In this document: piece after piece, positions 1 through 64,000 of the stretch | Position numbering within the stretch: position 1 is the stretch's first letter | Layout: every line of letters starts with the position of its first letter | Source: Candidatus Micrarchaeota archaeon | GTDB lineage: Archaea; Micrarchaeota; Micrarchaeia; Micrarchaeales; CABMGC01 | Length of the DNA stretch: 64,000 nt | Assembly (NCBI GenBank): GCA_021817125.1 | Contig: JAKAWC010000001.1 | Coordinates: forward strand, 12,327-76,326 | Direction: 5' to 3' | The notes under the pieces: generated by a model | What the model saw: the letters and a program-made list of their open reading frames with translations, nothing else | What the model was told of the DNA's origin: nothing | Databases searched by the model: none | Made by a program: the position numbers and the translations under genes

Positions 1-26
1 TTGCTTTGCCTTTTTCTTGTCCATCA

Positions 27-755
27 TCAGAATCCCATCGTGTTTCCCTTGCCGAAGTTCTCTATCGTCCAGTCGATTACCATCTCCTTGATGGGCAGGT
101 ACTCCTCCTTCGTGAACTGCATGTTTCCGATGCAGTACTTCTTGGTGTCTATATTGGAGCAGAACATGCATTCGTAAAGGTCGAAGCTGTTGTTGACGTA
201 CATGCACTTGGACACCTTCTTTGACCACATGACTGCGAAGCTGGACGTGGTGAATGTCGAGTCCAGCACCCGGATACAAGACATTACAGCGTTATTGAAC
301 CTGCATGCGACTATCTGCTTGCAGTTCGAGTTATCCTCTGACAGGACGGCATTCTGGCAGTTGTGCGCGTTGGATGACTTGTAAACGGAGTTGCTATCGA
401 ATATGTTGTCGGATTCTGAGACGCCAATCGAATTGACATACCTGTCACCTAGGAAGTACGCTGATTCCCTCCAAAATGATAGGATATCATTCAGTGAATC
501 TATCTTCTTCGGCTTCGGAATCGTGCCTTTCTCCTGCAGCTCCGTCCCAGTTTGCATAGACATCGCAGAGACGTTGCGCCTCCTCTTCGACCATGTGTCC
601 TTCCCCGTAACGTCATCCTTGACCGGCACGGGTATGGCCAGATCAAAAGCAAACCTTTTCTGTATCTCTCCTAAGGTAAACGGGTTGTCCCTGCCAAAGA
701 TATCCTTGAACACGAAGTTTACGGTCTCCATCGCTTTTGCGGCGTCCATGTTCAT
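27..755 (-). CDS. Cysteine-rich hypothetical protein, tandem paralog 2 (downstream of HerA-like ATPase)
   Basis: 242 aa from internal ATG 755 of ORF 27..902. The ATG overlaps the upstream stop (ATGA at 752-755). Shares blocks with the 752..1486 product (VFKD-FG--NPFT, ESDNI, CIRVL-S, TSSFA--WSKKVS-CMY, ECMFCSN, KYC, VIDWTI-NFGK). 8 Cys. No family recognised. Confidence 0.6.
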   Translation of the reverse strand: MNMDAAKAMETVNFVFKDIFGRDNPFTLGEIQKRFAFDLAIPVPVKDDVTGKDTWSKRRRNVSAMSMQTGTELQEKGTIPKPKKIDSLNDILSFWRESAYFLGDRYVNSIGVSESDNIFDSNSVYKSSNAHNCQNAVLSEDNSNCKQIVACRFNNAVMSCIRVLDSTFTTSSFAVMWSKKVSKCMYVNNSFDLYECMFCSNIDTKKYCIGNMQFTKEEYLPIKEMVIDWTIENFGKGNTMGF

Positions 756-1486
756 GCCTCGAAACCCTGGCTGTTCGATTTGCCGAAATTTTTGATCGTC
801 CAGTCTATGACCTGCGCCTTGAAGGGGAGATACTGATCTTTCGTCAGCTGCGTATTGGCTACGCAGTATTTCTGCGAGCGCATGTTGGAGCAGAACATGC
901 ACTCGAACATGTCCTCGCAGTCATTGAGGTACATACATCTTGATACTTTCTTTGACCACTCTATGGCGAAGCTTGATGTCACCTGGGCGCTCTCCAGAAC
1001 ACGTATGCAGGCGGTGGAGTCGTCAGTATACGAACACCCGACAGTGTACTTGCATGCGGACAGGTTGGTGCTAAAGACGCATTTCTCCGAGCCAAAGCAT
1101 TTTGCCGACCTAAATATATAGGTACTCCCGTAGATGTTATCCGACTCGGCGACCTCTCTTGAGTCTATAGTCTTCTCCCCCGTAAAGTAGTCGATCTCAC
1201 CCCAGTACTTAGATATGTCGGCCATGGTCTTTATCGGCTTCTTCTCCTTTATCCAGGCATTCTTCTTCGAGTCTATCAGGAGGTTGGCCTGCGACATGGT
1301 CTTCGCGGCGCCGGATGAAGTCACCCACGTGAAGCCGCCAGGCGTGCGGTCGTCGTTCGTTCTTTGCGGCAGGGGCAAGCCGAAAGCAAATTTATCGAGA
1401 GTCTCCTGCATGGTGAACGGATTAGGCTGACCGAAGACGTCCTTGAAGACATAGTCCGCTATCTGCTTCGCCTGGGCCTCGTTCAT
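752..1486 (-). CDS. Cysteine-rich hypothetical protein, tandem paralog 1
   Basis: 244 aa from internal ATG 1486 of ORF 752..1549. The ATG overlaps the ATPase stop (ATGA at 1483-1486). 10 Cys in the C-terminal half. Paralogous to the 27..755 product. Confidence 0.6.
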   Translation of the reverse strand: MNEAQAKQIADYVFKDVFGQPNPFTMQETLDKFAFGLPLPQRTNDDRTPGGFTWVTSSGAAKTMSQANLLIDSKKNAWIKEKKPIKTMADISKYWGEIDYFTGEKTIDSREVAESDNIYGSTYIFRSAKCFGSEKCVFSTNLSACKYTVGCSYTDDSTACIRVLESAQVTSSFAIEWSKKVSRCMYLNDCEDMFECMFCSNMRSQKYCVANTQLTKDQYLPFKAQVIDWTIKNFGKSNSQGFEA

Positions 1487-3228
1487 ATAGCTCCCATGTC
1501 CGGGGTGCGTGCCTTGAAGACATCGTAGAACTTCCCGTTTGCATAGCACCTTACCAGGCAGTACCGGGTGTTAAGCAGCGTTATCGCCTTTATCTTCAGC
1601 TCCTCCTTGGACTCGCGCTTTTCCTCCCACTGCTTCACTACCTCCTCCGGGATGTCTATGTCAAAGTTCTTGGTCAGGATCTTCGCGTCCTCTTCTGGCG
1701 CCCTGAATATGAAATAGTTGAAAGTGTTGGACAGTATTCCCTTCAGCAGCTCCGGCTTGAGCTGGTTCAGGTACTGCACTGACAGGAATAGCGAGAGATT
1801 GAACTTCCTCGCCTCAGCCAATATCGTGACCAACGCATCGCTCTGGACCACCGACGCCTCGTCGACTATGAGTATAATCTTCTTATTGACCTGCCTGTTC
1901 TGCGAGATCAGGAAAACCTGCTGTATTAGCAGCCCGGCGATCAGCCTCGTGGCCCTCTCCCCAAGGAATATCCTTGAAAGGGAGAAGGTGGTGAGGAAGT
2001 TCTTGTTCAGTATGTCAACAAGGGCGTCGGATGACTGGCTCCCGAAGACGGGCAGGAAGTTCAGCTCATCGATCAGGGTGAGCACCGGCATGACGGCAGT
2101 CTCATAGAACTTGGTCTGGATCTCGGGGAACTCGGCGTCGAAGAAGTGGATCATGTTGTCTTCTATGTTGGGCTTCTTGAAGACCTCCGTCCTGTACTCG
2201 TACTCTGTCAGGAACTTCTTGATGTTGAAGAGCGACATCTCGTTCGCCGAGAAGAGGACGTATAGGGTATACTTCAGCACCTGTTCCATCTTTGCATTGA
2301 ACTGGCTCTCGAGCAGCATCTTGAACAGCATTATGGTGAGTTCTGTTGCTATCTTGGGGTTCGACCTCTTTGAGAATAGGTCGCACGCGCTCTTCATGAA
2401 GTCTATGTTTACTGACGGCTGTATCTGGTTGAGGTCTGCATATAACGATGCGTGGGGGTCTATCACGACCACGGCATACTCCTCCTGGAGCCGTCGTTTG
2501 ACCAGCTCCTTTACAAAGAGACCGAGGAACTTGGATTTTCCGACTCCAGTCTGCCCTATCACCATTGTATGCTTGTCAAACTCGTACGCCTTCAGCGGGA
2601 GGTAGTTCTGCGTCGCCAGGTACGGGAAGCCGTCGACCTCGAGGAAGCCTTCCTTCTGTTCGTGCGTAAAGAGCCGGGTGACGTTCTCTATCTTCAGGTA
2701 TATCGGAATCTCCTTCTTCTTGTATTTGACGCTCTGGGTCCAGTCTATCCTGTCGAGCAGGTAGAAAGGTATGGACGGAAGCGTCAGGTTTATCACTATC
2801 GGCCTCCCACTGGCCTTCTCAAAGTATAGGGAGATCCAGTTCTGGTGTATCTTCTTCAGGTGGGACTTGAAGTGCCACAGAACCTTCTTCAGCGCCCTTC
2901 CCTTCTTGAGCTCCTCCCTCTCCTTTATGTCCAATATGGACTTGTCAAGGGGCAGCGTCATCAGGGCTATGGTCATGGATGCGCCTTCCGGCACCCAGTT
3001 CTCCCTATGCTCTGGCTTGAAGATGAATGGCTGTATCCTTGTAGTCAGGTTGGAGAGGTCGCGCTTCGTGTGCAGATGGAACTCCACTTCGCTCTTCTCG
3101 AAGTTTATCTCAAGGATGAAGTCGTTGTCGTAGTCGAAAACAGCGTTGATGAATCTCTCCCAGCGTATGTCTGCGGGCTTGTCCTTCTGGATATAGATCT
3201 CGAAACTGTGCTTGTAGCCGCTAATCAT
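1483..3228 (-). CDS. HerA/VirB4-like (DUF87-type) P-loop ATPase
   Basis: Walker A GQTGVGKS, IDPHASLY, Walker B ILIVDEAS, and an ARKFNLSLFLSVQ block typical of HerA/TraG/VirB4-like ATPases. The ORF is open to GTG 3318, but those extra 30 aa are very basic, so ATG 3228 is preferred. The start remains uncertain. Confidence 0.7.
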   Translation of the reverse strand: MISGYKHSFEIYIQKDKPADIRWERFINAVFDYDNDFILEINFEKSEVEFHLHTKRDLSNLTTRIQPFIFKPEHRENWVPEGASMTIALMTLPLDKSILDIKEREELKKGRALKKVLWHFKSHLKKIHQNWISLYFEKASGRPIVINLTLPSIPFYLLDRIDWTQSVKYKKKEIPIYLKIENVTRLFTHEQKEGFLEVDGFPYLATQNYLPLKAYEFDKHTMVIGQTGVGKSKFLGLFVKELVKRRLQEEYAVVVIDPHASLYADLNQIQPSVNIDFMKSACDLFSKRSNPKIATELTIMLFKMLLESQFNAKMEQVLKYTLYVLFSANEMSLFNIKKFLTEYEYRTEVFKKPNIEDNMIHFFDAEFPEIQTKFYETAVMPVLTLIDELNFLPVFGSQSSDALVDILNKNFLTTFSLSRIFLGERATRLIAGLLIQQVFLISQNRQVNKKIILIVDEASVVQSDALVTILAEARKFNLSLFLSVQYLNQLKPELLKGILSNTFNYFIFRAPEEDAKILTKNFDIDIPEEVVKQWEEKRESKEELKIKAITLLNTRYCLVRCYANGKFYDVFKARTPDMGAI

Positions 3229-3331
3229 TAGATTCACTTTTCGTACTGAGCGTCGTTTTCGTGATATCCTATTCCTCTTTATCCATTTAAATAGGTTTTG
3301 CGGAAAGCGTAGTCTCACTGTTTATAGCCCA

Positions 3332-3793
3332 TTAGGGTCTGCGCTTGCGGTATGAGACAAGAGTTGATAGTCTAGACCTTGACGACCTGTCCTGAGGGCC
3401 ATAGACTACGCCGTGCCGCCTGAGGAGCCTCCAGATGCTCGATATGGAGAGCTTCTTCCCGGTGAACTTCCATATCAGGTGCTGCACCTTCCAGTAGGAC
3501 CAAGCGGGAGTTTTGAAGCCAAACTTTGTCGCTGGAGACCTAATGCTGCTGATGATCTTCGCAGACTCACGCGCGGAGAGCTTCGGCTTGGGACCCGGCG
3601 CCTTCTTTGACAGAAGTGCGCGCCTCCCGCCGCGCTTGTATGCGGTGAACCACCTTGTCACCGCCCTCCGGTTCATCCCGAACGCTGCGGCGATCTCGGA
3701 GACCCTCCACCCGCTCCTGCGCAGCTCGATCGCCCTGAACCTCTGCTTCTCGAGCATCTCGTGAACCAGGTGGCGGCCTATCCCCTTATCCAT
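3332..3793 (-). CDS. IS630-family transposase N-terminal DNA-binding half only (HTH protein, no DDE domain)
   Basis: 153 aa. An HTH (VSEIAAAFGMNRRAVTRW), a GPKPKL linker and a second winged-helix segment parallel the first ~150 aa of the IS630 transposase at 61063..62103 (SGRPPKL etc.). No catalytic domain follows. Confidence 0.6.
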   Translation of the reverse strand: MDKGIGRHLVHEMLEKQRFRAIELRRSGWRVSEIAAAFGMNRRAVTRWFTAYKRGGRRALLSKKAPGPKPKLSARESAKIISSIRSPATKFGFKTPAWSYWKVQHLIWKFTGKKLSISSIWRLLRRHGVVYGPQDRSSRSRLSTLVSYRKRRP

Positions 3794-3836
3794 AGTATGA
3801 AATAAACAGAAAAAGGTATAAGTTGCTTTGCGGCGC

Positions 3837-4658
3837 TCACATTGCCGGCATCGGTGTTTTTGGCTTCCTCATGCGCACCCAGACCAGGACGGCTATCACG
3901 ATGATTGCTACGGCGGCTATGCCTCCATAGAGCGCTGTATTGCTGCCGCCGGAAGGTGGCTGTGTGGGGATGGTCGGCTGCGTATTCTGGATGCTTATGG
4001 TCGGGGACGTTGAAGATGCCGGTCCGCCGCCTATAGTAGTAGTTGTGGAGAACTTGGGAGGCGTAGCGCCGGTGGTGAAAACCCATAGCGCTGGCGCACT
4101 GAGCGATAGCGTTGTGGTGTTGCCTGTGGTCTGGTTGTACGACGCCCAGTTTAGCTGGCCGGAGTAGCTGCCCCCGATATATTGCTGCTCGGGGGTGCCA
4201 TCAAAATAGGTATGACCATTGTTGTCGACAGTGCCACCGGTCCATAACCATATCCCCTCGGTGGATGGATAACGGACTGAGACTTGGAGCGCTACCGGAG
4301 AGCCGCTCGAAGAGACAAACCGCCCGGTCAGGTTGTTGTTTATCTCAAACGCCGTCCCGTACGATGCGTTCTGACCCGTGCCAGATGGGTTTGGCACAGA
4401 ACTCAGCCAGAAGTTCTCAATCCTGAAACTGTAGGTGGACAGCTGCTGACCGTTGACCAGCGCGTACGTGCCAGCGGGTATGTGGACAAGAACTGGCACC
4501 CCGACAGCATCAACATAACCACCTGTCGATGCGTTGATGACACCGGTTGCGCTCCCAGAGAAGTTGAACGTGGGCGTTCCAGTACTCTGTGCGAACGCGG
4601 TGGGCGCCATAACGGCGAAAGAGACTGCGAATAATAGTATGGCTTCGTGTGGCCTCAT
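3837..4658 (-). CDS. Secreted surface protein with C-terminal GSNTALY-TM-basic anchor
   Basis: Signal peptide ending AFA-QS, a T/S/P-rich stalk, and a C-terminus GGSNTALYGGIAAVAIIVIAVLVWVRMRK. An A/T box ATTTATATA (4688-4696) lies about 30 nt upstream of ATG 4658. Confidence 0.7.
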   Translation of the reverse strand: MRPHEAILLFAVSFAVMAPTAFAQSTGTPTFNFSGSATGVINASTGGYVDAVGVPVLVHIPAGTYALVNGQQLSTYSFRIENFWLSSVPNPSGTGQNASYGTAFEINNNLTGRFVSSSGSPVALQVSVRYPSTEGIWLWTGGTVDNNGHTYFDGTPEQQYIGGSYSGQLNWASYNQTTGNTTTLSLSAPALWVFTTGATPPKFSTTTTIGGGPASSTSPTISIQNTQPTIPTQPPSGGSNTALYGGIAAVAIIVIAVLVWVRMRKPKTPMPAM

Positions 4659-4739
4659 CGTATCTCCCTTCTATTAACGATACTAGCATTTATATACTTA
4701 ATCTGGCGCAGCATCCGTTGCGACGCTGAAGCTCATTGA

Positions 4740-6030
4740 TGTAAACTACCCACGACTAAAGTCGTAGGCTTTCCATCAGTTGATAAGCATGTTGCACAGC
4801 AACGTTGGGCAAACCAACTTCATCGGACAAACGAGGTCGTTTACAAAGACCCTCCCTATTGGAAATCTGGAAGGGTTTTCGGTCAAGAATATCCTTCCGC
4901 TCCAAGAGGCATTTCAATGCAATGTTCTTGCTTGCATTTCGGTCGGAGTTCACGACAACCCCGCATCCCTTGCATCTGAACAGGGCATAGTTGGAACTAC
5001 TGTGTCCTTGTTTCGCGACAGCACCGCAGTGCGAACAGAACTTGGATGTGTGCCAACTGTCCAAGACATCGAGTGTAATCTTCTTGTCAAAGCAACGGGA
5101 GGCGAGGATTTCCCTGAATTTAAAGAAAGGCATCCTCATTACAATCTTGTTGAAGTTCTTTCCCTTGCTTCTGAATCGTTTAAGGTCTTCGATGGAGATG
5201 TCGGTATTATATTTCAACGCAATCTCGGTTATCTTTTTAATCATCTGGCCGAGATTCGTCTCGACAAAGGCGTATTCGCGGGTCTTCAATCTGCGCAGAG
5301 CAGGGAGATTGTTGGAACTCTGCATCAGGGAACGCCTGTGCATCATTGTCTTCCTCTTCATCCATATATGCAGTCCGAAGTAGGTCTGGTAAAGGACTTT
5401 GCCTCTGCCAGAAAGGACGCTAACGGCGATCCTCTTTGCGTTGAAGTCGATACCCAAGACGTTCTTCTTCTGGGGCAGTTCAACCTCGTCTTTGGAAAGA
5501 TACGCAACAACCTCAAGTCTGGAAGTCAAACCATAGGTTTTGCACGTCCATCCATTCTTCATGAGATCAGAGTATCTCTGGAAATTCCTATTCTTCTTTA
5601 CGGGAACAGAAATGGGATTCTTGGAAAATACGGAGAATTTAACAAAAGGCAGGGTCATGGCAAAAGTCTTACAGTTTCGGGGGACGTTGAATTTGAGGGT
5701 AATTCCTTTCGACTTGCCTTTGCTTCTCCAGACAGAGCGTTCAATGTCGCAGACAACCTGCGAATTAAAAGAGGTGCGTTTTTTGCAGTCTGAATACACT
5801 TTCTTATGGAAATCCATGAATCTGGAGCAGAAGTCTCTCCCATCCCAAAGACGATTGAATTCGGAGGTTGCGATGGACATCACCTTCTTCAATGTAGCCT
5901 CTTTAGATGTGGTTGCACATACTTGCAATAGGATAGAGCGTTTCATATCCTTGACCATAGGTATATGCGCAATCGGTTATATAGGCATATACCCGAATTC
6001 CTCCCACGATTCAAATCGTGGGTTTCCTTC
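4740..6030 (-). mobile_element. IS200/IS605-family element carrying tnpB only (IS1341-like); ends approximate
   Basis: tnpB is flanked by related subterminal hairpins, CCCACGAT-TCAA-ATCGTGGG (6003-6022) and CCCACGAC-TAAA-GTCGTAGG (4749-4768). The latter overlaps the tnpB stop codon. Confidence 0.6.
4756..5958 (-). CDS. tnpB: TnpB (OrfB) RNA-guided nuclease-type transposon protein
   Basis: 400 aa. RuvC-I GIDFN, RuvC-II ISIEDLK, zinc finger CSHCG...CKGCG, RuvC-III NSDRNASKNI. A/T box CCTATATAACC about 25-30 nt upstream of ATG 5958. Confidence 0.85.
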   Translation of the reverse strand: MVKDMKRSILLQVCATTSKEATLKKVMSIATSEFNRLWDGRDFCSRFMDFHKKVYSDCKKRTSFNSQVVCDIERSVWRSKGKSKGITLKFNVPRNCKTFAMTLPFVKFSVFSKNPISVPVKKNRNFQRYSDLMKNGWTCKTYGLTSRLEVVAYLSKDEVELPQKKNVLGIDFNAKRIAVSVLSGRGKVLYQTYFGLHIWMKRKTMMHRRSLMQSSNNLPALRRLKTREYAFVETNLGQMIKKITEIALKYNTDISIEDLKRFRSKGKNFNKIVMRMPFFKFREILASRCFDKKITLDVLDSWHTSKFCSHCGAVAKQGHSSSNYALFRCKGCGVVVNSDRNASKNIALKCLLERKDILDRKPFQISNREGLCKRPRLSDEVGLPNVAVQHAYQLMESLRL

Positions 6031-6039
6031 AGGGTAAAT

Positions 6040-6082
6040 CTATGAAATAAAAAGAAAAGGCGCAGGGGCAGACACCCCTGCG
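6040..6082 (-). terminator. Hairpin plus T-run downstream of gene 6095..6481
   Basis: 8-bp stem CGCAGGGG/CCCCTGCG (6061-6082) sits 12 nt after the stop. On the minus strand it is followed by CCTTTTCTTTTTATTT. Confidence 0.5.
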
Positions 6083-6094
6083 TTTATTGGGCGG

Positions 6095-6481
6095 TTACTT
6101 CTTTCCCTTCTTGTTCATCATCATCCAGGCTGCCACTAGTATGATGATTACCACAATCACTATGCCGATGTAGAGCGCGGTGTTGCTGCCAGCTCCGCCG
6201 TATCCGCTTCCCCCATTGCCAGTCGCGTTCGTCGCGGTGACCGTCGTAGGCGAGACCGTCTGGTTTATTGTCGAGGAGAACTGCGGTACTGTAGTCAATA
6301 TCCCGTTTATGGTGACTGCTGTCGGTGGCGTGTACGGCACCGGTGCTATCGTCGTAATGGTCTTCTGCGTTATGAAGACTATCATCTGCGTTGGCGATAT
6401 GCCGTGTGTCTGTGCGAATGCCAGCCCTACCAGTGCTGCTCCGGCTAATGCAAGTAGCATTAATACTACATGTAACTTCAT
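6095..6481 (-). CDS. Small secreted surface protein with C-terminal GSNTALY-TM-basic anchor
   Basis: 128 aa. Signal peptide ending AFA-QT, a T-rich body, and a C-terminus GAGSNTALYIGIVIVVIIILVAAWMMMNKKGKK. A/T box at 6511-6522. Confidence 0.7.
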   Translation of the reverse strand: MKLHVVLMLLALAGAALVGLAFAQTHGISPTQMIVFITQKTITTIAPVPYTPPTAVTINGILTTVPQFSSTINQTVSPTTVTATNATGNGGSGYGGAGSNTALYIGIVIVVIIILVAAWMMMNKKGKK

Positions 6482-6544
6482 TAAATCACGGATGTAATAG
6501 CAATCTGAAGATTTATATACCTAACTAGTTCTCGCCATGTGGCG

Positions 6545-7480
6545 CTACAACGGTTCCTTATCCAGGTAATGCTTCATGCTCGCTATTGCCTTCTGCGCCA
6601 GGGCCCTATCGCGCGTCTGCACGGCGGCGAAATGCGCAAGCCACACTGACTGGTAGAGTGAGTAGAAGAGGACCCTCTCGTCATCTATCTTCCCGTAGCC
6701 TTGCACGAAGCTGTCGATGAGGTCGGTCCCGTAGCAGTTCTGGTTCACCACCGCGACATCGAACATCGGATCACCAGAGATTGCGCTGGTCGCATCTATT
6801 ATGCCGCGTATGCTTCCTTTGTCGACAACTATGTTGCTCTGGGTAAGGTCCGCGTGCACCAGACGCGGATCATCGAACTCGAGTGGTCCTTCAGAGTTCC
6901 TAACGTAAAAGTTCATGGCTCGGTTGAGCGTCTTGTCGTCCACTATCCTGTTCACCTTGAGTTGCGTCATTATCTTCTTGAAGAAAGGATCCATGAAATC
7001 GGTCCAGGTCTCATTCCCGCCTACCCCTTCCTCGATGAGGTACCCGAACTTCCTCGTCCTTACCGAGTGCATCTTCTTCGCGAACCTGCCAAGGTCCTCC
7101 ATCACCTCTCTGGTCTGCGTGGGGGACAGGTCTGCCTCGCCCATCTGCTTGCCGGGTACGAACTCCTCTATTATATAGTCACGGCCGGTGTCAAGCACCT
7201 TGGGCACGGGGACGCCGAGCCTCGTCCACTGCCTGAGCGCCCACGCCTCGCTTAGCACCTTGCTGCGCTTCTGCTTCGTTGGGAACTTGACAACGAGCCT
7301 GCCACCGCTCGTTTCGACGATATAGACCATATTATCGAAGCCCTTGTGATTCTCCTTTATCTCCTTTACGATTAGACCCGTCTTCGACTTGACGATGCGC
7401 TTTATCACTGGGGCGTAGTGCATAAAGGGAAAGCTCAGAGGACATTTAAATCTGTTTGGATTGAAAACTGAGTCTGGCAT
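6545..7480 (-). CDS. Aminoglycoside/choline-kinase-type phosphotransferase (APH family)
   Basis: HADLTQSNIVVD catalytic loop and IIDATSAISGDPMFDVA motif. Alternative start ATG 7423 (MHYAPV...) would fit TATA 7444-7451. Confidence 0.7.
   Translation of the reverse strand: MPDSVFNPNRFKCPLSFPFMHYAPVIKRIVKSKTGLIVKEIKENHKGFDNMVYIVETSGGRLVVKFPTKQKRSKVLSEAWALRQWTRLGVPVPKVLDTGRDYIIEEFVPGKQMGEADLSPTQTREVMEDLGRFAKKMHSVRTRKFGYLIEEGVGGNETWTDFMDPFFKKIMTQLKVNRIVDDKTLNRAMNFYVRNSEGPLEFDDPRLVHADLTQSNIVVDKGSIRGIIDATSAISGDPMFDVAVVNQNCYGTDLIDSFVQGYGKIDDERVLFYSLYQSVWLAHFAAVQTRDRALAQKAIASMKHYLDKEPL
7444..7451. promoter_or_regulatory. Palindromic A/T box ATTTAAAT between divergent genes
   Basis: Lies in the 7424-7494 spacer between the kinase and HIT genes. 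Confidence 0.35.
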
Positions 7481-7494
7481 GTGAGAAGGCGCAG

Positions 7495-7942
7495 GTGCAC
7501 CTTTTCGGAGGAGAGGAAGACAACTGCGTATTCTGCAGGATCGCTCATGGAGAGGATCCGGGAGAGGCTGGCATTCGAGGACGCGAACACCGTCGCATTC
7601 TTAGATCGCAGACCCGTGTTCGGGGGACACTATCTGCTCACCCCGAAGGAGCGTGTTGTCGACATGAGCGGGGCCTCGGATGGACTGCTCGGGCGCATGT
7701 TCGCGAGCGCCAATGCCGTGGCGCAGGCTGTGGAGAAGGCGATGGACGCCGACGGCACTTTCGTAGCGGTGAACAACAGAGTAAGCCAATCTGTGGCACA
7801 CCTGCATATACCGATAGTGCCGCGGAAACAGAAGGACGGACCCCGCGGGTTCTTCTGGCCTATGACGCGGTATGCGAGCGACGGGGAGCTGTGGAGCGTA
7901 AGAGACAGGATCCGCAAAGAGACCCGATCTGTCAAGAAGTAG
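7495..7942 (+). pseudogene. HIT-family nucleotide hydrolase with apparent +1 frameshift near 7567
   Basis: Frame of 7495 encodes the N-terminal NCVFCRIAHGEDPGE. Frame of 7481 continues LAFEDANTVAFLDRRPVFGGHYLLTPKE...VAHLHIPIVPR. Skipping nt 7567 joins them into a canonical HIT fold. The histidine triad reads HLHIP. Confidence 0.6.
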
Positions 7943-8579
7943 CTTCGGGTCTTGTGTTCGGGCATGGGTCGCCATTGAGCATCTTGCAGTAGTATTTCTT
8001 GTCGACTTTTATCCCTAGGTTGAAGAGCATCTCGAGGAGTTTGCAGAGCGGCAGGCCGGCGATCCCGTTCTCACAGCCGGATATGTCCTTCGTGAGCGCC
8101 CGCCCGTCTGACAGTACGTTGTAGCCTCCAGCGGCATCCAATCCGTCTCCTGATGCCGCGTAGTCTGCAATCTCCCTGTCGGAGTAGTCGCGCATCTCTA
8201 TGTGCGCAACGTTAGCATCGGTCATTATCATCCCGGTGGACGTGTCCATCACGGTTATGCCCGTGATTATTGTGTGCTTCTTGCCGCGGAGCTCGGAGAG
8301 CATCCTTGCGTTGTCTGCGGCATCCTTTGGCTTGCCGTAGAGTTTTCCACCCAGCTCCACCATGGTATCGGCGGCAACGATGACCCCCTGATTCGTCCTG
8401 GCGACAGCCTCTGCTTTCCTTGTTGCGATCGTTCGTACCGCATCTACTGGCTTCTCCCCTTCGGGAAGCGTCTCATCCGCGTTGCTGGGGATGACCTCCA
8501 CCTTGAAAAGGAGCTGAGAGACTATCTTGAGCCTTCTCGGCGACGCCGAAGCCAGTATTATGGTCCTTCGTCTGGGCAT
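7932..8579 (-). CDS. maf: Maf-family nucleoside triphosphate pyrophosphatase
   Basis: IILASASPRRLKIV N-terminus and overall Maf pattern. 215 aa. Confidence 0.85.
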   Translation of the reverse strand: MPRRRTIILASASPRRLKIVSQLLFKVEVIPSNADETLPEGEKPVDAVRTIATRKAEAVARTNQGVIVAADTMVELGGKLYGKPKDAADNARMLSELRGKKHTIITGITVMDTSTGMIMTDANVAHIEMRDYSDREIADYAASGDGLDAAGGYNVLSDGRALTKDISGCENGIAGLPLCKLLEMLFNLGIKVDKKYYCKMLNGDPCPNTRPEATS

Positions 8580-8607
8580 TCGTTCACGAATAAACTTTGA
8601 TGGGAAA

Positions 8608-8617
8608 GTATATAATT
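8608..8617. promoter_or_regulatory. Central A/T box GTATATAATT in 69-bp divergent spacer (maf / epimerase)
   Basis: About 30 nt from ATG 8579 (minus) and 32-40 nt from ATG 8649 (plus). Confidence 0.4.
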
Positions 8618-8648
8618 ATTGGATTGGTACAATCCGTGAGGGCTTTTT

Positions 8649-9566
8649 ATGGAATATGTCGTTACTGGCGGTGCAGGCTACATCGGGGGACACATGGTCG
8701 ATGAACTCATCGGACGCGGGAACGTCACTGCGATAGATGACATGTCGCACGGGGATTACAAGAACCTGAAGGCGAGGTTCCTCAAGCTGGACCTGAGAAG
8801 GAGTGCGGCGCTGCCGATACCGAAAGGTGCATCGATATTCCACTTTGCGGCAAACGCGGATGTCAGGACGTCGGATACCGACCTGATGGACCATTATGGC
8901 AGAGATGTAACAGCGACCCTGAACGTGATGGAGGCGGCGCGCAGGAACGACGCAAAGTTTGTCGGTTTCTCTTCATCTTCAGTGGTTTATGGGGAGCCGA
9001 AGAAGATCCCCACTCCCGAAGATTCGCCTTATGCACCGATATCCAACTACGGCCTCTTCAAAGTTATGGGAGAGGAGATCGTCGAATACTATGCCAGGAC
9101 CTATGGAATCCGGGCTGTCAGCTTCAGGTTCGCGAATATAACCGGAGGGCGGGCCACGCACGGGATAATATACGACTTTGTAGAGAAGCTGAGACGGGAC
9201 CCTTCAAGACTCGAGGTCCTCGGAGATGGAAAGCAGAAGAAGAGCTATGTCTATATAGACGACCTGATGGACGCGATGCTTCATCTCGCCAAGACGTCGA
9301 AAAAGGATTACGACGCATTCAACATAGGCAACGACGGGTGGACCCAGGTCAGCAACATAACCAGATTCGTCTGCGAAGGAATGGGACTGAAGCCCAGGGT
9401 GTTCCATTTGGACAGGTATGGGGGGAGGGGATGGCCAGGGGATGTCAAGCTCATGAGGCTGGACATAACCAAGCTGAAGAAGACAGGCTGGGCGCCGAGG
9501 GTCTCGTCCGATGCGGCGGTGAGGCGGGCGGTTTCCGATTTCCTAGGACATAAGGGGGTGCGATAG
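8649..9566 (+). CDS. NAD-dependent epimerase/dehydratase (UDP-sugar 4-epimerase-like)
   Basis: VVTGGAGYIGGH Rossmann motif. 305 aa SDR-extended pattern. Confidence 0.8.
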   Translation: MEYVVTGGAGYIGGHMVDELIGRGNVTAIDDMSHGDYKNLKARFLKLDLRRSAALPIPKGASIFHFAANADVRTSDTDLMDHYGRDVTATLNVMEAARRNDAKFVGFSSSSVVYGEPKKIPTPEDSPYAPISNYGLFKVMGEEIVEYYARTYGIRAVSFRFANITGGRATHGIIYDFVEKLRRDPSRLEVLGDGKQKKSYVYIDDLMDAMLHLAKTSKKDYDAFNIGNDGWTQVSNITRFVCEGMGLKPRVFHLDRYGGRGWPGDVKLMRLDITKLKKTGWAPRVSSDAAVRRAVSDFLGHKGVR

Positions 9567-10093
9567 TGCTTGTCGCAATAGGTACCAAGAATCCGGTGAA
9601 GATACGCGCCGTGAAGAAGGCTTTCCGGAAAGCGTTCGGCGGCGGGTCTTTCTCAAGCGTGGAATCGCCATCGGGAGTCAGCCACACCCCTGCGAGCCTG
9701 GCCGAGACGCGGGTGGGGGCAGAGACCCGGGCGCGGCACGCGTTGGAGAAGACGAAGGGTGCAGACTTCGGCGTCGGGGTCGAGGGAGGGGTCCAGAAGA
9801 CCGGCGACGGGCTTATGCTGTGCGGCTATGTGGTAATAATAGGGAAGGACGGCAAAGTCGGGATTGGAGGAGGCACTGAGCTGGTCCTGCCAGGCGCTTA
9901 TGCAAAGAGAATATATCGGGGGGAGGAGCTGGGACAGATAAACGATGACGTTTCCGGCGAGAAGGGCACGAAACATGGAGGGGGGGCGGTGGGCTTCCTT
10001 ACAAAAGGGGTGGCGACACGGGAGGAGTACTTCAGGCTTGCCACAGCGTTTGCGCTTGCCCCTTTCATATCGGAGGAGGTCTATTCGGCGTGA
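9566..10093 (+). CDS. Inosine/xanthosine triphosphatase (YjjX / NTPase_I-T family)
   Basis: N-terminus VAIGTKNPVKIRAVKKAF resembles YjjX (TTNPAKI...). GTG start overlaps the upstream TAG by 1 nt. Confidence 0.65.
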   Translation: MLVAIGTKNPVKIRAVKKAFRKAFGGGSFSSVESPSGVSHTPASLAETRVGAETRARHALEKTKGADFGVGVEGGVQKTGDGLMLCGYVVIIGKDGKVGIGGGTELVLPGAYAKRIYRGEELGQINDDVSGEKGTKHGGGAVGFLTKGVATREEYFRLATAFALAPFISEEVYSA

Positions 10094-10097
10094 TAGC

Positions 10098-11462
10098 TTG
10101 AAACGGGAGGAACTGCTCTTTGTCTTGGCGATACTCGCAATGTCGCTCGCATTCGTGGCGATACTTTACTTCACCGCGGGTCCGGCTTGGGACATGATAG
10201 TGCAGTACCTGAACGCCAAGGCGATGGTGAACCCTGCACTCTACAGCACTACCTGGAGCATAAACACCGCACAGGTGGGGGGCTTGCTCTACTTTGAGAA
10301 CTTCAGGGAGCCGGTGGAGAGCGCACTGATGATTCCTCTCCTTCCACTCGGCGGCGCGACCATACCCGCATACCTTCTTGTGGAGTTCGCCCTCTTGGCG
10401 GCGGGGACGTGGAGATTTAGCAAGAGTTTTCGGATAAACACGGTCATCGCGTTCGCGGTGATGTTCAATCCGTACACGCTCTATTACCTGTTCACTTTCA
10501 ACGGCACGGACGGGCTGTCGCTCGCATTCGTGCTGCTCGGCATCGCCTCGATCGCGGACGGAAGCCCGCTCGCGGGGTTATTCCTGAGCCTGGGGGCTCT
10601 GTCGAAGTATCCGGTGCTGCTCACCCTACCTCTCGTGCTGTTGCTTGGAGACAGGGCAAAGATGACAAAGGCGGCGGAGCTATGCCTCTTGCCAATGCTG
10701 CCTTGGTTCCTATTCAACCTGGCGTTATTCGGCAACCCGTTGGGCAGTTACATCTCCGAGCTACAGATTGCCGTGTCAAATGCGCCAACCGTGCCGCTCC
10801 TTCCCGGAACGCTGCTTGCGATATTCGAGATACCACTAGCATTCCTTCTACTCGGGGCTGCGATATACGCTTTCGCGAAGCGGGGAAGGTTTAAAGGTAT
10901 AAGGGTGCGGAAGGACGTCCGGGCATACATCCTCTTTTACATGCTCCTGACGTCAGCGCTGGAGTTCGTCTTTGTGGAGTTCCACGACAGCCAGTTCACC
11001 GAGGCAAGGTTCGCATACCTACTCGTCTTCTCCCTGCTCCTCTCTGCGGCTTACATACTCGGGACCCAGGCGAGCAGACTGAAGAGGCTCAGAATTGTGC
11101 ACGCGACATTTGCGCTCTCCATCCTGCTCCTTCTCGCAGCGACGTACAACTATGCAGTGAACACGAGCTGGGTGCAGGAGTACAGCGTTCTGAATCCGAA
11201 TGCAGCGTACGTGCACGCTGCTGACGAGCTCGCTGCGCTCGGGTACGGCAACTGCAGCATCATAACCAACGGATGGCCGATGATGCTTTATTATGGATAT
11301 CCCGCGTACACCCCATACGACGCTCCGGGGGAGTATCCTGTGCTGTTCTTCAACCAGGTCGGGATAGGCGCAGGGAACATGACCCAGCTCGCAGATGCGA
11401 CACAGGTCTACAATTCGACGGAGTTCGGGATATACATGCCCAGCAACATGACGTGCCACTGA
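10098..11462 (+). CDS. Polytopic membrane protein, possible GT-C-type glycosyltransferase
   Basis: 10 or more hydrophobic helices. A LSKYP-type loop is reminiscent of PMT/ArnT-like enzymes. Start is taken at TTG 10098 just after the YjjX stop; ATG 10137 is an alternative. The upstream part of ORF 9945.. overlaps the YjjX gene and was discarded. Confidence 0.5.
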   Translation: MKREELLFVLAILAMSLAFVAILYFTAGPAWDMIVQYLNAKAMVNPALYSTTWSINTAQVGGLLYFENFREPVESALMIPLLPLGGATIPAYLLVEFALLAAGTWRFSKSFRINTVIAFAVMFNPYTLYYLFTFNGTDGLSLAFVLLGIASIADGSPLAGLFLSLGALSKYPVLLTLPLVLLLGDRAKMTKAAELCLLPMLPWFLFNLALFGNPLGSYISELQIAVSNAPTVPLLPGTLLAIFEIPLAFLLLGAAIYAFAKRGRFKGIRVRKDVRAYILFYMLLTSALEFVFVEFHDSQFTEARFAYLLVFSLLLSAAYILGTQASRLKRLRIVHATFALSILLLLAATYNYAVNTSWVQEYSVLNPNAAYVHAADELAALGYGNCSIITNGWPMMLYYGYPAYTPYDAPGEYPVLFFNQVGIGAGNMTQLADATQVYNSTEFGIYMPSNMTCH

Positions 11463-11533
11463 GAGGCATATATGCCGAAACTTTACGAACGCTTTTTATT
11501 ATTTGGTCTCAATAGTATGGTGGAGAATGGACC

Positions 11534-13612
11534 ATGGTGGGCAAGAACCGCCTAGCAAAAGAGAAGAGCATATATCTTCTCGAACACGCTGGCGATCCGG
11601 TGGACTGGTACCCCTGGGGAGAGGAGGCTTTCGACCGTGCGAAGACGGAGGACAAGCCTATACTTCTTTCGATAGGATATGCGACGTGCCACTGGTGCCA
11701 CGTGATGCAGAAGGAATCGTTTCGGGATGAGGGCATCGCGGGTCTGCTGAACGACGCTTTTGTTTGCATAAAAGTCGACCGTGAGGAGAGGCCGGACATA
11801 GACCGCACCTACATGCGCGTGTCACAGATAGTCACGGGAAATGGGGGATGGCCCCTTACCATAATCATGACACCTGACAAGAAGCCGTTCTTCACAGCCA
11901 CGTACGTGCCTAAGGACAGCAGGTACGGGATGCTAGGCATGAAGGCGCTGGCAGACAAGGTCAAGCACGCATGGAAGGAGAATAGGCAGGGTCTTGAACG
12001 CGATGCGGACAGGATTGTGGCCGGGCTTTCCCCTGAAGCCGTGGAGAAACCGCACCGGGGCGGCGTAGATTACTCGGTCATGGACACGGCGTTCGGGCAA
12101 CTGGCAGGGATGTTTGACTACACCCACGGTGGCTTTGCAACGGCGCCGAAGTTCCACCTGCCAAGCTACCTGCTCTTCCTCATGCGCTACTGGTCCACGA
12201 ACAAGAACTCCGAAGCCCAGCAGATGGCGGAGAAGACCCTGCGCACAATAAGGGCAGGAGGGGTCTATGACCAGATAGGGTATGGGGTGCACAGGTACTC
12301 GACTGATATGAGATGGTTCGCCCCCCACTTTGAGAAGATGCTTTATGACCAGGTGCTGCTTGCGCCTGTCTACGCTGAGATGTACCAGATCACCAAGAAA
12401 CGGGAGTACCTGAACGTGGCGGAGGAACTGCTCACATTCGTGATACGCGACCTCAGGTCGAAGGAGGGAGGCTTCTACACGGGCATCGACGCCGACAGCG
12501 AGGAGGAAGAGGGCAAGTTCTATCTCTGGAGGGAGGATGAGATAAGGAACGTGCTTCACGATGCAGAGGCTGCGATTGCAATCGAGGCGTTCGGCGTGGA
12601 GAGGAACGGCAACTACAACGCCGGACCGGCTGAGCGCGAGGGTACAAACATCCCGTACTTGGCAGAGTCCATCGCAGACATATCTGAGAGGTTCCAGATA
12701 AACCAGGAGGAAGTCAGGAGGAACCTGGACTCGGTAAGAAAGAAGCTCTTCCTGGCCCGCGAACGAAGGACACACCCCAGGGTTGACGACAAGATACTCA
12801 CAGACATGAATGGGCTTGCAATAAGCGGCATGGCAAGGGTCGCGAAACTCGCTGAGAAGGTGAGCTACGCGCAGGCGGCCGAGGACGCGGCGGCGTTCAT
12901 ACTGAAGAACCTGTGGAAAGACGGCAAGCTGTACCACCGCTGGAAGGACGGGGAGGCGAGTATCCCCGCATTCATAGACGATTACGCTTTCCTCATCGGA
13001 GGCATACTCGACACCTACGGCATCACGTTCGATGTGTCATATATAAAGACAGCGATACAGCTTACGGACGAGATGATTGCGAACTTCTGGGACAAGAAGG
13101 GAGGCGGCTTCTACTTCACGGCAGCGAAGTCGGAGGTCGTGTTGGTCAGGGACAAGGAGCTGTACGACGGACCGGTCCCCTCCGGAAACGCAGTGGCGGT
13201 GTATAACCTGATACGGCTCGCCCGCATGACAGGCATGTCGAAGTACGAGACGTACGCAAACAAGGCGATTGCGGCGTTTATGCCTGCGCTCATTAGGCAG
13301 CCTACGGCACACACGAGCTTGCTGGTCTCACTCGCTTTCCTACTAGGGCCTTCGTACGAGATAGTGGTGGCCGGAGATCGCAGCGCCGATGATACCAAAG
13401 AGGTATTCAGGGCCATAAGGAAGGAGTTCATCCCGAACAAGGTCGTCCTGCTGAAGACCGACGAGCTTGGAGATGTCGCCGCATACACGAAACGGATGGA
13501 GTGCGCTGACGGGAAGGCGACAGCATACATATGCAGCAACTACACCTGCGATGAACCGGTGACGCGCGTGGAGAGGATGCTGGAGAGGCTTGGCGTGGCG
13601 TACCTCCAGTAG
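11534..13612 (+). CDS. Thioredoxin-domain protein of the DUF255/YyaL (SPATA20-like) family
   Basis: [14 protein letters not shown]...[15 protein letters not shown] hallmark plus a long alpha/alpha-toroid-like C-terminal part. 692 aa. Confidence 0.85.
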
Positions 13613-13614
13613 GT

Positions 13615-14067
13615 TTATGTGGCGGTCCCGACAAACGTCCCTACCGATGTGCGGAACTGGTTGATGGATGCGTCAGCTACAGTATAGTTTATCACTATGA
13701 AGAGCTTGTATTGGTATCCTCTTGACATGCGTGCCCCTGCAGTTGGCGTGCAGTTGACAAATAGTGTCGTGTTGCCGTACAGGTTCACTGACACTTGGTT
13801 CCTGAGCTGGGTAGTGGTCACCGCTGAGGGGCTGGAGCCGCATCCTATTGAGGATATATTCACGTTGGAGTTTATGCCATTCCCGAGGTTAAGCGTAATG
13901 ACTTGTGTGCTCGCAGTGAGAGTGGCTGCGAGGCAGTTGAAGTCCATGTTGAAGGAGCATCCGGGCAAAGCCCCGAGAGAGTAACCGTGGAGGCTTGCGT
14001 ATCCGGCTGCGCCGAATATCATCGCCCCGAGGAGAGCCACGAGGAATGCCAGGTAGAATACTTCCAT
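13615..14067 (-). CDS. Small N-terminally anchored hypothetical protein
   Basis: 150 aa. A hydrophobic N-terminus, then an N/T/S-rich body. AAGGAG precedes ATG 14067, which overlaps the rdgB stop by 1 nt (TAATG). Confidence 0.5.
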   Translation of the reverse strand: MEVFYLAFLVALLGAMIFGAAGYASLHGYSLGALPGCSFNMDFNCLAATLTASTQVITLNLGNGINSNVNISSIGCGSSPSAVTTTQLRNQVSVNLYGNTTLFVNCTPTAGARMSRGYQYKLFIVINYTVADASINQFRTSVGTFVGTAT

Positions 14068-14615
14068 TACATCTCCTTTCTCTCAAGATATTGTGCGAGC
14101 TGGGCCAGCGCGTCCTTCCTTGCGGAGATGGTATTCTTGTGTCCATTCTCCATCTCAGCATAAGTTTGTTCGTGCCCGTCGGGTATGAATATCTGGTCCC
14201 AGTCGAACTCCTTCTTGCCGCGGGGTTTGTCAGCGATGCTACCGGACGCCTTCCCCACAAAGACCTTCAGCTCCTTCCCATCGTAAAAGCAGTAGCTGTT
14301 TATCGCGTAGGCGCTCCTGTCTGGAAAGCTCGACAGCATCTTGCATATCCCGCCTATGTCTGCGGTGTGCGTGAGCCAGCGGACCAGCGGGCCAGGGAAT
14401 CCGTTGAACGCATTTATGTACAGTCCGGTGTCCTCCACTATGACCGGGCCGCCTACCTGCGCGAACGCTTTCTTCGCCTTGTCGGTTATTATCACGTTTA
14501 TGTCCAGCGATTGGATCTCTGGAATGTCGACGCTGACGTGCTCTATTCTGTCCCCTAGAATCTGCCTGGTCTCCTTCAGCTTGTTCAGGTTGCTGGTAAC
14601 GAAGTATATCTTCAT
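14067..14615 (-). CDS. rdgB: Non-canonical purine NTP pyrophosphatase (RdgB/HAM1 family)
   Basis: MKIYFVTSNLNKLKE start and an FDWDQIFIP-type C-terminal motif. Start taken at internal ATG 14615. Confidence 0.85.
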   Translation of the reverse strand: MKIYFVTSNLNKLKETRQILGDRIEHVSVDIPEIQSLDINVIITDKAKKAFAQVGGPVIVEDTGLYINAFNGFPGPLVRWLTHTADIGGICKMLSSFPDRSAYAINSYCFYDGKELKVFVGKASGSIADKPRGKKEFDWDQIFIPDGHEQTYAEMENGHKNTISARKDALAQLAQYLERKEM

Positions 14616-14686
14616 CCGACCGACCGATGGAGGCACGCTTGCGCTCTACAAAGTCCATTGTAGCTCAACCTTATTAGGTCTTCAGC

Positions 14687-15037
14687 TCAGGACGAATACT
14701 GCTTCGCATACCTGCCTATCGTTGGTATCTCAATGTCGTTGCCCATCGATGCCTGCCAGCCGACGTACATACCGTATAGCCATCCTAAGAACAGGACGAG
14801 GGAGCTGAGCAATCCCAAGAACGGTATTATGAGGAGTATCCAGTAGACTACCGTTACGGCTATGCCAAGGAGGATCGCCTGGACGGCGTGGAACTTGAGC
14901 CTCTTGTCCTTCTGGCCTTCGGTGAAGTATACAAACAGCCCCGTAAGCCACGTCAAGAGGTACGCTAAGATAAACATGATGCTGTTGTTCGACGAATCGC
15001 CGCCTGCCGCGGGTTTCTTTGTCTGCTTTGTTGGCAT
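14687..15037 (-). CDS. Small 3-TM membrane protein (DUF4870-like, tentative)
   Basis: 116 aa. Three hydrophobic helices and an FHAVQAILLG motif. Confidence 0.45.
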   Translation of the reverse strand: MPTKQTKKPAAGGDSSNNSIMFILAYLLTWLTGLFVYFTEGQKDKRLKFHAVQAILLGIAVTVVYWILLIIPFLGLLSSLVLFLGWLYGMYVGWQASMGNDIEIPTIGRYAKQYSS

Positions 15038-15088
15038 TGTAACACCAGTATGTTAATTATGGTTAATACTTTAAACCTTGCGCAACGG

Positions 15089-15742
15089 TCAGCCCAGTTG
15101 GGTGGTGACTATCAGGTTGCCGGTGAGCCCGGTGTTCCTCTGGCCGTCTATGTCAGAGTAGTAAGGGTACGTTCCAGTGGCATTGACGGTAAAGCTGATA
15201 GTCTGGTTCTGACCAGGCTTCAGCTGCGTTGTGCCGACATATTGGACAGGGAAGCCGGTGAACTCGACATCGTGCAGTATCGTCCCGTTGTTTATTATGT
15301 CAAGCGTCAGTGTCGTTTGCGGCCTGACCGTCATCTTTGGCGGCGTTATCCGATAGTCGTTCACGTACATTATCAGATACACGCTGGTGGGTGTGATTGT
15401 AGTCGTCGGCGCGGTCGTCTGCTGTGTGGTCGTAGAAGCGAATGTGGTGAGCGCAGCGACGGATGTCGTAAGTGGCACGCTCGTGACCACGACTGTCGAG
15501 GTGGTCGGCGCGGGGGCGCTTCCGTGAGCGAGTATCAGGTAGCCTGCTGCAATGACGATGAGGATCGCTATCACTCCCTTGCCCACTCCTCCAGCAGCTG
15601 CGTGCGTGCCGGCAGCGCTGTGCGGCGCATTGCCTGACGGCTTCGCTTGCTGCTCAGCCACGTCCTGGCCGAGCTCTGCTGCCGCTTCTGCCGGGGCGAT
15701 AATCCTACCCGCGTTGCCCTTCTTCTCTTTCATGTCTGGCAT
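15089..15742 (-). CDS. Membrane-anchored cupredoxin-like protein lacking Cys/Met copper ligands
   Basis: The C-terminal domain has ILHDVEF and GTYPYYSDIDGQRNTGLTGNLIV where blue-copper proteins have Y-x-C...H...M. The N-terminus has a TM helix and a T-rich linker. Start ATG 15742 (or 15733). Confidence 0.6.
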   Translation of the reverse strand: MPDMKEKKGNAGRIIAPAEAAAELGQDVAEQQAKPSGNAPHSAAGTHAAAGGVGKGVIAILIVIAAGYLILAHGSAPAPTTSTVVVTSVPLTTSVAALTTFASTTTQQTTAPTTTITPTSVYLIMYVNDYRITPPKMTVRPQTTLTLDIINNGTILHDVEFTGFPVQYVGTTQLKPGQNQTISFTVNATGTYPYYSDIDGQRNTGLTGNLIVTTQLG

Positions 15743-15761
15743 GATAAGTGCTTGAAAGCGC

Positions 15762-15772
15762 AAATATAAATA
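15762..15772. promoter_or_regulatory. Shared central A/T box AAATATAAATA in 51-bp divergent spacer
   Basis: Centre is 25 nt from ATG 15742 (minus) and 27 nt from ATG 15794 (plus). Confidence 0.45.
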
Positions 15773-15793
15773 CTCTATACCAGACAACACTTT

Positions 15794-16339
15794 ATGGCAC
15801 CTAGCGCAGAGGAGGGGAAGACATTATTCGACCGAGACAACATCAGGGTCGCGGAAGTCGAGAGGGAGTATCCCGACGGTTCCGTCAAGAAGAAGGCGAT
15901 GATAGCGCTCACCGATGTCAGCGTCGTAGTGCCGATAACGAACGATGGAAAGATACTCGTGGAAAGGCACTATAGATACTCTGCAGACACATGGACGACA
16001 GAGGTGCCTGCTGGGAAGGTGGACGATGGCGAGAGCCCAGACCAATGCGCTGCCAGGGAGCTTGAGGAGGAGACGGGGTACAAGGCCAGGGAGATGAAGC
16101 GCATCGCGTCTTTCTATGTGATGCCGCACAGATCTAACTACAAGATACATGTCTACCTGGCCACGGGCCTGTCCAAGACTAGACAGCGCCTGGAGAAGGA
16201 CGAGTTCATCGAAGTGAGGGAGGAGACCCTGGACAACCTGATGCTGATGCTCAAGAACGGCGAGTTGGTGGACCAGAAGACCGCCACGGCATTGCTCTAC
16301 TACTCCGCATTCGCCAAAGGAGACATGCCGAAGTGCTGA
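15794..16339 (+). CDS. Nudix hydrolase (ADP-ribose pyrophosphatase-like)
   Basis: Nudix box GKVDDGESPDQCAARELEEETGY. Confidence 0.85.
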   Translation: MAPSAEEGKTLFDRDNIRVAEVEREYPDGSVKKKAMIALTDVSVVVPITNDGKILVERHYRYSADTWTTEVPAGKVDDGESPDQCAARELEEETGYKAREMKRIASFYVMPHRSNYKIHVYLATGLSKTRQRLEKDEFIEVREETLDNLMLMLKNGELVDQKTATALLYYSAFAKGDMPKC

Positions 16340-16378
16340 ACTCTTTTTATACTTTTCAATCTAGGTAGTAGCGTTCGC

Positions 16379-18130
16379 ATGGAAATCCTGGATTATGATG
16401 TCGTCATCCTGGGAAGCGGGATAGCTGGCTTCTCGGCAGCGGTCCATGCAAGCCACGCCTCCGAGGGGAAGGCGAGGGTCGCAGTCATATCGAAGCTCCA
16501 CGCCATGCGGAGCCACTCCGTTGCCGCCGAGGGAGGCCTCTCCGGCGTGCTGCATCCGAAGAAGGGGAGAGACACCCTTGACTCACACGCTTACGACACA
16601 GTGAAAGGATCGGACTTCCTTGCGGATCAGGATGCGGTCGAGGAGCTCGTCAAGCACGCACCCGAGGAAATAAAGTTCTTCGAGCACCTTGGAGTGCCGT
16701 GGCACAGAGAGGATAACGGAGACGTAAGCGCGAGGGCGTTCGGAGGCATGTCGACCCCGAGGACGGTATTCGCTGAGGACAAGACAGGATTCTTCATGAT
16801 GCGTGCCCTGTACGATGAGATAACCAGCCTCAAGAACGTCGACATATTCCACGAGCATTTCGCCACGAAGCTCATGCTGCACAAGAACAGGTTCCTTGGG
16901 ATCTATACTATCGATCTGGGAGATGGTTCTGCGAGAGTCTTCTCTGGGAAGTCGTGCATAATAGCGACAGGGGGGTTTTCCAGGATCTTCTCGTTCACCA
17001 CCACATCCCACTCCTGCACCGGTGACGGGATTGCACTCGCGTACGAGGCGGGGCTCCCGCTCAAGGACATGGAGTTCACCCAGTTCCACCCGACAGCGAT
17101 GGTGCCCAGCGGCATACTGATAACAGAAGCAGCGAGAGGAGAGGGAGGATACCTGAAGGACAAGAGGGGCGACCGCTTCATGTCCAACTACGCGAAGAGC
17201 GTGATGGAGTTGGCACCGAGAGACATAGTCTCGCGCGCAATCGTCACCGAGATCGCGAGAGGGAACGGCATCCTGCACAAGGAGTCTGGGTTGGAGTACG
17301 TGAACCTCGACCTTAGGCACCTCGGCGAGCAGACCCTTGACGAAAGACTGCCGATGATAAAGGAGATCGCGATGAAGATGCTCAACATAAACCCGAGCGA
17401 GGAACAGATACCTGTCAGGCCTGCCGCCCACTTTACCATGGGCGGGATACACACAGATATAGATGGACAGGTGCAGCGGGCTGACGGAAAGGGTGGGGTC
17501 GACGGGCTCTGGGCTGCCGGGGAGGCGGGATGCGTAAGTGTCCACGGAGCCAACAGGCTCGGCAGCAACTCGCTCAGCCAGTGCGCCGTGTGGGGCAGAA
17601 AGACGGGATACGCGGCGGCAAAGCACGCCCGCAGAACAAAGGCCGGGAAGGAAGAGTACGGAAGAATGTTCGAGAAGCAGGTAGAAAGGGAGAGAGGGAG
17701 GCTTGCCGCATTGATGGGAAGGGAAGATGGCGTGGACCCGTATGCGCTGAGGGATGGGATGTACGAGGTAACGGGAAGGTATCTCTACGTTTATAGGAAC
17801 ATGAGAGGCATGAGAGCGGCGAAGAAGGCGCTGTCCAGGCTCAAAGCTATGCTCCCGAGGATGGTTGTAAGGGACAAATCCCAGATATACAACACCAACC
17901 TGAGGGACACACTTGAGATAAACAACCTCATCAGGTTGGCCGACATCGTAGCTGCATGCGCCATGCGGAGAAAGGAGAGCCGGGGGGCGCACGCGGTGCG
18001 CGAGCATCCGAAGAGGGACGACGCGAACTGGCTCAAGCATACCCTCATTTACAACTCTATCTTCGGGCAGAGGGTGACGTACTCGCCTGTCAAGATAACG
18101 AAGTGGACGCCCGTTGAGAGGCATTACTAG
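16379..18130 (+). CDS. sdhA: Succinate dehydrogenase/fumarate reductase flavoprotein subunit
   Basis: FAD motif YDVVILGSGIAGFSAA, then FHPTAM, RGEGG, and C-terminal RESRGAHAVRE. 583 aa. Confidence 0.9.
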   Translation: MEILDYDVVILGSGIAGFSAAVHASHASEGKARVAVISKLHAMRSHSVAAEGGLSGVLHPKKGRDTLDSHAYDTVKGSDFLADQDAVEELVKHAPEEIKFFEHLGVPWHREDNGDVSARAFGGMSTPRTVFAEDKTGFFMMRALYDEITSLKNVDIFHEHFATKLMLHKNRFLGIYTIDLGDGSARVFSGKSCIIATGGFSRIFSFTTTSHSCTGDGIALAYEAGLPLKDMEFTQFHPTAMVPSGILITEAARGEGGYLKDKRGDRFMSNYAKSVMELAPRDIVSRAIVTEIARGNGILHKESGLEYVNLDLRHLGEQTLDERLPMIKEIAMKMLNINPSEEQIPVRPAAHFTMGGIHTDIDGQVQRADGKGGVDGLWAAGEAGCVSVHGANRLGSNSLSQCAVWGRKTGYAAAKHARRTKAGKEEYGRMFEKQVERERGRLAALMGREDGVDPYALRDGMYEVTGRYLYVYRNMRGMRAAKKALSRLKAMLPRMVVRDKSQIYNTNLRDTLEINNLIRLADIVAACAMRRKESRGAHAVREHPKRDDANWLKHTLIYNSIFGQRVTYSPVKITKWTPVERHY

Positions 18131-18138
18131 GCGAGAGC

Positions 18139-18549
18139 ATGAAGGAGACGTTTGATCCGAGAGGAAGGCAATCGAGCATATTCAGGCTGGCAGCGTTCGA
18201 CAAGGAGGGACTGCTGCACGCTGTGACGATAAGGATCCTGACCTTTGTGGCGCTCGTGGCTGCGGCGGTCATGCTGCTCAATCTGTGGCTCGGCATATTC
18301 ACTAGCGAGTACAAGCTGCTGCTGGTCGTTGTCTGGGTGCTTATAACGCCGCAGCTATTCGAGCTGGCGACAGGTATGGCAATGATGGCGACAAGGGGTA
18401 TGGTGTTCGGTCACCTGAACAAGGCGTGGCTTGACTCAGTGAAGTACCGGGACAAGAGGAATTACTCATTGTACGAGGCCGTTCCGTATGTGGTGCTCGT
18501 TATCTGGCTCGGTCTCTTTGCTGCGTTGGTCGGGGTGTGGTTCGCATGA
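18139..18549 (+). CDS. 3-TM membrane protein inserted between sdhA and sdhB (candidate anchor subunit)
   Basis: 136 aa with three hydrophobic helices. The stop overlaps the next start (ATGA 18546-18549). Confidence 0.55.
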   Translation: MKETFDPRGRQSSIFRLAAFDKEGLLHAVTIRILTFVALVAAAVMLLNLWLGIFTSEYKLLLVVVWVLITPQLFELATGMAMMATRGMVFGHLNKAWLDSVKYRDKRNYSLYEAVPYVVLVIWLGLFAALVGVWFA

Positions 18550-19547
18550 GGGGTCACTCTCTGATGATTTTCGAATACGCGGCCATGGTGGGTATACCCG
18601 TCCTGCTTGCGCTTACCGCTGTGGCTTACCTGGTATCTTTGACTGCGGCTTACCTTCCACTGGCGATCGTGCTGATGCTGGCTTTGTTCACTTACGGCAT
18701 TACGAGTTTCATCGAGATATACGCACACCGGCAGCCTGGGACGAACAGAATTGCGCTCAGGACCAGCGTTGTCGAGGGGTTTATAGGAGAGACAGAAGTG
18801 CGTGAGAAAGGAATGCGTATGCTCACCTTTAAGGTGAAAAGGTTCGATCGGGGAGACAGAGTCCTCAAAGAGTACACTTACAATGTCGCTGTTGACAAGT
18901 TTATGAGCGTGCTGGATGGGCTCTTGGGGATCAAGGACCGCATCGACCCTTCGCTGTCTATGAGATACAGCTGCAGAATGGGGATTTGTGGATCCTGTGG
19001 AATGGTCGTCAACGGGAAGCCGGCGCTGGCGTGTGAGACCAACGCAATCGCAGCCGCAAGGGAGGGCACCGTGGATGTCGGGCCCATGGAAGGCCATCAG
19101 CTGCTAAAGGACCTGGTTCCTGACTTCGACGATTTCTTCGAGAAGCATAAGTCAGTGGAGCCGCACCTCTTTAGGAACAACGCCATCGAAAAGTACAATG
19201 CGAACCGAGTCTACAAGCAGAACATGGAGCAGGAGAACAAGTTCCTGCCGTCATCGTTCTGCATAATGTGCGGACTGTGCATGGATGCCTGCCCCGTGGT
19301 GAACTCCAATCCGAATTTCATCGGGCCGCAGGCGCTGTCGCAGGCGTACAGATACCGCAACGATAACAGGGACCAGATGGGGGGCAAGAGGCTGGACCTC
19401 ATTGATACGCTTGAAGGAGTCTGGGGGTGCGAGTTCATTGGCGCATGCTCGGAGGCATGCCCTAAGGGCGTCGACCCTGCGCTCTCGATCCAGCTGCTTA
19501 AGTCCGACATAATGGCCTCCGGATTTCTGGGTAAAGACGACGACTGA
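18546..19547 (+). CDS. sdhB: Succinate dehydrogenase/fumarate reductase Fe-S subunit with N-terminal 2-TM extension
   Basis: 2Fe-2S SCRMGICGSCG...AC, 4Fe-4S CIMCGLCMDACP, third cluster CEFIGACSEACP. These are preceded in-frame by about 90 aa containing two hydrophobic helices. Confidence 0.8.
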   Translation: MRGHSLMIFEYAAMVGIPVLLALTAVAYLVSLTAAYLPLAIVLMLALFTYGITSFIEIYAHRQPGTNRIALRTSVVEGFIGETEVREKGMRMLTFKVKRFDRGDRVLKEYTYNVAVDKFMSVLDGLLGIKDRIDPSLSMRYSCRMGICGSCGMVVNGKPALACETNAIAAAREGTVDVGPMEGHQLLKDLVPDFDDFFEKHKSVEPHLFRNNAIEKYNANRVYKQNMEQENKFLPSSFCIMCGLCMDACPVVNSNPNFIGPQALSQAYRYRNDNRDQMGGKRLDLIDTLEGVWGCEFIGACSEACPKGVDPALSIQLLKSDIMASGFLGKDDD

Positions 19548-20450
19548 TTATGGCGCAGTGTATGCGTTGGTCCATACTCCAGTGTAGCTAATACCGCTTA
19601 TCGCATTCCCACTGTAGCCATTCCCGCTGTAGTCGTTCGCGTTGCCGTTGAGCGGATACCATGCCACAAGGTACTGTGGTGATATAGGCTGACCGCCTAT
19701 CCCTTCCAGGTACAACGAATTTACCGCAGAAGGCGAGAACGAGGTGTTGTAAATCTGAATGTTTGCTATCTGCCCATTGAAGTCGTTGCCGCTGCTGGTG
19801 CAAGCCCAGTACTGCCCTATGCAGATATATGTACCAGTGGCTTGCAGGTAATTCCCTGAGGCATGGTTGTTATCCGGCGCCCCATTCAGATAAATATTCT
19901 TATAGTTCGTTTGCAGGTCGTAGGTGAATGCGGCGAAGTACCACGTATTGTCATTTAGTGCGTGCGTTCCGCCGAGGTCATCACCATAAAATCCCATGTA
20001 CAGGAAGTCATTTCTAACGACGAGATGCAGGCAGTAGTCGGTGACGCAGGTGGGTGAGAAGTCACCGAGTATTACCTGGTCGGATATCCCACTCAACTCT
20101 TTCAGCTGTGCCCCATTTATCCAGGCGGTTACTGTAAAGCTGTGGTGGTTCAATGCAGTATTTATAGCGGAGGGTACTGTGATTATGCTCGACTGGCCAT
20201 TGAATTGTGCTACCGTTTCTGGCAGCTGCCCCTGGCACGTTCCGGAGAAGAATTCCCCTGTTATGATTAGCGGTCCATCGGGTCTTACCAACGAGCACGA
20301 ACCAGGCTGTGCCTTTGGGGTCAGAGAGAATGACTGAAGGAACCCGAGCTGGTATATCGCGCCCAGCACTACTGCTATTATTATTATCGCCCACCCATAG
20401 GTCATGAGGTACTCCATGGCGGACTGGCCCTTCATCTTGAGACGGTGCAT
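19548..20450 (-). CDS. Class III signal peptide (archaeal pilin-like) protein with LamG/ConA-like domain
   Basis: N-terminus MKGQSAMEYLMTYGWAIIIIAVVLGAI. C-terminal FNGQIANIQIYNTSFSPSAVNSLY is LamG-like. Alternative start ATG 20435. Confidence 0.7.
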   Translation of the reverse strand: MHRLKMKGQSAMEYLMTYGWAIIIIAVVLGAIYQLGFLQSFSLTPKAQPGSCSLVRPDGPLIITGEFFSGTCQGQLPETVAQFNGQSSIITVPSAINTALNHHSFTVTAWINGAQLKELSGISDQVILGDFSPTCVTDYCLHLVVRNDFLYMGFYGDDLGGTHALNDNTWYFAAFTYDLQTNYKNIYLNGAPDNNHASGNYLQATGTYICIGQYWACTSSGNDFNGQIANIQIYNTSFSPSAVNSLYLEGIGGQPISPQYLVAWYPLNGNANDYSGNGYSGNAISGISYTGVWTNAYTAP

Positions 20451-20477
20451 CGTAATCAGATAGAATTCAAGGCTCAG

Positions 20478-20487
20478 CTATTTAATC
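20478..20487. promoter_or_regulatory. Central A/T box CTATTTAATC in 57-bp divergent spacer
   Basis: About 26 nt from ATG 20508 (plus) and about 30 nt from ATG 20450 (minus). Confidence 0.4.
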
Positions 20488-20507
20488 TTATTCAGGTATA
20501 TTTTGTT

Positions 20508-21890
20508 ATGGGGACATACAGGAAGGAGAGCGACGTTCTCGGCAGCGTAAGGGTGCCGGGCAGCGCATATTATGGCTCTGAGACGCAGCGCGCTGTGGAC
20601 AACTTTCCCATCTCAGGGATCATGGTTGACAAGGGGTTCATCCATTCTTATGTGATGCTCAAGCGAGCTGCAGCAATAGCGAACTTGGCAACAGGAAAGC
20701 TGGACGGTCGCACCGGGAAGGCGATTATCAGGGCCTGCGATGAGCTGCTAGCCGGAAAGTTTTTGGACCAGTTTGTGGTCGACGTCTTCCAGGCTGGCGC
20801 AGGCACTAGCGTGAACATGAACGTCAACGAGGTTCTCGCCAACCGCGCCATAGAGCTACTCGGTGGAAGGAGAGGGGACTATAAACGGGTGCACCCGAAC
20901 GACCACGTCAACATGTCCCAGTCAACGAATGATACTTACCATGCGACGATACACATCTCGGCACATATCGCCATAGATAATGAGCTTCTGCCTGCGCTGT
21001 TTGGGCTGAGCTCCGCACTGCACAAGAAGGCGAGGGAGTTTTCCAGTATAGTCAAGGTGGGCAGGACGCACCTGCAAGATGCGGTTCCGATGACCCTAGG
21101 ACAGGAATTCTCCGGATACGCCAAGTCCGTAGACGAGGTGACTGCTGCACTTGGCGCCGCTAGCTCGAAGCTTCTCGTAATCCCTCTCGGAGGCACCGCG
21201 ATAGGCACAGGCCTGAATGCATCAAAGGCATACGCGTCCAGGGTCGTGGTCGAGCTGCAGAAAATGACCAAGGAGAAGTTCAGGCTTGCGCCTAACAACT
21301 TCGCTGCGCAGTCGAGCCAGAGAGAGGAGCTTGCTGCCAGCGACGCACTGAAGGAGGTCGCCGTTGCACTTGACAAGATAGCCAATGACTTCCGCATCCT
21401 GACGTCCGGACCCCGTGCAGGCATCCATGAACTTATACTTCCGGAGGTCCAGCCTGGCTCATCCATAATGCCGGGCAAGATAAACCCGAGCATGGCGGAG
21501 ATGCTTAACATGGTCTGCTTCCAGGTCATGGGTGCGAACGCCATCATCGAAAGAGCTGCCGACTCCGGCCAGCTTGAGCTGAACGTCTTCATGCCCGTCA
21601 TAACTTTCAACCTCCTCTTCTCAATAAGGATACTGACGAATGCGGTTGGTGCATTCACGAAGAAGTGCGTGAACGGAGTCAAGGCGAACAAGGATGCGAT
21701 AAGGGAGCACCTCGAGCGGGATCTTTCGATAGTCACAGCGCTCTCGCCGTATGTAGGGTACGCGAGGGCGGCCCAGCTCGCGCGCATTGCATACAAGAAG
21801 AACAAGAACATCAAGCAGGTGGCGATGGAGCTAAAGATCCTTGATGGACCTACACTGGACAAGATACTGGATCCTAAGGGGCAGGTCTAG
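20508..21890 (+). CDS. Class II fumarate hydratase / aspartate ammonia-lyase family enzyme (subtype unresolved)
   Basis: GSSIMPGKINP signature loop. QAGAGTSVNMN and SQSTNDTY resemble AspA, while MPGK and LANRAIELLGG resemble FumC. Start at internal ATG 20508. Confidence 0.85.
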   Translation: MGTYRKESDVLGSVRVPGSAYYGSETQRAVDNFPISGIMVDKGFIHSYVMLKRAAAIANLATGKLDGRTGKAIIRACDELLAGKFLDQFVVDVFQAGAGTSVNMNVNEVLANRAIELLGGRRGDYKRVHPNDHVNMSQSTNDTYHATIHISAHIAIDNELLPALFGLSSALHKKAREFSSIVKVGRTHLQDAVPMTLGQEFSGYAKSVDEVTAALGAASSKLLVIPLGGTAIGTGLNASKAYASRVVVELQKMTKEKFRLAPNNFAAQSSQREELAASDALKEVAVALDKIANDFRILTSGPRAGIHELILPEVQPGSSIMPGKINPSMAEMLNMVCFQVMGANAIIERAADSGQLELNVFMPVITFNLLFSIRILTNAVGAFTKKCVNGVKANKDAIREHLERDLSIVTALSPYVGYARAAQLARIAYKKNKNIKQVAMELKILDGPTLDKILDPKGQV

Positions 21891-23168
21891 CTACTTGAGC
21901 GCCTTCTTCTCGATTCTCATGTACCTCTTTATCAGGAATGCAGTGTGCTTTCTTACTTCGTCCTTGTTGACGTGCACACGCGCCACACCTGTCCTCACTG
22001 CCGCATAAGCGACAGCAGATGCCACATTCGACACCGTCTTTATTGCCAATTTATGGTCGATGGGATCTGGGATTATGTATTCTGGACTGAGCCTCCTTCC
22101 GACCCCCTTTGCTATCTCAAGTGCGGCATCGTATAATATCTCGGAGTTGACATGCTTTGCCCGCGCATCGAGCAGGCCCCGCATTATGCCAGGAAATGCG
22201 AGCAGGTTGTTGACCTGGTTCGGGTTGCTGCTGCTTCCGGTTGCCACTATGTATGCCCCTGCGTCCCTCGCTTCCGTGTATTCTATCTCCGGCAGAGGGT
22301 TCGCAAGCGCGAAGACTATCGGTTTGCTGGCCATGCTGTGGATCATCCCCAGGGAAAACGCGCCGCGCTGAGACACGCCTATCAGGACGTCGGCGCCTTT
22401 CGCCGCCTCCGCGAGGTCGCCATGTTTTCCATCGGTGTTGGTGTATGCTGCTATCTCCTCCTTGAACTCGTTCATGTTCTCCTTTCGCCCCTTGTAGACC
22501 AGGCCGGCGGAGTCGACAACGTACAGGTGCGTGAACTTTGCATGGTGCAGTAGCTTTGTTATGCCAATTCCCGCAGAGCCCGATCCATTTATCACGACCT
22601 TCACTTCACCTCTCTTCTTACCGACCAGCTTGAGTGCATTGAGAAGCCCCGCCAGCACGACGACAGCCGTGCCCTCCTGGTCATCGTGAAATACGGGTAT
22701 GTCGAGCATGTCGGACAGTCTCCTGACTATCCTCAGACTCTTGGGAGCCTCTATGTCCTCGATATTGACCGCACCGAAAGTCGGTGCTATGTCCTTTACG
22801 AGCTCTATAATCTTGTTCTCGTCCGTGGTGCTTACGCAGAGCGGCACAGCGTCGACAGCGCCGTATCTCTTGAAGAGCATCGCCTTGCCTTCCATCACCG
22901 GGAGACCGGCCTTTGGCCCTATGTTCCCGAGGCCGAGTATCCTAGTCCCGTCAGAGACTATTGCTATCGTGTTCGCCTTGCCAGTGTAGTCGTAGACCAG
23001 GTCCCCGTTCTCTTTTATTGCCTCGCTGACGAATGCGACCCCAGGCGTGTAAAAAGTCGCAAGATCGTCCCTCGTCGCTATCCTTACTTTCGCGAGTATT
23101 TCGTACTTGCCATTTGCCTTCCTGTTTGCTTCCAGTACTGACTCTTTGTTTACCATCTTACGACACAC
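21891..23168 (-). CDS. NAD(P)-dependent malic enzyme (short form)
   Basis: FYTPGVA, VVINGSGSAGIG Rossmann motif, LANPLPEI. GTG 23168 or ATG 23156 as start. Confidence 0.85.
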   Translation of the reverse strand: MCRKMVNKESVLEANRKANGKYEILAKVRIATRDDLATFYTPGVAFVSEAIKENGDLVYDYTGKANTIAIVSDGTRILGLGNIGPKAGLPVMEGKAMLFKRYGAVDAVPLCVSTTDENKIIELVKDIAPTFGAVNIEDIEAPKSLRIVRRLSDMLDIPVFHDDQEGTAVVVLAGLLNALKLVGKKRGEVKVVINGSGSAGIGITKLLHHAKFTHLYVVDSAGLVYKGRKENMNEFKEEIAAYTNTDGKHGDLAEAAKGADVLIGVSQRGAFSLGMIHSMASKPIVFALANPLPEIEYTEARDAGAYIVATGSSSNPNQVNNLLAFPGIMRGLLDARAKHVNSEILYDAALEIAKGVGRRLSPEYIIPDPIDHKLAIKTVSNVASAVAYAAVRTGVARVHVNKDEVRKHTAFLIKRYMRIEKKALK

Positions 23169-25058
23169 TCAGCCAACGAACGTCGGCCTCTTTGACAGTT
23201 GCATCTGCAGGGTCAGCTTGGTCTTCGGCATGCCCCTAGTCCTGTCATTTATCTCCTTCACCAGGGCATCGGCACCCATGCTCTTCTGGGCCTTGTCCTC
23301 TCGTGTCCTGACAGCGAGCTGACCCGATGCCATCTCCGTCTCACCCAGGACGCAGATGTAGGGAATCCATTCAAGTTCAGCCTCCCTCACCTTCTTGTTG
23401 AGTTTCTCATCGCTGTCATCGACGTCGACCCGTATCCCCTGCGCGGTCATTGCTTTCGCCACCTCTATCGCCTTGTCGACGTACTTCTCGGATATGGGAA
23501 CTATCCTCGCCTGCACAGGAGTAAGCCATAGGGGGAAAGAGGTAACCCTCCCCTCCTTCTCTCTCATCGCATTGAGCTCAAGCATCGAGTATATGACCCT
23601 CTCGATCGCACCGCTCGCGGAGCAGTGGAGTATCGTGGGCCTCTTCTTCTGCCCGTCTTTGTCCACGTACGACAGCTTGTACCTTTCGGCGTTCTCATGA
23701 TCGATCTGGACCGTCGAGAGGGCTGCCGCCTTGCCCATCGTGTCGATCACATTGAATTCAAACTTCGGGTCGAAGTAAGCATACCTGAATGACCAGGTCT
23801 CTATAAGCGCAGGCTTCTTCAGTTTGTCCCTTACTATGGACTTCACAAAATCCGTGTTCTCTTTCCAGAACTGTTCGGTGAACCTTATCGCCGCTTCGTA
23901 ATCATCCGCCATTATCCCCAGGGACGAGAGCACATTCTGGCAGAAGCTGAACTGGCTGAAGAACTCCCCCTTTGCTTTCTCCTCGTCGGCACACATCGTG
24001 TGCATATCCGGCATCGTAAACGCGCGGAGCCGTCTCAGCCCGGCGAGCTCTCCGCTCTTCTCGCGCCTGAAGCTATACCTTGCAAGCTCATAGACTTTGA
24101 ACGGAAGCTGCTTGTACGAGATTGTGGCGTCATGCATCATGAGGAACTGTCCGAAGCATGCGGCGAACCTGAGGAAGAAGTCCTTCTCATCCGACTTCAC
24201 TATGTAGTGCCTTGCCGGGAACCTGGAAAGATAGTCCTTGAGCGCAGGGTGCGAGTAGTCGTACATTATCGGAGTCTCAACCTCGACTGCGCCGTAGTCT
24301 ATAACGGAATCGGTGACAAACCTCTCGAGCAGGCTCTTCATCATCCTGCCGGCAGGATAGAACCTCATGTTGCCTGAATCCGACCCGGGTTCATAATCGA
24401 CGAGCTGAAGCTTGCGCATCATCTTTATATGCGGAGGCTCCTGCTGATAAGACCTCACCTTGGATATCTCATAATCGGCGAATTTCTTGAGGTTCTCGTG
24501 CCCCTTGAAGTCGAACTTATCCACAGGAGTCAGATTGCCTCCGGTGTCTAGTATATACCAAGTGGACTTTACTTTCTCCTCCTCCTTGAGTGCGTTGGAC
24601 TCTTCGATGGCATCCTTCTTTCCCGCAATACTCACTTCCTCGTTGCCCTTCCTGCTGTAGCTCCTTGACATCTCAGCAAGCGGGTGCCCCTTGACGTCAA
24701 GGTCGAGCTTCTTTGTCCAGCCGAAGGGTGCGGAGACCACCGCCAGACCTTTGTCGGCAGCTGCGGCCCTCATCGTCTTGAGTATCTCAAGAGCATCCTT
24801 CGGTGCCATTAGCTTCTCGCTGAGGTGCGCGAATGGATAGATGACAAGCGTGTTTATCTTCTGCTTCTTCGCAAAGTTGAGCGCGTCGCCTATCGCTTTC
24901 TCAGCGACAGCCTTGGTGTCCTCCTTTTCTATGGAAACGAAGACGACAAGTGCGTCCTTCACCGTAGTCTGCGTCCTGTCCGTGTCCTCAAACACCACAG
25001 CCTCTTGCTTGACGGGCTGGAAAGATATCTCGTTGACGTCTAGTTGCAGTACCTTCAT
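23169..25058 (-). CDS. thrS: Threonyl-tRNA synthetase, archaeal type with N-terminal editing domain
   Basis: N-terminal MKVLQLDVNEISFQP editing-domain pattern, class II core, C-terminal anticodon-binding domain (WLTPVQARIVPIS). Start at ATG 25058. Confidence 0.9.
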   Translation of the reverse strand: MKVLQLDVNEISFQPVKQEAVVFEDTDRTQTTVKDALVVFVSIEKEDTKAVAEKAIGDALNFAKKQKINTLVIYPFAHLSEKLMAPKDALEILKTMRAAAADKGLAVVSAPFGWTKKLDLDVKGHPLAEMSRSYSRKGNEEVSIAGKKDAIEESNALKEEEKVKSTWYILDTGGNLTPVDKFDFKGHENLKKFADYEISKVRSYQQEPPHIKMMRKLQLVDYEPGSDSGNMRFYPAGRMMKSLLERFVTDSVIDYGAVEVETPIMYDYSHPALKDYLSRFPARHYIVKSDEKDFFLRFAACFGQFLMMHDATISYKQLPFKVYELARYSFRREKSGELAGLRRLRAFTMPDMHTMCADEEKAKGEFFSQFSFCQNVLSSLGIMADDYEAAIRFTEQFWKENTDFVKSIVRDKLKKPALIETWSFRYAYFDPKFEFNVIDTMGKAAALSTVQIDHENAERYKLSYVDKDGQKKRPTILHCSASGAIERVIYSMLELNAMREKEGRVTSFPLWLTPVQARIVPISEKYVDKAIEVAKAMTAQGIRVDVDDSDEKLNKKVREAELEWIPYICVLGETEMASGQLAVRTREDKAQKSMGADALVKEINDRTRGMPKTKLTLQMQLSKRPTFVG

Positions 25059-25351
25059 CCTAACACGCATTGATGGAACGCTAAGCTCGGCTTAAACGCT
25101 CCATTTAGTATTATAAGAGAACATTTAATAGAATTAAGGGCTTCCCCGAGAGGAAGAATTGGCTCTAAGCACCGTAGCGGTGCGCTGGCGTTTGGAAGGA
25201 ACGACCTTTCATGCCATCACTTATAAGATCATTAACGGCACGCTCATATATAATGTTTCTGTACAAGCAACGCGGCACATCGGCTTGCGGGCAGGTAGGT
25301 ATAAAAAGGAGTTTATTTCCATCTCTTACGGTCTCGCAACAGGGTAGTGAT

Positions 25352-25873
25352 ATGGCAGCAACCAGGATAGCAGCACCGTACATACCGGTGTCTGAATATG
25401 GAGTACAGCAACGTGGGCAGGCGTTTAGGCTCGGGAGCCATACGGTTACGATAGCCACCATGAGGCATCTTGTAAACGTGTACGTAAGCAGAGATCCGGA
25501 AGGCAGGAACCCATCATTCTACACCGGGCTTGACGAAGAAATCCTGAGTTTTCATGTAAGCAATGTAGGCGGCGTTGGGGTGAAGTCTAATTTGGGACAG
25601 GAATACGGCGTGCTGCAGCGGGTCGCCTTGGGCGATAACCATGTATTCCCTACCGGCACGCTCTGGCGGGTGCTTGCGGCGAGCAGAAAGCGGTTCGATA
25701 ACCTGCTTGAAGATGGCAGCAACCCACTCGTATGGGCTGCACGCGAGGATTTTGATGCGGTTCTGGCTATGCTAAGCGCAGGCGAGTCAGGGACGACGAC
25801 AATTATGAACGTATCCGCATGGGACCTGCCGAGAGAAGGCGCACTTAGGGCGGTATACAGGAAGCGCGAATGA
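25352..25873 (+). CDS. Hypothetical protein
   Basis: 173 aa from internal ATG 25352 (MAATRIAAPYIP...). No motif recognised. A/T box GGTATAAAAAGG lies about 45 nt upstream. Confidence 0.45.
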   Translation: MAATRIAAPYIPVSEYGVQQRGQAFRLGSHTVTIATMRHLVNVYVSRDPEGRNPSFYTGLDEEILSFHVSNVGGVGVKSNLGQEYGVLQRVALGDNHVFPTGTLWRVLAASRKRFDNLLEDGSNPLVWAAREDFDAVLAMLSAGESGTTTIMNVSAWDLPREGALRAVYRKRE

Positions 25874-25954
25874 GCAGCGGCGAGCCGCTGACTTAACCTA
25901 TCCCTGTGCGCGCATCGACGTTGCGTATTTGATACGTCATTAAGAGAGCGCGTG

Positions 25955-26383
25955 TCACTTGACCCGATAAGCTCCTCTGTATGCGGCTAGGCCTGGACTC
26001 GATGCCCCAACCGTGGGGGTGTAAGCAGGGCGTGGTGCGGCCTGCGCAGTGACGGGAGCAGATCCCGGCTCAGGCAGAACCTGAACAGGGCGTATGATTA
26101 CGCCCGGAAATGCTATCCTCAGCACCCTTTGTCCTTCCCCGGTGAGTGCGTATGTCCCGTCCTTATTCTGTGTGGCATACCTACTCTGGGGTCCGGTAAC
26201 GGATTTTAGTATGTGGGAAATATCAAACTTATCCCTCGGGAAGGCAGATGCCAACATCTGTTCCGTCTGTGGACCTCTATCGTTGATATACCGTAGGACG
26301 TGCCACATCGGTGCGATTGTCCCCGCCCCTTCTTGTGGCGCTGCCTGCTGCTGAAGCTCTTGTTTCTTCTTTCCGAATAACAT
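25955..26383 (-). CDS. Hypothetical protein, possible winged-helix fold
   Basis: 142 aa. The WHVLRYINDRGPQTEQML...DGTYALTGEGQRVL pattern is wHTH-like. P/A-rich tail. Confidence 0.4.
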   Translation of the reverse strand: MLFGKKKQELQQQAAPQEGAGTIAPMWHVLRYINDRGPQTEQMLASAFPRDKFDISHILKSVTGPQSRYATQNKDGTYALTGEGQRVLRIAFPGVIIRPVQVLPEPGSAPVTAQAAPRPAYTPTVGASSPGLAAYRGAYRVK

Positions 26384-26493
26384 CGTAGCACCGTTAATAC
26401 TTGGAGGCGATCGCCTTTTATTTGTTGTCCCTGCGCTAAAACCGGGTTATCGAGTCTGACCTTTTGAAGCACAGGTTGCTCCCGAAAAGCAAA

Positions 26494-26526
26494 CCTTTAT
26501 ATATCTTATAATGTTATAACATTATA
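26494..26526 (+). promoter_or_regulatory. A/T box plus perfect 20-bp palindrome (candidate RHH operator)
   Basis: TTTATATAT at 26497-26505, followed by TATAATGTTA|TAACATTATA at 26507-26526, ending 15 nt before ATG 26542. Confidence 0.55.
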
Positions 26527-26541
26527 GTACATGGGGAAACG

Positions 26542-26775
26542 ATGCCAAAGAAATCATCCACTCCAAGGAGGAAGTATACCACGATAACGATACCGGCGCC
26601 GCTGTTCGACAAGATAACCGAGAGGATAAAGGACACCGGATTCTCGTCGGTGTCGGACTACGTTACGTACGTCTTGCGTGAGCTCATGGCAGAGATGGCG
26701 AAGGGCACAAAGGCGGGCGTGAAGGAAGGAGAAGCGGTCATCGACAAACTCCGCGCCCTCGGTTATGTTCAGTGA
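26542..26775 (+). CDS. Ribbon-helix-helix (CopG/Arc-type) DNA-binding protein
   Basis: KYTTITIPAPLFDKITERIKDTGFSSVSDYVTYVLRELM fits a beta-strand/helix/helix RHH pattern. C-terminus DKLRALGYVQ. Confidence 0.7.
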   Translation: MPKKSSTPRRKYTTITIPAPLFDKITERIKDTGFSSVSDYVTYVLRELMAEMAKGTKAGVKEGEAVIDKLRALGYVQ

Positions 26776-27067
26776 TTCTATGTTCGAGAAAGATATCAGG
26801 CCGATTGCGGATGCACTCTGGAAGGACCAGTCCAAGCAGAACTGGGAGGCTTTTGGCACAAGCCTGAAGAAGAGCGGCCTTAAGTATTATAGGATAGTGT
26901 TCGAGGCGGGGAAGCTCGAGAAGCAAGACGACCTGCGCACGTCCTACGCGGAGCTTTATGACGCAAAGGAGAAGCTAGTCGCGAAGATCCCGATATTTAT
27001 GACCGATGGAGCGAACGTTGAAGGCGCCACCATATATCTGAAGGGCCTTCTGAACCTGAATAGATGA
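26765..27067 (+). CDS. Hypothetical protein
   Basis: 100 aa. Overlaps the RHH gene end by 11 nt and ends 4 nt before cysD. No motif recognised. Confidence 0.45.
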   Translation: MFSDSMFEKDIRPIADALWKDQSKQNWEAFGTSLKKSGLKYYRIVFEAGKLEKQDDLRTSYAELYDAKEKLVAKIPIFMTDGANVEGATIYLKGLLNLNR

Positions 27068-27071
27068 TCGT

Positions 27072-27860
27072 ATGATACAACAAGACACAAAAGAATTGGA
27101 GGAGAGAGCAATATTCGTCATGCGGGAAGCCAAGACTAAATTTAAAAATGTCGCTGCGATGTGGTCTATGGGCAAGGACTCTACAACGATGCTCGCACTG
27201 GCAAGGAAAGCATTTCTGGGCAAAGTGCCATTCCCAGTTATCCACATTGATAACGGAATCGATTTTCCAGAGACATACGCCTTCCGGGAAGAATTAGCAA
27301 AGAAGTGGAAACTTGATTTGATAGTTGCGAAGAGCGAGATAAAACCAGAACTTTCGGGCTTTGCATGCTGTGGGGCAAATAAGACTGTTGCGTTGAAGAG
27401 AGTTATGGAAGAGCATGGGATTGATGCACTAATAGTGTCGATAAGAAGGGATGAGCACGGAATCCGCGCCAAGGAGAGGTATATGAGCCCACGAGACAAA
27501 GAATTTAAGTGGGATTATAAGAACCAGCCTGCAGAGATCTGGGATGACTACTCAAGTAAGTTGGACGCAAAAGGGCACATAAGGGTGCACCCCCTGTTAG
27601 ATTTCAATGAAATAGATATATGGCAATATGTAAAGAAGAATAAAGTCCCGGTCAACCCACTCTATTTCTCAAGGAATGGGCTGAGATTCAGATCGCTTGG
27701 TTGTACCCACTGTACGGTCGCCTTAAAGTCGGATGCAAAGAATGTCGATGATATAATAAAGGAACTTGAGAGCACTGAGACCGAAGAGAGGTCTGGCAGA
27801 AGCCAGGACAAGGAAAAGATGTACACAATGGAAAAGCTTCGCGCATTGGGATATTTCTGA
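27072..27860 (+). CDS. cysD: Sulfate adenylyltransferase subunit 2 (CysD, PAPS-reductase/PP-loop fold)
   Basis: Collinear with the remembered E. coli CysD: WSMGKDSTTML PP-loop, RRDEHGIRAKERY, IRVHPLLDFNEIDIWQY, FRSLGC, ERSGRSQDKE...LRALGYF C-terminus. Confidence 0.85.
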   Translation: MIQQDTKELEERAIFVMREAKTKFKNVAAMWSMGKDSTTMLALARKAFLGKVPFPVIHIDNGIDFPETYAFREELAKKWKLDLIVAKSEIKPELSGFACCGANKTVALKRVMEEHGIDALIVSIRRDEHGIRAKERYMSPRDKEFKWDYKNQPAEIWDDYSSKLDAKGHIRVHPLLDFNEIDIWQYVKKNKVPVNPLYFSRNGLRFRSLGCTHCTVALKSDAKNVDDIIKELESTETEERSGRSQDKEKMYTMEKLRALGYF

Positions 27861-27870
27861 GGAGGCGCTT

Positions 27871-28143
27871 ATGACTACTAAAGGTCGTAAACAATCTGCA
27901 GAATGGGTACAAAAGCGTGTAGAAGCGAGGCGGGGGTACCATCCCTCCGAGAAAACACTCAGAAAGATGCGCCAGGCGAAAGCTGGTCGCAATAACCCTT
28001 CGTTCGGAAAACCTAGAGCCAAATCCTCGGATCTAGCCGAAGCTGGATTCATCGTACTACGCTTTCGGGAACACGATGTACGAGACAATGTTGGCAGATG
28101 CGTTGAAAAGGTAATGGAAAATATTAACCAAATCAGATCGTGA
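27871..28143 (+). CDS. NUMOD3-motif protein with Vsr/DUF559-like C-terminal remnant (degenerate homing-endonuclease-like ORF)
   Basis: 90 aa. GGAGG lies 6 nt upstream of ATG 27871. Two NUMOD3-like motifs (GRKQSAEWVQKRVEARRG; HPSEKTLRKMRQAKAGRNNPSFGK), then GFIVLRFREHDVRDNVGRCVEKV. Confidence 0.5.
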   Translation: MTTKGRKQSAEWVQKRVEARRGYHPSEKTLRKMRQAKAGRNNPSFGKPRAKSSDLAEAGFIVLRFREHDVRDNVGRCVEKVMENINQIRS

Positions 28144-29363
28144 GTTCGATGATGATAAGCAGGGTAACCTTATTGGGTCATAAAGACCATGGAAAGTCTA
28201 CGCTTATCGGGAGCCTTCTTATTTCTACAGGATCCGTGACTCAAGAAAGACTTAACGATGCGAAAAAGATAAGCCAGCAGCTCGGCAGGCAGTTCGAACC
28301 TGCGTATATACTCGACAGCTTCTCCGAGGAGCGCGAGGGAGAAATGACCATAGACATAACCCGCGCCCAGATAAAGTACAAGGAGCACGCGTTCGAGTTC
28401 ATCGACGTGCCTGGGCACGAGGAGCTTATCAAGAACATGATGAGCGGTGCATCTTACGCGGACTTTGCACTCCTGCTCGTCTCCGCAAAGCCTGACGAGG
28501 GGATTCGAGATCAGACAAAACGTCACTTGTTCCTGGCCAAGATGATGGGAATAAGAAGGATTGTTATAGCCGTGAACAAGATGGACACCGTTGACTACAG
28601 TGAGGCAAGGTTCAAGGAGATAAGGAAGGAGCTTGTCGCGTTCCTCACCAAGATAGGTTTTCAGAAGAAGAACCTCGCCCTCGTCCCGATATCCGCATAC
28701 AACGCACAGAACCTCATAAAGCTCGAGGAGAAGATGCCTTGGTACAGGGGAGAGCCTCTGCTCGACGAGATCGTCTCGCTCAGTACGAAGAGGAGGGCAG
28801 ACAAGAAGGGGGCGCTGCGTGTAATACTTCAGGGCGCGCTCGAAGGTACAGACATGCTCTCAGGAAAGGTCATACGCGGGACGCTCAGCGCTGGAGAGGG
28901 CATTTTATTGCCTCCGCGGGAGAGCAGATACACGATAAAAGAAGTGGTTGTTAAGGGCAGACACAGGAAGAGGGCAACGGCTGGAGAGAATCTCGCACTG
29001 ACCCTGGCAGAACCGATTGATTTCGAGCCGAGAGGGCAGGTAATCTGCGGGTTGGGGGATGACCTAAAGGCAACGAATAGAGTCAACGCGATCCTCTTTG
29101 CGACCAAGAAGCTTGGCGAAGGCACAAAGATAAAGTTCAACGGCAGCGAGATATCATGCAGCGTAAAAGTGGATAACATCATCGACATAACGAGCGGAGA
29201 TACCAGGCAGGGAAGCGAGATAGAGCCCCTTGGCGCCGGCAACGTAACGCTCGATCTGTCAAAAGTGATAGTCGCAGAACCGTTCGACAAGCTCCAGGAG
29301 ATGGGGCGCTTCGTGATCTACGACAACGGCGGCTTCGCAGGGATAGGGATAATCACTTCCTAG
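28140..29363 (+). CDS. cysN: Sulfate adenylyltransferase subunit 1-like GTPase (CysN / EF-1alpha family)
   Basis: G1 GHKDHGKST, DSFSEEREGEMTID, G3 DVPGHEE, G4 NKMD, beta-barrel domains. GTG 28140 overlaps the upstream TGA; ATG 28149 is an alternative start. No APS-kinase domain. Confidence 0.8.
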   Translation: MSSMMISRVTLLGHKDHGKSTLIGSLLISTGSVTQERLNDAKKISQQLGRQFEPAYILDSFSEEREGEMTIDITRAQIKYKEHAFEFIDVPGHEELIKNMMSGASYADFALLLVSAKPDEGIRDQTKRHLFLAKMMGIRRIVIAVNKMDTVDYSEARFKEIRKELVAFLTKIGFQKKNLALVPISAYNAQNLIKLEEKMPWYRGEPLLDEIVSLSTKRRADKKGALRVILQGALEGTDMLSGKVIRGTLSAGEGILLPPRESRYTIKEVVVKGRHRKRATAGENLALTLAEPIDFEPRGQVICGLGDDLKATNRVNAILFATKKLGEGTKIKFNGSEISCSVKVDNIIDITSGDTRQGSEIEPLGAGNVTLDLSKVIVAEPFDKLQEMGRFVIYDNGGFAGIGIITS

Positions 29364-29426
29364 TGGATTACCGGTTTTTATGCGACTTTTCCGTCGTTTT
29401 GGGCAATGTCCATTTCTTAAACAACG

Positions 29427-29435
29427 TTTTTAAAG
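29427..29435 (+). promoter_or_regulatory. A/T box TTTTTAAAG upstream of giant gene
   Basis: Centre is about 25 nt upstream of GTG 29456, which implies a leaderless or near-leaderless mRNA. Confidence 0.4.
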
Positions 29436-29455
29436 CAGGAAAATAGATTAAAAAC

Positions 29456-32400
29456 GTGGCCTTTATAAGAAAGCCGCCAACTTCAGGCGACCCGAGTGTT
29501 GGTCTTAACACACCAGCCCCGAACCATGCCGTTGGAGGCGAGAAGACAACGTATCCGACCGTTCCCATAGAGAAACTGCTAGGTCCCGAAGGAGAAAAGA
29601 TTGCGAAAGCGATAGACCAATACTATTTGGGCCAAGGCAACGAACTAGGAATCCTTGATGTTTACACGAATTCCAGATATAGGATAATCATCGACTTGGG
29701 CGAGGTGAGATATGAGGACTCTTTGGCCTCCATCGTACAGAGAATGCGCCATTCTAAGGATTGCGCCGCTAAAGGGATCACTTCCCTTGGAGCTGCAAAA
29801 GACTTCTTAGCAGCAAAGGCGGGCAGAGCTGTTCCGCCTCACAAAAATAGGAAGTGGGCTGTAAGAACCCATCCGAAAATCACAACCGAAGAGCTGCTCC
29901 AACCCGAACTCGGGCAGAAATTAGTGGATGCCCTTGACCGGGAATATGTGGCTTTGGGACTTGCCGGCGGGCTCTCTGAAGTCAGTGCCAGTGACAAGCG
30001 TAGAGTCATCATTATCGTGGATGGGAAGGCGTACGAGGAGCGAATGCATTTGCTGTCCCTGCGGATATCCAAGTCCGACACATTTAAGGAGATGGGCATT
30101 GAAGGAATCGGCACCGCTAGGGACTGGCTGGCAAAGACCGCTGGCAGAGAGGTTTATGCACAGCTTCAGGTGGATGATATACTCCAAGAGGGGATAGGGC
30201 AAAAGTTCGTGCTTGCGCTCGATGCCGCCTTGGTCGCAGCAGGCGTAGAAAATGGCCTTGCCGGTGCAAATAAGTGGACTAACGACCGGTTGATATTCGA
30301 GGTGAACGGCAAGAAGTATGCAGATACCATCAGTGCCATCATGCAAAGATGCATCCATCATTCTGAGGCATTTAGGGAACGAGGATTGACAACCGGCAGC
30401 AAAGTGCTGGACTTTCTCGCCAGAGCTGCCAACAGAGAGCCTCCCAGAAGGAGGGATACCAGTCGCATAACGAGAACGCATTCCCCCGTTGACGAATCAC
30501 TGCTCTTGGGTGAGACGGGCGAACGGTTGGCCAAACTGATTGATGCCGAATGCGTAAAGAGAGGTTTTACTGAAGGCGTATCACAGGTGTCGGTAACAGA
30601 CAAGGGAAGGATGACATTCGTTCTTGATGGAGTGACAAATGAGGACTCAATCCAGACAATAGTCTCTAGGGCGTGGAGGTTGGAGTCCTTTAGAACTGCC
30701 GGCTACGATTCTCCTAGAAAGATCAGAGATCTCATTGCGAAAAAAGCAGGGAGAACAATCTATCCGACCTTGCCATTGGAAGTATTGCTCCAGGAGGACC
30801 GCGGGAAAAAGCTTGCAAATGCTATAGAGCAGGGGTATATTGCCGCCGGAATAGAAGGGGGCATAAAAGGGGTAAACGCCCACGACCCCACATTGTTTCT
30901 CTTTGAGTTTGAAGGCGTAACATATCAGGACAGCATGAATAGGATGGTCCAGAGGGCGCAAAAATTTGAGTCTTTTAACGCTAAAGGATCTTTGAGGGCC
31001 TCGCAGCTCAGGAGACTTATGATGGAAAAGGTAGGTAAGACAAGTTACGACAAAGTTCCTGCAGAAGTATTCTTGGATCCAGTGCTCTCTCCGCTGTTTA
31101 CCGATGCAATAAATAAAGCGCTGATCGACTCCGGGATTCCAGGCGGCATAGCTGCAACGTCGGTGAGTTATGCCAAGCCCCTGGAATTTAGCATCGGGGA
31201 GAAGCACTATTCCGACAAGTTCAATCTAATAGTGCTAAGAATATATCACTGCCCCGCCTTCTCTCTATTGGGTGTCAACACCTACAAATCTGCAAAGGAG
31301 TTTCTGTTAAAAGTGGCAAAGGGAGAGGCGTTCGTCGAGAATCAACGAGCTGCAGTGGCTGGCATTAATCCTGAAAACGTTCCGAATATCCCAGACCACA
31401 ATCCAAGAGCAAACAGGAGAGTGGGTCTCAATCCCCTCCCAATCGCACTCCTTTTCGGCGAAGAACACGGAGCGGTTGCTATGGCGATAGACGAGGCATG
31501 CGTCAAGGCAGGTTCGCCGGATGGCCTAGACATGAACCTAGATGACAGGAGGCTTCTGACTATAACGTTTAAGGGCATGGTCTATACTGACACGTTCGGT
31601 CTCATCGTGACCCATCTCGCAAAGTCCGGCAGGGAACTGCCTGGAGATGTGAATACATTTGACAAAAGCAGGGCGAAGATGCTCCTGATGGTGCTTGCGA
31701 GCAGAAAACCCAAGAAGACGTTGCCAATCGATAGCCTTTTGGGCGATAAGAGGAAAGATGCCGTCTTGGCCATTGACAAAGCATGTTTAGAGCTAGGGAT
31801 AAAAGATGGAGTTGCAGGAATACTTGCAGAAAACAGAAGGAAGATCAAGATAACTCTCGGCGATGAGACATTTGAGGACAGCACCGCAGGCATAACCGAC
31901 AGAATGAGAGCCAAACCGGAGTTCAGGAAACTCGGAATCACGAGGTTTGCCCATGCTAGAGACTGGTTGATCAAAGAGGCGGGCCGTGATGTATACAGGA
32001 TCCTGACCGTGGACATTCTCTTAGGCAAGGATTGTGAACGATTTGTTAGAGCCGTTGATGATTGTCTGATAGGGTTCGGAATAGAAGGGGGCATTGCAGA
32101 GGCCAGGACCAATGTCCGAAAAACATTCAAATTTGAACTTGACGGAGAGAAGTATTCGGACAATTTTTCTGCCCTACTCCAAAGAATGATTAACTCTGAG
32201 GACTTTCAGAGACTTAACGTCAATAAATTGACTTCTGCGAGGGTCTGGTTGGCAAGTAAGATAGAAAAGGAAGTGATTCTGCCGATGCCATACGAAGAAC
32301 TCCTTGGCGAGAATGCCGGTAAAGTAGCCGAAGCATTTCATGACGCATGTTTGAAGGCAGGCATAACAGGAGGCCTTCAAGGTGCCAGTAGGTCGAGCCA

Positions 32401-34921
32401 GAAGGAGATCATCGTAGAGTTAAGCGGGCAGAAGTTTAGTGATAAGCCCGCATCGATATTGCAAAAGATGAGAAACAACCCTAAATTCATAGCAAAGGGA
32501 GTAACTACAGCAGATGAAGCCCTTACTCTTGTTATCGGGTTGGCGGGGTTGGTGCACCTCTCGACAATACCCGTGGAGCAGCTGCTTGGCCCTCAGGGTG
32601 AGGATCTTGTCCTAGCTTTGAACGATGCCTACGTCAAGCTTGGGCACAGAAGGGGAATCAGAGTTATAGGGCAGCAGGACACAACCCGTGTTTCTTTCAG
32701 TCTGAACGGAGGCCATTATGAAGATAGCATGAACGCTCTTACGAAGAGAATGATAAAATTGCAAGGATTTAGAGAGAAAGGGGTGGTGTCTGATTCTAAA
32801 GCCATGGACTGGCTTGTCGCACTTGCGGGTAGGAAGATGGCCTCTGGCGTCGAGCCTTTTATTAGAGAAAGGAGGATGCCGCTACCAAGACCAGGGAAGC
32901 TTGATGTCTCGGACCTTCTTGGACCGAACGGCAAAGAGTTGGCAATGGCGATAGACAAAGCATTGGTTGACAACGGAATCCAAAAAGGGCTGGCCGGAGC
33001 TAGCACAGATTATCGCGAACCTATCTCGTTTGCATGCGATGGCGCCAAGTATGAAGACCACCTTAGAGATATCATCCGAAGGATCTTATTGCACCCTGCC
33101 TTTAAAAGCCAAGGTATTGATTCCTCCCTAGAGGCCAAGGTCTGGCTCGCGAAAATGGCCGGAAGAGATATCGAAAGGAGAGTCGCCGCTGTTCGCGGGC
33201 AACCTGGCGCGAAGCCGCCGGTTTCACCCCTTGTCAAAGAGATAAGGGATTCTGGCTTCGATTTTGAGAAGGTCGCCGCTCGAGAGCTTTTGAATGATCA
33301 AGATGCGATAAATAAGCTCTTGGCTGCAAGAGAGAGTAAGAACTATTTCACAGCTGAAGAGATAGGTTCAGAGAAGGCAGGAGAACTGCTAGCAGCATTG
33401 ACTTCAAGCAGAAAGTTGTTCAACTTTGGAGCGGTCTACAGTTTCGACCAGAGAAAGATACTATACCTTGTCAGGTTCAATAAGAGAACACGTGCAAAAG
33501 AGGGCAAGCCAAAAGAGCATATAAAACCAAGCTGGAACGGCAATAGGGAGTACTCGTATTCGGATCTGGAGGGAATCGAGTTCGGGGAGTTCAGAGAGCC
33601 CGGCACAAAACGTCGCAGGCGAAGCACGCCAAAGGCAGCGGTCTGGCAGAATCCAGCAGCAGAACGCCAGAAAGTAGAAGTTCCTGCCATAATTAAACTG
33701 GCGCTCAACAGGCCATTGAAGCCGACAGACCTTGAGGCTCTGCAAAAGGCGATGACGGTCCATGCATCAAGGGGAATCTTCAAGGCGCTGGAAGAGGGGA
33801 TAAAGAGCAAAGATGGTAAAGAGATAGAGAGACCTATACAAGGACCTGTTCTTGACGTGGGCTCCGGCCCGAGCACGGCACCAGTCGCAAAGGCCCTTAC
33901 TCTGCCGGTTACCTGTGTGGACCTGAAGAAAGAGAGAGTTGCTGGACTCAAGGAGAACAATCTAGGCTTGAATCACGTTGCTGCAGATGCGAGGTATCTT
34001 CCGTTTAAGACTGGCGCCTTTGGAACTACTACATGGAGCTATCTTCTGGACAGTAATTGGACCAGGGGAGGCGTCCTTCTCATGGCAATGGAGATGACAA
34101 GGGTTGGTAGAGAGTCCGTAATGGAGATGCATAGGTCATATACCGGAGGAGCCAGGGCGCTCGAGTACCTCATGGAGCTGTCCGGGATAGATTACCATGA
34201 TAGAGCACCTTTAGCCAGGTTTAATTGTAGTGTACGGAGCAAGTCTATACTCATAAGGGCGCAGAAGGCGAGAGAACCGTTTATCGATGCAGGAGTATTG
34301 ACAGAAGCAGCAAGGTTCGATGCTGACAAAGAGAAGGTGTATAAGATTGCTGTGGGCGTAGATGCCAACGAGTTAGTAAGGGCATGGCTCCTGATAAATG
34401 CAAACCCGAAGGATTATTTCAGCACGAAGAGAGTGGCGACTGAGAGTATATCAAGAGTCTTTAGTGTCACCAGCGGATCTGCCCTGGCAGATAGGACCAA
34501 GACGTTGGCCTCTTTGATGCTCTCTACTGGAGTGAGTGCAACTGTTCAGCCATTCGTTGTCGCACTTAGAGTCTCGGGAAAAGGGAAGAGGAATGGCAAT
34601 GGGAGCACACTGTTCTCTATCACCAAGTACAAGAGCAAAAGAAGATTTGGCGCATCTTTCATGTTGGATTCAGATGCGAGAACCGGCACTGAGGTCATCA
34701 GGCAGCTCAGAGCATCGCTGAATGCTCTTGGCGCTTCGTTCAGGGTCAAGAAATACAAAAACAGGGGCTGGTACGGCATAAGGGTAGACGACGTTTTAGT
34801 AACGGGACTCGAAGGCAGGGATGAGGAGAGCCTTGCGCGAGACTATGCATTCAGGCGTCTCTTAAGGAAAGCTGAGAAACGCGAGCTGTCAAGCTTCGCA
34901 CAGGCGCAAATGCGGGAATAG
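29456..34921 (+). CDS. Giant 1,821-aa protein: 12 divergent tandem ~95-aa modules + class I SAM methyltransferase domain + basic C-terminal region
   Basis: Uninterrupted ORF. Repeats start at residues 37, 142, 237, 343, 439, 534, 661, 756, 850, 943, 1038 and 1149. MTase motifs VLDVGSGPS, VTCVDL, ADARYLPF (residues ~1465-1530; nt ~33833-34135). No signal peptide or TM. Confidence 0.8.
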   Translation: MAFIRKPPTSGDPSVGLNTPAPNHAVGGEKTTYPTVPIEKLLGPEGEKIAKAIDQYYLGQGNELGILDVYTNSRYRIIIDLGEVRYEDSLASIVQRMRHSKDCAAKGITSLGAAKDFLAAKAGRAVPPHKNRKWAVRTHPKITTEELLQPELGQKLVDALDREYVALGLAGGLSEVSASDKRRVIIIVDGKAYEERMHLLSLRISKSDTFKEMGIEGIGTARDWLAKTAGREVYAQLQVDDILQEGIGQKFVLALDAALVAAGVENGLAGANKWTNDRLIFEVNGKKYADTISAIMQRCIHHSEAFRERGLTTGSKVLDFLARAANREPPRRRDTSRITRTHSPVDESLLLGETGERLAKLIDAECVKRGFTEGVSQVSVTDKGRMTFVLDGVTNEDSIQTIVSRAWRLESFRTAGYDSPRKIRDLIAKKAGRTIYPTLPLEVLLQEDRGKKLANAIEQGYIAAGIEGGIKGVNAHDPTLFLFEFEGVTYQDSMNRMVQRAQKFESFNAKGSLRASQLRRLMMEKVGKTSYDKVPAEVFLDPVLSPLFTDAINKALIDSGIPGGIAATSVSYAKPLEFSIGEKHYSDKFNLIVLRIYHCPAFSLLGVNTYKSAKEFLLKVAKGEAFVENQRAAVAGINPENVPNIPDHNPRANRRVGLNPLPIALLFGEEHGAVAMAIDEACVKAGSPDGLDMNLDDRRLLTITFKGMVYTDTFGLIVTHLAKSGRELPGDVNTFDKSRAKMLLMVLASRKPKKTLPIDSLLGDKRKDAVLAIDKACLELGIKDGVAGILAENRRKIKITLGDETFEDSTAGITDRMRAKPEFRKLGITRFAHARDWLIKEAGRDVYRILTVDILLGKDCERFVRAVDDCLIGFGIEGGIAEARTNVRKTFKFELDGEKYSDNFSALLQRMINSEDFQRLNVNKLTSARVWLASKIEKEVILPMPYEELLGENAGKVAEAFHDACLKAGITGGLQGASRSSQKEIIVELSGQKFSDKPASILQKMRNNPKFIAKGVTTADEALTLVIGLAGLVHLSTIPVEQLLGPQGEDLVLALNDAYVKLGHRRGIRVIGQQDTTRVSFSLNGGHYEDSMNALTKRMIKLQGFREKGVVSDSKAMDWLVALAGRKMASGVEPFIRERRMPLPRPGKLDVSDLLGPNGKELAMAIDKALVDNGIQKGLAGASTDYREPISFACDGAKYEDHLRDIIRRILLHPAFKSQGIDSSLEAKVWLAKMAGRDIERRVAAVRGQPGAKPPVSPLVKEIRDSGFDFEKVAARELLNDQDAINKLLAARESKNYFTAEEIGSEKAGELLAALTSSRKLFNFGAVYSFDQRKILYLVRFNKRTRAKEGKPKEHIKPSWNGNREYSYSDLEGIEFGEFREPGTKRRRRSTPKAAVWQNPAAERQKVEVPAIIKLALNRPLKPTDLEALQKAMTVHASRGIFKALEEGIKSKDGKEIERPIQGPVLDVGSGPSTAPVAKALTLPVTCVDLKKERVAGLKENNLGLNHVAADARYLPFKTGAFGTTTWSYLLDSNWTRGGVLLMAMEMTRVGRESVMEMHRSYTGGARALEYLMELSGIDYHDRAPLARFNCSVRSKSILIRAQKAREPFIDAGVLTEAARFDADKEKVYKIAVGVDANELVRAWLLINANPKDYFSTKRVATESISRVFSVTSGSALADRTKTLASLMLSTGVSATVQPFVVALRVSGKGKRNGNGSTLFSITKYKSKRRFGASFMLDSDARTGTEVIRQLRASLNALGASFRVKKYKNRGWYGIRVDDVLVTGLEGRDEESLARDYAFRRLLRKAEKRELSSFAQAQMRE
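29564..33175 (+). repeat. Coding tandem repeat: 12 divergent protein modules (period 93-127 aa)
   Basis: Consensus P-x-E-x-LLG-x2-G-x2-LA-x-AID-x-A-x-V-x2-GI-x2-GL-x-G ... F-x3-G-x2-Y-x-DS ... R-M ... F-x3-GI ... A-x-DWLA-x2-AGR, read in every copy. At DNA level only short identities are present (e.g. GGAATAGAAGGGGGCAT twice). Confidence 0.75.
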
Positions 34922-34927
34922 AAACTG

Positions 34928-36148
34928 TCACTTCTTAGACAGGACCTTCAGGACAAGGTCCCGGTACTCTCCCAGCATGTTGTCCTCGTCGAACCTCTTT
35001 GCTATCTTGCTGGAGACCTCAGCCGCTCTCTGGTTGTATGACGTGTTCCTTACCGTCTCTTCAAGCGCGGTCGCAAGCGCTTGCACGCTTCCGGTCGAGA
35101 ACGAACGTATCTCCCCTACGCTCTCCTCCTTCAGGTCTTCTATGTACGCTCCGGTCGAGATTACGAGCGGCACCCCGTGCGACGCCGCTTCGAGTACGGT
35201 CCTGCTGAATCCCTCCCACCTTGACGGAAGTACGAATACGTCGGCCAGATCGTAGAACGATGAGAGATCCTCCTCGGATACGCTACCGGTGAATATTATC
35301 CTCCAGTTCCCGTCCGCTTGGGTCTTGTAGTCATTGAGCGACGGCCCGTCGCCAACGAAGACCAGCAGGCCACCGTCTCCCTTTATCCGCTGGAATGCGT
35401 CGATGATGACACTTGCGTTCTTCTGCCTCTCGAACATCCTGCCGGCGTAGAGCACGATGAACTCGCCGTGCTCAAGGCCGTACTTGGCTCTTAGCGCCTC
35501 TTCGCGAGCCGTATCGCGCTTTGGGCGGTTGACCCCTATGTTTATGCGCACCACCTTGTCGGTGTATCCCTTGATTATCCTCTCCTGCGCTAGGTTGAGC
35601 GCGACGTTCATGTCAAAAAAGTTGAAGAACTGCTTCTTCGCGTCGTTGGTGTTCGTGGCGTTTACCCCACAGCCGAGTGTCAGTGGTATCCCCTCTTTTG
35701 AGAAGTAGGTGAATTCGGTGTTGGATATGCACGTGTGGTCGATGTAGATAGTCTTGAACTGCAGTCCGTTCGTTTTGAGGAACCTGAGCACAGGCATGTC
35801 CTGGATGGAGTTCGAGATTATGACATCCGGCTGGACCGCCTTGACCTTTTCCAGAAGCTCACCCCTGCCCACCCCGAGGGCACCCATCCTCCGGATAATC
35901 AGGAGGTTGTACGCCGCCCTGAACAACGACATCTCGCTAAGCTTTGACCTTCGCAGGCTCGGATTTATCGCTCCGGATCTGGGAAGGATTATCGCGTTTT
36001 TTGCGCCCTGCTTCATGTACTCGGTCTCATACCCGAGATAGTACGCGTTTTCAGTCCGCAAGAAGTAATTCTGCAGGGTGGCAGCGAAGCGGGCCTGTCC
36101 GCCTATCACGTTAAGCCGAGAACCCATATCCATGATGAGGATGTTCAC
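34928..36148 (-). CDS. Glycosyltransferase family 4 (GT-B)
   Basis: EGFSRTVLEAASHGVPLVIS (E-x7-E region). 406 aa. GTG start overlaps the upstream stop (GTGA 36145-36148). Confidence 0.8.
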   Translation of the reverse strand: MNILIMDMGSRLNVIGGQARFAATLQNYFLRTENAYYLGYETEYMKQGAKNAIILPRSGAINPSLRRSKLSEMSLFRAAYNLLIIRRMGALGVGRGELLEKVKAVQPDVIISNSIQDMPVLRFLKTNGLQFKTIYIDHTCISNTEFTYFSKEGIPLTLGCGVNATNTNDAKKQFFNFFDMNVALNLAQERIIKGYTDKVVRINIGVNRPKRDTAREEALRAKYGLEHGEFIVLYAGRMFERQKNASVIIDAFQRIKGDGGLLVFVGDGPSLNDYKTQADGNWRIIFTGSVSEEDLSSFYDLADVFVLPSRWEGFSRTVLEAASHGVPLVISTGAYIEDLKEESVGEIRSFSTGSVQALATALEETVRNTSYNQRAAEVSSKIAKRFDEDNMLGEYRDLVLKVLSKK

Positions 36149-37716
36149 TCCTTCACCATGACCGAACGCTTGCCAGTCTTGCTCTCAAGCCCATAATAGT
36201 CGAGTATCGTCGGGGTTATGTTGAGCACGCTGACGTTGCTGTACGTTACCTTCACGCTTCGGGAATAGAAACCGAATATGCCCATCATCGTGTGGTCGCC
36301 GCTCTTTGGAGCCTCTGGTGCCATAAACGGAGTTGCCTTGGAGTAGTTGAATACGTCTATGGTATATCCCTTCTTCGCGCTTGCGAAGAGGTCGGGCGGG
36401 ATGAACTTCTCGGTGCCTTTGTAGTACGGCTCCGCATCGGTGACTTCGGGGAACATCGTGTCCCCTTCTGCACTCTTTACCGTCTTCAGCTTCGTGATTA
36501 TCTCGGTCTTCAGCACCTTCTTTTCGCTGTCACTCACGATCCCGTTCTTGAATCTCTTGTCGTTTATCCAGAGCGTAGTCACGGGGAAGTTAGATATTGC
36601 GGGAAATGCCCGGGTCTTGGTCATGTCAAAATCGAAAAGGTGAAGTCGTGTGTATGCGCCTGAGCCCCCTTTTGAGAAGAAACTCCCTAGCAGGGAGAAT
36701 ACCGCCTTCTTCACCGTAAACGGGAGCTTGTCGTATACCTTCCTCAGTCTTGACTTGAGCAGCTTCTCCCTAAGCGAGTATGCCGTCGAGGGTTTACCCT
36801 CCTCGTCCTCTGCGTCTGAAGTTATCTCTTCTATGGACTTCTTCAGCACAGCATAGCCGTTGTCTATGAGCCACGAATTTATCAGGAATTTGTTGTATAT
36901 CGGCTGCGCACCGTGGTCAGACACCAGCATGGCGGCCGAGCCCTCCTCGTCTACCCTCTTCAGCACGTACTCGAGGAACTTGTTTATCTCCCGGTAGAGC
37001 GGCAGCAGGTAGCTCTTCATCTCTGGCTTATTTAGGACGAAGTGTTGCAGCCTGTCGGTCTCGGTGAAGCACACGAATATGAAGTCGTACTCCTTGCTCT
37101 CGATCATCTCCCTTGCTATCTGACTCCTGGCAGCTATGCTCTTCACGTATGCCTTGCTCGCGTCTTCCGGCGTCATCTTGCCATCCTTGATGGCCTTCTC
37201 TATGTCCGGTTCGCCCCAGAAGTCGTACTTCTGCATCCTCTGCTCGATATCCTTGCTGTTCGTCTTCGACTTGAGCGGGAACCCGGTCATTAGGTCGATG
37301 TTCTTGTGGCTCGGAGCCTTTATCTCTGTCGCAGGCGTTATGACGAGGCATCTGTATCCGTTGTCTGCCAGCGTCTTCCAGATGGGGGGCACCGCCTCTG
37401 AGTCATAGAACACTATGTCGGGGGTGTAATCCCTGGTCATAATGAAGAAGTCCGGCACCCCGTGCTCTCCGGGAGTAAGTCCGGTGTAGATTGATGGCCA
37501 TGCAGCCCCGGTCATCGGAGGGATCGTTGACTCAAGGTCAGATATTTGCTTCGCATCGAGCATCTTCGCGAACGAGCCCATGCCCTGCTCCCTTGAAAAC
37601 TGCTCCAGTATCCATACTGGGGTCGAGTCCATCCCTATCAGGTAGAACCGTTTCTTCGCTACTGGCTTTGGTTTCGGCAAAAGATGCACCTGCGCTCGAT
37701 TGACGTATATATGCAT
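36145..37716 (-). CDS. Alkaline-phosphatase-superfamily nucleotide pyrophosphatase/phosphodiesterase-like protein
   Basis: YLIGMDS, IPPMTGAAWPSIYTGLTPGEHGV (nucleophile Thr region), MLVSDHG. 523 aa. Confidence 0.7.
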   Translation of the reverse strand: MHIYVNRAQVHLLPKPKPVAKKRFYLIGMDSTPVWILEQFSREQGMGSFAKMLDAKQISDLESTIPPMTGAAWPSIYTGLTPGEHGVPDFFIMTRDYTPDIVFYDSEAVPPIWKTLADNGYRCLVITPATEIKAPSHKNIDLMTGFPLKSKTNSKDIEQRMQKYDFWGEPDIEKAIKDGKMTPEDASKAYVKSIAARSQIAREMIESKEYDFIFVCFTETDRLQHFVLNKPEMKSYLLPLYREINKFLEYVLKRVDEEGSAAMLVSDHGAQPIYNKFLINSWLIDNGYAVLKKSIEEITSDAEDEEGKPSTAYSLREKLLKSRLRKVYDKLPFTVKKAVFSLLGSFFSKGGSGAYTRLHLFDFDMTKTRAFPAISNFPVTTLWINDKRFKNGIVSDSEKKVLKTEIITKLKTVKSAEGDTMFPEVTDAEPYYKGTEKFIPPDLFASAKKGYTIDVFNYSKATPFMAPEAPKSGDHTMMGIFGFYSRSVKVTYSNVSVLNITPTILDYYGLESKTGKRSVMVKE

Positions 37717-37897
37717 AATAATTTAATAACTGCTCTATCAACATCTGTAGTGAAGAGGGGCACAGAAGGAACAGAGAGGAGGGATATTCACGGCTACGAT
37801 AGAGGGCAGAGCAGCCCGTAGTACCAACGGCAGGGATGCCATAGCCCAGCTTATCTCATCTGCTACCGGAGGCTTCGACAGGCTCTGGAGGAAGCAG

Positions 37898-38470
37898 ATG
37901 ATAGACGAGATTGGCGACCTGGAGGGACTAGATATAATGGATGTTGCGACAGGGGTGGGCACTACCGCGCTGATGCTGGCGAAGAGATGCAGGAGCTGCA
38001 GAGTGGTCGGCCTTGGGTTCGAGGATGCGAGGCTAGACATCGCAAAAGAGAGAAGCAGGGGGGTGAAGAACTTGGAGTACGTGAAGGCAGACATGGACTA
38101 TTTCGGCACCTCAACGGGAAGATTTGACGTGGCGGTATCGTCATTCACCATAGGAAACTTCAACGATCCAATAAAGGCGATAGGGGAGATGCACAGGATC
38201 CTGAAGCAGGGCGGCAGGCTATTCCTGCTGGATATAAACAAGCCCCACAACAGAGTGCTCAACAGCCTGTGGGCGATGAACTACGCGCTCAAGGTCAACC
38301 CGCTGCTTAGCGCAGGTGTGCAGAAGGAAGCCACCTACTTCGATATCAGGAGAATCCGGGTCGACCGCGACAACCTGGTCGAGATACTCAAGGGCAGCGG
38401 ATTCAATGTAAAGAGGGTCAGGAGCCTCAGCTTCGGAACCGCATTCGTGATAACTGCGGAGAAGATTTAG
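37898..38470 (+). CDS. Class I SAM-dependent methyltransferase (UbiE/MenG-like)
   Basis: IMDVATGVGTTALMLA motif I, GGRLFLLD. UbiE-like sequence (GGFDRLWRKQ) continues upstream in frame without a canonical start codon. Confidence 0.7.
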   Translation: MIDEIGDLEGLDIMDVATGVGTTALMLAKRCRSCRVVGLGFEDARLDIAKERSRGVKNLEYVKADMDYFGTSTGRFDVAVSSFTIGNFNDPIKAIGEMHRILKQGGRLFLLDINKPHNRVLNSLWAMNYALKVNPLLSAGVQKEATYFDIRRIRVDRDNLVEILKGSGFNVKRVRSLSFGTAFVITAEKI

Positions 38471-39300
38471 GCGGGCACGAATGCCATGCTCGCATATGCG
38501 ACGACGGACTTGTAATCCCCGGTCTCCTCGCCCGAATTTCCGTACTTGAGCAGTACCCCTTTCCTTGCGCCGTGGTCGAAGCCGAACAGCGCAGACACCG
38601 CCATCGGGCCGTACCCGCATGCAGAGTCGTGGCTCTTCTTTATCAGCTCGTGGAACTGCTTTGCCTCTAGTCTCTCGATGGCGCGAAGCGCTGGCATATC
38701 CTTCGACCCCGCAGTCTCGGCGGACTCGTAGTGGTTCATGTCGGAGCTGGCGATTACGGTGACATTCCTCTTGAGCTTTTGTTCCGCCTTTCCTATCGCC
38801 ATCGCCAATTCGTAGCTCAGATCATAGGACTGCCTGCCCATGCATATGAATACGCACCTCGGGGATGCGACGACACTCTGGAGGAATGGCAGCTGCACCT
38901 CGATGGAGTGCTCCTCCATGTGTGCCTCTTCGTCAGCGGTTATCGACGGCGACGCGCTTATAATCTGGTTCGCGAGCTCTGCGTCGTTCTTTACTATGCC
39001 GAGAGGAGTGCGCCAGTCTTGCTTCGATACTGCGATGGGCTCGCCCATCCCCGTGTGGTTTGGTCCGATTATCACATATGTGTCTATCTTTCTCGCCTTG
39101 GACTGGAGTGCAACAGCATTGTAGGCGTACGCTGCTATGGCACCGGAGTAGTTGTATCCCGCGTGCGGCGCGACGAACGATATCGCGTCCTTCAGCTGCT
39201 CACTCACTTTCGCCCTGGCGAGCATTGCCTCTACCTGCCCGCTCAAGACCTCCTTATCTGCAGGATAGAATGCGTCTGCGACTGCGGCTCCGCGTATCAT
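38467..39300 (-). CDS. MEMO1-family protein (AmmeMemoRadiSam system protein B)
   Basis: IRGAAVADAFYPADKEVL...FVAPHAGYNYSG...GPNHTG pattern. 277 aa. Confidence 0.8.
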   Translation of the reverse strand: MIRGAAVADAFYPADKEVLSGQVEAMLARAKVSEQLKDAISFVAPHAGYNYSGAIAAYAYNAVALQSKARKIDTYVIIGPNHTGMGEPIAVSKQDWRTPLGIVKNDAELANQIISASPSITADEEAHMEEHSIEVQLPFLQSVVASPRCVFICMGRQSYDLSYELAMAIGKAEQKLKRNVTVIASSDMNHYESAETAGSKDMPALRAIERLEAKQFHELIKKSHDSACGYGPMAVSALFGFDHGARKGVLLKYGNSGEETGDYKSVVAYASMAFVPA

Positions 39301-39336
39301 CCGCTCACTTTTTAGTATTGCCTTCAGCTTTATTTA

Positions 39337-39999
39337 ATGATTCCCTTGGACGAGTACACCACAAAGGTAATGAAAAGGCTGTACGGCAGGTACAGCAACC
39401 AGCTTACGACAGCGCTGGATCATGTGAACATGACGGAGCTGTTTGTTGCCGTGCTGCTCTCGCCGCAGTCCAACGACAATCAGACTAACAGAGTGACCGA
39501 GAGGCTCTTCACGAAGTACAAGACGTTTGAGGACTACGCGAACGCGGACCTCAACGCGCTGAGAAAGGACATGAGCGGAATGAACTATTACAAGACAAAG
39601 GCGAAGCACCTCCGCCTGGCTGCCCGGATGATACTCGACAGGTTCGGCGGAGAGGTGCCGCGGACACTCGCGGAGCTGATGGAGCTCCCGGGGGTCGGCA
39701 GAAAGGTGGCCAATGTTGTGCAGAACGAGGGCTACAACCTGGATGAGGGCATTGCAGTTGACACGCACGCCGCGCGCACATCGCGGCGCCTACGCCTGAG
39801 CAGGCGGAAAGACCCGGTCAAGATAGAGCAGGATCTGATGAGGAGAATAGATAAGACATGGTGGCGCAACTCGTCAAACCTGCTCATCGCGCTTGGCAGG
39901 GACACGTGCAAGGCGAGGAAGAAGGAGTGCTACAGGTGCGTACTCAGGGACATCTGTCCAAGCAGCGAAGCGAGTGCGGGAAAAGAGAAAGGGATTTAG
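39337..39999 (+). CDS. nth: Endonuclease III (HhH-GPD DNA glycosylase/lyase)
   Basis: HhH LMELPGVGRKVANVV, catalytic IAVDTH, Fe-S cluster C-x6-C-x2-C-x5-C (CKARKKECYRCVLRDIC). Confidence 0.9.
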   Translation: MIPLDEYTTKVMKRLYGRYSNQLTTALDHVNMTELFVAVLLSPQSNDNQTNRVTERLFTKYKTFEDYANADLNALRKDMSGMNYYKTKAKHLRLAARMILDRFGGEVPRTLAELMELPGVGRKVANVVQNEGYNLDEGIAVDTHAARTSRRLRLSRRKDPVKIEQDLMRRIDKTWWRNSSNLLIALGRDTCKARKKECYRCVLRDICPSSEASAGKEKGI

Positions 40000-40847
40000 G
40001 ATTCCTCTCCGGGCTTCTGCTTATGCTGCGGCTTCCGCTGCTGCGTTTTGAGTCGCTTTGCCTGAACGGGGTGCATCTTTGGGAGATTGACCCCAGGCGG
40101 TCTCGTGTTCTTCCTATAATTATAGTATATCCCGGCAAGGATTATCACCAGGACCACGACTACTGCTGCCACGCCAGCCCAGTTGCCACCCTGGCTGATG
40201 TTGCTTATCTGCACCGTGGGATATGTGACTACGGTGTACGCAGTGGATACCGGCACTTTCAGGAAGAAGCCGAGCACGGTCTTGCCGGACACAGGAACAT
40301 TGAGCGAACATGCGCCCAGGTTCGCAGTCACATTGGATTGGGGTGCCCATGCGCCGCCCACTACAATCGCAGGATAGATAAGCAGCTCGGATATGGAGCA
40401 TGGATACGCATAGGTAAGGTTTGCCGTTACGTGTGCCTTTGTGGTTATTGATGTGTTGAACACTGCAAGCTGCTCGTAGCCGGCTACCATCGACGGCAAG
40501 CCTGTGCCTTCAGTATAATTCGCGATCATGACATTTATCGCCTGCGGGTATGTTGAGTTGGTGAATATCCTCAACGTGGCGTTTGCATTTGGTATTGCTA
40601 TGATGACAGGAGAGTTGGCCGCGATGTTTGTGGTCTCGGAGATCATCGTATGTGTCTGCTTCACGGCGGTTATCGCTGTTATCGGCACCGTGGTGCTCGA
40701 TATGGTCACCGGCGCTATCGTGAAGAGAAGCGTTGTCGTGCACCCAAAGTTGTTGCAGTTCTGCGAGTATGCTACCCCGACCTGGTTGAAGGCGAGCATC
40801 ACCGTCGCCGCAAGAAGCGCTAACAGCAGTAGAACCTTCCCTCTCAT
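39996..40847 (-). CDS. Secreted protein with C-terminal TM anchor and basic tail
   Basis: Signal peptide MRGKVLLLLALLAATVMLAF, a T/N-rich body, and a C-terminus GVAAVVVVLVIILAGIYYNYRKNTR. Start at internal ATG 40847. Confidence 0.65.
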   Translation of the reverse strand: MRGKVLLLLALLAATVMLAFNQVGVAYSQNCNNFGCTTTLLFTIAPVTISSTTVPITAITAVKQTHTMISETTNIAANSPVIIAIPNANATLRIFTNSTYPQAINVMIANYTEGTGLPSMVAGYEQLAVFNTSITTKAHVTANLTYAYPCSISELLIYPAIVVGGAWAPQSNVTANLGACSLNVPVSGKTVLGFFLKVPVSTAYTVVTYPTVQISNISQGGNWAGVAAVVVVLVIILAGIYYNYRKNTRPPGVNLPKMHPVQAKRLKTQQRKPQHKQKPGEES

Positions 40848-41000
40848 CTTCGGATCGCCTATTACCCTTACCAAGAACTCAAAAGTTTAAATAGCTTCAC
40901 ACGCTTCGCTTGCGCAACGATAACAGCGTTTTGGATTGTGCACTAGCTTTAAATGCTTTTCACAGCATAGTTAAGCTGGTTTTACAGACCCGGAGTTTTT

Positions 41001-41294
41001 ATGGCAAGACCGATTGCACAGACGTTGATGCCGGAGTCTACGGCACGGCAGCCGGCTGCTGCATCCGCGGCAGCTATGGAGATATACTCATGCGCTAAAA
41101 GAGAATGCACCGTGCAGACGCCAACGCCCGAAGAGATGGTGCGCCACCTTTGGCACGAGCACGGCATAAGCACAACGCCCGCGTGGGTCCGGAGCCACTT
41201 CCTAACGAGCGCATTTAAGGATGCGAGACGAGACAAGCAGCGGGACCCCGCACAGGAGGCTGGGGACAGGCTCGGTTGGGGCATAGAACGCTAA
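41001..41294 (+). CDS. Small C2H2-type zinc-finger-like protein
   Basis: C-x4-C-x12-H-x4-H in SCAKRECTVQTPTPEEMVRHLWHEH. Start ATG 41001 or ATG 41076. Confidence 0.4.
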   Translation: MARPIAQTLMPESTARQPAAASAAAMEIYSCAKRECTVQTPTPEEMVRHLWHEHGISTTPAWVRSHFLTSAFKDARRDKQRDPAQEAGDRLGWGIER

Positions 41295-41351
41295 TATTAT
41301 AAACTTGTAATCTTGAGTATAAATGGGCTATCGAAAAGAGATAGGGTGAGT

Positions 41352-41678
41352 ATGATGTCCGATATTGATTCTATTAAGGGGGTTCAGGACGCCGAAGCCA
41401 GGGCTAAGCACATCATTGAGCAGGCGGAGAAGGAGAGGAACGAGAAGCTTGTGGATGCGGATAGCCAGGCCAAGGCGATAATGGAGAAGGCGGATGCTGC
41501 TGCCAAGGAAATGAAGGAGAAGGGGCTCAAGCACGTCACCGACGAGCTGGCCAAGGACAGGACGAAAAGGCTCGAAACCGCGAAGGCGATGGTCGCCAGG
41601 ATAAAGAAGACCGATGTCAGCGCGGCAAAACTGAAGCATATCATCGAGCAGGCTGTCAAGCAGATTATGGGTGCCTAG
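41352..41678 (+). CDS. atpH: A-type ATP synthase subunit H
   Basis: Small charged coiled-coil protein at the head of the atp operon. GGTGA lies 6 nt upstream of ATG 41352. A/T box at 41315-41327. Confidence 0.6.
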   Translation: MMSDIDSIKGVQDAEARAKHIIEQAEKERNEKLVDADSQAKAIMEKADAAAKEMKEKGLKHVTDELAKDRTKRLETAKAMVARIKKTDVSAAKLKHIIEQAVKQIMGA

Positions 41679-41700
41679 TGTGGTTCTAAGCACGGAGAAA

Positions 41701-43578
41701 ATGCAAAAGGTTAGAATTATCGGTCTGCACTCCGATAGGGAGAGCATAGTCATTACGCTCCATAAGATAGGTGTCATCGACCTGAGAAAGTCCGCGCTCC
41801 AGCTGAGCGACGCACAGCAGGCATCCAACTTCACGGAGCTTTCCGACATGCTGATCAAGGTCAACGGCGCCCTCCAAGCGCTCGAACCCAGGCCGGTGAA
41901 GGTGGCAAGGCACCTGAAGCTCGAGCAGCTGATGGGCGAGCTCAAGCACATGCACTCGCTCGACAGAGTCTACGAGATAATAGGGGAGAGGAGGCTGATT
42001 CATGACGACGAGGAACTGCTCTCGCAGGCGTACCATGTCGCAACAGCATTCAACGGCATAGACATGGATTTCTCAGCGATGCGGTCGAATGCTCTCTGGT
42101 TCAGGGCGTTCGAGGCGGACAAGAAGGGAGTCTCCGAGTTCAACGCCGCAATAGAGAAGCATAGCCGGGGGAAGGGAGGTTTCAGGAGGTCTGACGTCCA
42201 GACGATAGTCAAACCCATCCCCGGAAAGAAGAGGATGTGGCTCATATTCGTCGCCTACAGGAAGGGAGCGAACGTCGATGACGCGCTGAAGGAGGTCAAG
42301 CTGAACGAGCTTGATGTGACCGCGAAGTACCTGGATGCGAAGCCTGCCGAGGTCCTTAATCGGATCAGGGCAAGGCGTGCATCGAACGCAAAGAGAATCC
42401 ACGAGCTTGAGAAGGAACTGACCCAGATCAACAACCACATTTACTCCGGACTTGCAGTCGCGAAGGAGGCACTCGAGATAGAGCTCTCGAGGGCAGGGAT
42501 AAGCACCATATTCAAAAAGACAGACTCGGCGTTCATCGTCGAGGGATGGATCCCCGCAAAGAGGATGCAGGACCTCAGGCACGCACTGCAGAAGACCACG
42601 AGCGGGCGCTTCCAGCTGGATGAATTGCATGTCGACCACCATGAGGAGCTTGCGCCAACGCTCGTGAACCGGCCGGGATTCCTCAGGCCGTTCGACTTCC
42701 TTATGGAGTTCCTCTCGGTCCCGCGAAGCGACGAGATAGACCCGACCTGGATATTCATAATAACGTTCCCGATATTCTACGGGCTGATGGTCACTGACGT
42801 AGGCTATGGGTTTGCATCTCTGCTGTTCTCGACATGGATAACGAAGAAGACGGACCCCGAGGGGCTCATGTGCAATGCCGCAAAGATATGGCAGCTGTCA
42901 TCGGTCTCCGCGATGCTCTTCGGCTTCCTCTCAAACCAGTACTTCGGTTTCCAACTCAATCAGTACTTTACGACATTCACTGGATTCGACTGGCTGAAGG
43001 ACGCCACAGTATTGATAGGGATAACAATACTGTTCGGCATACTGCAGGTTGTCCTTGGACTCGCATTCGGTGCGGTAAACACGTGGAAGCACGGCGAGAA
43101 GAAACTGTCCGTCAGCAAGGTTACTTCGATACTTACGGTGGTTTTCGGGACCCTTGCGGTGGCTGGCGGCTTCTTCGCACTGGTCCCGATGAATATCGCG
43201 CTTGTCAGCGCGGGGATTGCGATAGTCTCGCTCGTATTGACAGGAGCACTCAGCGGCATAGAGGCTGCGGAGATAACAAACCTGATAACGCACCCACTCA
43301 GCTATGCCAGGATTATGGGCTTCGGACTCAGCAGTGTCATAATCGCCCTTCTCATAGACCAGGGTTTCACCCCGCACCTGTCGCAGGGGATACCGCTATT
43401 TATAGTTTATCTTGTAATATTCATTGGCCTCCACTTCATGAACATGGTCCTCGGCATATTCGAAGGACTTATACAAGGTGTGAGACTTAACGTCGTTGAG
43501 TTCTTCTCCAAGTTCTACAAGGGAGGAGGAGTGAAGTTCAGGCCGTTCTCGTACAAGCGAGTTTATACTGAAGAATAA
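41701..43578 (+). CDS. atpI: A-type ATP synthase subunit I (stator a subunit)
   Basis: Soluble N-terminal half plus a multi-TM C-terminal half with LSYARIMGFGL (conserved Arg). Start at ATG 41701 (MQKVRIIG). Confidence 0.85.
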   Translation: MQKVRIIGLHSDRESIVITLHKIGVIDLRKSALQLSDAQQASNFTELSDMLIKVNGALQALEPRPVKVARHLKLEQLMGELKHMHSLDRVYEIIGERRLIHDDEELLSQAYHVATAFNGIDMDFSAMRSNALWFRAFEADKKGVSEFNAAIEKHSRGKGGFRRSDVQTIVKPIPGKKRMWLIFVAYRKGANVDDALKEVKLNELDVTAKYLDAKPAEVLNRIRARRASNAKRIHELEKELTQINNHIYSGLAVAKEALEIELSRAGISTIFKKTDSAFIVEGWIPAKRMQDLRHALQKTTSGRFQLDELHVDHHEELAPTLVNRPGFLRPFDFLMEFLSVPRSDEIDPTWIFIITFPIFYGLMVTDVGYGFASLLFSTWITKKTDPEGLMCNAAKIWQLSSVSAMLFGFLSNQYFGFQLNQYFTTFTGFDWLKDATVLIGITILFGILQVVLGLAFGAVNTWKHGEKKLSVSKVTSILTVVFGTLAVAGGFFALVPMNIALVSAGIAIVSLVLTGALSGIEAAEITNLITHPLSYARIMGFGLSSVIIALLIDQGFTPHLSQGIPLFIVYLVIFIGLHFMNMVLGIFEGLIQGVRLNVVEFFSKFYKGGGVKFRPFSYKRVYTEE

Positions 43579-43592
43579 AATATGGTGAAAAG

Positions 43593-43829
43593 ATGGTAAT
43601 AACTCTAGAGTCTGCAGTCGCAGCAATCGGAGCCGGAATCGCAATAGCAGGAGGAGCAATCGGAACAGGAGTAGCACAGTCTGCAATCGGAAGCGCGGGA
43701 CTTGGTCTCGTCGCGGAGAAACCAGACGAAATGGGAAGAGTACTTCTCTTCTTGGTGCTTCCGGAAACCTTGCTCATATTCGGTTTCGTAGTCGCGATAC
43801 TCATAATGTTGCAGGCAGGGATAGTATAA
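43593..43829 (+). CDS. atpK: A-type ATP synthase subunit K (c-ring proteolipid, single hairpin)
   Basis: 78 aa. Gly-rich helix 1 (GAGIAIAGGAIGTG) and the ion-binding Glu in LVLPETLLIFG. Confidence 0.85.
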   Translation: MVITLESAVAAIGAGIAIAGGAIGTGVAQSAIGSAGLGLVAEKPDEMGRVLLFLVLPETLLIFGFVVAILIMLQAGIV

Positions 43830-43839
43830 AGGTGGAGCG

Positions 43840-44502
43840 ATGCCGCTCGAAGAGATACGAAAGGACATAGAGGCTACTGCGCACGCCGATGCGGAGCGCA
43901 TGAAGAAGGAGGCCGACTCGGATGCGAAGATGAGGATCCGAAACGCCGAGGAGAAGGCCGGTGCGACCGCAGCTGAGGCAGAGGCCTGGACAAAGTCTGA
44001 GACCGAGAGGCTCAGGAAGGAGCACGAGGCCTCGCTGGAGATCGAGACGCACAACATGATGCTCGAGGCCATGGACGAAGTGGTCAGGCACCATGTCAAG
44101 TCGGTGAAGAAGCAGATTGCGAAGAGAGTAGAGGAGGAGCACATGCGCGAGATACTGAAAGCCGCGCTCGCGAAGTTCGCCGAATCGGTGCCGATCCATG
44201 AGGTCACCCTGACCACGGGCAGGGCGAACGCCAAGCTCATAGATTCAATAAAACCCAAGTGCGAAGTAAGGTACGGCAATGTCGACGGAACCACACTGCG
44301 CTCTAAGGATGGAAGGATCGCGCTAGAGCTGAACGCCGAGACGATGGTCGACTCCCAGGAGGACGAGATAAAGGGGATTATGACCGCAACGCTTTTCGCC
44401 GGGCAGAAGGAGGCGAAGCACAAGGAGGCTGCACCGAAGGTTAAGACCGCGAAGAAGCCGGCCAAGGCGAAGAAGGCCGTGGGAAAGAGACGGGTGAGAT
44501 GA
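43840..44502 (+). CDS. atpE: A-type ATP synthase subunit E
   Basis: Charged coiled-coil N-terminus, position in the operon, AAGGTGGAG RBS. Lys/Ala-rich C-terminal tail. Confidence 0.75.
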   Translation: MPLEEIRKDIEATAHADAERMKKEADSDAKMRIRNAEEKAGATAAEAEAWTKSETERLRKEHEASLEIETHNMMLEAMDEVVRHHVKSVKKQIAKRVEEEHMREILKAALAKFAESVPIHEVTLTTGRANAKLIDSIKPKCEVRYGNVDGTTLRSKDGRIALELNAETMVDSQEDEIKGIMTATLFAGQKEAKHKEAAPKVKTAKKPAKAKKAVGKRRVR

Positions 44503-44503
44503 C

Positions 44504-45574
44504 TTGCTAGCAGGCTACAGCGCCGCAAACGTGTATGGATACTCCAGCGCCAGAGTCAAGGCCATGGAGGCGAGGCTTCTCGACAAGACTACGATGCAGA
44601 GCATAATCAACGCGAAGGACGTCAGCTCTATACTGGCGATACTGTTCCAGAGCGATTACAGGAAGAGCATAAGCGAGTTCGGCGGGCTCCAGATAAAGAA
44701 CGAGATGGTGGACTTTGCGCTCTCGAAGAACCTGGCCGAGAATGTCGGCAAGCTTGTCACGATAACCCCCACGACCCAGAGGAAACTGACCCGCGCGCTG
44801 GTCGGGAAATGGGACCTCTACAACGTGAGGCTCGCACTCGAGGCGAAGGACAGGAAGCTGAGCTACGCCGCGATCGCCCCGCAGATAATAGACCACGGGC
44901 CATACAACTCGGCATTCGTAAAAGAGGTGCTGCGTGAGGAGACGGTGGAGGGAGTGCTGGCTAAGTTCATGATCAACTCGCCTTACGCGGCAATACTGCA
45001 GGCAGCGCTCGACACTTACAGGAAAACGAGGAACATGCCTGAGACGCTCGCGAAGATAGACGAGATGTACTACCAGGCGCTCGAGAACGTCATACTCGCA
45101 CTGAAGAACCTGCACTATGAGTCATCGATGGTGCTGAAGATGGACATAGACATGAAGAACCTGCTCCTCCTGCTTAGGGCGAAGAAGTACGGGACAAAGT
45201 TCGGCGACATCTCTGACGCACTGATAGAGCGCGGCAGCCTGGACAGGAAGGCGCTGGAGCAGATGTACAACGGCTCCGGCGATGTCGAATCGTTCATAGC
45301 GCAGGTGAAGAATTTCGACCTCAAGGAGGCGCTCTCCGTGTACAGGGGAAGCAAGTCCAAGCACCTGATAGCGTTCGAGATAGGCATGCGGAACAGCATA
45401 TTCAACACTGCGCTCAGGCTGCTCAAGCACAGCATACTCAGTTACGGCACGATAGTTGCATACATCTACCTTAAGGAGATAGAGATATTCACGCTCAGGA
45501 TACTGATAAAGTCAAAGTTCTACGGGCTCTCAAAGGAGGAGCTCTCAAGGCTGTTGATATGGAAAGCAGAATGA
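44504..45574 (+). CDS. atpC: A-type ATP synthase subunit C (d-like)
   Basis: 356-aa all-helical protein in the canonical operon position. TTG start 1 nt after the atpE stop. Confidence 0.8.
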   Translation: MLAGYSAANVYGYSSARVKAMEARLLDKTTMQSIINAKDVSSILAILFQSDYRKSISEFGGLQIKNEMVDFALSKNLAENVGKLVTITPTTQRKLTRALVGKWDLYNVRLALEAKDRKLSYAAIAPQIIDHGPYNSAFVKEVLREETVEGVLAKFMINSPYAAILQAALDTYRKTRNMPETLAKIDEMYYQALENVILALKNLHYESSMVLKMDIDMKNLLLLLRAKKYGTKFGDISDALIERGSLDRKALEQMYNGSGDVESFIAQVKNFDLKEALSVYRGSKSKHLIAFEIGMRNSIFNTALRLLKHSILSYGTIVAYIYLKEIEIFTLRILIKSKFYGLSKEELSRLLIWKAE

Positions 45575-45909
45575 ACAAGCAGAGCTTCAAGATCGCCGTC
45601 ATAGGCAGCGACCTGATGTCGCTAGGCTTCAAGCTGGCTGGCGTCACGAAATCTTACGTCCCGCAGAACGGGCAGGAAGCGGAGACGCTGATGCGGGAGC
45701 TCATGCAGAAGGAGGATGTCGGAATTATAGTCATCACTACGAAAACGGTAAAGTCGATAAGGGACAGGAGGCTCCAGGAAGCGATAACCAGCAGCATAAT
45801 GCCGCTCATAGTCGAGGTTCCTGACTACAATGACCAGAGCCAGCAGAGCGACACGCTCAGAAAGCTTATCATCCGTGCGATAGGGATTGACATTGAGAAA
45901 AACGCTTAG
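45571..45909 (+). CDS. atpF: A-type ATP synthase subunit F
   Basis: MNKQSFKIAVIGSDLMSLGFKLAGV pattern. ATG 45571 overlaps the atpC stop (ATGA). Confidence 0.8.
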   Translation: MNKQSFKIAVIGSDLMSLGFKLAGVTKSYVPQNGQEAETLMRELMQKEDVGIIVITTKTVKSIRDRRLQEAITSSIMPLIVEVPDYNDQSQQSDTLRKLIIRAIGIDIEKNA

Positions 45910-45918
45910 GTGAGATGA

Positions 45919-47697
45919 ATGGGAATAACTGAGAAGGTCTCCGGACCGCTCGTAATCGCCACAGGCATGCTTGGAACCAAGATGTACGACGTGGTGCGTG
46001 TAGGCAAGAACAAGCTTATCGGTGAGATAATCCAGCTCAAGGGCGAACGCGCAATTATCCAGGTCTACGAAGACACGTCCGGATTGCGGCCGGGAGAGGA
46101 GGTGGAGAGCACAGGCGCGCAGCTCTCGGTGGAGCTCGGACCGGGCCTGCTCGGCCAGATATACGACGGCATCCAGAGACCCCTTGAGATACTTGAGAAG
46201 AAGAGCGGAGCGTTCATAGCGAAGGGGATAATCGCCGACCCGCTGGACAAGAAGAAGAAATGGCACTTCATCGCTGAGAAGAAGAAGGGTGCGCGCGTAT
46301 CTGGGGGAGACATCCTGGGATACGTACAGGAGACCCAGATGATAAAGCACTACGTCATGGTGCCGTTCGGCGTAGAAGGAGAGCTGAAGTCGCTGCAGAG
46401 CGGAAACTTCACGCTCGAGGACGTTATCGGCAAAGTCGAGATGCACGGAAAGGCAGTTGACCTAACAATGCTTCAGAGGAGGGCCGTCAGGAAAGCAGGC
46501 CAGTTCAAGAGGAAGTTCAGGGCAGAGGAGCCACTGATCACCGGGCAGAGGGTTATAGATACGCTCTTCCCCGTAGCCAAGGGAGGCACGGCGGCGATTC
46601 CTGGACCCTTCGGGAGCGGGAAGACGGTGATGCAGCATAGCCTTGCGAAGTACTCGGACAGCGAGATAGTGGTTTACGTGGGCTGCGGAGAGCGCGGCAA
46701 CGAGATGACCGAGGTGCTTACCGAGTTCCCTGAGCTGCTCGACCCCAGGACGGGAAGGCCGCTCGTGGAGAGGACTGTGCTCGTGGCGAACACGTCGAAC
46801 ATGCCGGTAGCCGCGAGAGAGGCCAGCATCTACACGGGGATAACGATAGCAGAGTACTTCAGGGACATGGGATACAACGTCTCCATCATGGCAGACTCTA
46901 CATCAAGATGGGCCGAGGCTATGAGGGAGATGTCCGCAAGACTCGAAGAGATGCCAGGAGAGGAGGCGTACCCAGCATACCTGCCTAAGAGGCTCGCAGA
47001 GTACTATGAGCGAAGCGGAAAGGTAGAGAGCTTCAGCGGGAAAGTAGGCTCGATTACGATAGTCGGAGCGGTGTCTCCGCCAGGAGGAGACATATCGGAG
47101 CCTGTGTCGCAGGGAACGCTCAGGGTGGTCAAGACCTTCTGGGCGCTTGACGCAGCGCTCGCCGGAGCAAAGCACTTCCCGGCGATCAACTGGCTCAATA
47201 GCTACTCGCTCTACATCACGATGCTCAACCCGTGGTACCTGAAGAACATGGGTGAAGCGTACATCGAGAACAGGACCTACGCGATGTCCATGCTCCAGAG
47301 GGAAGCGGAGCTCAAGGATATCGTGCAGCTGGTCGGAGCTGACGCGCTGCCCGATGCCGAGCGGGTCATCCTCGTGATAGGTGGCATGCTCAGGGAGGAC
47401 TACCTCAGGCAGAGTGCATTCGACGAGATCGACGCTTCAAGCAGCATCAAGAAGCAGGCAATCATGCTCAGCGTCATGACGCACTTCGCAAGAAAGTCCC
47501 AGGAGGCGGTGGCAAAGGGCGTCTCTGTTGAGAGGATTGCTGCTACGAAGGTCAGAACAGACATCTCCAGGATGAAGGACATAAAGGAGAAGGAGATTGA
47601 CGGTACAGAGAAGAAGTTCAAGGATGAGATTGACAAGGAGCTTGACGCTCTGGCCAGGGAGCAAGAGACCACACAGGTCGAGGAGGCAAAGGCGTGA
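45919..47697 (+). CDS. atpA: A-type ATP synthase catalytic subunit A
   Basis: Walker [10 protein letters not shown], non-homologous insert region, 592 aa (no intein). Confidence 0.95.
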
Positions 47698-47701
47698 TAA
47701 A

Positions 47702-49096
47702 ATGAGATTCGAAATCAAATACAACACGATAGAAAGCGTCGCTGGACCGCTGGTGGTGGTCGGCAAAGTGAGGAACGCTGCGTACAACGAGATAGTCAAG
47801 ATACGGCTGCCGAACGGAGAGCAGAGGCTCGGCCAGGTTCTCGAGACGACAGACAAGCACGCGGTGGTGCAGGTCTTCGGACCTACGCAGGGAATCAATG
47901 TCGACGCGACAAGCGTCAGTTTCCTTGGAGAGACACTTAGCGTTGGCGTGTCTGAAGACATGCTCGGCAGGGTCTTCGACGGACAGGGAAGACCGAGGGA
48001 TGTTGGAGCTGGGATCGCATACGAGAGCAAGAGGGACATAAACGGAGAGCCGATAAACCCAAGCGCTAGGGCGATGCCGAGCGACTTCATAGAGACCGGA
48101 ATCTCGTCCATAGACGCGCTGTTCACGCTAGTAAGGGGACAGAAGCTGCCCATATTCTCCGCGGCAGGACTGCCGCACAATGAGCTTACCGCACAGATAG
48201 TCAGGCAGGCAAGGGTGAAGAACAGCAGCGAGGGCTTCGCTGTGGTGTTCGCAGGGATCGGGATCACGTACGACGATGCGAGCTACTTCATAGAGGAGTT
48301 CAGAAAGACCGGAGCGCTGTCCAGGACTGTGGCGTTCATCAACCTGGCTGACGACCCAAGCATAGAGAGGATAATCACCCCGAGGATAGCACTGACTACT
48401 GCAGAGTACCTTGCGTATGAAAAGGGCATGCACGTCCTGGTCATTCTCAGCGACATGACCAACTACGCAGAGGCGTTGAGAGAGCTGTCGAGCGCTAGGG
48501 AAGAGGTGCCTGGGAGGAGAGGCTACCCTGGTTATATGTACACCGACCTTGCATCGATATACGAGCGGGCAGGCATCATAAAGGGCAGGAAGGGGAGCAT
48601 AACGCAGTTCAACGTGCTCACCATGCCAGGCGGAGACATAACCCACCCTATTCCGGACCTGACAGGTTACATCACGGAGGGGCAGATCTTCCTGAACGGG
48701 GATCTGAAGAACAAGGGAGTCTATCCTCCTGTCGGCGTCCAGAGGTCCCTGTCCAGGCTTATGAACAACGGAATCGGCCCAGGAAAGACGAGAGAAGACC
48801 ACAGGGGAGTGGCCGACCAGCTTGGCGGGGCATACTCGAGGGCGCAGGAGGCGAAGAACCTCAGCGCAGTGGTCGGGGCGGAGGCGCTCTCTGACAGCGA
48901 CAAGCTGTACCTGAAGTTCGGAGAGGCGTTCGAGGCCAGATTTATAGGACAAGGCCAGTACGAGAGGCGGGACATAGAGAAGACCCTCGACATAGGCTGG
49001 GAGCTGCTGTCAATGCTTCCGGAGAACGAACTCACGAGAATCAAGAAGGACTACGTTGCGAAGTATTACAAGAAGGCGGAGAAGAAGAGTGAGTAA
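47702..49096 (+). CDS. atpB: A-type ATP synthase subunit B
   Basis: [20 protein letters not shown] start. Strong A/V-type B-subunit pattern. Start at internal ATG 47702. Confidence 0.95.
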
Positions 49097-49098
49097 AG

Positions 49099-49731
49099 AT
49101 GCCTGCGCAGCTCAACCCGACAAGGATGAATCTGATTAACCTCAAGAAGACGATAGCCATGGCACAGAAAGGCCATGGCATCCTAAAGAAGAAGAGAGAG
49201 GTCCTCGTCATAGAATTCCTGAAGCTGCTCCAGAAGTCGAAGAACGACCGCTCCACGCTCCTTGTCACCATGCAGGAGGGATACAAGACTGTGGTCACCG
49301 CATCGACCTATGTCGGGAACTTCGAGCTGGAGGAGGCTGCACTCTACACGCCGGAGGCCGCTCCGGTCGGCATCGCGATAAAGAATATCATGGGAGTGAG
49401 GATACCCGAGATAAGCAGAAGCGACGCGGCTGCGCCGCAGACGCTGAACATGTTCGCGTTGAAGTCATCCTCCCTCGCTGTTGATGACATATCGGACTCC
49501 TTCGCGCGAGTCAGGGACATGATAGTCGACATCGCGCAGAGGGAGCAGGGACTGAAGAGGCTAGTCCTTGAGATAGACAAGACAAAGAGGAGGGTCAACG
49601 CGCTCGAGTACATAGTCATACCAAACCTGCGCAGCCAGTCCAGATACATCTCGATGAGGCTTGAGGAGATAGACAGGGACATGTTCAGCGCGCTGAAACA
49701 CGTCAAGAAGAAACTCGACAGGGGAGAGTGA
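49099..49731 (+). CDS. atpD: A-type ATP synthase subunit D (central stalk)
   Basis: LNPTRMNLINLKK...KRRVNALEYIVIPNL pattern. 210 aa. Confidence 0.85.
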   Translation: MPAQLNPTRMNLINLKKTIAMAQKGHGILKKKREVLVIEFLKLLQKSKNDRSTLLVTMQEGYKTVVTASTYVGNFELEEAALYTPEAAPVGIAIKNIMGVRIPEISRSDAAAPQTLNMFALKSSSLAVDDISDSFARVRDMIVDIAQREQGLKRLVLEIDKTKRRVNALEYIVIPNLRSQSRYISMRLEEIDRDMFSALKHVKKKLDRGE

Positions 49732-50402
49732 TGGTAGTAGCAGGCCTCTACAGCGGGGGCAAAGACTCCACGCTGGCGCTGCACAGGATAATCGGAACGG
49801 GGATCGAGGTCGGACTTCTTCTTACAATCGAGTCGAAGAACAGGAACAGCTACATGTTTCACTACCCAAACACCAATTGGACCGCGCTGCAGGCGGAAGC
49901 GCTTGGCATAAAGCACAAGTTCGTCCAGACGGAGGGCAAGAAGGAGGAGGAGCTGAAGGACCTGGAGAAGGCACTTGTGGACAATGGAGTCACTGCGCTC
50001 ATTACAGGAGCCACCTACAGCAAGTACCAGGGAGACAGGATTGCAGACATGTGCAATAAGCTCGGGATAGAGAATCTTGCTCCGCTCTGGCATATAGAGC
50101 CACTCGATGAGCTCCGCGAGCTTGACAGGGACTTTGATGCTATCGTCACATCGGTATCCGCTGAAGGGCTTGATAAATCGTTCCTCGGAGAGAGGATAGA
50201 CCAGGGAATGATAGACAGGCTGGTCCTGCTTAACAAGAGATACGGGATAAACCTGCTCTTCGAGGGAGGAGAGGCAGAGAGCTTCGTGCTCGACGCCCCG
50301 CTCTTCAGGAAATGGATAAAAGTCAACAAATCCCACATCGAGTGGAACGGGACGAGCGGCGCTTACTTCATCGATGACGCAGAACTCGTTGGCAAGAAAT
50401 AG
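49728..50402 (+). CDS. PP-loop ATPase of the MJ0570/Dph6 (diphthine-ammonia ligase) family
   Basis: LYSGGKDSTLAL PP-loop. 224 aa. Start overlaps the atpD stop. Confidence 0.7.
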   Translation: MMVVAGLYSGGKDSTLALHRIIGTGIEVGLLLTIESKNRNSYMFHYPNTNWTALQAEALGIKHKFVQTEGKKEEELKDLEKALVDNGVTALITGATYSKYQGDRIADMCNKLGIENLAPLWHIEPLDELRELDRDFDAIVTSVSAEGLDKSFLGERIDQGMIDRLVLLNKRYGINLLFEGGEAESFVLDAPLFRKWIKVNKSHIEWNGTSGAYFIDDAELVGKK

Positions 50403-50446
50403 AAAACTATATTAGGGTTGATGGGGGATAGGATAGTCATCTTGAT

Positions 50447-50517
50447 GGAGGCATCGTCTAGTGGTAGGATAGCGCCTTTACACGGCGCGGGCCTGGGTTC
50501 GATTCCCTGTGCCTCCA
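50447..50517 (+). tRNA. tRNA-Val (anticodon UAC)
   Basis: Manual fold: acceptor GGAGGCA/TGCCTCC, D-loop AGTGGTA, anticodon stem GCGCC/GGCGC with loop TTTACAC, T-loop TTCGATT. One T-T mismatch in the T-stem. No encoded CCA. Confidence 0.8.
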
Positions 50518-50562
50518 TTTTTCTTCTCAGAGAGCTATATGTTACATTCCTAACCAGAAGTC

Positions 50563-50570
50563 TTTATATA
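50563..50570 (+). promoter_or_regulatory. A/T box TTTATATA upstream of integrase
   Basis: 24-31 nt upstream of ATG 50594. Confidence 0.4.
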
Positions 50571-50593
50571 CTTTGCCATGCATAGATAAAAGC

Positions 50594-51775
50594 ATGGATT
50601 GGGTTGAGGATCTCATATCTAAATCTCAAGTGAAGTTGTTTCCAACGCTTCATCCGCACACTTTAGACGCCGTAAACAGGTATGTTGCGAGCAGGAGGGC
50701 AAAGGGTGTAAACGAAAAGACCATACTCAGGGACCTTTACACGCTGAGGCTTTTCTCAGACGCCTTCGGAAAGAGGGACTACGCCAAGGCCACCAGGGAG
50801 GATCTCGAGGCGGCCCTCACGAAACTTGAGCAGGGCGGCAAGTCAGAGAGCACAAAGGAGAAGGTCAGGGTCACCATAAAGTCATTCTATAAGTATGCCA
50901 TGGGGAAGGACCTATTCTATCCCGAGCAGGTCGCTTGGATAAAGTCCGTGAGGAGGAAGATGCGCCATCTTCCGGACCTTCTCGAGGAGGAGGACATTGC
51001 CACGCTGCTGGGCGCCACGAAGAACCTCCGCGATAAGGCGATAATAGCTCTCCTGTTTGATTCCGGCATAAGGGCGGGGGAGCTCATAAACATGAAGGCA
51101 AAGGACGTCGACCTTGCCAAAGAGCCGGCTCACATCATCGTGGATGGCAAGACGGGAATGAGGCAGGTGCCTATCATGTTCTCTGTACCATACCTTGCCG
51201 ATTACCTGAACGCAGAGCGGAGGAAGCCTGGCGAGCACCTGTTTACACAGGAAGGCGTCTGGAAGGATAAGAACATGCCCATAGATAACCATGCCCTGGG
51301 CACCATGCTTAGAAAGGTGGCAAAGCGCGCAGGCATAGGCAAGCACGTGCACCCCCATTTATTCAGGCATAGCAGGGCAACCTATTACGCAAACAGGCTA
51401 ACGGAGCAGCAGCTCAAGGTCTTCTTCGGCTGGGTTGGAGACAGCAAGATGGCTAGCACGTATGTCCACCTCTCAGGAAGGGACATAGACAATGCCATTC
51501 TCCGGGCAAATGGATTTAAGACGCAGGAAGTTAAGATGGCACCAAAACTGGTAGCAAAGATATGTGCTAAGTGCAAAGCCTCAAACACGATGGAAGCGAT
51601 CTACTGCACCAGATGTGGAGCCCCCCTAGATATAAGCACGGCCATGAAAATGCAGGAGGCAGAAGTGAAGGTAAACGATGCGCTCCTAGAATCGATTAAA
51701 GACCCGAAGATAATAGAGGAGATAGTGCACGCTTATCTCATGCAGCAGAAGGAGAAGTCAAGAGCACGAGGTTAG
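50594..51775 (+). CDS. Tyrosine recombinase/integrase (XerC/D-like) with C-terminal zinc ribbon
   Basis: GIRAGELINMKAKDVD (Arg I), HPHLFRHSRATYYA (H-x-x-R), ASTYVHLSGRD (Tyr), then CAKCK...CTRCG. Confidence 0.85.
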   Translation: MDWVEDLISKSQVKLFPTLHPHTLDAVNRYVASRRAKGVNEKTILRDLYTLRLFSDAFGKRDYAKATREDLEAALTKLEQGGKSESTKEKVRVTIKSFYKYAMGKDLFYPEQVAWIKSVRRKMRHLPDLLEEEDIATLLGATKNLRDKAIIALLFDSGIRAGELINMKAKDVDLAKEPAHIIVDGKTGMRQVPIMFSVPYLADYLNAERRKPGEHLFTQEGVWKDKNMPIDNHALGTMLRKVAKRAGIGKHVHPHLFRHSRATYYANRLTEQQLKVFFGWVGDSKMASTYVHLSGRDIDNAILRANGFKTQEVKMAPKLVAKICAKCKASNTMEAIYCTRCGAPLDISTAMKMQEAEVKVNDALLESIKDPKIIEEIVHAYLMQQKEKSRARG

Positions 51776-51967
51776 AAGCAAAAGCCTCGTAGAAGGTTTT
51801 TATAATGGTTTACCTTATTCTTATTCATGACAAGCGTAGGCGACTTTAACGGATTCTCTAGAGATTAAAATATTACATCTCGGATAATCGGTATCTCTAT
51901 ATTATACACCAAATCGCAAAGCAAAGCGCGTTTTATATAGTTTCGGATGTAAACGATTAACGATTAG

Positions 51968-52600
51968 ATGAGTAACAAGTTAATCGAATTGTTCGGTGAT
52001 AAACTTATCATAGCTAAAGTTAAGAAACGACTTCCACACTTATTTCAGCTTGCCGAGTTAGAGAGTTCTAGAGCGGGAAAGATAGGCATGGAGGTAGGTT
52101 CCGTAAGAGAAAAGATAATCAGTTCCCTTCTCATATATAAGTTTGGAGAAGAAAACGTCGAAACAGAACTGCCTATTACTGAACCAGAAGTGGACGTGAG
52201 GCTTTTCGGATCATCTATATCAATAAAAACAATAACTGGCAAAGAACCGGTAGGGGTTAAGCTTATTTGGACTGTCGATGCAGAAAAAGCGCGGCAATTC
52301 CTAGAAAGTTGGAAACCTAATTGTAATTTAATTTTAGTACAAGTTAATTGGAATGGAATCGGAGGAGTTTATTATATATCAACTGAAACGCAACTTCAAG
52401 TGTTCAGGAAGCTAGGACGTGAGAGGTATATCAAACTACCAAAGGCGGGTACGAACCCGAGAGGCGTTGAGATCTCTAAAGAAGCATTGAAGGCGTTAAT
52501 TGATGACAAGGACACAAAGGCTATTATAGTTGAGTGGAAAAAAGATAGTGTAGATTATAATCCATATAAGAGATGGGTTGATCTGTGGAAGGAGGATTAA
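51968..52600 (+). CDS. Putative type II restriction endonuclease (family not recognised)
   Basis: 210 aa, AT-rich, immediately upstream of the methylase (TAA then GTG). Candidate PD-(D/E)xK-like segment EPEVDVRLFGSSISIKT. Confidence 0.45.
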   Translation: MSNKLIELFGDKLIIAKVKKRLPHLFQLAELESSRAGKIGMEVGSVREKIISSLLIYKFGEENVETELPITEPEVDVRLFGSSISIKTITGKEPVGVKLIWTVDAEKARQFLESWKPNCNLILVQVNWNGIGGVYYISTETQLQVFRKLGRERYIKLPKAGTNPRGVEISKEALKALIDDKDTKAIIVEWKKDSVDYNPYKRWVDLWKED

Positions 52601-53545
52601 GTGTCTGACCAACCAAAGAAAAACGGCTCACAGACAAGTGCTTTCGGTAGTCCAAGCAGAGCTAATCACGATTCTTCTAAGTTTTATAGCGGCAGATTAT
52701 ACGAAGGCCTACCTAAGGCAAAAGAAGACGTTATTTTTGAAGAAAATAAGATACCTACAAACAGACTCAACAAGATATTCTGTTCATCAGCAGAGATTAT
52801 GAAAGAGTTGCCCGATAATAGCGTGCACCTGATGGTTACGTCACCACCTTATAATGTAGGTAAATTGTATGATAAAGAACTAACATTGGAGGAATACAGA
52901 GGATTCCTAACTAGAATTTGGAAGGAAGTTTATCGTGTTCTAGTTCCGGGTGGAAGAGCATGCATAAATGTTGCTAACTTAGGAAGGAAACCATATATAC
53001 CACTGCACACTTTTATAATAGAAGACATGCAAAAGCTAGGTTTCTTGATGAGAGGCGAAGTTATTTGGGAGAAAGGTGCTAGTGCGAGTTCTTCTATTGC
53101 ATGGGGCTCGTATTTGTCTGCTAAGAACCCTGTTTTAAGAGATGGACATGAATACATCCTGATATTCTCTAAAGAGTCATTTACGAGAGGTATAAAGGAA
53201 GAGATGAAATCTACAATAACAAAGGAGGAGTTCATAGAATATACAAAGAGCATCTGGTCTTTCAATGCCGAGTCTGCAACAAGGATAGGACATCCAGCAC
53301 CGTATCCAGTAGAATTGCCATCTAGATGTATTAAACTCTATACATTTGAGAATGAGGTCGTTTTAGATCCATTTATGGGAAGCGGAACAACTGCCGTTGC
53401 GGCGCTAATGCTCAGCAGGAAGTTTGTAGGTTATGACGTAGAGGAGAAGTACATCAAACTTGCCGAGAAGAGGATAGAATCGGTTAGAGACACGTCCAAG
53501 CAACAGAAAATTACTAAAGCGGAGATTTACGAGCAGCCACAATAA
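52601..53545 (+). CDS. DNA methyltransferase, beta-class (N4-cytosine or N6-adenine)
   Basis: Motif IV MVTSPPYNV precedes motif I DPFMGSGTTAVAA. 314 aa. Confidence 0.85.
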   Translation: MSDQPKKNGSQTSAFGSPSRANHDSSKFYSGRLYEGLPKAKEDVIFEENKIPTNRLNKIFCSSAEIMKELPDNSVHLMVTSPPYNVGKLYDKELTLEEYRGFLTRIWKEVYRVLVPGGRACINVANLGRKPYIPLHTFIIEDMQKLGFLMRGEVIWEKGASASSSIAWGSYLSAKNPVLRDGHEYILIFSKESFTRGIKEEMKSTITKEEFIEYTKSIWSFNAESATRIGHPAPYPVELPSRCIKLYTFENEVVLDPFMGSGTTAVAALMLSRKFVGYDVEEKYIKLAEKRIESVRDTSKQQKITKAEIYEQPQ

Positions 53546-53682
53546 GTCCTTTCTATTAACGCTATTTTAGTTAGTCTTCTCTTTCTGCCCTTCCACTTTC
53601 TTTTTCTCCTTTCTACCTTCCTCCTTCTCGAAGACGTTTACCGCCGTTTTGCCTGCCTGTCGCGCGGAGCGCCCCACTGGTT

Positions 53683-54606
53683 TCACGGGTTTCGCGTCTT
53701 TTCTCCGGTCTTCTTCTGTCCGTTCTTGGCATTCTTCGGCCTTAGCACCGCCTCCAATAACTCAAGCTCGGCTTCGTCAGTCAGGTGGGCATCGATGTTT
53801 ATGTGCTTCTTTCCTGCCGAGTCGGCGATTATGCATCCTGGGCCGACAGCATCTTTTATCATCTTCTCAAGCTCGCCAAGAGCCTCGAAGTTTCTTGCGT
53901 CTAGCGCCGAGATGGCGAAGTGTAAAATCGGGATTAGCTTGCCCGCCTGCGCCATCGCAATCCTGCTCTCAATGCCGTAGAACGTGGCGTCGTATTCGGC
54001 GTGCTCTAAAAACGGATTCCGGATTGCGTCCGCCATTGCCTTGCCCCCCTGCTCTAGCCAGTCTGCGTAGAAATCGCTGTTGAGGTAGTAGCCCCTGCTG
54101 GCTCTTTTGTCGGCAAGTTCACGGGTCTCCACCACATGGACGTACGCACCGGCCAACCCGTCCAGCATCTTCTGCACGGTATATCCGCCTATGAGCAATG
54201 GCACCTTCCTTCGGTCCGGGAAAAGTGTATGGTATGCTATGCCGAGCGCCCTCTCGGCAGTGTCTCCGGCAAGGTTTCCAAGCCGATTCAGCATCTCAAG
54301 GAAAGCGTCTTCTCCGGGCAGCAATGCCGTTATTGCACGGAGGTCATCATCGGCAGTCTTCTCCGTCGCATTCATTGCAGTCACCAACTTGCCGAGCGTG
54401 CTAAAAAGGCGCATGTTTGCTATCAGGTTCTCGAGCACCTTGTTTATGTACCTATCCTTTATCCTGTCGACAACCATCACCCCGCCCTTCTCCCCTAATA
54501 TGCTTATAATCACTTTTTCCCTGTCCAGGAGCGCGCTCTTCAGCCTGCCGGGATTCTCCTTCAACAGCTTTAGTCCGTCTATCCTGCCGCTTTCTGCATT
54601 AGCCAT
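53683..54606 (-). CDS. Hypothetical protein (island-encoded, 307 aa)
   Basis: Long ORF with ordinary composition. No motif recognised. Divergent from the NYN gene across an AT-rich spacer. Confidence 0.55.
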   Translation of the reverse strand: MANAESGRIDGLKLLKENPGRLKSALLDREKVIISILGEKGGVMVVDRIKDRYINKVLENLIANMRLFSTLGKLVTAMNATEKTADDDLRAITALLPGEDAFLEMLNRLGNLAGDTAERALGIAYHTLFPDRRKVPLLIGGYTVQKMLDGLAGAYVHVVETRELADKRASRGYYLNSDFYADWLEQGGKAMADAIRNPFLEHAEYDATFYGIESRIAMAQAGKLIPILHFAISALDARNFEALGELEKMIKDAVGPGCIIADSAGKKHINIDAHLTDEAELELLEAVLRPKNAKNGQKKTGEKTRNP

Positions 54607-54762
54607 AGGTATGCACTAGATGGGTATGTTACAATAAGTATTTAAATCTTTCAATTTATCATCATTTATACTAAAGTAAACATATTTTCACCAATAGCTT
54701 TATAAATATCCATTATTATATATTATAATTAGTTACGGTATAATAAAATAAATGGTGGAAAT

Positions 54763-55410
54763 ATGAAAAACACAATCGTGTACATAGACGGGGGATACGT
54801 CGCGAAGGTCGCCGAGCACCTGAGGGACAAGACGGGCGCGAAGATGAGCCTGGTCGATACCGTGCGCAACCTTGCGGAATCGCAGGGGCTCAACTGCACC
54901 AAGGCGTACTACTACGACGCGCCTCCGATGGCGGGCATGGTGCCGATCGGCTTCAGGGACGTCGTGCGGTTCGAGAGGTACAAGAGGCTCGTGCGCAGGC
55001 TCGAGCGCGCCGGGAACTTCGTGGTCAGGGAGGGGAGGGTCCAGCGGATAAACGGGTCGTACAGGCAGAAGGGCGTGGACGCCCTCGTAATCATGGACCT
55101 GCTCGAAGAGCCTTTCGCGGAGGAGGGCGTGGACACCATAATCATCCTCGCCGGGGACACCGACTTCGTGCCGGTCCTCCAGAGGCTCAGGGAGAAGGGC
55201 ATAAAGGTCATCCTGGCCTGCTACCCTCCACAGCCGGACACTACGAGGTTCGGGGTATCGGACTACATGCTCGGCGCATGCGACAAGCTTGTCCTGCTCA
55301 AGTATGACGCAACGGAGAAGGAGGGTCCGGCAAAAGAGACTCCGGTCAAGGCCATGCTGGTCAGGAGGATGCAGTCAGAGCTGTTCGGCGGCGTCCAAAT
55401 CCTCCGGTGA
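54763..55410 (+). CDS. NYN-domain (LabA/DUF88-like) putative ribonuclease
   Basis: IVYIDGGYV, KGVDALVIMD, LAGDTDFVPVLQRLREKGIKVIL acidic motifs. Confidence 0.75.
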   Translation: MKNTIVYIDGGYVAKVAEHLRDKTGAKMSLVDTVRNLAESQGLNCTKAYYYDAPPMAGMVPIGFRDVVRFERYKRLVRRLERAGNFVVREGRVQRINGSYRQKGVDALVIMDLLEEPFAEEGVDTIIILAGDTDFVPVLQRLREKGIKVILACYPPQPDTTRFGVSDYMLGACDKLVLLKYDATEKEGPAKETPVKAMLVRRMQSELFGGVQILR

Positions 55411-55499
55411 GGGGGATAAATGCACAGGTGTCCACAAATCCATAGCACTTTAAGGATATATTGAAGTAAATGAAATTTATCTGCGTAAAAGATGATTGG

Positions 55500-55646
55500 A
55501 TGAAAAAGCTCGAGAAACCGATGCTTGTCCTGCTCAGCCGCGACCTGTCAGAGTGGCTCGAGCAGAAGGCACAGCAGGGGTACAAGAAGGGCTCGCTCGT
55601 CAGGCACATCCTTGAGAAATACAAGGAGGCTGAGAGCGGCTCTTAG
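55500..55646 (+). CDS. Small ribbon-helix-helix-like protein (not in ORF track, 48 aa)
   Basis: Translation MKKLEKPMLVLLSRDLSEWLEQKAQQGYKKGSLVRHILEKYKEAESGS. TAG overlaps the next GTG by 1 nt. Confidence 0.45.
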   Translation: MKKLEKPMLVLLSRDLSEWLEQKAQQGYKKGSLVRHILEKYKEAESGS

Positions 55647-55846
55647 TGAAGCCGGAAACGGCATCTGGGGGTACTATGGGGGATGAAGGACGCGAAGAGA
55701 GAGTGAAAGCGTACTCAGAGGCGATTGCACAGTTCTTCGAGCATTCTGAGCTTCTTGGGAGTGATGCGCGAAGGGCTTTCGTGCTCCACATAAAAGAGCT
55801 CGTGGAGAGGGAGATGAAGATGAAACAAAAACAACTATCGCTGTGA
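55646..55846 (+). CDS. Small hypothetical protein
   Basis: 66 aa, helical/charged. Coupled between the RHH-like ORF and the ATPase. ATG 55676 is an alternative start. Confidence 0.35.
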   Translation: MKPETASGGTMGDEGREERVKAYSEAIAQFFEHSELLGSDARRAFVLHIKELVEREMKMKQKQLSL

Positions 55847-55850
55847 TTTT

Positions 55851-58010
55851 ATGGCAATGATGATTGAGACTTCCGTGGGGAGCGCCGTGGGTTCGCTGAG
55901 GGCAAGGATAGACGGGGATTCCCGGCTGAAGACGAGGGCGAAGGTCGCTCTGGGCATGCTCGGCTCTGCGGTCGTGATATTGTACTTCAACGCCGTCGCG
56001 CTGTCCGTCTTCTATGGCGTGTTCGGGAGCACGGCGTTATTGGCAGCCGCCCTGGTTCTCGGCAACGCCCTGCTGGTCAGGAGCGCGAAGAAAAGGCACG
56101 AGAAGGCCGCCAAGCCGAGGCCAAAGAAGGGCGAGATCTACATCGGAAGGTCTTACGCGCACAGCACCGAGATATACGGCAACGTAAGGGAGAGGACCAT
56201 CGGAGGCTCGGCTGCGGGAGGCCGCTCCTCGCTGAAAGCTGTGGAGGTGGGCACCGATGGCGACCATTACATAGACTACCTGAACGAGCCGAACCCGCAC
56301 GTCCTCATGCTGGGAAGCACGTCGAGCGGCAAGACCACGACGATGCGCACCTTCGTCTCAAGGGCTGCGCTCCAGGACAAGGTAAACTTCCTTGCCATTG
56401 ACTGGAACGGCGAGTCGGAGGAGTGGGCGAGGATGACCAACGCCACGTTCTGGAAGGTGCCGGAGAACCTGAAGGTCAACCCGTTCCTGCTGAACGGTCT
56501 CTCAAAAGAGGCGAGGGCGAGCGTGGCTACCGAGAACTTCGTAGTGGCGGCGCACCTGACGCCACTCCAGTCGACGAAGCTGAAGAGCTCGCTTCTCGGC
56601 TTCTACCTCAACGGCAAGGAGCCCAGCCTCTTTGAGCTGTGGCAGGTTCTCTGTGCGAGGGAGAAGAACGACCTCATTGGCCACAGGATGCGCGCGATAC
56701 AGCGCGTCATAGGCACGGAGCCTGACGGCTTCTGGGAGCGCGTCATGTCCGGGAACAATATCATAAGCCTTGCCGGCCTGAACGAGAGCGAGAAGTCGCT
56801 GGTCGCCTACGCGCTCCTCCAAAGGCTGACCGAGGTCTTTGAGAAGAGCCCTGACATGAACGGCAGACTCAGGCTCATGGTGGTCCTCGACGAGGCGTGG
56901 CAGTTCCTGACAGGGGAGCGGCGCGAGTTCGGCATAGAGACGCACCAGGAGTCCATAGTGGAGAAGATAATTCGCCTTGGAAGGAAGTACGGGTTCGGGA
57001 TGGTCATCTCCACCCAGCAGGTCGAGGACCTGCCCAACGTCTTCATAAACTCCAGCGCGCTGGTCATGCTCCACTACTACCGCAACGTCGGGCTCTACAA
57101 CAAGAAGAAGTTCGACCTGACGCCCTTCGAGCTCGCCTACGTCCGCTCCGCGGCGCAGGGGGAGATGCTCCTCTTCGACAGGGCTATGAACCACAGGGGC
57201 AAGTGGCACTCCGAATACATCAAGGTCGCGCCGCTGACGGAGAAGGAGGCCGCCCAGCTTGCCAACCTGCAGAAGCTCTTCGTTCCGCCGAAGATAGACG
57301 AGCCTGAGATGCCCATCGAGGAGTACCATAACGGCAGGCCTGTGACCAACAGGGTCACTGTGAAGGCGTACAGGGCGGCATTCCCTATTCCCGTGGGCGC
57401 GCCCACGCCGGCGATGCATGCCGCCATGCTGGGCATCCAGAATAGCAGGAGCAAGACGATGTCACAGATAATAGGCTACATAAGGTCGCGGGGCTGGCTA
57501 ACCAGCTACTCCACGCTCTACGGCTCAAACGGAAGCAAGCCAGGCATCCTGGACACGCTCATAAAGGCGGGCTTCGCCCAGAAGGATGGCGAGCACTACT
57601 CCCTGACCGAGAAGGGCCTCGGCTGGGTCGACCCCATGCGCATCCTGATGAACCAGTCGGAGCGCCTCGGGTCGGAGGAGCACAGGCTCCTGCTTGTAAG
57701 GACGACAGAGCTCCTGCACGAGAATAATACTCTTGTACTGACGACAAGGGAGAAGCACTCGTTCGACCTGCTCTCCTACCCCGTCCACGAGAAGAAGAAG
57801 TGGATCTGGGACCAGAAAGGCATAAAGGGATACGAGGCCCAGACCAGCGCGAGGAAGGACTCCGTGGACGAGAACAAGGGCAAGGCGGAGAGATGGAAGA
57901 TACCCTTGGTCTGGATAGCGAACGATTCTAGCATCTTGGAAGCGATAAAGGGGCTCACGAATAACACGAACGAATATATGCTGATAACTGATAATATGGT
58001 ACGACCATGA
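55851..58010 (+). CDS. Membrane-anchored HerA/FtsK-superfamily ATPase with C-terminal winged-helix and nuclease-like region
   Basis: Two N-terminal TM helices. Walker A GSTSSGKTT, AIDWNGE, Walker B MVVLDEAWQF, LGRKYGFGMVISTQQ. The C-terminus has DGEHYSLTEKGLGWV (wHTH-like) and an E...D...EAQ segment. Confidence 0.75.
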   Translation: MAMMIETSVGSAVGSLRARIDGDSRLKTRAKVALGMLGSAVVILYFNAVALSVFYGVFGSTALLAAALVLGNALLVRSAKKRHEKAAKPRPKKGEIYIGRSYAHSTEIYGNVRERTIGGSAAGGRSSLKAVEVGTDGDHYIDYLNEPNPHVLMLGSTSSGKTTTMRTFVSRAALQDKVNFLAIDWNGESEEWARMTNATFWKVPENLKVNPFLLNGLSKEARASVATENFVVAAHLTPLQSTKLKSSLLGFYLNGKEPSLFELWQVLCAREKNDLIGHRMRAIQRVIGTEPDGFWERVMSGNNIISLAGLNESEKSLVAYALLQRLTEVFEKSPDMNGRLRLMVVLDEAWQFLTGERREFGIETHQESIVEKIIRLGRKYGFGMVISTQQVEDLPNVFINSSALVMLHYYRNVGLYNKKKFDLTPFELAYVRSAAQGEMLLFDRAMNHRGKWHSEYIKVAPLTEKEAAQLANLQKLFVPPKIDEPEMPIEEYHNGRPVTNRVTVKAYRAAFPIPVGAPTPAMHAAMLGIQNSRSKTMSQIIGYIRSRGWLTSYSTLYGSNGSKPGILDTLIKAGFAQKDGEHYSLTEKGLGWVDPMRILMNQSERLGSEEHRLLLVRTTELLHENNTLVLTTREKHSFDLLSYPVHEKKKWIWDQKGIKGYEAQTSARKDSVDENKGKAERWKIPLVWIANDSSILEAIKGLTNNTNEYMLITDNMVRP

Positions 58011-58249
58011 AGAAGGCTGTGCTTGGGCGTCCGATGTACGAGGCCCTCAAGGCGGCGCTCAAGGAGGCATCCAAGAGGAACGATGCGGAGAATCCCATGT
58101 CAATAGAGTCGTTCTTCGAGAGGATGGAGAAACTCACGCTGAAGAAGCTCGGCGCGAGGGCGAGGAGGCTACTGCTCGGCAAACTCCGGGAGAGAGATTA
58201 TCTTGTAGAATACAAGGAGGGAAAGGCGTGGAGGCAGAGTAGGTTATAA
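58007..58249 (+). CDS. Small hypothetical protein (possible wHTH)
   Basis: 80 aa. ATG overlaps the ATPase stop (ATGA 58007-58010). Confidence 0.45.
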   Translation: MKKAVLGRPMYEALKAALKEASKRNDAENPMSIESFFERMEKLTLKKLGARARRLLLGKLRERDYLVEYKEGKAWRQSRL

Positions 58250-58279
58250 TCCAGCTTTGGTTCGGACTCAGGAGCAGAC

Positions 58280-59023
58280 CTATCTCCTTTTGAGGAAGAA
58301 ATAAAGCAGGAATATAAAGCCACTTGATAGATGTGTAGGGAAGCTGTTTCCTACAATGAACGAGCCTATGGCAAATATTATCGTAGTGACCGTTGCCAAC
58401 GCATAAAATCCTTGCATGATGCAGCCAGCCCTCCAAAAGGCTTCTTTAGGGTTTATTTTTCTTCCGACCAAGGCGTTTAATCGTGTGACAAACGCTACGA
58501 GCTTGCTTGTTCCTGCTTTTTTAGATGATTTACGAAAAGCGTCCCAGTCTATGATGAGACCCATCATCATAAAGAGCATCATGTCAAAGCCGATAAGTGA
58601 CGTCCCGGCGCCAAGTTTACCTAAATAAACGTAATCCATCATGGAAAGGAGGTAAGTGGAGAATACGGCTACAGCTATCGCACTTTTAAAAGATAGGTAT
58701 TTTTTAAATCGCTGCTCAAAAGCTAGCGAGTATAGGATGGCAAAAAACAGCATGATTGCCACTGCGCCATCATTTGCATCAATTCCCTGTGCGATTGAAG
58801 TATAGCTTTTCGACAGATTCTCACAGTAATTTATAGGAGACGTTATGAAGATGCCAATTAATGTAGAGTTGGTACATGCGGTGTTTGATCCGTAAAAACT
58901 GATGTAAGCTAGATTAGCACCTTCGTAGAGCAACACGAAAATCAAGCTACCTATTGCTGCTAAAACAGCACTCAATAGGATTTTGTGTTCAAAAACTTGC
59001 AACAAAAACTGTTTTGCATCCAT
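58280..59023 (-). CDS. Polytopic membrane protein (AT-rich, island)
   Basis: 247 aa, about 7 hydrophobic helices. No motif recognised. Confidence 0.55.
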   Translation of the reverse strand: MDAKQFLLQVFEHKILLSAVLAAIGSLIFVLLYEGANLAYISFYGSNTACTNSTLIGIFITSPINYCENLSKSYTSIAQGIDANDGAVAIMLFFAILYSLAFEQRFKKYLSFKSAIAVAVFSTYLLSMMDYVYLGKLGAGTSLIGFDMMLFMMMGLIIDWDAFRKSSKKAGTSKLVAFVTRLNALVGRKINPKEAFWRAGCIMQGFYALATVTTIIFAIGSFIVGNSFPTHLSSGFIFLLYFFLKRR

Positions 59024-59105
59024 TACTATAACCTGTAGTCTCGCGGTTTAATAATAGATTGTGCGTTTGCATTAACAGGCGTGAATGCGACATTTTGCAC
59101 TTTGT

Positions 59106-59267
59106 TCAACCATGTCTATAGTATAAGAGTGCTCCTAGTAAAAATATAATGCCTATCACGATTACGACAGAACCTGCAAAGGTTTCTTTATTGATTAATG
59201 CGTCGGCACCTACCAGTATGAATACGCCTCCGGTTAATAGGTATTCAATTGGTGTCCTCGTTTTCAT
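59106..59267 (-). CDS. Small 2-TM membrane protein (not in ORF track, 53 aa)
   Basis: Translation MKTRTPIEYLLTGGVFILVGADALINKETFAGSVVIVIGIIFLLGALLYYRHG. ATG overlaps the upstream stop (ATGA 59264-59267). Confidence 0.45.
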   Translation of the reverse strand: MKTRTPIEYLLTGGVFILVGADALINKETFAGSVVIVIGIIFLLGALLYYRHG

Positions 59268-59656
59268 CGTGTTCGCCTGCCGGCGCGAGCCCTACGTCGT
59301 TTTATATGTGACTTTCCTCTTTTAATAATTCTTCCCCATAAATCCTTATCCAAGTCTATATCTAATGCATCAAGACTTTTTGAGACTGCACCGTATCCGC
59401 CCGTCAAAAGAACGAGCGCGGTCGTGTCGGGGTCGATTGGAAGTGTTGCTGTATTCAATACGCCAAGAGCTATCACCCCCGCTACTATCAATAGCGCACT
59501 CAGAATCAACCATGCATTGATTAAAGCAGTGAGGAAGTCAATCTTCTTTTTCATAAAGAATTTAAGAACTATCCAGAGGACTACGGCCAGCAAGAAGGCA
59601 CCGACGATAAAGTACCCAAACGACGGCTGTTGACTTGACGACAATTGAATGCTCAC
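59264..59656 (-). CDS. Membrane protein (3 TM) with basic C-terminal tail
   Basis: 130 aa. GTG start. Hydrophobic helices, then KRGKSHIKRRRARAGRRTR. Confidence 0.5.
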   Translation of the reverse strand: MSIQLSSSQQPSFGYFIVGAFLLAVVLWIVLKFFMKKKIDFLTALINAWLILSALLIVAGVIALGVLNTATLPIDPDTTALVLLTGGYGAVSKSLDALDIDLDKDLWGRIIKRGKSHIKRRRARAGRRTR

Positions 59657-59657
59657 G

Positions 59658-59801
59658 TTAACGCCTCTGCCTTCCTTTCAAGAGAGAGCCGATTATTGCG
59701 CCGATAATGCCGCCTGCCACTACACCTTCCTCACCGCCAACTAGCCCCCCAAGCAGCGCACCTAAGATTAACCCAAGTGCAGTTTCATCGTCGCTCGCCA
59801 T
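59658..59801 (-). CDS. Glycine-zipper mini membrane protein (not in ORF track, 47 aa)
   Basis: Translation MASDDETALGLILGALLGGLVGGEEGVVAGGIIGAIIGSLLKGRQRR. A/T box AGGTATATAAATG (59821-59833) lies 20-32 nt upstream. Confidence 0.4.
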   Translation of the reverse strand: MASDDETALGLILGALLGGLVGGEEGVVAGGIIGAIIGSLLKGRQRR

Positions 59802-60234
59802 GCTTATGAACTATCGGTTTAGGTATATAAATGTTCGGCGAGTGAGGTCCTGGCGAGCGAGGCCGCCGCCGAGCCTCGACGAAGGAGAGGCGAGAACGGC
59901 CGAGCGAGCCAATGCTTCTTTAGCCTCCGCCTAGAGCTGCAAGGAGCTCAGGCCGGCGCTATTGCTGTTGGTGTAGCTGTTGCTGGAGCCGGTGCTGATT
60001 TTGGTGCTATTGCCGGTGCTGTTAGTGGTGTTGGTGTTTGGGCTTGGCTCGGTGCAAGCTGGGCAGGCCCACAGCCAGGCTCGCTCGTCGCCTCCGCCAT
60101 CGGCTCCTCGCTCGCTTGCGGGCACAGAACTCAAATTGGAACGAAGCTTTAAATACGACTTTTATCTAATCTCCAGCATGCCTCCAAAGGGAAAAAAGGG
60201 ACCAAGTTGGCCCAAGAAGCAGATAGACACATAT

Positions 60235-60810
60235 GAATAACCCCACCCCAAGGGGTGGGGTATCTGGGTTGCATCACAACTCAATGGATTTTGAATAATT
60301 TGAGTTGTTTGTAACCATCCTTTTCTTCTTCTGATCCTTGTTTCAATATGTAATTTCTGACGACATTTGCAGTTGTTCCTTCGCCAACAGTTCCGATGTA
60401 ACCACCATCACTCCAGAATTCACCGCCCCACAAATTCCTTTTTATTTCAGGGAACTTGGTAAATAGTTCTCTTGCAGTAATACTTTTCACTATTCTGAAT
60501 ATTTCTGATGGCGAATACTTAGGCGCAGACTCAACAAATAGATGGACATGATCACCATCTGTTCCCACGGTTTCGAACCGTATATCATATCGTCTTTCAA
60601 CTTCTGATAGAACATATCTGAGAAATGAAATTCTATCTTCATGAAGCAATAATTTCTTCCTGTATTTCACACAGATTACGATATGATACCTAATCCAATA
60701 GACCTTGTGTGCTGCATGCGCGATAGTCATACACTTTATTCTGCAACAGGATGTTTATTAGTAACTGTTGCACAGCGCATCCCCACCGCAAGCAGTGGGG
60801 AATTCAAGCA
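60235..60810 (-). mobile_element. IS200-type element (tnpA only); ends approximate
   Basis: tnpA is flanked by hairpins CCCCACCCC-AA-GGGGTGGGG (60241-60260) and CCCCAC-CGCAAGCA-GTGGGG (60781-60800). Confidence 0.65.
60281..60730 (-). CDS. tnpA: IS200/IS605-family Y1 (HUH) transposase TnpA
   Basis: YHIVICVKYRKKLL, HUH motif DHVHLFV, catalytic Tyr region SDGGYIGTVG. 149 aa. Confidence 0.9.
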   Translation of the reverse strand: MTIAHAAHKVYWIRYHIVICVKYRKKLLLHEDRISFLRYVLSEVERRYDIRFETVGTDGDHVHLFVESAPKYSPSEIFRIVKSITARELFTKFPEIKRNLWGGEFWSDGGYIGTVGEGTTANVVRNYILKQGSEEEKDGYKQLKLFKIH

Positions 60811-61012
60811 TTAAAGAGGGAGCATACGAAAGCGAGATCGCTTTAGTTGAGACACCTAAAGGCGACGAGGCGCTACAGATAACTACCTCAAGAAAAGTCA
60901 CTGCTGACTATACGAAATACCATCATGGGCTATGGATGCCAAGGCGATTGTTCGGCAAATGGGTAGTATGGCTATAGCAGCCCAATGAAGTGATACAACT
61001 TCCTCTACTTCC

Positions 61013-62121
61013 GCTTTTCCGAAAGAATATTATCTGTTTCCATCCAACATGTTTCGACGACCATGTTGGAAAGCGACTCCAACACTCTTGGCGACCTGTA
61101 CAAGAACTGCAAGGATGCAAAGGAAAAGATACGGTATGAGGCACTGTATGCGGTAAGTAGGGGCAACGATATCAAGACTGTTGCAGATATTATTGCGGTT
61201 GAGGAATCAACAGTGTACGATTGGGTACACCAGTGGGAAGCAGAACGGACGGTTTCGGATAAACCGCGTAGCGGCAGACCGCCAAAACTAACAAAAGAAG
61301 ACGACAAAGAGATAAAGCAGCTTATCGACGAAAACGATCCGAAGAAATACGGGATTAACGCGTCTTCGTATACTACGGCGGAGCTGCAGGAATATTTCCT
61401 GCGCTTCCGTGGCAAACATATTGCTGAGGAGACGTTCAGAGTGCATCTCAAAGGGATGGGTGCAAGATATGTAAAGGCGGTATTGAGATATAAAGAAGCA
61501 GATGAAGGGAGACAGATTGAATTTGCGCTGAATTTCTCACATGTAGCGTCCAATTACGGATTTACAAAAATCCTGTTTATCGACGAAATGTCCGTATCGA
61601 CCTCTGCGCACAACGGCTATGGATGGACATTCGATGAACGACTCGTTGTGGATGCACCGCAGCGCAACAAGGTGAAGGCGAATTACTTCGGTGCAGTAGA
61701 AGTCATTGACGGAGAGGTCGTAGAGATTGTAAGGAAAAGCGCAAAGGTCGACTCATTCATTGCGTTGCTGAAGAAGATGAATGAAAGATATGCCGATGAC
61801 AAAATGCTTATTTTGATGGACAACAGCCAGGTGCATCATGCGAGAAAGGTCGCCGAATTCTTCCGTAAACAAGAGAGGATGAAACTTATGTTCCTGCCGC
61901 CATATTCGCCGGATATCAATCCAGAGGAGTATTTCCATAACCACTTGAGGAATAAGGTGCTGAACAACCACAACTTCAGAAGTACGAAACAGATCGGTCG
62001 TGCGATAAGTCGATTCGTGAAGAGACTAAGTCCAGAAACGATCAGGAGTATTGCGACACTGTTGCCGATAGAGGCACTTTTATCAGCACAAAAAGAGTTG
62101 TGAGACTTTCAAGGAAAGCTA
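61013..62121 (+). mobile_element. IS630-family insertion sequence; ends approximate
   Basis: Imperfect inverted termini GCTTTTCCGAAAG (61013-) versus the reverse complement of CTTTCAAGGAAAGC (-62119). The right end abuts TATA and truncates an integrase reading frame. Confidence 0.5.
61063..62103 (+). CDS. IS630-family DDE transposase
   Basis: N-terminal HTHs with SGRPPKL. DDE triad contexts ILFIDEMS, ILMDNSQVHHA, YSPDINPEEYFHNHLR. 346 aa. Confidence 0.9.
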   Translation: MLESDSNTLGDLYKNCKDAKEKIRYEALYAVSRGNDIKTVADIIAVEESTVYDWVHQWEAERTVSDKPRSGRPPKLTKEDDKEIKQLIDENDPKKYGINASSYTTAELQEYFLRFRGKHIAEETFRVHLKGMGARYVKAVLRYKEADEGRQIEFALNFSHVASNYGFTKILFIDEMSVSTSAHNGYGWTFDERLVVDAPQRNKVKANYFGAVEVIDGEVVEIVRKSAKVDSFIALLKKMNERYADDKMLILMDNSQVHHARKVAEFFRKQERMKLMFLPPYSPDINPEEYFHNHLRNKVLNNHNFRSTKQIGRAISRFVKRLSPETIRSIATLLPIEALLSAQKEL

Positions 62122-62563
62122 TAATCGTGAGTTCTCGCTTGTCGAAGTCGATGTTGCTTATGTGCAACTGGCAGACCTCGCCAACTCGAAGACCCATGTG
62201 CGCCTGATACTTGAACAGAAGCGCGAACTTCTCGCTTGCGATGCTTCTAAAGAAGCGTTGCAGTTCTGGCTCCGTAAAACCCTTGTTTATCGAGCCGTAT
62301 CTAGGCTCTTTCCTTCTTTTGAAACGCTGGGCGTACGCCTTGACCATCACAGACCGCGCAGCCTCAAGCTGCCACTTGGAGGCCATTCTGCTCGCTTCTT
62401 CTACGCTGCTTAGGAAGTCCTTGAAAACGAACCCCGAACCCGCGTTTTCAGCCTTCCCGCCTGATGTCCTGCCTCTGGTTTTGAACCCGGAGCCATAGAC
62501 GCTAGATTTGAATGGGGCTGCCGAGATTTGAACTCGGGTATCTGTCATTGCAGTAGCGGGCAT
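62122..62563 (-). pseudogene. Tyrosine integrase N-terminal fragment reading through tRNA 3'-half remnants, truncated by IS630
   Basis: The ORF 62042..62563 product contains FTEPELQRFFRSIASEKFALLFKYQAHMGLRVGEVCQLHISNIDFDKRELTI (core-binding end plus the Arg-I box). Homology stops at the IS630 end. The first 30 codons are the tRNA-like sequence. Confidence 0.6.
62513..62556 (-). other. Orphan tRNA 3' half (anticodon loop to discriminator; Cys-GCA-like), candidate att remnant
   Basis: Minus strand reads CTGCAAT-GACAG-...-CCGAG-TTCAAAT-CTCGG-CAGCCCC-A. No matching 5' half is adjacent. A second, degenerate T-arm remnant lies at 62471-62494. Confidence 0.55.
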
Positions 62564-62631
62564 GACGGGATTTGAACCCGCAACCCTCGGGTCCGAAGCC
62601 CGATGCGCTATCCAAGTTACGCCACATGCCC
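62557..62631 (-). tRNA. tRNA-Arg (anticodon UCG)
   Basis: Manual fold: acceptor GGGCATG/CATGCCC, D-stem GCGT/GCGC, anticodon stem TCGGG/CCCGA with loop CTTCGGA, T-arm GCGGG-TTCAAAT-CCCGT, discriminator G. 75 nt. Confidence 0.85.
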
Positions 62632-62679
62632 ACAGAGTATATACTCAGCATGGTTTTTAAGCCCTGATGAGAGAGCGAC

Positions 62680-63096
62680 TCACTCTTGGATCCTCTCTAT
62701 CGGTTCAAGGCCATCGGCGAACTCCTCCTTCATGTCTCCGAAGAGCTCCTTGTATTCCTGGCGGTCCGGTCTCCCGAGTGCGTAGTACACCCACATGGAC
62801 ATAGCGTGCTCTGGCACAGGGATGCTGGTCACCTCTTCGACATCGGTCTCGCTGATGTTCTTCCAGCCGTCTGCAAAGGCGTACTTCGCCTCGTCAAGTA
62901 TCTTCTCCTTCTCGAGCTGCCCTCCGAATCGCAGATACCTATGTGTCTGCCATGAGTGGCTAGATGACAGAGCCGCAACAAGCATCGCCCTCTTCACTAC
63001 TGCCATGTCCTTCTCGCTGAACTCCCGCTTCTTCGCAACCTTGCGAACCTCCGCCACGAATAGCCCATATTTGTTTAATATGGTTCTAATCGGCAT
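62680..63096 (-). CDS. Hypothetical protein
   Basis: 138 aa with ordinary composition. No motif recognised. Confidence 0.5.
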   Translation of the reverse strand: MPIRTILNKYGLFVAEVRKVAKKREFSEKDMAVVKRAMLVAALSSSHSWQTHRYLRFGGQLEKEKILDEAKYAFADGWKNISETDVEEVTSIPVPEHAMSMWVYYALGRPDRQEYKELFGDMKEEFADGLEPIERIQE

Positions 63097-63239
63097 GCAA
63101 TCAACGTCGCCCTTATTCGATTATTTACCAGCTTGCTTTATAAAGACTTCCCCTATTCTTTACGGAAGATAAGTAAAAGCTCCTCTCGAAAGTTCAAAAC
63201 CTCGAAAGTCTTATAAACTTTCATCGGTATAAGGAAACA

Positions 63240-63677
63240 GTGATTCCTATGATAACAGGAAATAGAATAACTAGCGTAGAGGCCAAGCGCGATCTCGACG
63301 ACATGATAACAAACATGCGCTTCAACATCAATTTTGACGATGTTAAGACTGAGGGCGACAACGTAGATGTTGCATACACGTTCACCGCTGTATACGAGGG
63401 AGGCAATTCGGGAAGCCCGAAGACGGTGGGTCAGCTGAAGATAACCGGAAGCATAGCCGCGAGGGAGAGCAAGCAGACGATCTCCGAGGTGACGAAGCTC
63501 TGGAAGGACAAGAAGACCCTGCCGATACAGTTCGCCGAGGACGTAATCAACCTCCTCAACTTTGAGTGCGGATCGAGAGGAACGCTGGTCGCTTATTCGA
63601 TAGGCTTCGTGGCGCCGCTCCCAATAAGCAGGGCAAAGCTCCAGGAACAGGCCGTGAAGGGAAGCGGGGCAGCCTGA
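63240..63677 (+). CDS. Hypothetical protein
   Basis: 145 aa. GTG 63240 or ATG 63249. A/T box TTATAAA at 63211-63217. No motif recognised. Confidence 0.5.
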   Translation: MIPMITGNRITSVEAKRDLDDMITNMRFNINFDDVKTEGDNVDVAYTFTAVYEGGNSGSPKTVGQLKITGSIAARESKQTISEVTKLWKDKKTLPIQFAEDVINLLNFECGSRGTLVAYSIGFVAPLPISRAKLQEQAVKGSGAA

Positions 63678-63711
63678 TTCCCATTCTCTTTATTTCTTAA
63701 CGGATAAGAGC

Positions 63712-64000
63712 ATGGCAGAGATAGAGCTAAAGGGAGTAATCCTCGATATCGACTACGTAACCCGGGATACGAAGAGCGCCATACGCATGGCGTTCAAGAG
63801 CGGCGGGAAGATATACACAGTATATGACACGCACTTTCCTCCCTATTTCTATCTCATACCTCACAATGATGGTCTTGATGCAAGCTCGCTCGCCAAGATG
63901 GTCATCCCGATAGAGAAGGAGAACGTCGAAATAGCCGGCGCAGAGAAGCTTACGGTATACAGTAAGGGCAGGCAGATCACAGTGATCAAAGTTACCGTGA
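63712..64000 (+). CDS. polB: Family B DNA polymerase, N-terminal fragment (continues beyond window)
   Basis: Translation from ATG 63712 is MAEIELKGVILDIDYVTRDTKSAIRMAFKSGGKIYTVYDTHFPPYFYLIP..., the typical archaeal PolB N-terminus (ILDIDY...PYFY). No stop before the window end, so it is absent from the ORF track. Confidence 0.7.
   Translation, partial: MAEIELKGVILDIDYVTRDTKSAIRMAFKSGGKIYTVYDTHFPPYFYLIPHNDGLDASSLAKMVIPIEKENVEIAGAEKLTVYSKGRQITVIKVTV

Follow-up and report, generated by a model that had tools for sequence, protein, structure and literature searches.

What system is encoded where the gene of a P-loop ATPase runs directly into tandem paralogs that belong to no recognised family, and what might the two kinds of protein do together? 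The question is raised by the left end of a 64,000-nucleotide stretch of a Candidatus Micrarchaeota genome (hereafter the window). An earlier note had described a HerA/VirB4-like ATPase translationally coupled to two cysteine-rich paralogs of ~243 aa, followed by the start of a third gene. These genes are present where the note had placed them, and the paralogs are 244 and 242 aa long:

1483..3228, minus strand: HerA/FtsK-superfamily (DUF87) ATPase gene, 581 aa, ATG at 3228, stop at 1485-1483 (ORF and translation)
2533..2556, minus strand: Walker A, GQTGVGKS, ATPase residues 225-232 (sequence)
1858..1875, minus strand: Walker B, ILIVDE, ATPase residues 452-457 (sequence)
752..1486, minus strand: partner paralog A, 244 aa, ATGA overlap with the ATPase stop (AlphaFold model)
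917..1186, minus strand: β-solenoid repeat region of paralog A, residues 101-190 (DSSP strands, autocorrelation)
863..901, minus strand: Cys196-x2-Cys199-x8-Cys208 of paralog A, putative metal site (conservation)
27..755, minus strand: partner paralog B, 242 aa, architecture as A, ATGA overlap with the A stop (partner-profile match, E 7e-86)
132-170, minus strand: conserved Cys codons of paralog B
1..27, minus strand: third partner paralog, 5' part only, (M)MDKKKAKQ..., leaving the window (sequence)
3793..3332, minus strand: upstream ORF, 153 aa, with HTH_23/HTH_32/HTH_29 domains

The junctions between the ATPase and A and between A and B are exact ATGA overlaps (1486-1483 and 755-752). An ATG of the third gene lies at 24-22, reading MDKKKAKQ, after the paralog B stop (29-27), and a second in-frame ATG at 27-25 overlaps that stop (TGATG). 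Since the same TGATG arrangement is seen in the orthologous third gene of the closest relative, locus L002, the start may be MMDKKKAKQ. The N-terminus of this gene matches the MDEKKAKE start of genes three to seven of L002, where seven tandem partner copies follow the ATPase, in line with the proposal that the operon continues beyond the left edge. Searching for exact copies of the paralog B protein, with either of two alternative starts, gave no match by which the contig could be extended leftward, and the sole other contig with paralog A stops inside paralog B. We place the ATPase start at ATG 3228 and not at the upstream GTG 3318, because homologues match the former and the ATPase profile aligns from position 3. 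A complete IS630-type transposase is encoded at 61063-62103, and the 153-aa upstream ORF, which showed no DDE domain in a domain search, can be aligned with its N-terminus (E 8e-6), in accord with the description as an IS630-type gene with only the HTH part. A second DUF87 ATPase in the window (55851-58010) was rejected as a member of the system, its likeness being confined to the Walker motifs (E 0.07).

The association of the two genes is not peculiar to this genome. Of 80 related loci, all in species-representative genomes, 77 have an ATPase homologue immediately upstream of the partner and on the same strand; the other three comprise two loci at contig edges and a pair of extra copies that lie dispersed. 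The distance from ATPase stop to partner start is between -11 and +20 nt in 74 of 78 loci, and the distance matrices of the two proteins are correlated (Pearson 0.79). The pair occurs in hundreds of small-genome bacteria and archaea, most of them of host-dependent lineages: Micrarchaeota (DPANN), Patescibacteria/CPR, and gut Bacillota MAGs labelled Clostridia, Bacilli, Mycoplasma or Tenericutes. An arrangement that recurs in so many unrelated genomes is far beyond chance, and its presence in hundreds of genomes identifies a real, conserved two-protein system. Most genomes carry one partner gene, and in most carriers its start codon overlaps or abuts the stop codon of the ATPase gene. The archaeal proteins have their nearest relatives in Microgenomates-group CPR, at 45-47% identity, and transfer across the domain boundary is implied. 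Presence is patchy; Southlakia epibionticum ML1, for example, lacks the pair in its syntenic UvrB-GatC interval (PMC10633639 Table S1). We found no description of it in the literature on HerA, FtsK or DUF87 with Patescibacteria, Saccharibacteria, Micrarchaeota or DPANN.

In the ATPase, the first ~200 residues form a family-specific N-terminal domain, and the P-loop domain comes after it, with the motifs VIGQTGVGKSKF (Walker A), VVIDPHASLY, ILIVDEAS (Walker B, D456/E457) and EARKFNLSLFLSVQY. Residues G225, G228, G230 and K231 of Walker A, and D456 and E457 of Walker B, are invariant in an alignment of 66 ATPase sequences (A4). A match to Pfam PF01935 (DUF87) above the gathering score [36.9 bits, cutoff 23.2, E 5e-9], together with the Walker motifs, places the protein in the FtsK-HerA superfamily; the HerA half of the original label stands in this sense, and the VirB4 half has no specific support. 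TrwB_AAD_bind (PF10412) is also matched above its cutoff [27.7 bits, cutoff 20.5, E 2e-6], over residues 210-267 only. Among solved structures the nearest are anti-phage HerA and FtsK/EssC: the best PDB match of the ATPase profile is the anti-phage HerA 8xau (E 4e-6), EssC (4nh0) is among the top matches, and the PDB matches are confined to the Walker A region and a single C-terminal motif. More specific models place the ATPase outside their families, with 12.9 bits for the helicase_HerA equivalog NF040819 (cutoff 970), 19.3 for HerA_antiphage NF042943 (cutoff 800), at most 35 for the NCBIfam TraD models (cutoffs 366-647), and 21.7 and 14.4 for the EccC models (cutoffs 346 and 509). Its best NCBIfam match, SXT_TraD, is far below cutoff, and its best PADLOC match is mad8 (E 3e-10), with HerA models at E 9e-5 or worse. 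No transmembrane segment was detected, as no 19-residue Kyte-Doolittle window exceeds 1.6 in the ATPases of the window, L004 and L087. The ATPases are basic (median pI 8.8), with tails that in several lineages are Lys/Ala-rich or end in ...SRKK, whereas the partners are acidic (median pI 5.0).

The partner family comprises 1382 clusters, and every source examined labels its members only as 'hypothetical'. As the note had reported, it cannot be placed: Pfam, NCBIfam and PADLOC hold no match, and none of 121 members matches Pfam at E <= 0.01, including Hexapep, bactofilin or any other cytoskeletal family. A PDB profile search gave nothing better than E 0.3, and PHROGs just a weak match to phrog_15341 (unknown function, E 2e-4). 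Neither of the outcomes that the note had named as speaking against its reading, a characterised family for the paralogs or a linkage confined to this genome, was found. Paralogs A and B are 44-45% identical and share a VFKD.FG..NPF block. The note had guessed at a solenoid, and an AlphaFold model of paralog A from the 121-sequence partner alignment bears this out (pLDDT 91.8, pTM 0.87; a version from 8 sequences, pLDDT 37, was unusable). The model has an N-terminal alpha/beta domain (1-100), a β-solenoid (~101-190), the Cys site (196-208) and a C-terminal helix (216-233). Strands assigned by DSSP recur every 6 residues from 101 to 188, with the hexad pattern S-x-N-[VI]-[YF]-x, and the sequence repeats with a period of 12 residues: profile autocorrelation reaches 0.24 at that lag and is lower at lags 6 (0.18), 24 (0.16) and 18 (0.145). 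The periodicity seen earlier is thus real, with a period of 12 and not ~13 residues, but the cysteine ladder is not a feature of the family, because just three of the 10 Cys in paralog A and 8 in paralog B are conserved family-wide (C196 100%, C199 100%, C208 99%), the remainder being lineage-specific. Position 201 is His in 84% of the 121 members, Asn in paralog A, and Asn or Gln in the Micrarchaeota copies; D116, R162, D189, N211 and Q213 are further conserved polar residues. The Cys site is a putative metal site that would probably hold a Zn or Fe-S centre, although the Cys sit at ladder positions of the solenoid and their role could be purely structural. The top Foldseek matches are γ-carbonic-anhydrase-like and GlmU/LpxD β-helices, and they are weak (E >= 2e-3, TM <= 0.21, rmsd >= 8 Å). 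Membership in the canonical hexapeptide left-handed β-helix family was rejected at the sequence level, on the lack of a Pfam Hexapep match and hhalign probabilities of 0.4% to E. coli CaiE and 0.2% to LpxA. The partners have no signal peptide, and no nuclease, NADase, protease or pore domain is recognisable in them, so a defence effector is not evident.

In Micrarchaeota, the organism of the window among them, the partner is amplified, so that one motor would serve several alternative partners. Besides the seven tandem copies of L002, two more lie on L007; a third locus (L086) has ten tandem two-domain partner genes in an array of ~16 kb, and a fourth (L087) has five two-domain genes. The ATPase beside the latter two arrays is of the same family (31% identical, E 1e-45). 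The genes of the window and of L002 are orthologous by position: paralog A is 73% identical to the first L002 array gene (dN/dS 0.13) and paralog B 68% identical to the second (dN/dS 0.135), against 41-53% identity among paralogs, and dN/dS in the array comparisons is 0.10-0.13. Judged by these sequence comparisons, the arrays are old and kept under purifying selection, and the partner family is among the larger multigene families of a ~1 Mb genome.

The genomic surroundings point to a chromosomal module. Most loci are flanked by housekeeping genes (UvrB, GatCAB, PolA, sigma70/DnaG) and not by defence islands. Many have an upstream transcription-regulator gene, AraC/GyrI-like in Bacillota (gene cluster 2, 33 members) and TrmB in some Saccharibacteria; beyond such lineage-specific regulators there is no third conserved gene among the related loci. 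Neither NurA nor Mre11/Rad50 genes were found in the window or the 80 loci; VirB4, VirB6, a relaxase, a conjugative element, or a membrane or channel gene is nowhere a conserved neighbour, and T4SS genes were not observed near the inspected archaeal loci. We rejected an origin from a mobile element or virus, since relatives of the partner are absent from GenBank phages and PLSDB plasmids (the partner being the sole plasmid query), and relatives of either protein are absent from IMG/VR. The region had been called accessory; this holds in the sense of patchy presence and not in that of mobile-element cargo.

We conclude that the pair is a conserved chromosomal two-component module, in which a soluble ATPase of the HerA/FtsK superfamily is produced jointly with a small partner dedicated to it. 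As to its action, we tentatively favour a soluble motor that works as a hexamer, probably on DNA, and has a partner of its own that probably binds metal. On the model of its family the ATPase would presumably assemble as a hexamer, and the partner would probably dock on it, like NurA, Sir2 and DUF4297 on HerA; the likely contact on the motor would be its family-specific N-terminal domain. By analogy with the family, and from the charge of the ATPase, the motor would most likely translocate or remodel DNA. The β-solenoid protein, probably with a Zn or Fe-S centre, may be a regulatory, target-recognition or effector subunit. The distribution, patchy and spread over two domains of life, suggests an accessory role in genome maintenance or against invaders, not one in core housekeeping. 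Against this reading stand the lack of an evident effector domain, of a PADLOC match for the partner and of defence genes in the mostly housekeeping flanks; no specific DNA-binding domain supports DNA as the substrate, and amplified partner arrays are, to our knowledge, no feature of known HerA-effector systems.

In another reading the pair is a hitherto overlooked kind of cellular machine of Patescibacteria (CPR), DPANN archaea and gut Bacillota MAGs, whose motor would load, unfold, assemble or deliver metal-bearing β-solenoid proteins and not act on DNA; Micrarchaeota would have diversified these clients into arrays with up to 20 domain copies per locus for host interaction. We regard this as unlikely, yet worth keeping in mind. 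We find it rather less credible that a T4CP- or T7SS EssC-like ATPase recognises the N-terminal block of the partners and passes them to an export channel encoded elsewhere, the arrays then being exported effectors or surface proteins for contact between episymbiont and host. The matches to TrwB_AAD_bind and to TraD/EccC models, the high rank of EssC in the PDB, a single ATPase beside many paralogous 'clients' with a conserved N-terminus, and the predominance of host-dependent small-genome carriers would fit such delivery. So would the 5,713 T4CP homologues of Patescibacteria, thousands of which are VirD4-like and most of which lie away from virB4 clusters, exaptation being considered possible (PMC12102498). 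But the ATPase lacks a TM anchor and an FHA domain, no channel gene is conserved nearby and T4SS genes were not seen at the inspected archaeal loci; the partners lack a signal peptide, their invariant Cys are of a cytoplasmic type, and they are strongly conserved (dN/dS ~0.13, up to 45% identity across domains). The usual 1:1 translationally coupled genes also favour a stoichiometric complex over an enzyme and its cargo.

The fold of the partner invites two further readings. Bactofilin-type β-helices stack end to end, and the flat repeat architecture with terminal capping elements, the numerous divergent paralogs under purifying selection in one genome and the occurrence of two-domain tandem fusions would suit β-solenoid proteins that stack into bactofilin-like filaments or a scaffold, which the ATPase assembles, anchors or disassembles and in which arrays give hetero-polymers. 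However, in the model the N-terminal domain and the C-terminal helix cap both solenoid ends, which would disfavour open-ended stacking; there is no Pfam likeness to bactofilin or other cytoskeletal families, and we know of no HerA/FtsK member that remodels protein filaments. We consider a polymer improbable. Even more doubtful is an enzyme pair, in which the partner is a divergent left-handed β-helix enzyme (γ-carbonic anhydrase- or acyltransferase-like) with a metal site at subunit interfaces, and the ATPase an activating or assembly partner. The top Foldseek matches, which also carry a helix at the C-end, and the five conserved polar residues beside the Cys3(His) site agree with this idea, but those matches are weak, Hexapep is found in 0 of 121 members, hhalign stays below 1% and the sequence repeats every 12 residues instead of every 18.

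A large part of microbial diversity belongs to CPR bacteria and DPANN archaea, whose lineage-typical genes mostly lack a known function. Here a two-gene module is now defined by a fold modelled with confidence, a Cys site that does not vary and a clear phyletic pattern across the boundary between bacteria and archaea. As a concrete target it is open to biochemistry and, in tractable Saccharibacteria, to genetics, and it may account for some of the 'orphan VirD4-like' ATPases of Patescibacteria (PMC12102498).

Compared with known systems, the ATPase resembles VirD4/TraD coupling proteins in its TrwB_AAD_bind match above gathering score and its place away from a virB4 cluster, but differs in having no N-terminal membrane anchor, T4SS, relaxase or plasmid context, and it scores far below the cutoff of every TraD/VirD4 model of NCBIfam. 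With EssC/EccC of T7SS it shares an FtsK-like ATPase domain beside a variable number of small paralogs; here, however, there is a single ATPase domain, no FHA/TM, no EsaA/EssA/EssB-like neighbours, and the partners are not WXG100- or LXG-like. Left-handed β-helix proteins (γ-carbonic anhydrases, GlmU, LpxA, LpxD) are the sole structural neighbours found for the partner, sharing the six-residue strand recurrence and the C-terminal helix, although without sequence or profile similarity, at TM <= 0.21 and with a period of 18 against 12 in the partner. With HerA-NurA, Sir2-HerA and DUF4297-HerA the likeness extends to the Walker-A region (FxKH..I.G.tGsGKS and ViD.H), the C-terminal motif E.RK....l..Q, and a tightly coupled operon with the ATPase beside one dedicated partner gene. 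Neither a Sir2 nor a DUF4297 effector domain is detected in the partner by Pfam or PADLOC, which sets the pair apart from anti-phage HerA. In contrast to those modules, the partner is neither a nuclease nor a NADase but a β-solenoid bearing a Cys site, the ATPase gene comes first, the N-terminal domain of the ATPase is not recognised as that of HerA, the partner can be amplified to 7-10 genes per locus, and the pair is centred on CPR, DPANN and gut Bacillota MAGs. The pair thus adds a variant to the HerA-plus-partner theme, with a class of partner that is new for HerA/FtsK motors.

The ATPase, the two paralogs and the start of a further gene, which the earlier note had read on the minus strand at 1-3318, are present in the sequence exactly as described, and both ATGA overlaps are exact. 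The Walker A motif GQTGVGKS (residues 225-232) and the Walker B motif ILIVDE (452-457) are found in the ATPase, and the two downstream proteins are indeed paralogs, sharing 44-45% identity and containing 10 (A) and 8 (B) cysteines.

Genes at the locus and related insertion-sequence genes of the window
1485-1483 (stop) to 3228 (ATG), minus: ATPase, 581 aa by ORF translation
1486..752, minus: paralog A, 244 aa
755..27, minus: paralog B, 242 aa
24-22 (ATG in the sequence), or in-frame ATG at 27-25 overlapping the stop of B, minus: start of the third gene
3332-3793, minus: first gene upstream of the ATPase, 153-aa HTH-only protein of IS630 type
Second gene upstream of the ATPase: 273-aa ORF, no match in Pfam
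4756-5958, minus: third gene upstream, 400-aa TnpB/Cas12f-like protein (TNB domain, E 2e-13)
61063-62103, plus: complete IS630-type transposase by domain matches (HTH and DDE_3)

The window is part of an archaeal chromosome, with genes for a ThrRS that has the archaea-specific editing domain, for SdhA, for malic enzyme and for subunits of an A-type ATPase. The nearest relatives of the locus carry the label Candidatus Micrarchaeota (DPANN). The TnpB/Cas12f-like gene lies about 1.4 kb from the ATPase start, on its upstream side. The HTH-only protein aligns with the N-terminus of the complete transposase at only 21% identity, and for this reason we reject it as a broken copy of that insertion sequence and regard it as a distant relative that has no DDE domain. 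Elsewhere, a probable integrated element occupies 50446-60000, with GC falling to 0.43-0.46 across parts of it, and 29456-34921 (plus strand) holds a 1821-aa ORF for which Pfam gives no match at E <= 1e-4; the genes after it, on the other strand, encode a GT4 glycosyltransferase and a type I phosphodiesterase.

Genes of the probable integrated element
50446-50518: tRNA-Val, at its start
50573-51775: tyrosine integrase
52601-53545: DNA methylase
55851-58010: second DUF87/FtsK/AAA_10 ATPase, unrelated to the 581-aa ATPase

Members of the family to which paralogs A and B belong (hereafter the partner) have no match in Pfam, NCBIfam or PADLOC, and the best match of the partner profile in the PDB has an E of 0.3. 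A word-indexed search returned 7 relatives and an exhaustive HMM search 1382 clusters at E <= 1e-3 (412 at E <= 1e-10); wherever the sources give a name, it is 'hypothetical' or 'uncharacterised'. The repeat sensed in the earlier note is real: over residues 100-212 the profile autocorrelation is highest at lag 12 (0.24), followed by lags 6 (0.18), 24 (0.16) and 18 (0.145). The AlphaFold model built from 121 sequences (pLDDT 91.8, pTM 0.87; 8 sequences gave an unusable pLDDT of 37) predicts, in paralog A numbering, a small alpha/beta N-terminal domain (1-100), fourteen short strands at six-residue spacing (101-188), a conserved Cys segment of lower confidence (190-215) and a C-terminal helix (216-233). 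The hexads follow the consensus S-x-N-[VI]-[YF]-x. Foldseek matched left-handed β-helix proteins (γ-carbonic anhydrase/CcmM, GlmU, LpxD) only weakly (E >= 2e-3, TM <= 0.21), and in hhalign comparisons the E. coli proteins CaiE and LpxA each reached a probability below 1%; we accordingly describe the partner as a predicted β-solenoid not assigned to a family. Across the family C196 and C199 are conserved in 100% of members, C208 in 99% and a histidine at 201 in 84%, with asparagine at 201 in the window copies; this Cys3(His) set is probably a metal site, the metal itself being what we infer from the residues. One 308-aa member, P0028, has 68 additional N-terminal residues relative to other members, which by eye look like the beginning of a peptidase of the U32 type; they might stem from a fusion introduced by gene calling or assembly and not from a genuine fusion of domains.

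In Pfam the ATPase passes the gathering cutoffs of DUF87 (the central domain of HerA) and TrwB_AAD_bind, and in NCBIfam it falls far under the cutoff of all equivalogs, including HerA, TraD and EccC. Compared with solved structures, a profile of 66 ATPase sequences matches anti-phage HerA best (8xau, E 4e-6; 8wiv) and then an FtsK/SpoIIIE-family chain (4nh0), with the matches confined to the region of Walker A and a single C-terminal motif. Residues 1 to about 200 match no known domain. Among the related loci L016-L085, the ATPases of Saccharibacteria and Bacillota carry a C-terminal tail of 45-180 residues (as in L039:7767-9998 and L024:4619-6499) that the window ATPase lacks, and most tails terminate in a short conserved motif, approximately L-x-D-[IL]-[LM]-x-S-Q-S-[ST]-S-R-[KR]-K.

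A scan in which each GTDB species was represented by one genome yielded 357 confirmed loci with a partner relative, of which we analysed the best 80. The linkage drawn in the earlier note is conserved: in 77 of these 80 loci the gene just upstream, on the same strand, encodes an ATPase homologue. Two of the exceptions are contig edges, and the third is a contig whose two additional copies are dispersed and whose genome has the array as well. The ATPase stop and the partner start are -11 to +20 nt apart in 74 of 78 loci, and the pairwise distances of the two proteins are correlated (Pearson 0.79). No further conserved gene surrounds the pair in the related loci. Housekeeping genes flank it (UvrB and GatCAB; in Saccharibacteria PolA, polyprenyl synthase, sigma70 and DnaG), and a regulator is frequent upstream, AraC/GyrI-like (Cass2; gene cluster 2, 33 members) in Bacillota loci and TrmB in some Saccharibacteria.

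By record titles, the best 80 of the 357 loci comprise 38 from gut MAGs labelled Clostridia, Bacilli, Mycoplasma or Tenericutes, 30 from Saccharibacteria and other Patescibacteria, five from Microgenomates-group CPR, five archaeal (Micrarchaeota and 'uncultured archaeon') and two with other labels. The archaeal proteins share 45-47% identity with those of Microgenomates, compared to 32-36% with the remaining bacterial groups, and this affinity implies transfer between DPANN and CPR. Searches of phage records (50,697) and plasmids (72,556) gave no partner relative, and those of 2.9 million IMG/VR contigs no relative of partner or ATPase. The distribution is chromosomal and patchy, and the pair is not universal: the UvrB-GatC interval carries it in several other Saccharibacteria and is filled by other genes in Southlakia epibionticum ML1 (UvrB, SEML1_0540; GatC, SEML1_0537; PMC10633639 Table S1).

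One partner gene per genome is the usual number, and a few CPR genomes (L057, L076) carry a tandem pair or triplet. In the Micrarchaeota MAG JOPF168, to which the window is most closely related, seven tandem copies follow the ATPase (locus L002) and two more are dispersed (L007). The L002 array is collinear with the window, A sharing 73% identity with its first gene and B 68% with its second, and the third gene starting similarly; paralogs within a genome share just 41-53%, and dN/dS between orthologues is 0.10-0.13. These comparisons indicate that the array is old and maintained, and that the window operon very probably continues beyond the left edge with more copies. All three assemblies break at or inside the array: the window does so at its left edge, the related locus L001 ends within paralog B, and L002 begins within the ATPase. 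This pattern fits contig ends induced by repeats. About 4.5 kb past the seven-gene array, L002 carries a ParE toxin gene with a DUF7557-type gene upstream (9737-10230).

A second, larger version consists of proteins of about 530 aa with two solenoid-domain copies, from Micrarchaeota wherever the source names an organism. Ten such genes stand in tandem in L086 (20 domain copies, about 16 kb) and five in L087 (Ca. Anstonella stagnisolia), and in both an ATPase of the same family follows the last gene in convergent orientation. This ATPase shares 31% identity with that of the window over the ATPase domain (E 1e-45) and has no transmembrane segment and a long tail, acidic and then Lys/Ala-rich. 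Profiles of the two versions do not align over the N-terminal domain of the ATPase and roughly the first 40 residues of the partner, and the failure of exactly these regions lends weak, indirect support to a possible contact between them. Among the two-domain genes of L087 are two proteins of about 330 aa (2401-3396 and 5111-6097, minus), each with two AsnC-type HTH units and ligand-binding domains, an architecture shared by siroheme decarboxylases of NirDL/AhbAB type and by regulators.

ATPases of the HerA/FtsK/VirD4 families form rings and use NTP to drive translocation, in most cases of DNA, and the HerA ring binds its operon partner (NurA, Sir2, DUF4297) at its N-terminal face. On this family knowledge and the features of the pair, we tentatively favour a reading in which the ATPase would form a ring motor, the β-solenoid would dock on it as a regulatory, recognition or effector subunit, and the motor would have DNA as its substrate and an accessory function, in maintenance or against invaders. 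Hints in favour of this reading are the basic ATPase (median pI of homologues 8.8), its Lys-rich tails and the acidic partner. Against it count the lack of recognisable effector chemistry in the partner and of defence-island context at the loci, and to our knowledge partner arrays are unprecedented among HerA systems.

A transmembrane segment was sought in the ATPase and not found, and none is predicted in either protein; we consider it unlikely that the ATPase delivers the partner as a substrate to an export channel. Rather less probable is a partner that forms a structural polymer and is remodelled by the ATPase. We give least credence to a divergent β-helix enzyme, the class to which the weak Foldseek matches would point.

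In its proposed mode of working, the motor with a docked solenoid is most like the HerA-partner systems. By the criteria we tested, the module falls outside HerA proper, the anti-phage HerA systems and EssC, and also outside VirD4-type coupling proteins, its ATPase having no anchor and its locus no T4SS. We found no description of the ATPase-partner pair in the literature searched. What comes nearest is a report of 5,713 VirD4-like homologues in Patescibacteria, a set with only 148 members near virB4 and possibly 'exapted for other functions' (PMC12102498). The module is thus a real and conserved feature that has not been described before, and its mechanism is inferred. It adds to the theme of a HerA/FtsK motor plus dedicated partner a new partner family whose lineage-specific amplification is striking.

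Follow-up and report, generated by a model that had tools for sequence, protein, structure and literature searches.

A membrane-anchored ATPase with a predicted nuclease-like tail in a tRNA-Val integrative element of a Micrarchaeota-like archaeon: a candidate DNA-transfer protein

The stretch of DNA analysed here (64,000 nucleotides, referred to as the window) carries at 50.5-58.25 kb an integrative mobile element, which is small and inserted at a tRNA-Val gene of a Micrarchaeota-like (DPANN) host, a minute symbiotic archaeon, and the genes flagged in an earlier note are the backbone operon of this element. The largest product of the operon, a membrane-anchored ATPase, may be the ATPase that transfers DNA in a new family of integrative elements found in archaea, a reading to which a probability of about 0.5 is given. 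The earlier note had proposed either a transfer machine or a defence module. Transfer fits better, because no described system, conjugative or defensive, was matched, because the ATPase gene is linked to integrases and to changing cargo, and because its C-terminal module was also detected on conjugative coupling-protein ATPases. The features of the element are collected in Table 1.

Table 1. Features of the tRNA-Val element (positions in the window)
Feature	Position	Strand	Evidence
tRNA-Val (TAC), integration target, left edge of the element	50446..50518	+	ARAGORN, Rfam
Tyrosine integrase, 400 aa, C-terminal zinc ribbon	50573..51775	+	Pfam Phage_integrase 3.9e-21
Cargo: ThaI-type restriction endonuclease and N4/N6 DNA methyltransferase	51968..53545	+	Pfam ThaI 9e-107, N6_N4_Mtase 2.6e-48
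307-aa protein, wHTH-like segments, divergently transcribed	53683..54606	-	homologs in 7 loci adjoining the ATPase module
AT-rich divergent intergenic region	54607..54762	.	sequence; AT-rich inverted repeats present
LabA-type NYN domain protein, 215 aa	54763-55410	+	PF01936
RHH-like protein, 48 aa (58 aa from alternative start 55470)	55500-55646	+	family upstream of the ATPase in ~21 loci
Helical mini-protein, 66 aa, GTG start	55646-55846	+	family in ~19 loci
Membrane-anchored VirB4/CedB-like ATPase, 719 aa, C-terminal wHTH and restriction-endonuclease-like domain (model)	55851-58010	+	77 homologs
Two N-terminal TM helices, residues ~30-80	55938..56090	+	hydropathy, model
P-loop ATPase core, residues ~128-480 (Walker A GSTSSGKTT, Walker B VVLDEAW, STQQ)	56232..57290	+	Pfam AAA_10, FtsK_SpoIIIE, DUF87
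Predicted winged helix-turn-helix, residues ~520-593	57408..57629	+	AF2 C-terminal model: helices and beta-hairpin wing
Predicted PD-(D/E)xK-like domain, residues ~605-712 (H611, D639, E662-x-Q664-T665)	57663..57986	+	model topology, conservation, Foldseek
80-aa ORF, overlapping the ATPase stop via ATGA 58007-58010	58007-58249	+	lineage-specific

The element, its related loci and its accessory genes

In a Micrarchaeota MAG (L020), a related integrase was found together with an ATPase that is truncated, both at the identical chromosomal position behind the genes for ATP synthase and diphthamide synthase. Integrase homologs with 44-49% identity adjoin the ATPase in five loci (L007, L009, L018, L020 and L026), and two genes of the window that the earlier note had not included, that of the integrase and the divergent one for the 307-aa protein, are parts of the ATPase-carrying element. 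An attR copy of the tRNA-Val 3' end was looked for and not found, and the right boundary was therefore set by the GC shift and the loss of conservation. The 307-aa protein gave no match in Pfam, NCBIfam or PDB, and one member of its family matched the Cdc6_C winged helix weakly; it is probably a regulator or DNA-binding protein of the element, with its family unassigned. Judging from its sequence, the intergenic region between its gene and the NYN gene probably contains promoters and operators.

About 60 related loci were compared, and 29 genome loci and 17 metagenome loci were named for the ATPase family. Its hosts are nearly all Micrarchaeota (DPANN archaea), the genome loci being nearly all from Micrarchaeota MAGs. 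The recurring core is made up of the genes for the RHH-like protein, the 66-aa protein and the ~700-aa ATPase, often accompanied by the divergent regulator and a tyrosine integrase (7 loci each); the two small genes are absent from a more distant ATPase clade (35-40% identity). The cargo adjoining the ATPase differs by element: the ThaI restriction-modification (R-M) genes in the window, with a GC content of 39-40% against 51-61% in the core genes, and elsewhere an MmeI-type R-M system with integrase and IS630, GmrSD with MmeI, or copper-resistance genes with an integrase. Frequent R-M neighbours are compatible with a defence island too and were counted against the transfer reading. Numerous copies of the ATPase have been split or truncated, as in L018, L020, L025-27 and L032. 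Neither a circular or extrachromosomal contig among the related loci nor a replication protein was identified, and a VirB6/CedA-like channel or a pilin is not a conserved companion of the ATPase. These points, the missing attR copy and the lack of the two small genes in the distant clade were weighed against the transfer reading.

The five plus-strand ORFs, the quoted motifs and the couplings at 55646 (TAG/GTG) and 58007 (ATGA) that the earlier note had described were all found in the sequence and its translations; at the first coupling, the stop TAG (55644-55646) of the RHH-like ORF shares its G with the GTG (55646-55648) of the 66-aa ORF. The view of these five genes as one unit did not survive the comparison, in which the identical block is not conserved across the about 60 related loci. 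The NYN protein does have the LabA-type domain assigned to it (PF01936, 39.6 bits, Pfam cutoff 24.2), with its acidic motifs IDGGY, GVDALVIMD and GDTDF present, but its gene is linked to the ATPase in the window and L002 only, and in L002 it lies after the RHH gene, not before it. In other elements its position is taken by DUF6166 or is empty, and the nearest NYN homologs are solitary chromosomal genes, with unrelated contexts for P0079, P0080 and P0083. The NYN protein is an accessory gene product of the window's sub-lineage, which could act in RNA processing, as a toxin or in anti-defence.

Two of the small ORFs, which had been treated as minor, are real conserved partners of the ATPase. The RHH-like family shows the pattern beta-strand, helix, G-Y turn, helix, with W19, L20, K23, G27, Y28, K30 and R35 invariant; weak matches were obtained to the viral RHH regulator AvtR (4hv0, E 0.07) and, in 1 of 11 members, to RHH_1. 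The 66-aa gene invariably lies directly upstream of the ATPase start, and its product belongs to no known family in Pfam, PADLOC or NCBIfam. The 80-aa ORF, on the other hand, lacks homologs in every related locus and family matches in these three collections, and an unrelated ~138-aa gene stands at its position in other elements. An independent gene call on the contig (L001) lists the 48-aa and 80-aa ORFs and not the 66-aa ORF.

Anchor, motor and C-terminal module of the ATPase

The 77 homologs of the ATPase are full-length proteins of about 700 aa each, and its AF2 model has a pLDDT of 84. Its two N-terminal TM helices and HerA-type core, both noted earlier, were confirmed: hydropathy windows begin at residues 30 and 51 (two such windows in 28 of 36 homologs), long helices are modelled at 25-58 and 61-87, and there is no variation at G155, G160, K161 and T162 of Walker A, at D347 of Walker B or at Q389. 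The window's second HerA-like ATPase (1483-3318, minus strand) is TraD/T4CP-like and unrelated to this one beyond the P-loop. The best structural matches of the ATPase domain are DndH-C (7es4, the top match; E 2.8e-15, TMt 0.74) and VirB4 (4ag5), both at TMt 0.73-0.74, with HerA next. CedB is the best curated family (NCBIfam, 9e-18), VirB4 (1.5e-9) and CedD (1.9e-8) also match, and PADLOC gave mad8 (1.9e-16) as the best match, together with HerA and DndH models. That the top structural and top PADLOC matches, DptH/DndH and mad8, are defence proteins was counted against the transfer reading.

Based on these matches, an uncharacterised defence module has to be considered, in which a membrane HerA/DptH-like ATPase would sense or translocate on foreign DNA, the fused nuclease-like domain would cut it, and the NYN RNase and the RHH protein would serve as second effector and regulator, respectively. 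ATPase-nuclease fusions are typical among defence proteins, R-M and GmrSD genes often adjoin the ATPase, and the NYN protein matches PADLOC NYN (4.9e-6) and HEC-09. However, all matches are at the domain level and far under the family cutoffs (HerA_antiphage 19-22 bits, NCBIfam cutoffs 800-850), and the catalogue check that had been suggested (PADLOC, NCBIfam) yielded no system beyond generic ATPase-domain similarity. Partner genes of MADS, Dpt or Sir2/HerA-type systems are absent: DptF, DptG, the Dnd modification genes and the other mad genes are not adjacent in the window, and DptH of the phosphorothioate-dependent DptFGH/DndFGH restriction systems exceeds 1300 aa and differs in architecture, the likeness being confined to the ATPase domain. 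In addition, the NYN gene is not a conserved partner, and the ATPase is constant while the adjoining defence genes vary, copper resistance replacing them in some elements. Its gene occurs alongside integrases and has in many cases become a pseudogene, and its C-terminal module is common to conjugative coupling-protein ATPases. A defence role is therefore considered unlikely.

For this C-terminal module, a winged helix and a nuclease-like segment had been proposed at low confidence, and the AF2 model (pLDDT 93.6, pTM 0.90; alpha-beta-beta-beta-alpha-beta topology) supports both folds, predicting a winged helix joined to a restriction-endonuclease-like domain. HTH_45 and wHTH-PRTase_assc match the winged helix in 5-7 of 22 members, and the set H611, D639 and E662-x-Q664 is kept in 35-36 of 36 homologs. 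In Foldseek, FokI was the top PDB match (E 5e-4, probability 0.97), Ecl18kI was also matched, and the domain resembles viral restriction-endonuclease-like proteins as well. The nuclease motif is ExQ, without the canonical lysine, which was counted against the transfer reading; active ExQ and ExE variants are found in BglII and BamHI. The domain has a common fold with BglII/BamHI-type PD-(D/E)xK nucleases and FokI, the D...ExQ (window) and PD...ExE (T4CP relatives) motifs correspond, and in FokI, too, a PD-(D/E)xK cleavage domain is joined to winged-helix recognition domains, whereas sequence similarity to these enzymes is not detectable and the global superposition is poor (rmsd 14 Å) because the domain arrangement differs.

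When 1.84 billion proteins were searched by profile, the module was located, beyond the ATPase's own family, mainly on T4CP-like ATPases, which themselves match TrwB_AAD_bind (52 bits), TraG-D_C and T4SS-DNA_transf. These are VirD4/TraG-type 'conjugative DNA transfer' proteins of Nitrososphaerales, one of which adjoins an integrase on a 6.4-kb contig. Alignment of the window module with the C-terminus of one of them (P0190, of the DUF8128-T4CP proteins) by hhalign gave a probability of 96.5% and an E value of 8.7e-10, with the H/PD/ExE residues aligned, and the wHTH and H/PD/ExE module is taken as homologous in both.

The ATPase may alternatively serve maintenance of the element, as an FtsK-like segregation or dimer-resolution motor with the tyrosine recombinase, in RHH-ATPase partition, as a replication helicase or as the packaging ATPase of an unrecognised provirus. 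In FtsK, too, the motor is combined with an N-terminal membrane anchor and a C-terminal winged helix, Pfam FtsK_SpoIIIE matches at 28.6 bits, and some partition systems use RHH proteins as centromere binders. For HerA-like ATPases encoded in 'dark matter' islands of archaea, a function as viral DNA pumps has been suggested (PMC4158269). Such a role is nevertheless very improbable: capsid genes and other viral hallmarks were not found, the phage collection contains no member of the family, IMG/VR gave just two remote matches, the membrane anchor speaks against its being a replicative helicase, partition relies on ParA-type ATPases rather than on HerA/FtsK-type ones, and the mechanisms known for FtsK and for partition involve no fused nuclease.

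Comparison with DNA-transfer systems and a candidate mechanism

The archaeal DNA-import ATPases CedB, CedD and TedB are VirB4-like, and CedB and CedD share with the window protein the layout of TM segment, short N-terminal domain and VirB4/HerA-like ATPase (PMC11868833). The ATPase could accordingly be part of a larger Ced/Ted-like or T4SS-like import or export apparatus, with channel or pilin genes nearby (58280-59801) or elsewhere. A 4-TM protein (tm247) and three small 1-2-TM proteins encoded directly downstream superficially resemble CedA, CedA1 and CedA2, and the separate TraD/T4CP-like ATPase at 1483-3318 would fit as well. This appears distinctly unlikely, however. Homologs of the downstream TM genes are absent from all of the ~60 related loci, and these genes are much lower in GC content (39-45% against 59%), lie on the strand opposite to the ATPase and probably belong to a neighbouring remnant element at tRNA-Arg. 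At 64 bits, the CedB match falls far short of the equivalog cutoff of 700, and Ced proteins are without wHTH or nuclease tail. Ced and Ted genes are chromosomal and crenarchaeal, Ced acting with CedA, CedA1 and CedA2, whereas the ATPase gene rides integrase-bearing islands.

Coupling proteins (VirD4/TraG/TrwB) resemble the window ATPase in having a HerA/FtsK-superfamily motor behind two N-terminal TM helices, and RHH proteins are classical relaxosome accessory factors docking on T4CPs. In contrast to T4CPs, the window ATPase remains under the T4CP Pfam thresholds (TrwB_AAD_bind E 0.073), its motor comes from a different clade, and a VirB4 partner and T4SS genes are not linked to it. Another parallel in layout is offered by Streptomyces TraB and the AICE Tra proteins, single membrane-associated FtsK/HerA-superfamily ATPases with a C-terminal DNA-recognition winged helix; AICEs, like the window element, are small, carry a tyrosine integrase and are integrated at tRNA genes. 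TraB, a single FtsK-like protein, binds clt and moves dsDNA for integrase-bearing AICEs, and is enough for DNA transfer by itself (PMC3429521). Unlike TraB, the window ATPase has a VirB4/CedB/DptH-like core and an additional restriction-endonuclease-fold domain, and in contrast to AICEs the host is a DPANN archaeon and clt repeats and a Rep gene were not identified in the element.

In the preferred transfer reading, the integrase would excise the element, and the ATPase would sit at the membrane, presumably as an oligomeric ring as in other ATPases of the superfamily. Its winged helix would recognise a cis site on the element, the nuclease-like domain would nick or cut the DNA, and the motor would pump it across the membrane into a contacting cell, with the RHH and 66-aa proteins as putative accessory or regulatory factors. 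The ATPase would thus be a one-protein transfer apparatus, with an analogue in the TraB of Streptomyces AICEs, or in a coupling protein that carried its own replacement for the relaxase. Archaeal conjugative elements have no recognisable relaxases (PMC9905601), and the fusion of ATPase and nuclease may be what lets elements of this kind pass from cell to cell although the usual conjugation enzymes are missing.

Family and motor of the 719-aa ATPase

The product of the fourth gene of the operon is a P-loop ATPase that belongs to the FtsK/HerA superfamily, and it scores above the Pfam cutoffs for AAA_10 (31.8 vs 27.5), FtsK_SpoIIIE (28.6 vs 24) and DUF87 (29.1 vs 23.2). A homolog search of 5.8 billion proteins returned 77 relatives, nearly all of which are about 700 aa long, align from end to end and are unnamed. 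When one genome per species was scanned, 29 loci were obtained, almost all of them in Candidatus Micrarchaeota MAGs; the others are one distant Bathyarchaeota copy and two Thermoproteus proteins of about 20% identity. Metagenomes contributed 17 further loci, and the NCBI record of one of the proteins found, P0042, names a Marsarchaeota MAG.

The AlphaFold model of the ATPase (36-sequence alignment, pLDDT 84) begins with two long N-terminal helices; a small domain rich in beta structure comes next, and then the RecA-like core and the C-terminal region. Two N-terminal hydrophobic windows matching the modelled helices were found in 28 of the 36 homologs, and all 36 share the same residues in Walker A (G155, G160, K161, T162), in Walker B (D347) and at the polar sensor (Q389). 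The architecture proposed in the earlier note, namely a membrane anchor, a HerA-type core, a winged helix-turn-helix (wHTH) and a nuclease-like tail, is borne out by the models and profiles.

The top Foldseek matches in the PDB were the C-domain of DndH/DptH (7es4, TMt 0.74) and the ATPase domain of VirB4 (4ag5, TMt 0.73), with HerA (TMt ~0.48) and TrwB lower. Among the curated families the best match was CedB (9e-18), followed by VirB4 (1.5e-9) and CedD (1.9e-8), all far below their cutoffs: CedB reached 64.2 bits vs 700 and VirB4_CagE 36.7 vs 643, and in both cases the ATPase domain alone aligns. An N-terminal TM hairpin of the type IV coupling protein (T4CP) kind is present; the T4CP threshold of TrwB_AAD_bind was missed (E 0.073, 12.4 bits vs 20.5) and TraG-D_C gave no match. 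Based on the structural matches and family scores, the motor is therefore placed near VirB4, CedB and DptH within the FtsK-HerA superfamily, outside every curated family. That the ATPase belongs to a larger Ced/T4SS-like apparatus seems quite improbable to us; when about 60 loci were compared by sequence, no conserved family of multi-TM or small 2-TM genes, as expected for a VirB6/CedA-like channel or a VirB2/CedA1-like pilin, was found with the ATPase. Slightly less probable still is a role in maintenance or viral packaging. No member of the ATPase family was found in the phage collection, which speaks against packaging, and the plasmid collections and IMG/VR held no close relatives, the matches there being remote ones to DptH/FtsK domains and two on viral contigs.

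The C-terminal module

Residues 508-719 were also modelled alone with 22 homologs (pLDDT 93.6, pTM 0.90), and the wHTH and restriction-endonuclease-like folds that the earlier note had suspected were both predicted. The winged helix covers residues ~520-593, and matches to HTH_45 and wHTH-PRTase_assc were obtained for 5-7 of the 22 members. In the predicted structure, the helices and strands of the nuclease-like domain (residues ~605-712) follow one another as in the PD-(D/E)xK fold (alpha-beta-beta-beta-alpha-beta): the first helix carries H611, D639 stands where the second strand starts, and the third strand carries E662-x-Q664-T665. Of the 36 homologs, 35-36 have these residues. FokI, which itself consists of winged helices and a PD-(D/E)xK domain, was the sole significant PDB match of the module (E 5e-4, probability 0.97), with Ecl18kI next, and several proteins of 'restriction endonuclease' type were matched in BFVD. 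The lysine of the PD-(D/E)xK motif is replaced by Gln in the ATPase family and by Glu in its T4CP relatives; BglII (ExQ) and BamHI (ExE) are active enzymes with such motif variants.

A profile of the module searched against 1.84 billion representative proteins found 126 proteins, nearly all belonging to the ATPase family or its fragments. The remote exceptions are long proteins with an N-terminal DUF8128, whose ATPase part is above the T4CP thresholds (TrwB_AAD_bind 52 bits vs 20.5, TraG-D_C, T4SS-DNA_transf). For one of them, P0190, alignment with the module by hhalign gave a probability of 96.5% (E 8.7e-10), and its H, PD and ExE pair with H611, D639 and E662-x-Q664. The P0190 family occurs in Nitrososphaerales under the NCBI name 'type IV secretory system conjugative DNA transfer family protein', and one member adjoins an integrase on a 6.4-kb contig. 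Since these T4CP-like proteins carry a homologous module, sequence comparison indicates that the same putative DNA-recognition and nuclease module has been attached to conjugation-type motors of two different kinds in two archaeal phyla. Another module-bearing T4CP-like protein, P0207 (1386 aa), is interrupted near its P-loop by an intein that includes a homing endonuclease of LAGLIDADG type.

The probable integrated element, its neighbours and its cargo

The window is archaeal chromosome, with an A-type ATP synthase operon, a diphthamide synthase and an archaeal ThrRS, and Rfam identified two tRNAs in it and nothing else. The genes from tRNA-Val onwards are listed in the table. The integrase, the 307-aa gene and the flagged operon have a GC content of 51-61%, and the TM-protein genes beyond 58280 one of 39-45%. 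The truncated integrase abutting tRNA-Arg, together with the transposases and TM-protein genes of the 58280-62631 interval, appears to be what decay has left of another element integrated head-to-head with the first, so the first element most likely spans about 50.5-58.25 kb. A copy of the 3' end of tRNA-Val was sought as attR and none was accepted; one candidate with a 13/14-nt match sits inside a gene and was judged to be a chance match. The downstream TM genes were considered as a Ced-like channel, and they were assigned to the neighbouring remnant because they are not conserved and differ in GC content. In L020, a Micrarchaeota MAG, the ATP synthase and diphthamide synthase genes share 51-79% amino acid identity with those of the window, and after them come a homolog of the integrase and a truncated copy of the ATPase gene; a related, decayed element occupies the same site. 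This shared set of chromosomal genes and element indicates that the host is probably a Micrarchaeon and that the tRNA-Val site appears to be a recurrent insertion target. No circular contig was detected by a terminal-repeat test of 60 loci.

Features of the element, its surroundings and another ATPase region of the window, with the number of related loci sharing each gene
Feature	Position	Strand	Size or remark	Related loci
27-1549 gene	27-1549	-	neighbour of 611-aa ATPase	
611-aa ATPase gene	1483-3318	-	611 aa	
3332-3793 gene	3332-3793	-	neighbour of 611-aa ATPase	
4756-5958 gene	4756-5958	-	neighbour of 611-aa ATPase	
tRNA-Val	50446-50518			
Tyrosine integrase	50573-51775	+	starts 55 nt past tRNA-Val	7
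ThaI endonuclease and methyltransferase cassette	51968-53545		GC 39-40%	
307-aa gene	53683-54606	-	divergent from operon	7
NYN gene	54763-55410	+	215 aa	1 other element (L002)
RHH-like gene	55500-55646	+	48 aa; alternative start 55470; upstream of ATPase	~21
66-aa gene	55646-55846	+	helical protein; GTG start; immediately upstream of ATPase	~19
ATPase gene	55851-58010	+	719 aa	
80-aa ORF	58007-58249	+	80 aa	none
Four small TM-protein genes	within 58280-62631		low GC	none
IS200 transposase	60281-60730		right of flagged operon	
IS630-type transposase	61063-62103		right of flagged operon	
Truncated integrase	62042-62563	-	abuts tRNA-Arg	
tRNA-Arg	62556-62631	-		

The five plus-strand ORFs of the earlier note lie exactly where it placed them, both overlaps that it gave between stop and start codons, TAG/GTG (55644-55648) and ATGA (58007-58010), can be read in the sequence, and every peptide motif it quoted is present in the translations. 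Its view of the five genes as one unit was not upheld when all ORFs of the related loci were compared: the RHH-like gene, the 66-aa gene and the ATPase gene recur, and the NYN gene and the 80-aa ORF are not part of the recurring set. The 215-aa protein is, by its profile match, a genuine LabA-like NYN domain protein (PF01936, 39.6 bits vs cutoff 24.2), with the D residues of the acidic set (IDGGY, GVDALVIMD, GDTDF) present. Its closest homologs (41-46% identity) are solitary and stand among housekeeping genes. A functional pairing of NYN with the ATPase is not supported. In L002, the related locus that shares the NYN gene and has an ATPase 61% identical to that of the window, the gene order is RHH-NYN-66aa-ATPase, compared with NYN-RHH-66aa-ATPase in the window.

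The alignment of the 48-aa proteins has the strand-helix-turn-helix pattern of RHH proteins, with weak profile matches (AvtR 4hv0, E 0.07; RHH_1, E 0.026 in 1 of 11 members). A DUF6166 gene is located between the RHH and 66-aa genes in about 7-8 loci (among L003, L004, L008, L018, L045, L050, L051 and L061), and this interval looks like a variable accessory slot of the operon. The DUF6166 proteins share a conserved W-G-Y-x-G-x-G-P motif; the idea that they are divergent NYN proteins was rejected (hhalign probability 0.4%). The 307-aa protein gave no informative match in Pfam or the PDB. Its divergent position is taken in 5 loci by the gene F22, which is AbrB-like by motif only and was rejected as a relative. 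In a distant ATPase clade (35-40% identity; L005/L006/L021, L013, L014, L016, L017 and L052), the RHH and 66-aa genes are missing, and this clade has swapped its partner set and kept the C-terminal module. In some of its members a conserved gene of ~138 aa follows the ATPase or MarR-like genes precede it.

The cargo beside this core changes from element to element. ThaI R-M genes are carried in the window; in other elements the neighbours are an MmeI-type R-M system accompanied by integrase and IS630, GmrSD together with MmeI and a TFIIB-like gene, or a copper-resistance set with integrase (P-type ATPase, copper-binding proteins, PadR). The GC content of the ThaI cassette within a 51-61% GC element suggests a recent cargo insertion. 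In the metagenome contigs L062 (1-12234) and L063, the copper set (P-type ATPase, HMBD, YHS, PadR and cupredoxin-like) lies between integrase and ATPase, from which it follows that the family moves adaptive cargo in metal-rich habitats. Several MAGs hold two ATPase copies, some on different contigs, and many copies are split or shortened (frameshift-split or truncated in L018, L020, L025, L026, L027 and L032), consistent with repeated gain and decay. Varying cargo and copies that are doubled, split and shortened are what is seen with a mobile element's backbone gene, not with a fixed multi-gene defence system.

The earlier note had left the choice between a transfer machine and a defence module undecided, and the transfer machine is now the better supported of the two. 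A novel defence module, which we consider improbable, would fit the closest ATPase structures (DptH), the PADLOC matches to defence proteins and the R-M genes that are common neighbours; however, the full gene complement of the described systems is absent. PADLOC matched the ATPase domain of the 719-aa protein (mad8, HerA, DndH) and gave a partial NYN match, with none for the other four proteins and no full system. MADS, for instance, is an eight-gene operon (bioRxiv 10.1101/2023.03.30.534895), and the likeness of the 719-aa ATPase to MADS, Dnd/Dpt and HerA systems is confined to the ATPase domain.

Two other regions of the window were also noted. The 611-aa protein is an FtsK/HerA-superfamily ATPase with DUF87, TrwB_AAD_bind and TraD-like matches, and its surroundings include an IS630 fragment and a TnpB/Cas12f-like gene; this region could be another mobile-element remnant with a coupling-protein-like ATPase. 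As the earlier note had held, the 719-aa ATPase is not its duplicate: the P-loop is all they have in common. The plus-strand region 27072-34921, with a lower GC content of 46-51% and a strongly positive GC/AT skew, encodes a protein with a PAPS-reductase domain, a GTPase resembling EF-Tu and a 1821-aa protein whose only match is a weak one to a methyltransferase, and could be a separate island or uncharacterised system.

A possible role in DNA transfer

We put the probability that the ATPase functions in DNA transfer at about one half. Two working parallels come closest: TraB of the Streptomyces AICEs, where one FtsK-like protein was reported to bind clt and to transport dsDNA (PMC3429521), and a coupling protein that has its own replacement for the relaxase which archaeal conjugative elements lack (PMC9905601). 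A membrane anchor, a motor and a C-terminal wHTH, as expected of a TraB-type translocase, are present in the models of the 719-aa ATPase; the sequence similarity to Streptomyces plasmid FtsK-domain proteins amounts to 34% over 76 aa and nothing more, and no clt-like repeat array was found in the element sequence. Beyond the existence and conservation of the domains, we infer every step: the element would be excised by the integrase, and the membrane-anchored ATPase would use its winged helix to find a cis site, with the RHH and 66-aa proteins as helpers or regulators; the nuclease-like domain would nick or cut the DNA, and the motor would export this DNA to a cell in contact with the first.

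No relaxase can be recognised in the conjugative plasmids and ICEs of archaea, and the processing of their DNA for transfer is still to be explained (PMC9905601). More tentatively than transfer itself, we suggest that the module may be this long-missing DNA-processing ('relaxase-like') function of archaeal conjugation, fused in Micrarchaeota to a motor of VirB4/CedB-like type and in Nitrososphaerales to VirD4-like coupling proteins. In that case one membrane protein, with RHH and a 66-aa helper, might find an integrative element, cut it and carry it from one DPANN cell to another or between symbiont and host. In an incomplete search of the literature, neither the ATPase family nor nuclease-fused archaeal coupling proteins were found described, and a conjugation-type ATPase with a DNA-recognition and nuclease tail is, as far as that search reached, previously unnoted.

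The presence of the module on two motor clades in two archaeal phyla makes it a concrete, testable candidate for the missing DNA-processing step. The ATPase marks a family, apparently undescribed so far, of small integrative elements in the Micrarchaeota, which are DPANN archaea. In the communities of acid mines and soils, these elements transport R-M and GmrSD genes and genes for copper resistance. Cell-to-cell contact is obligatory for these DPANN episymbionts, and their mobile elements are barely known.
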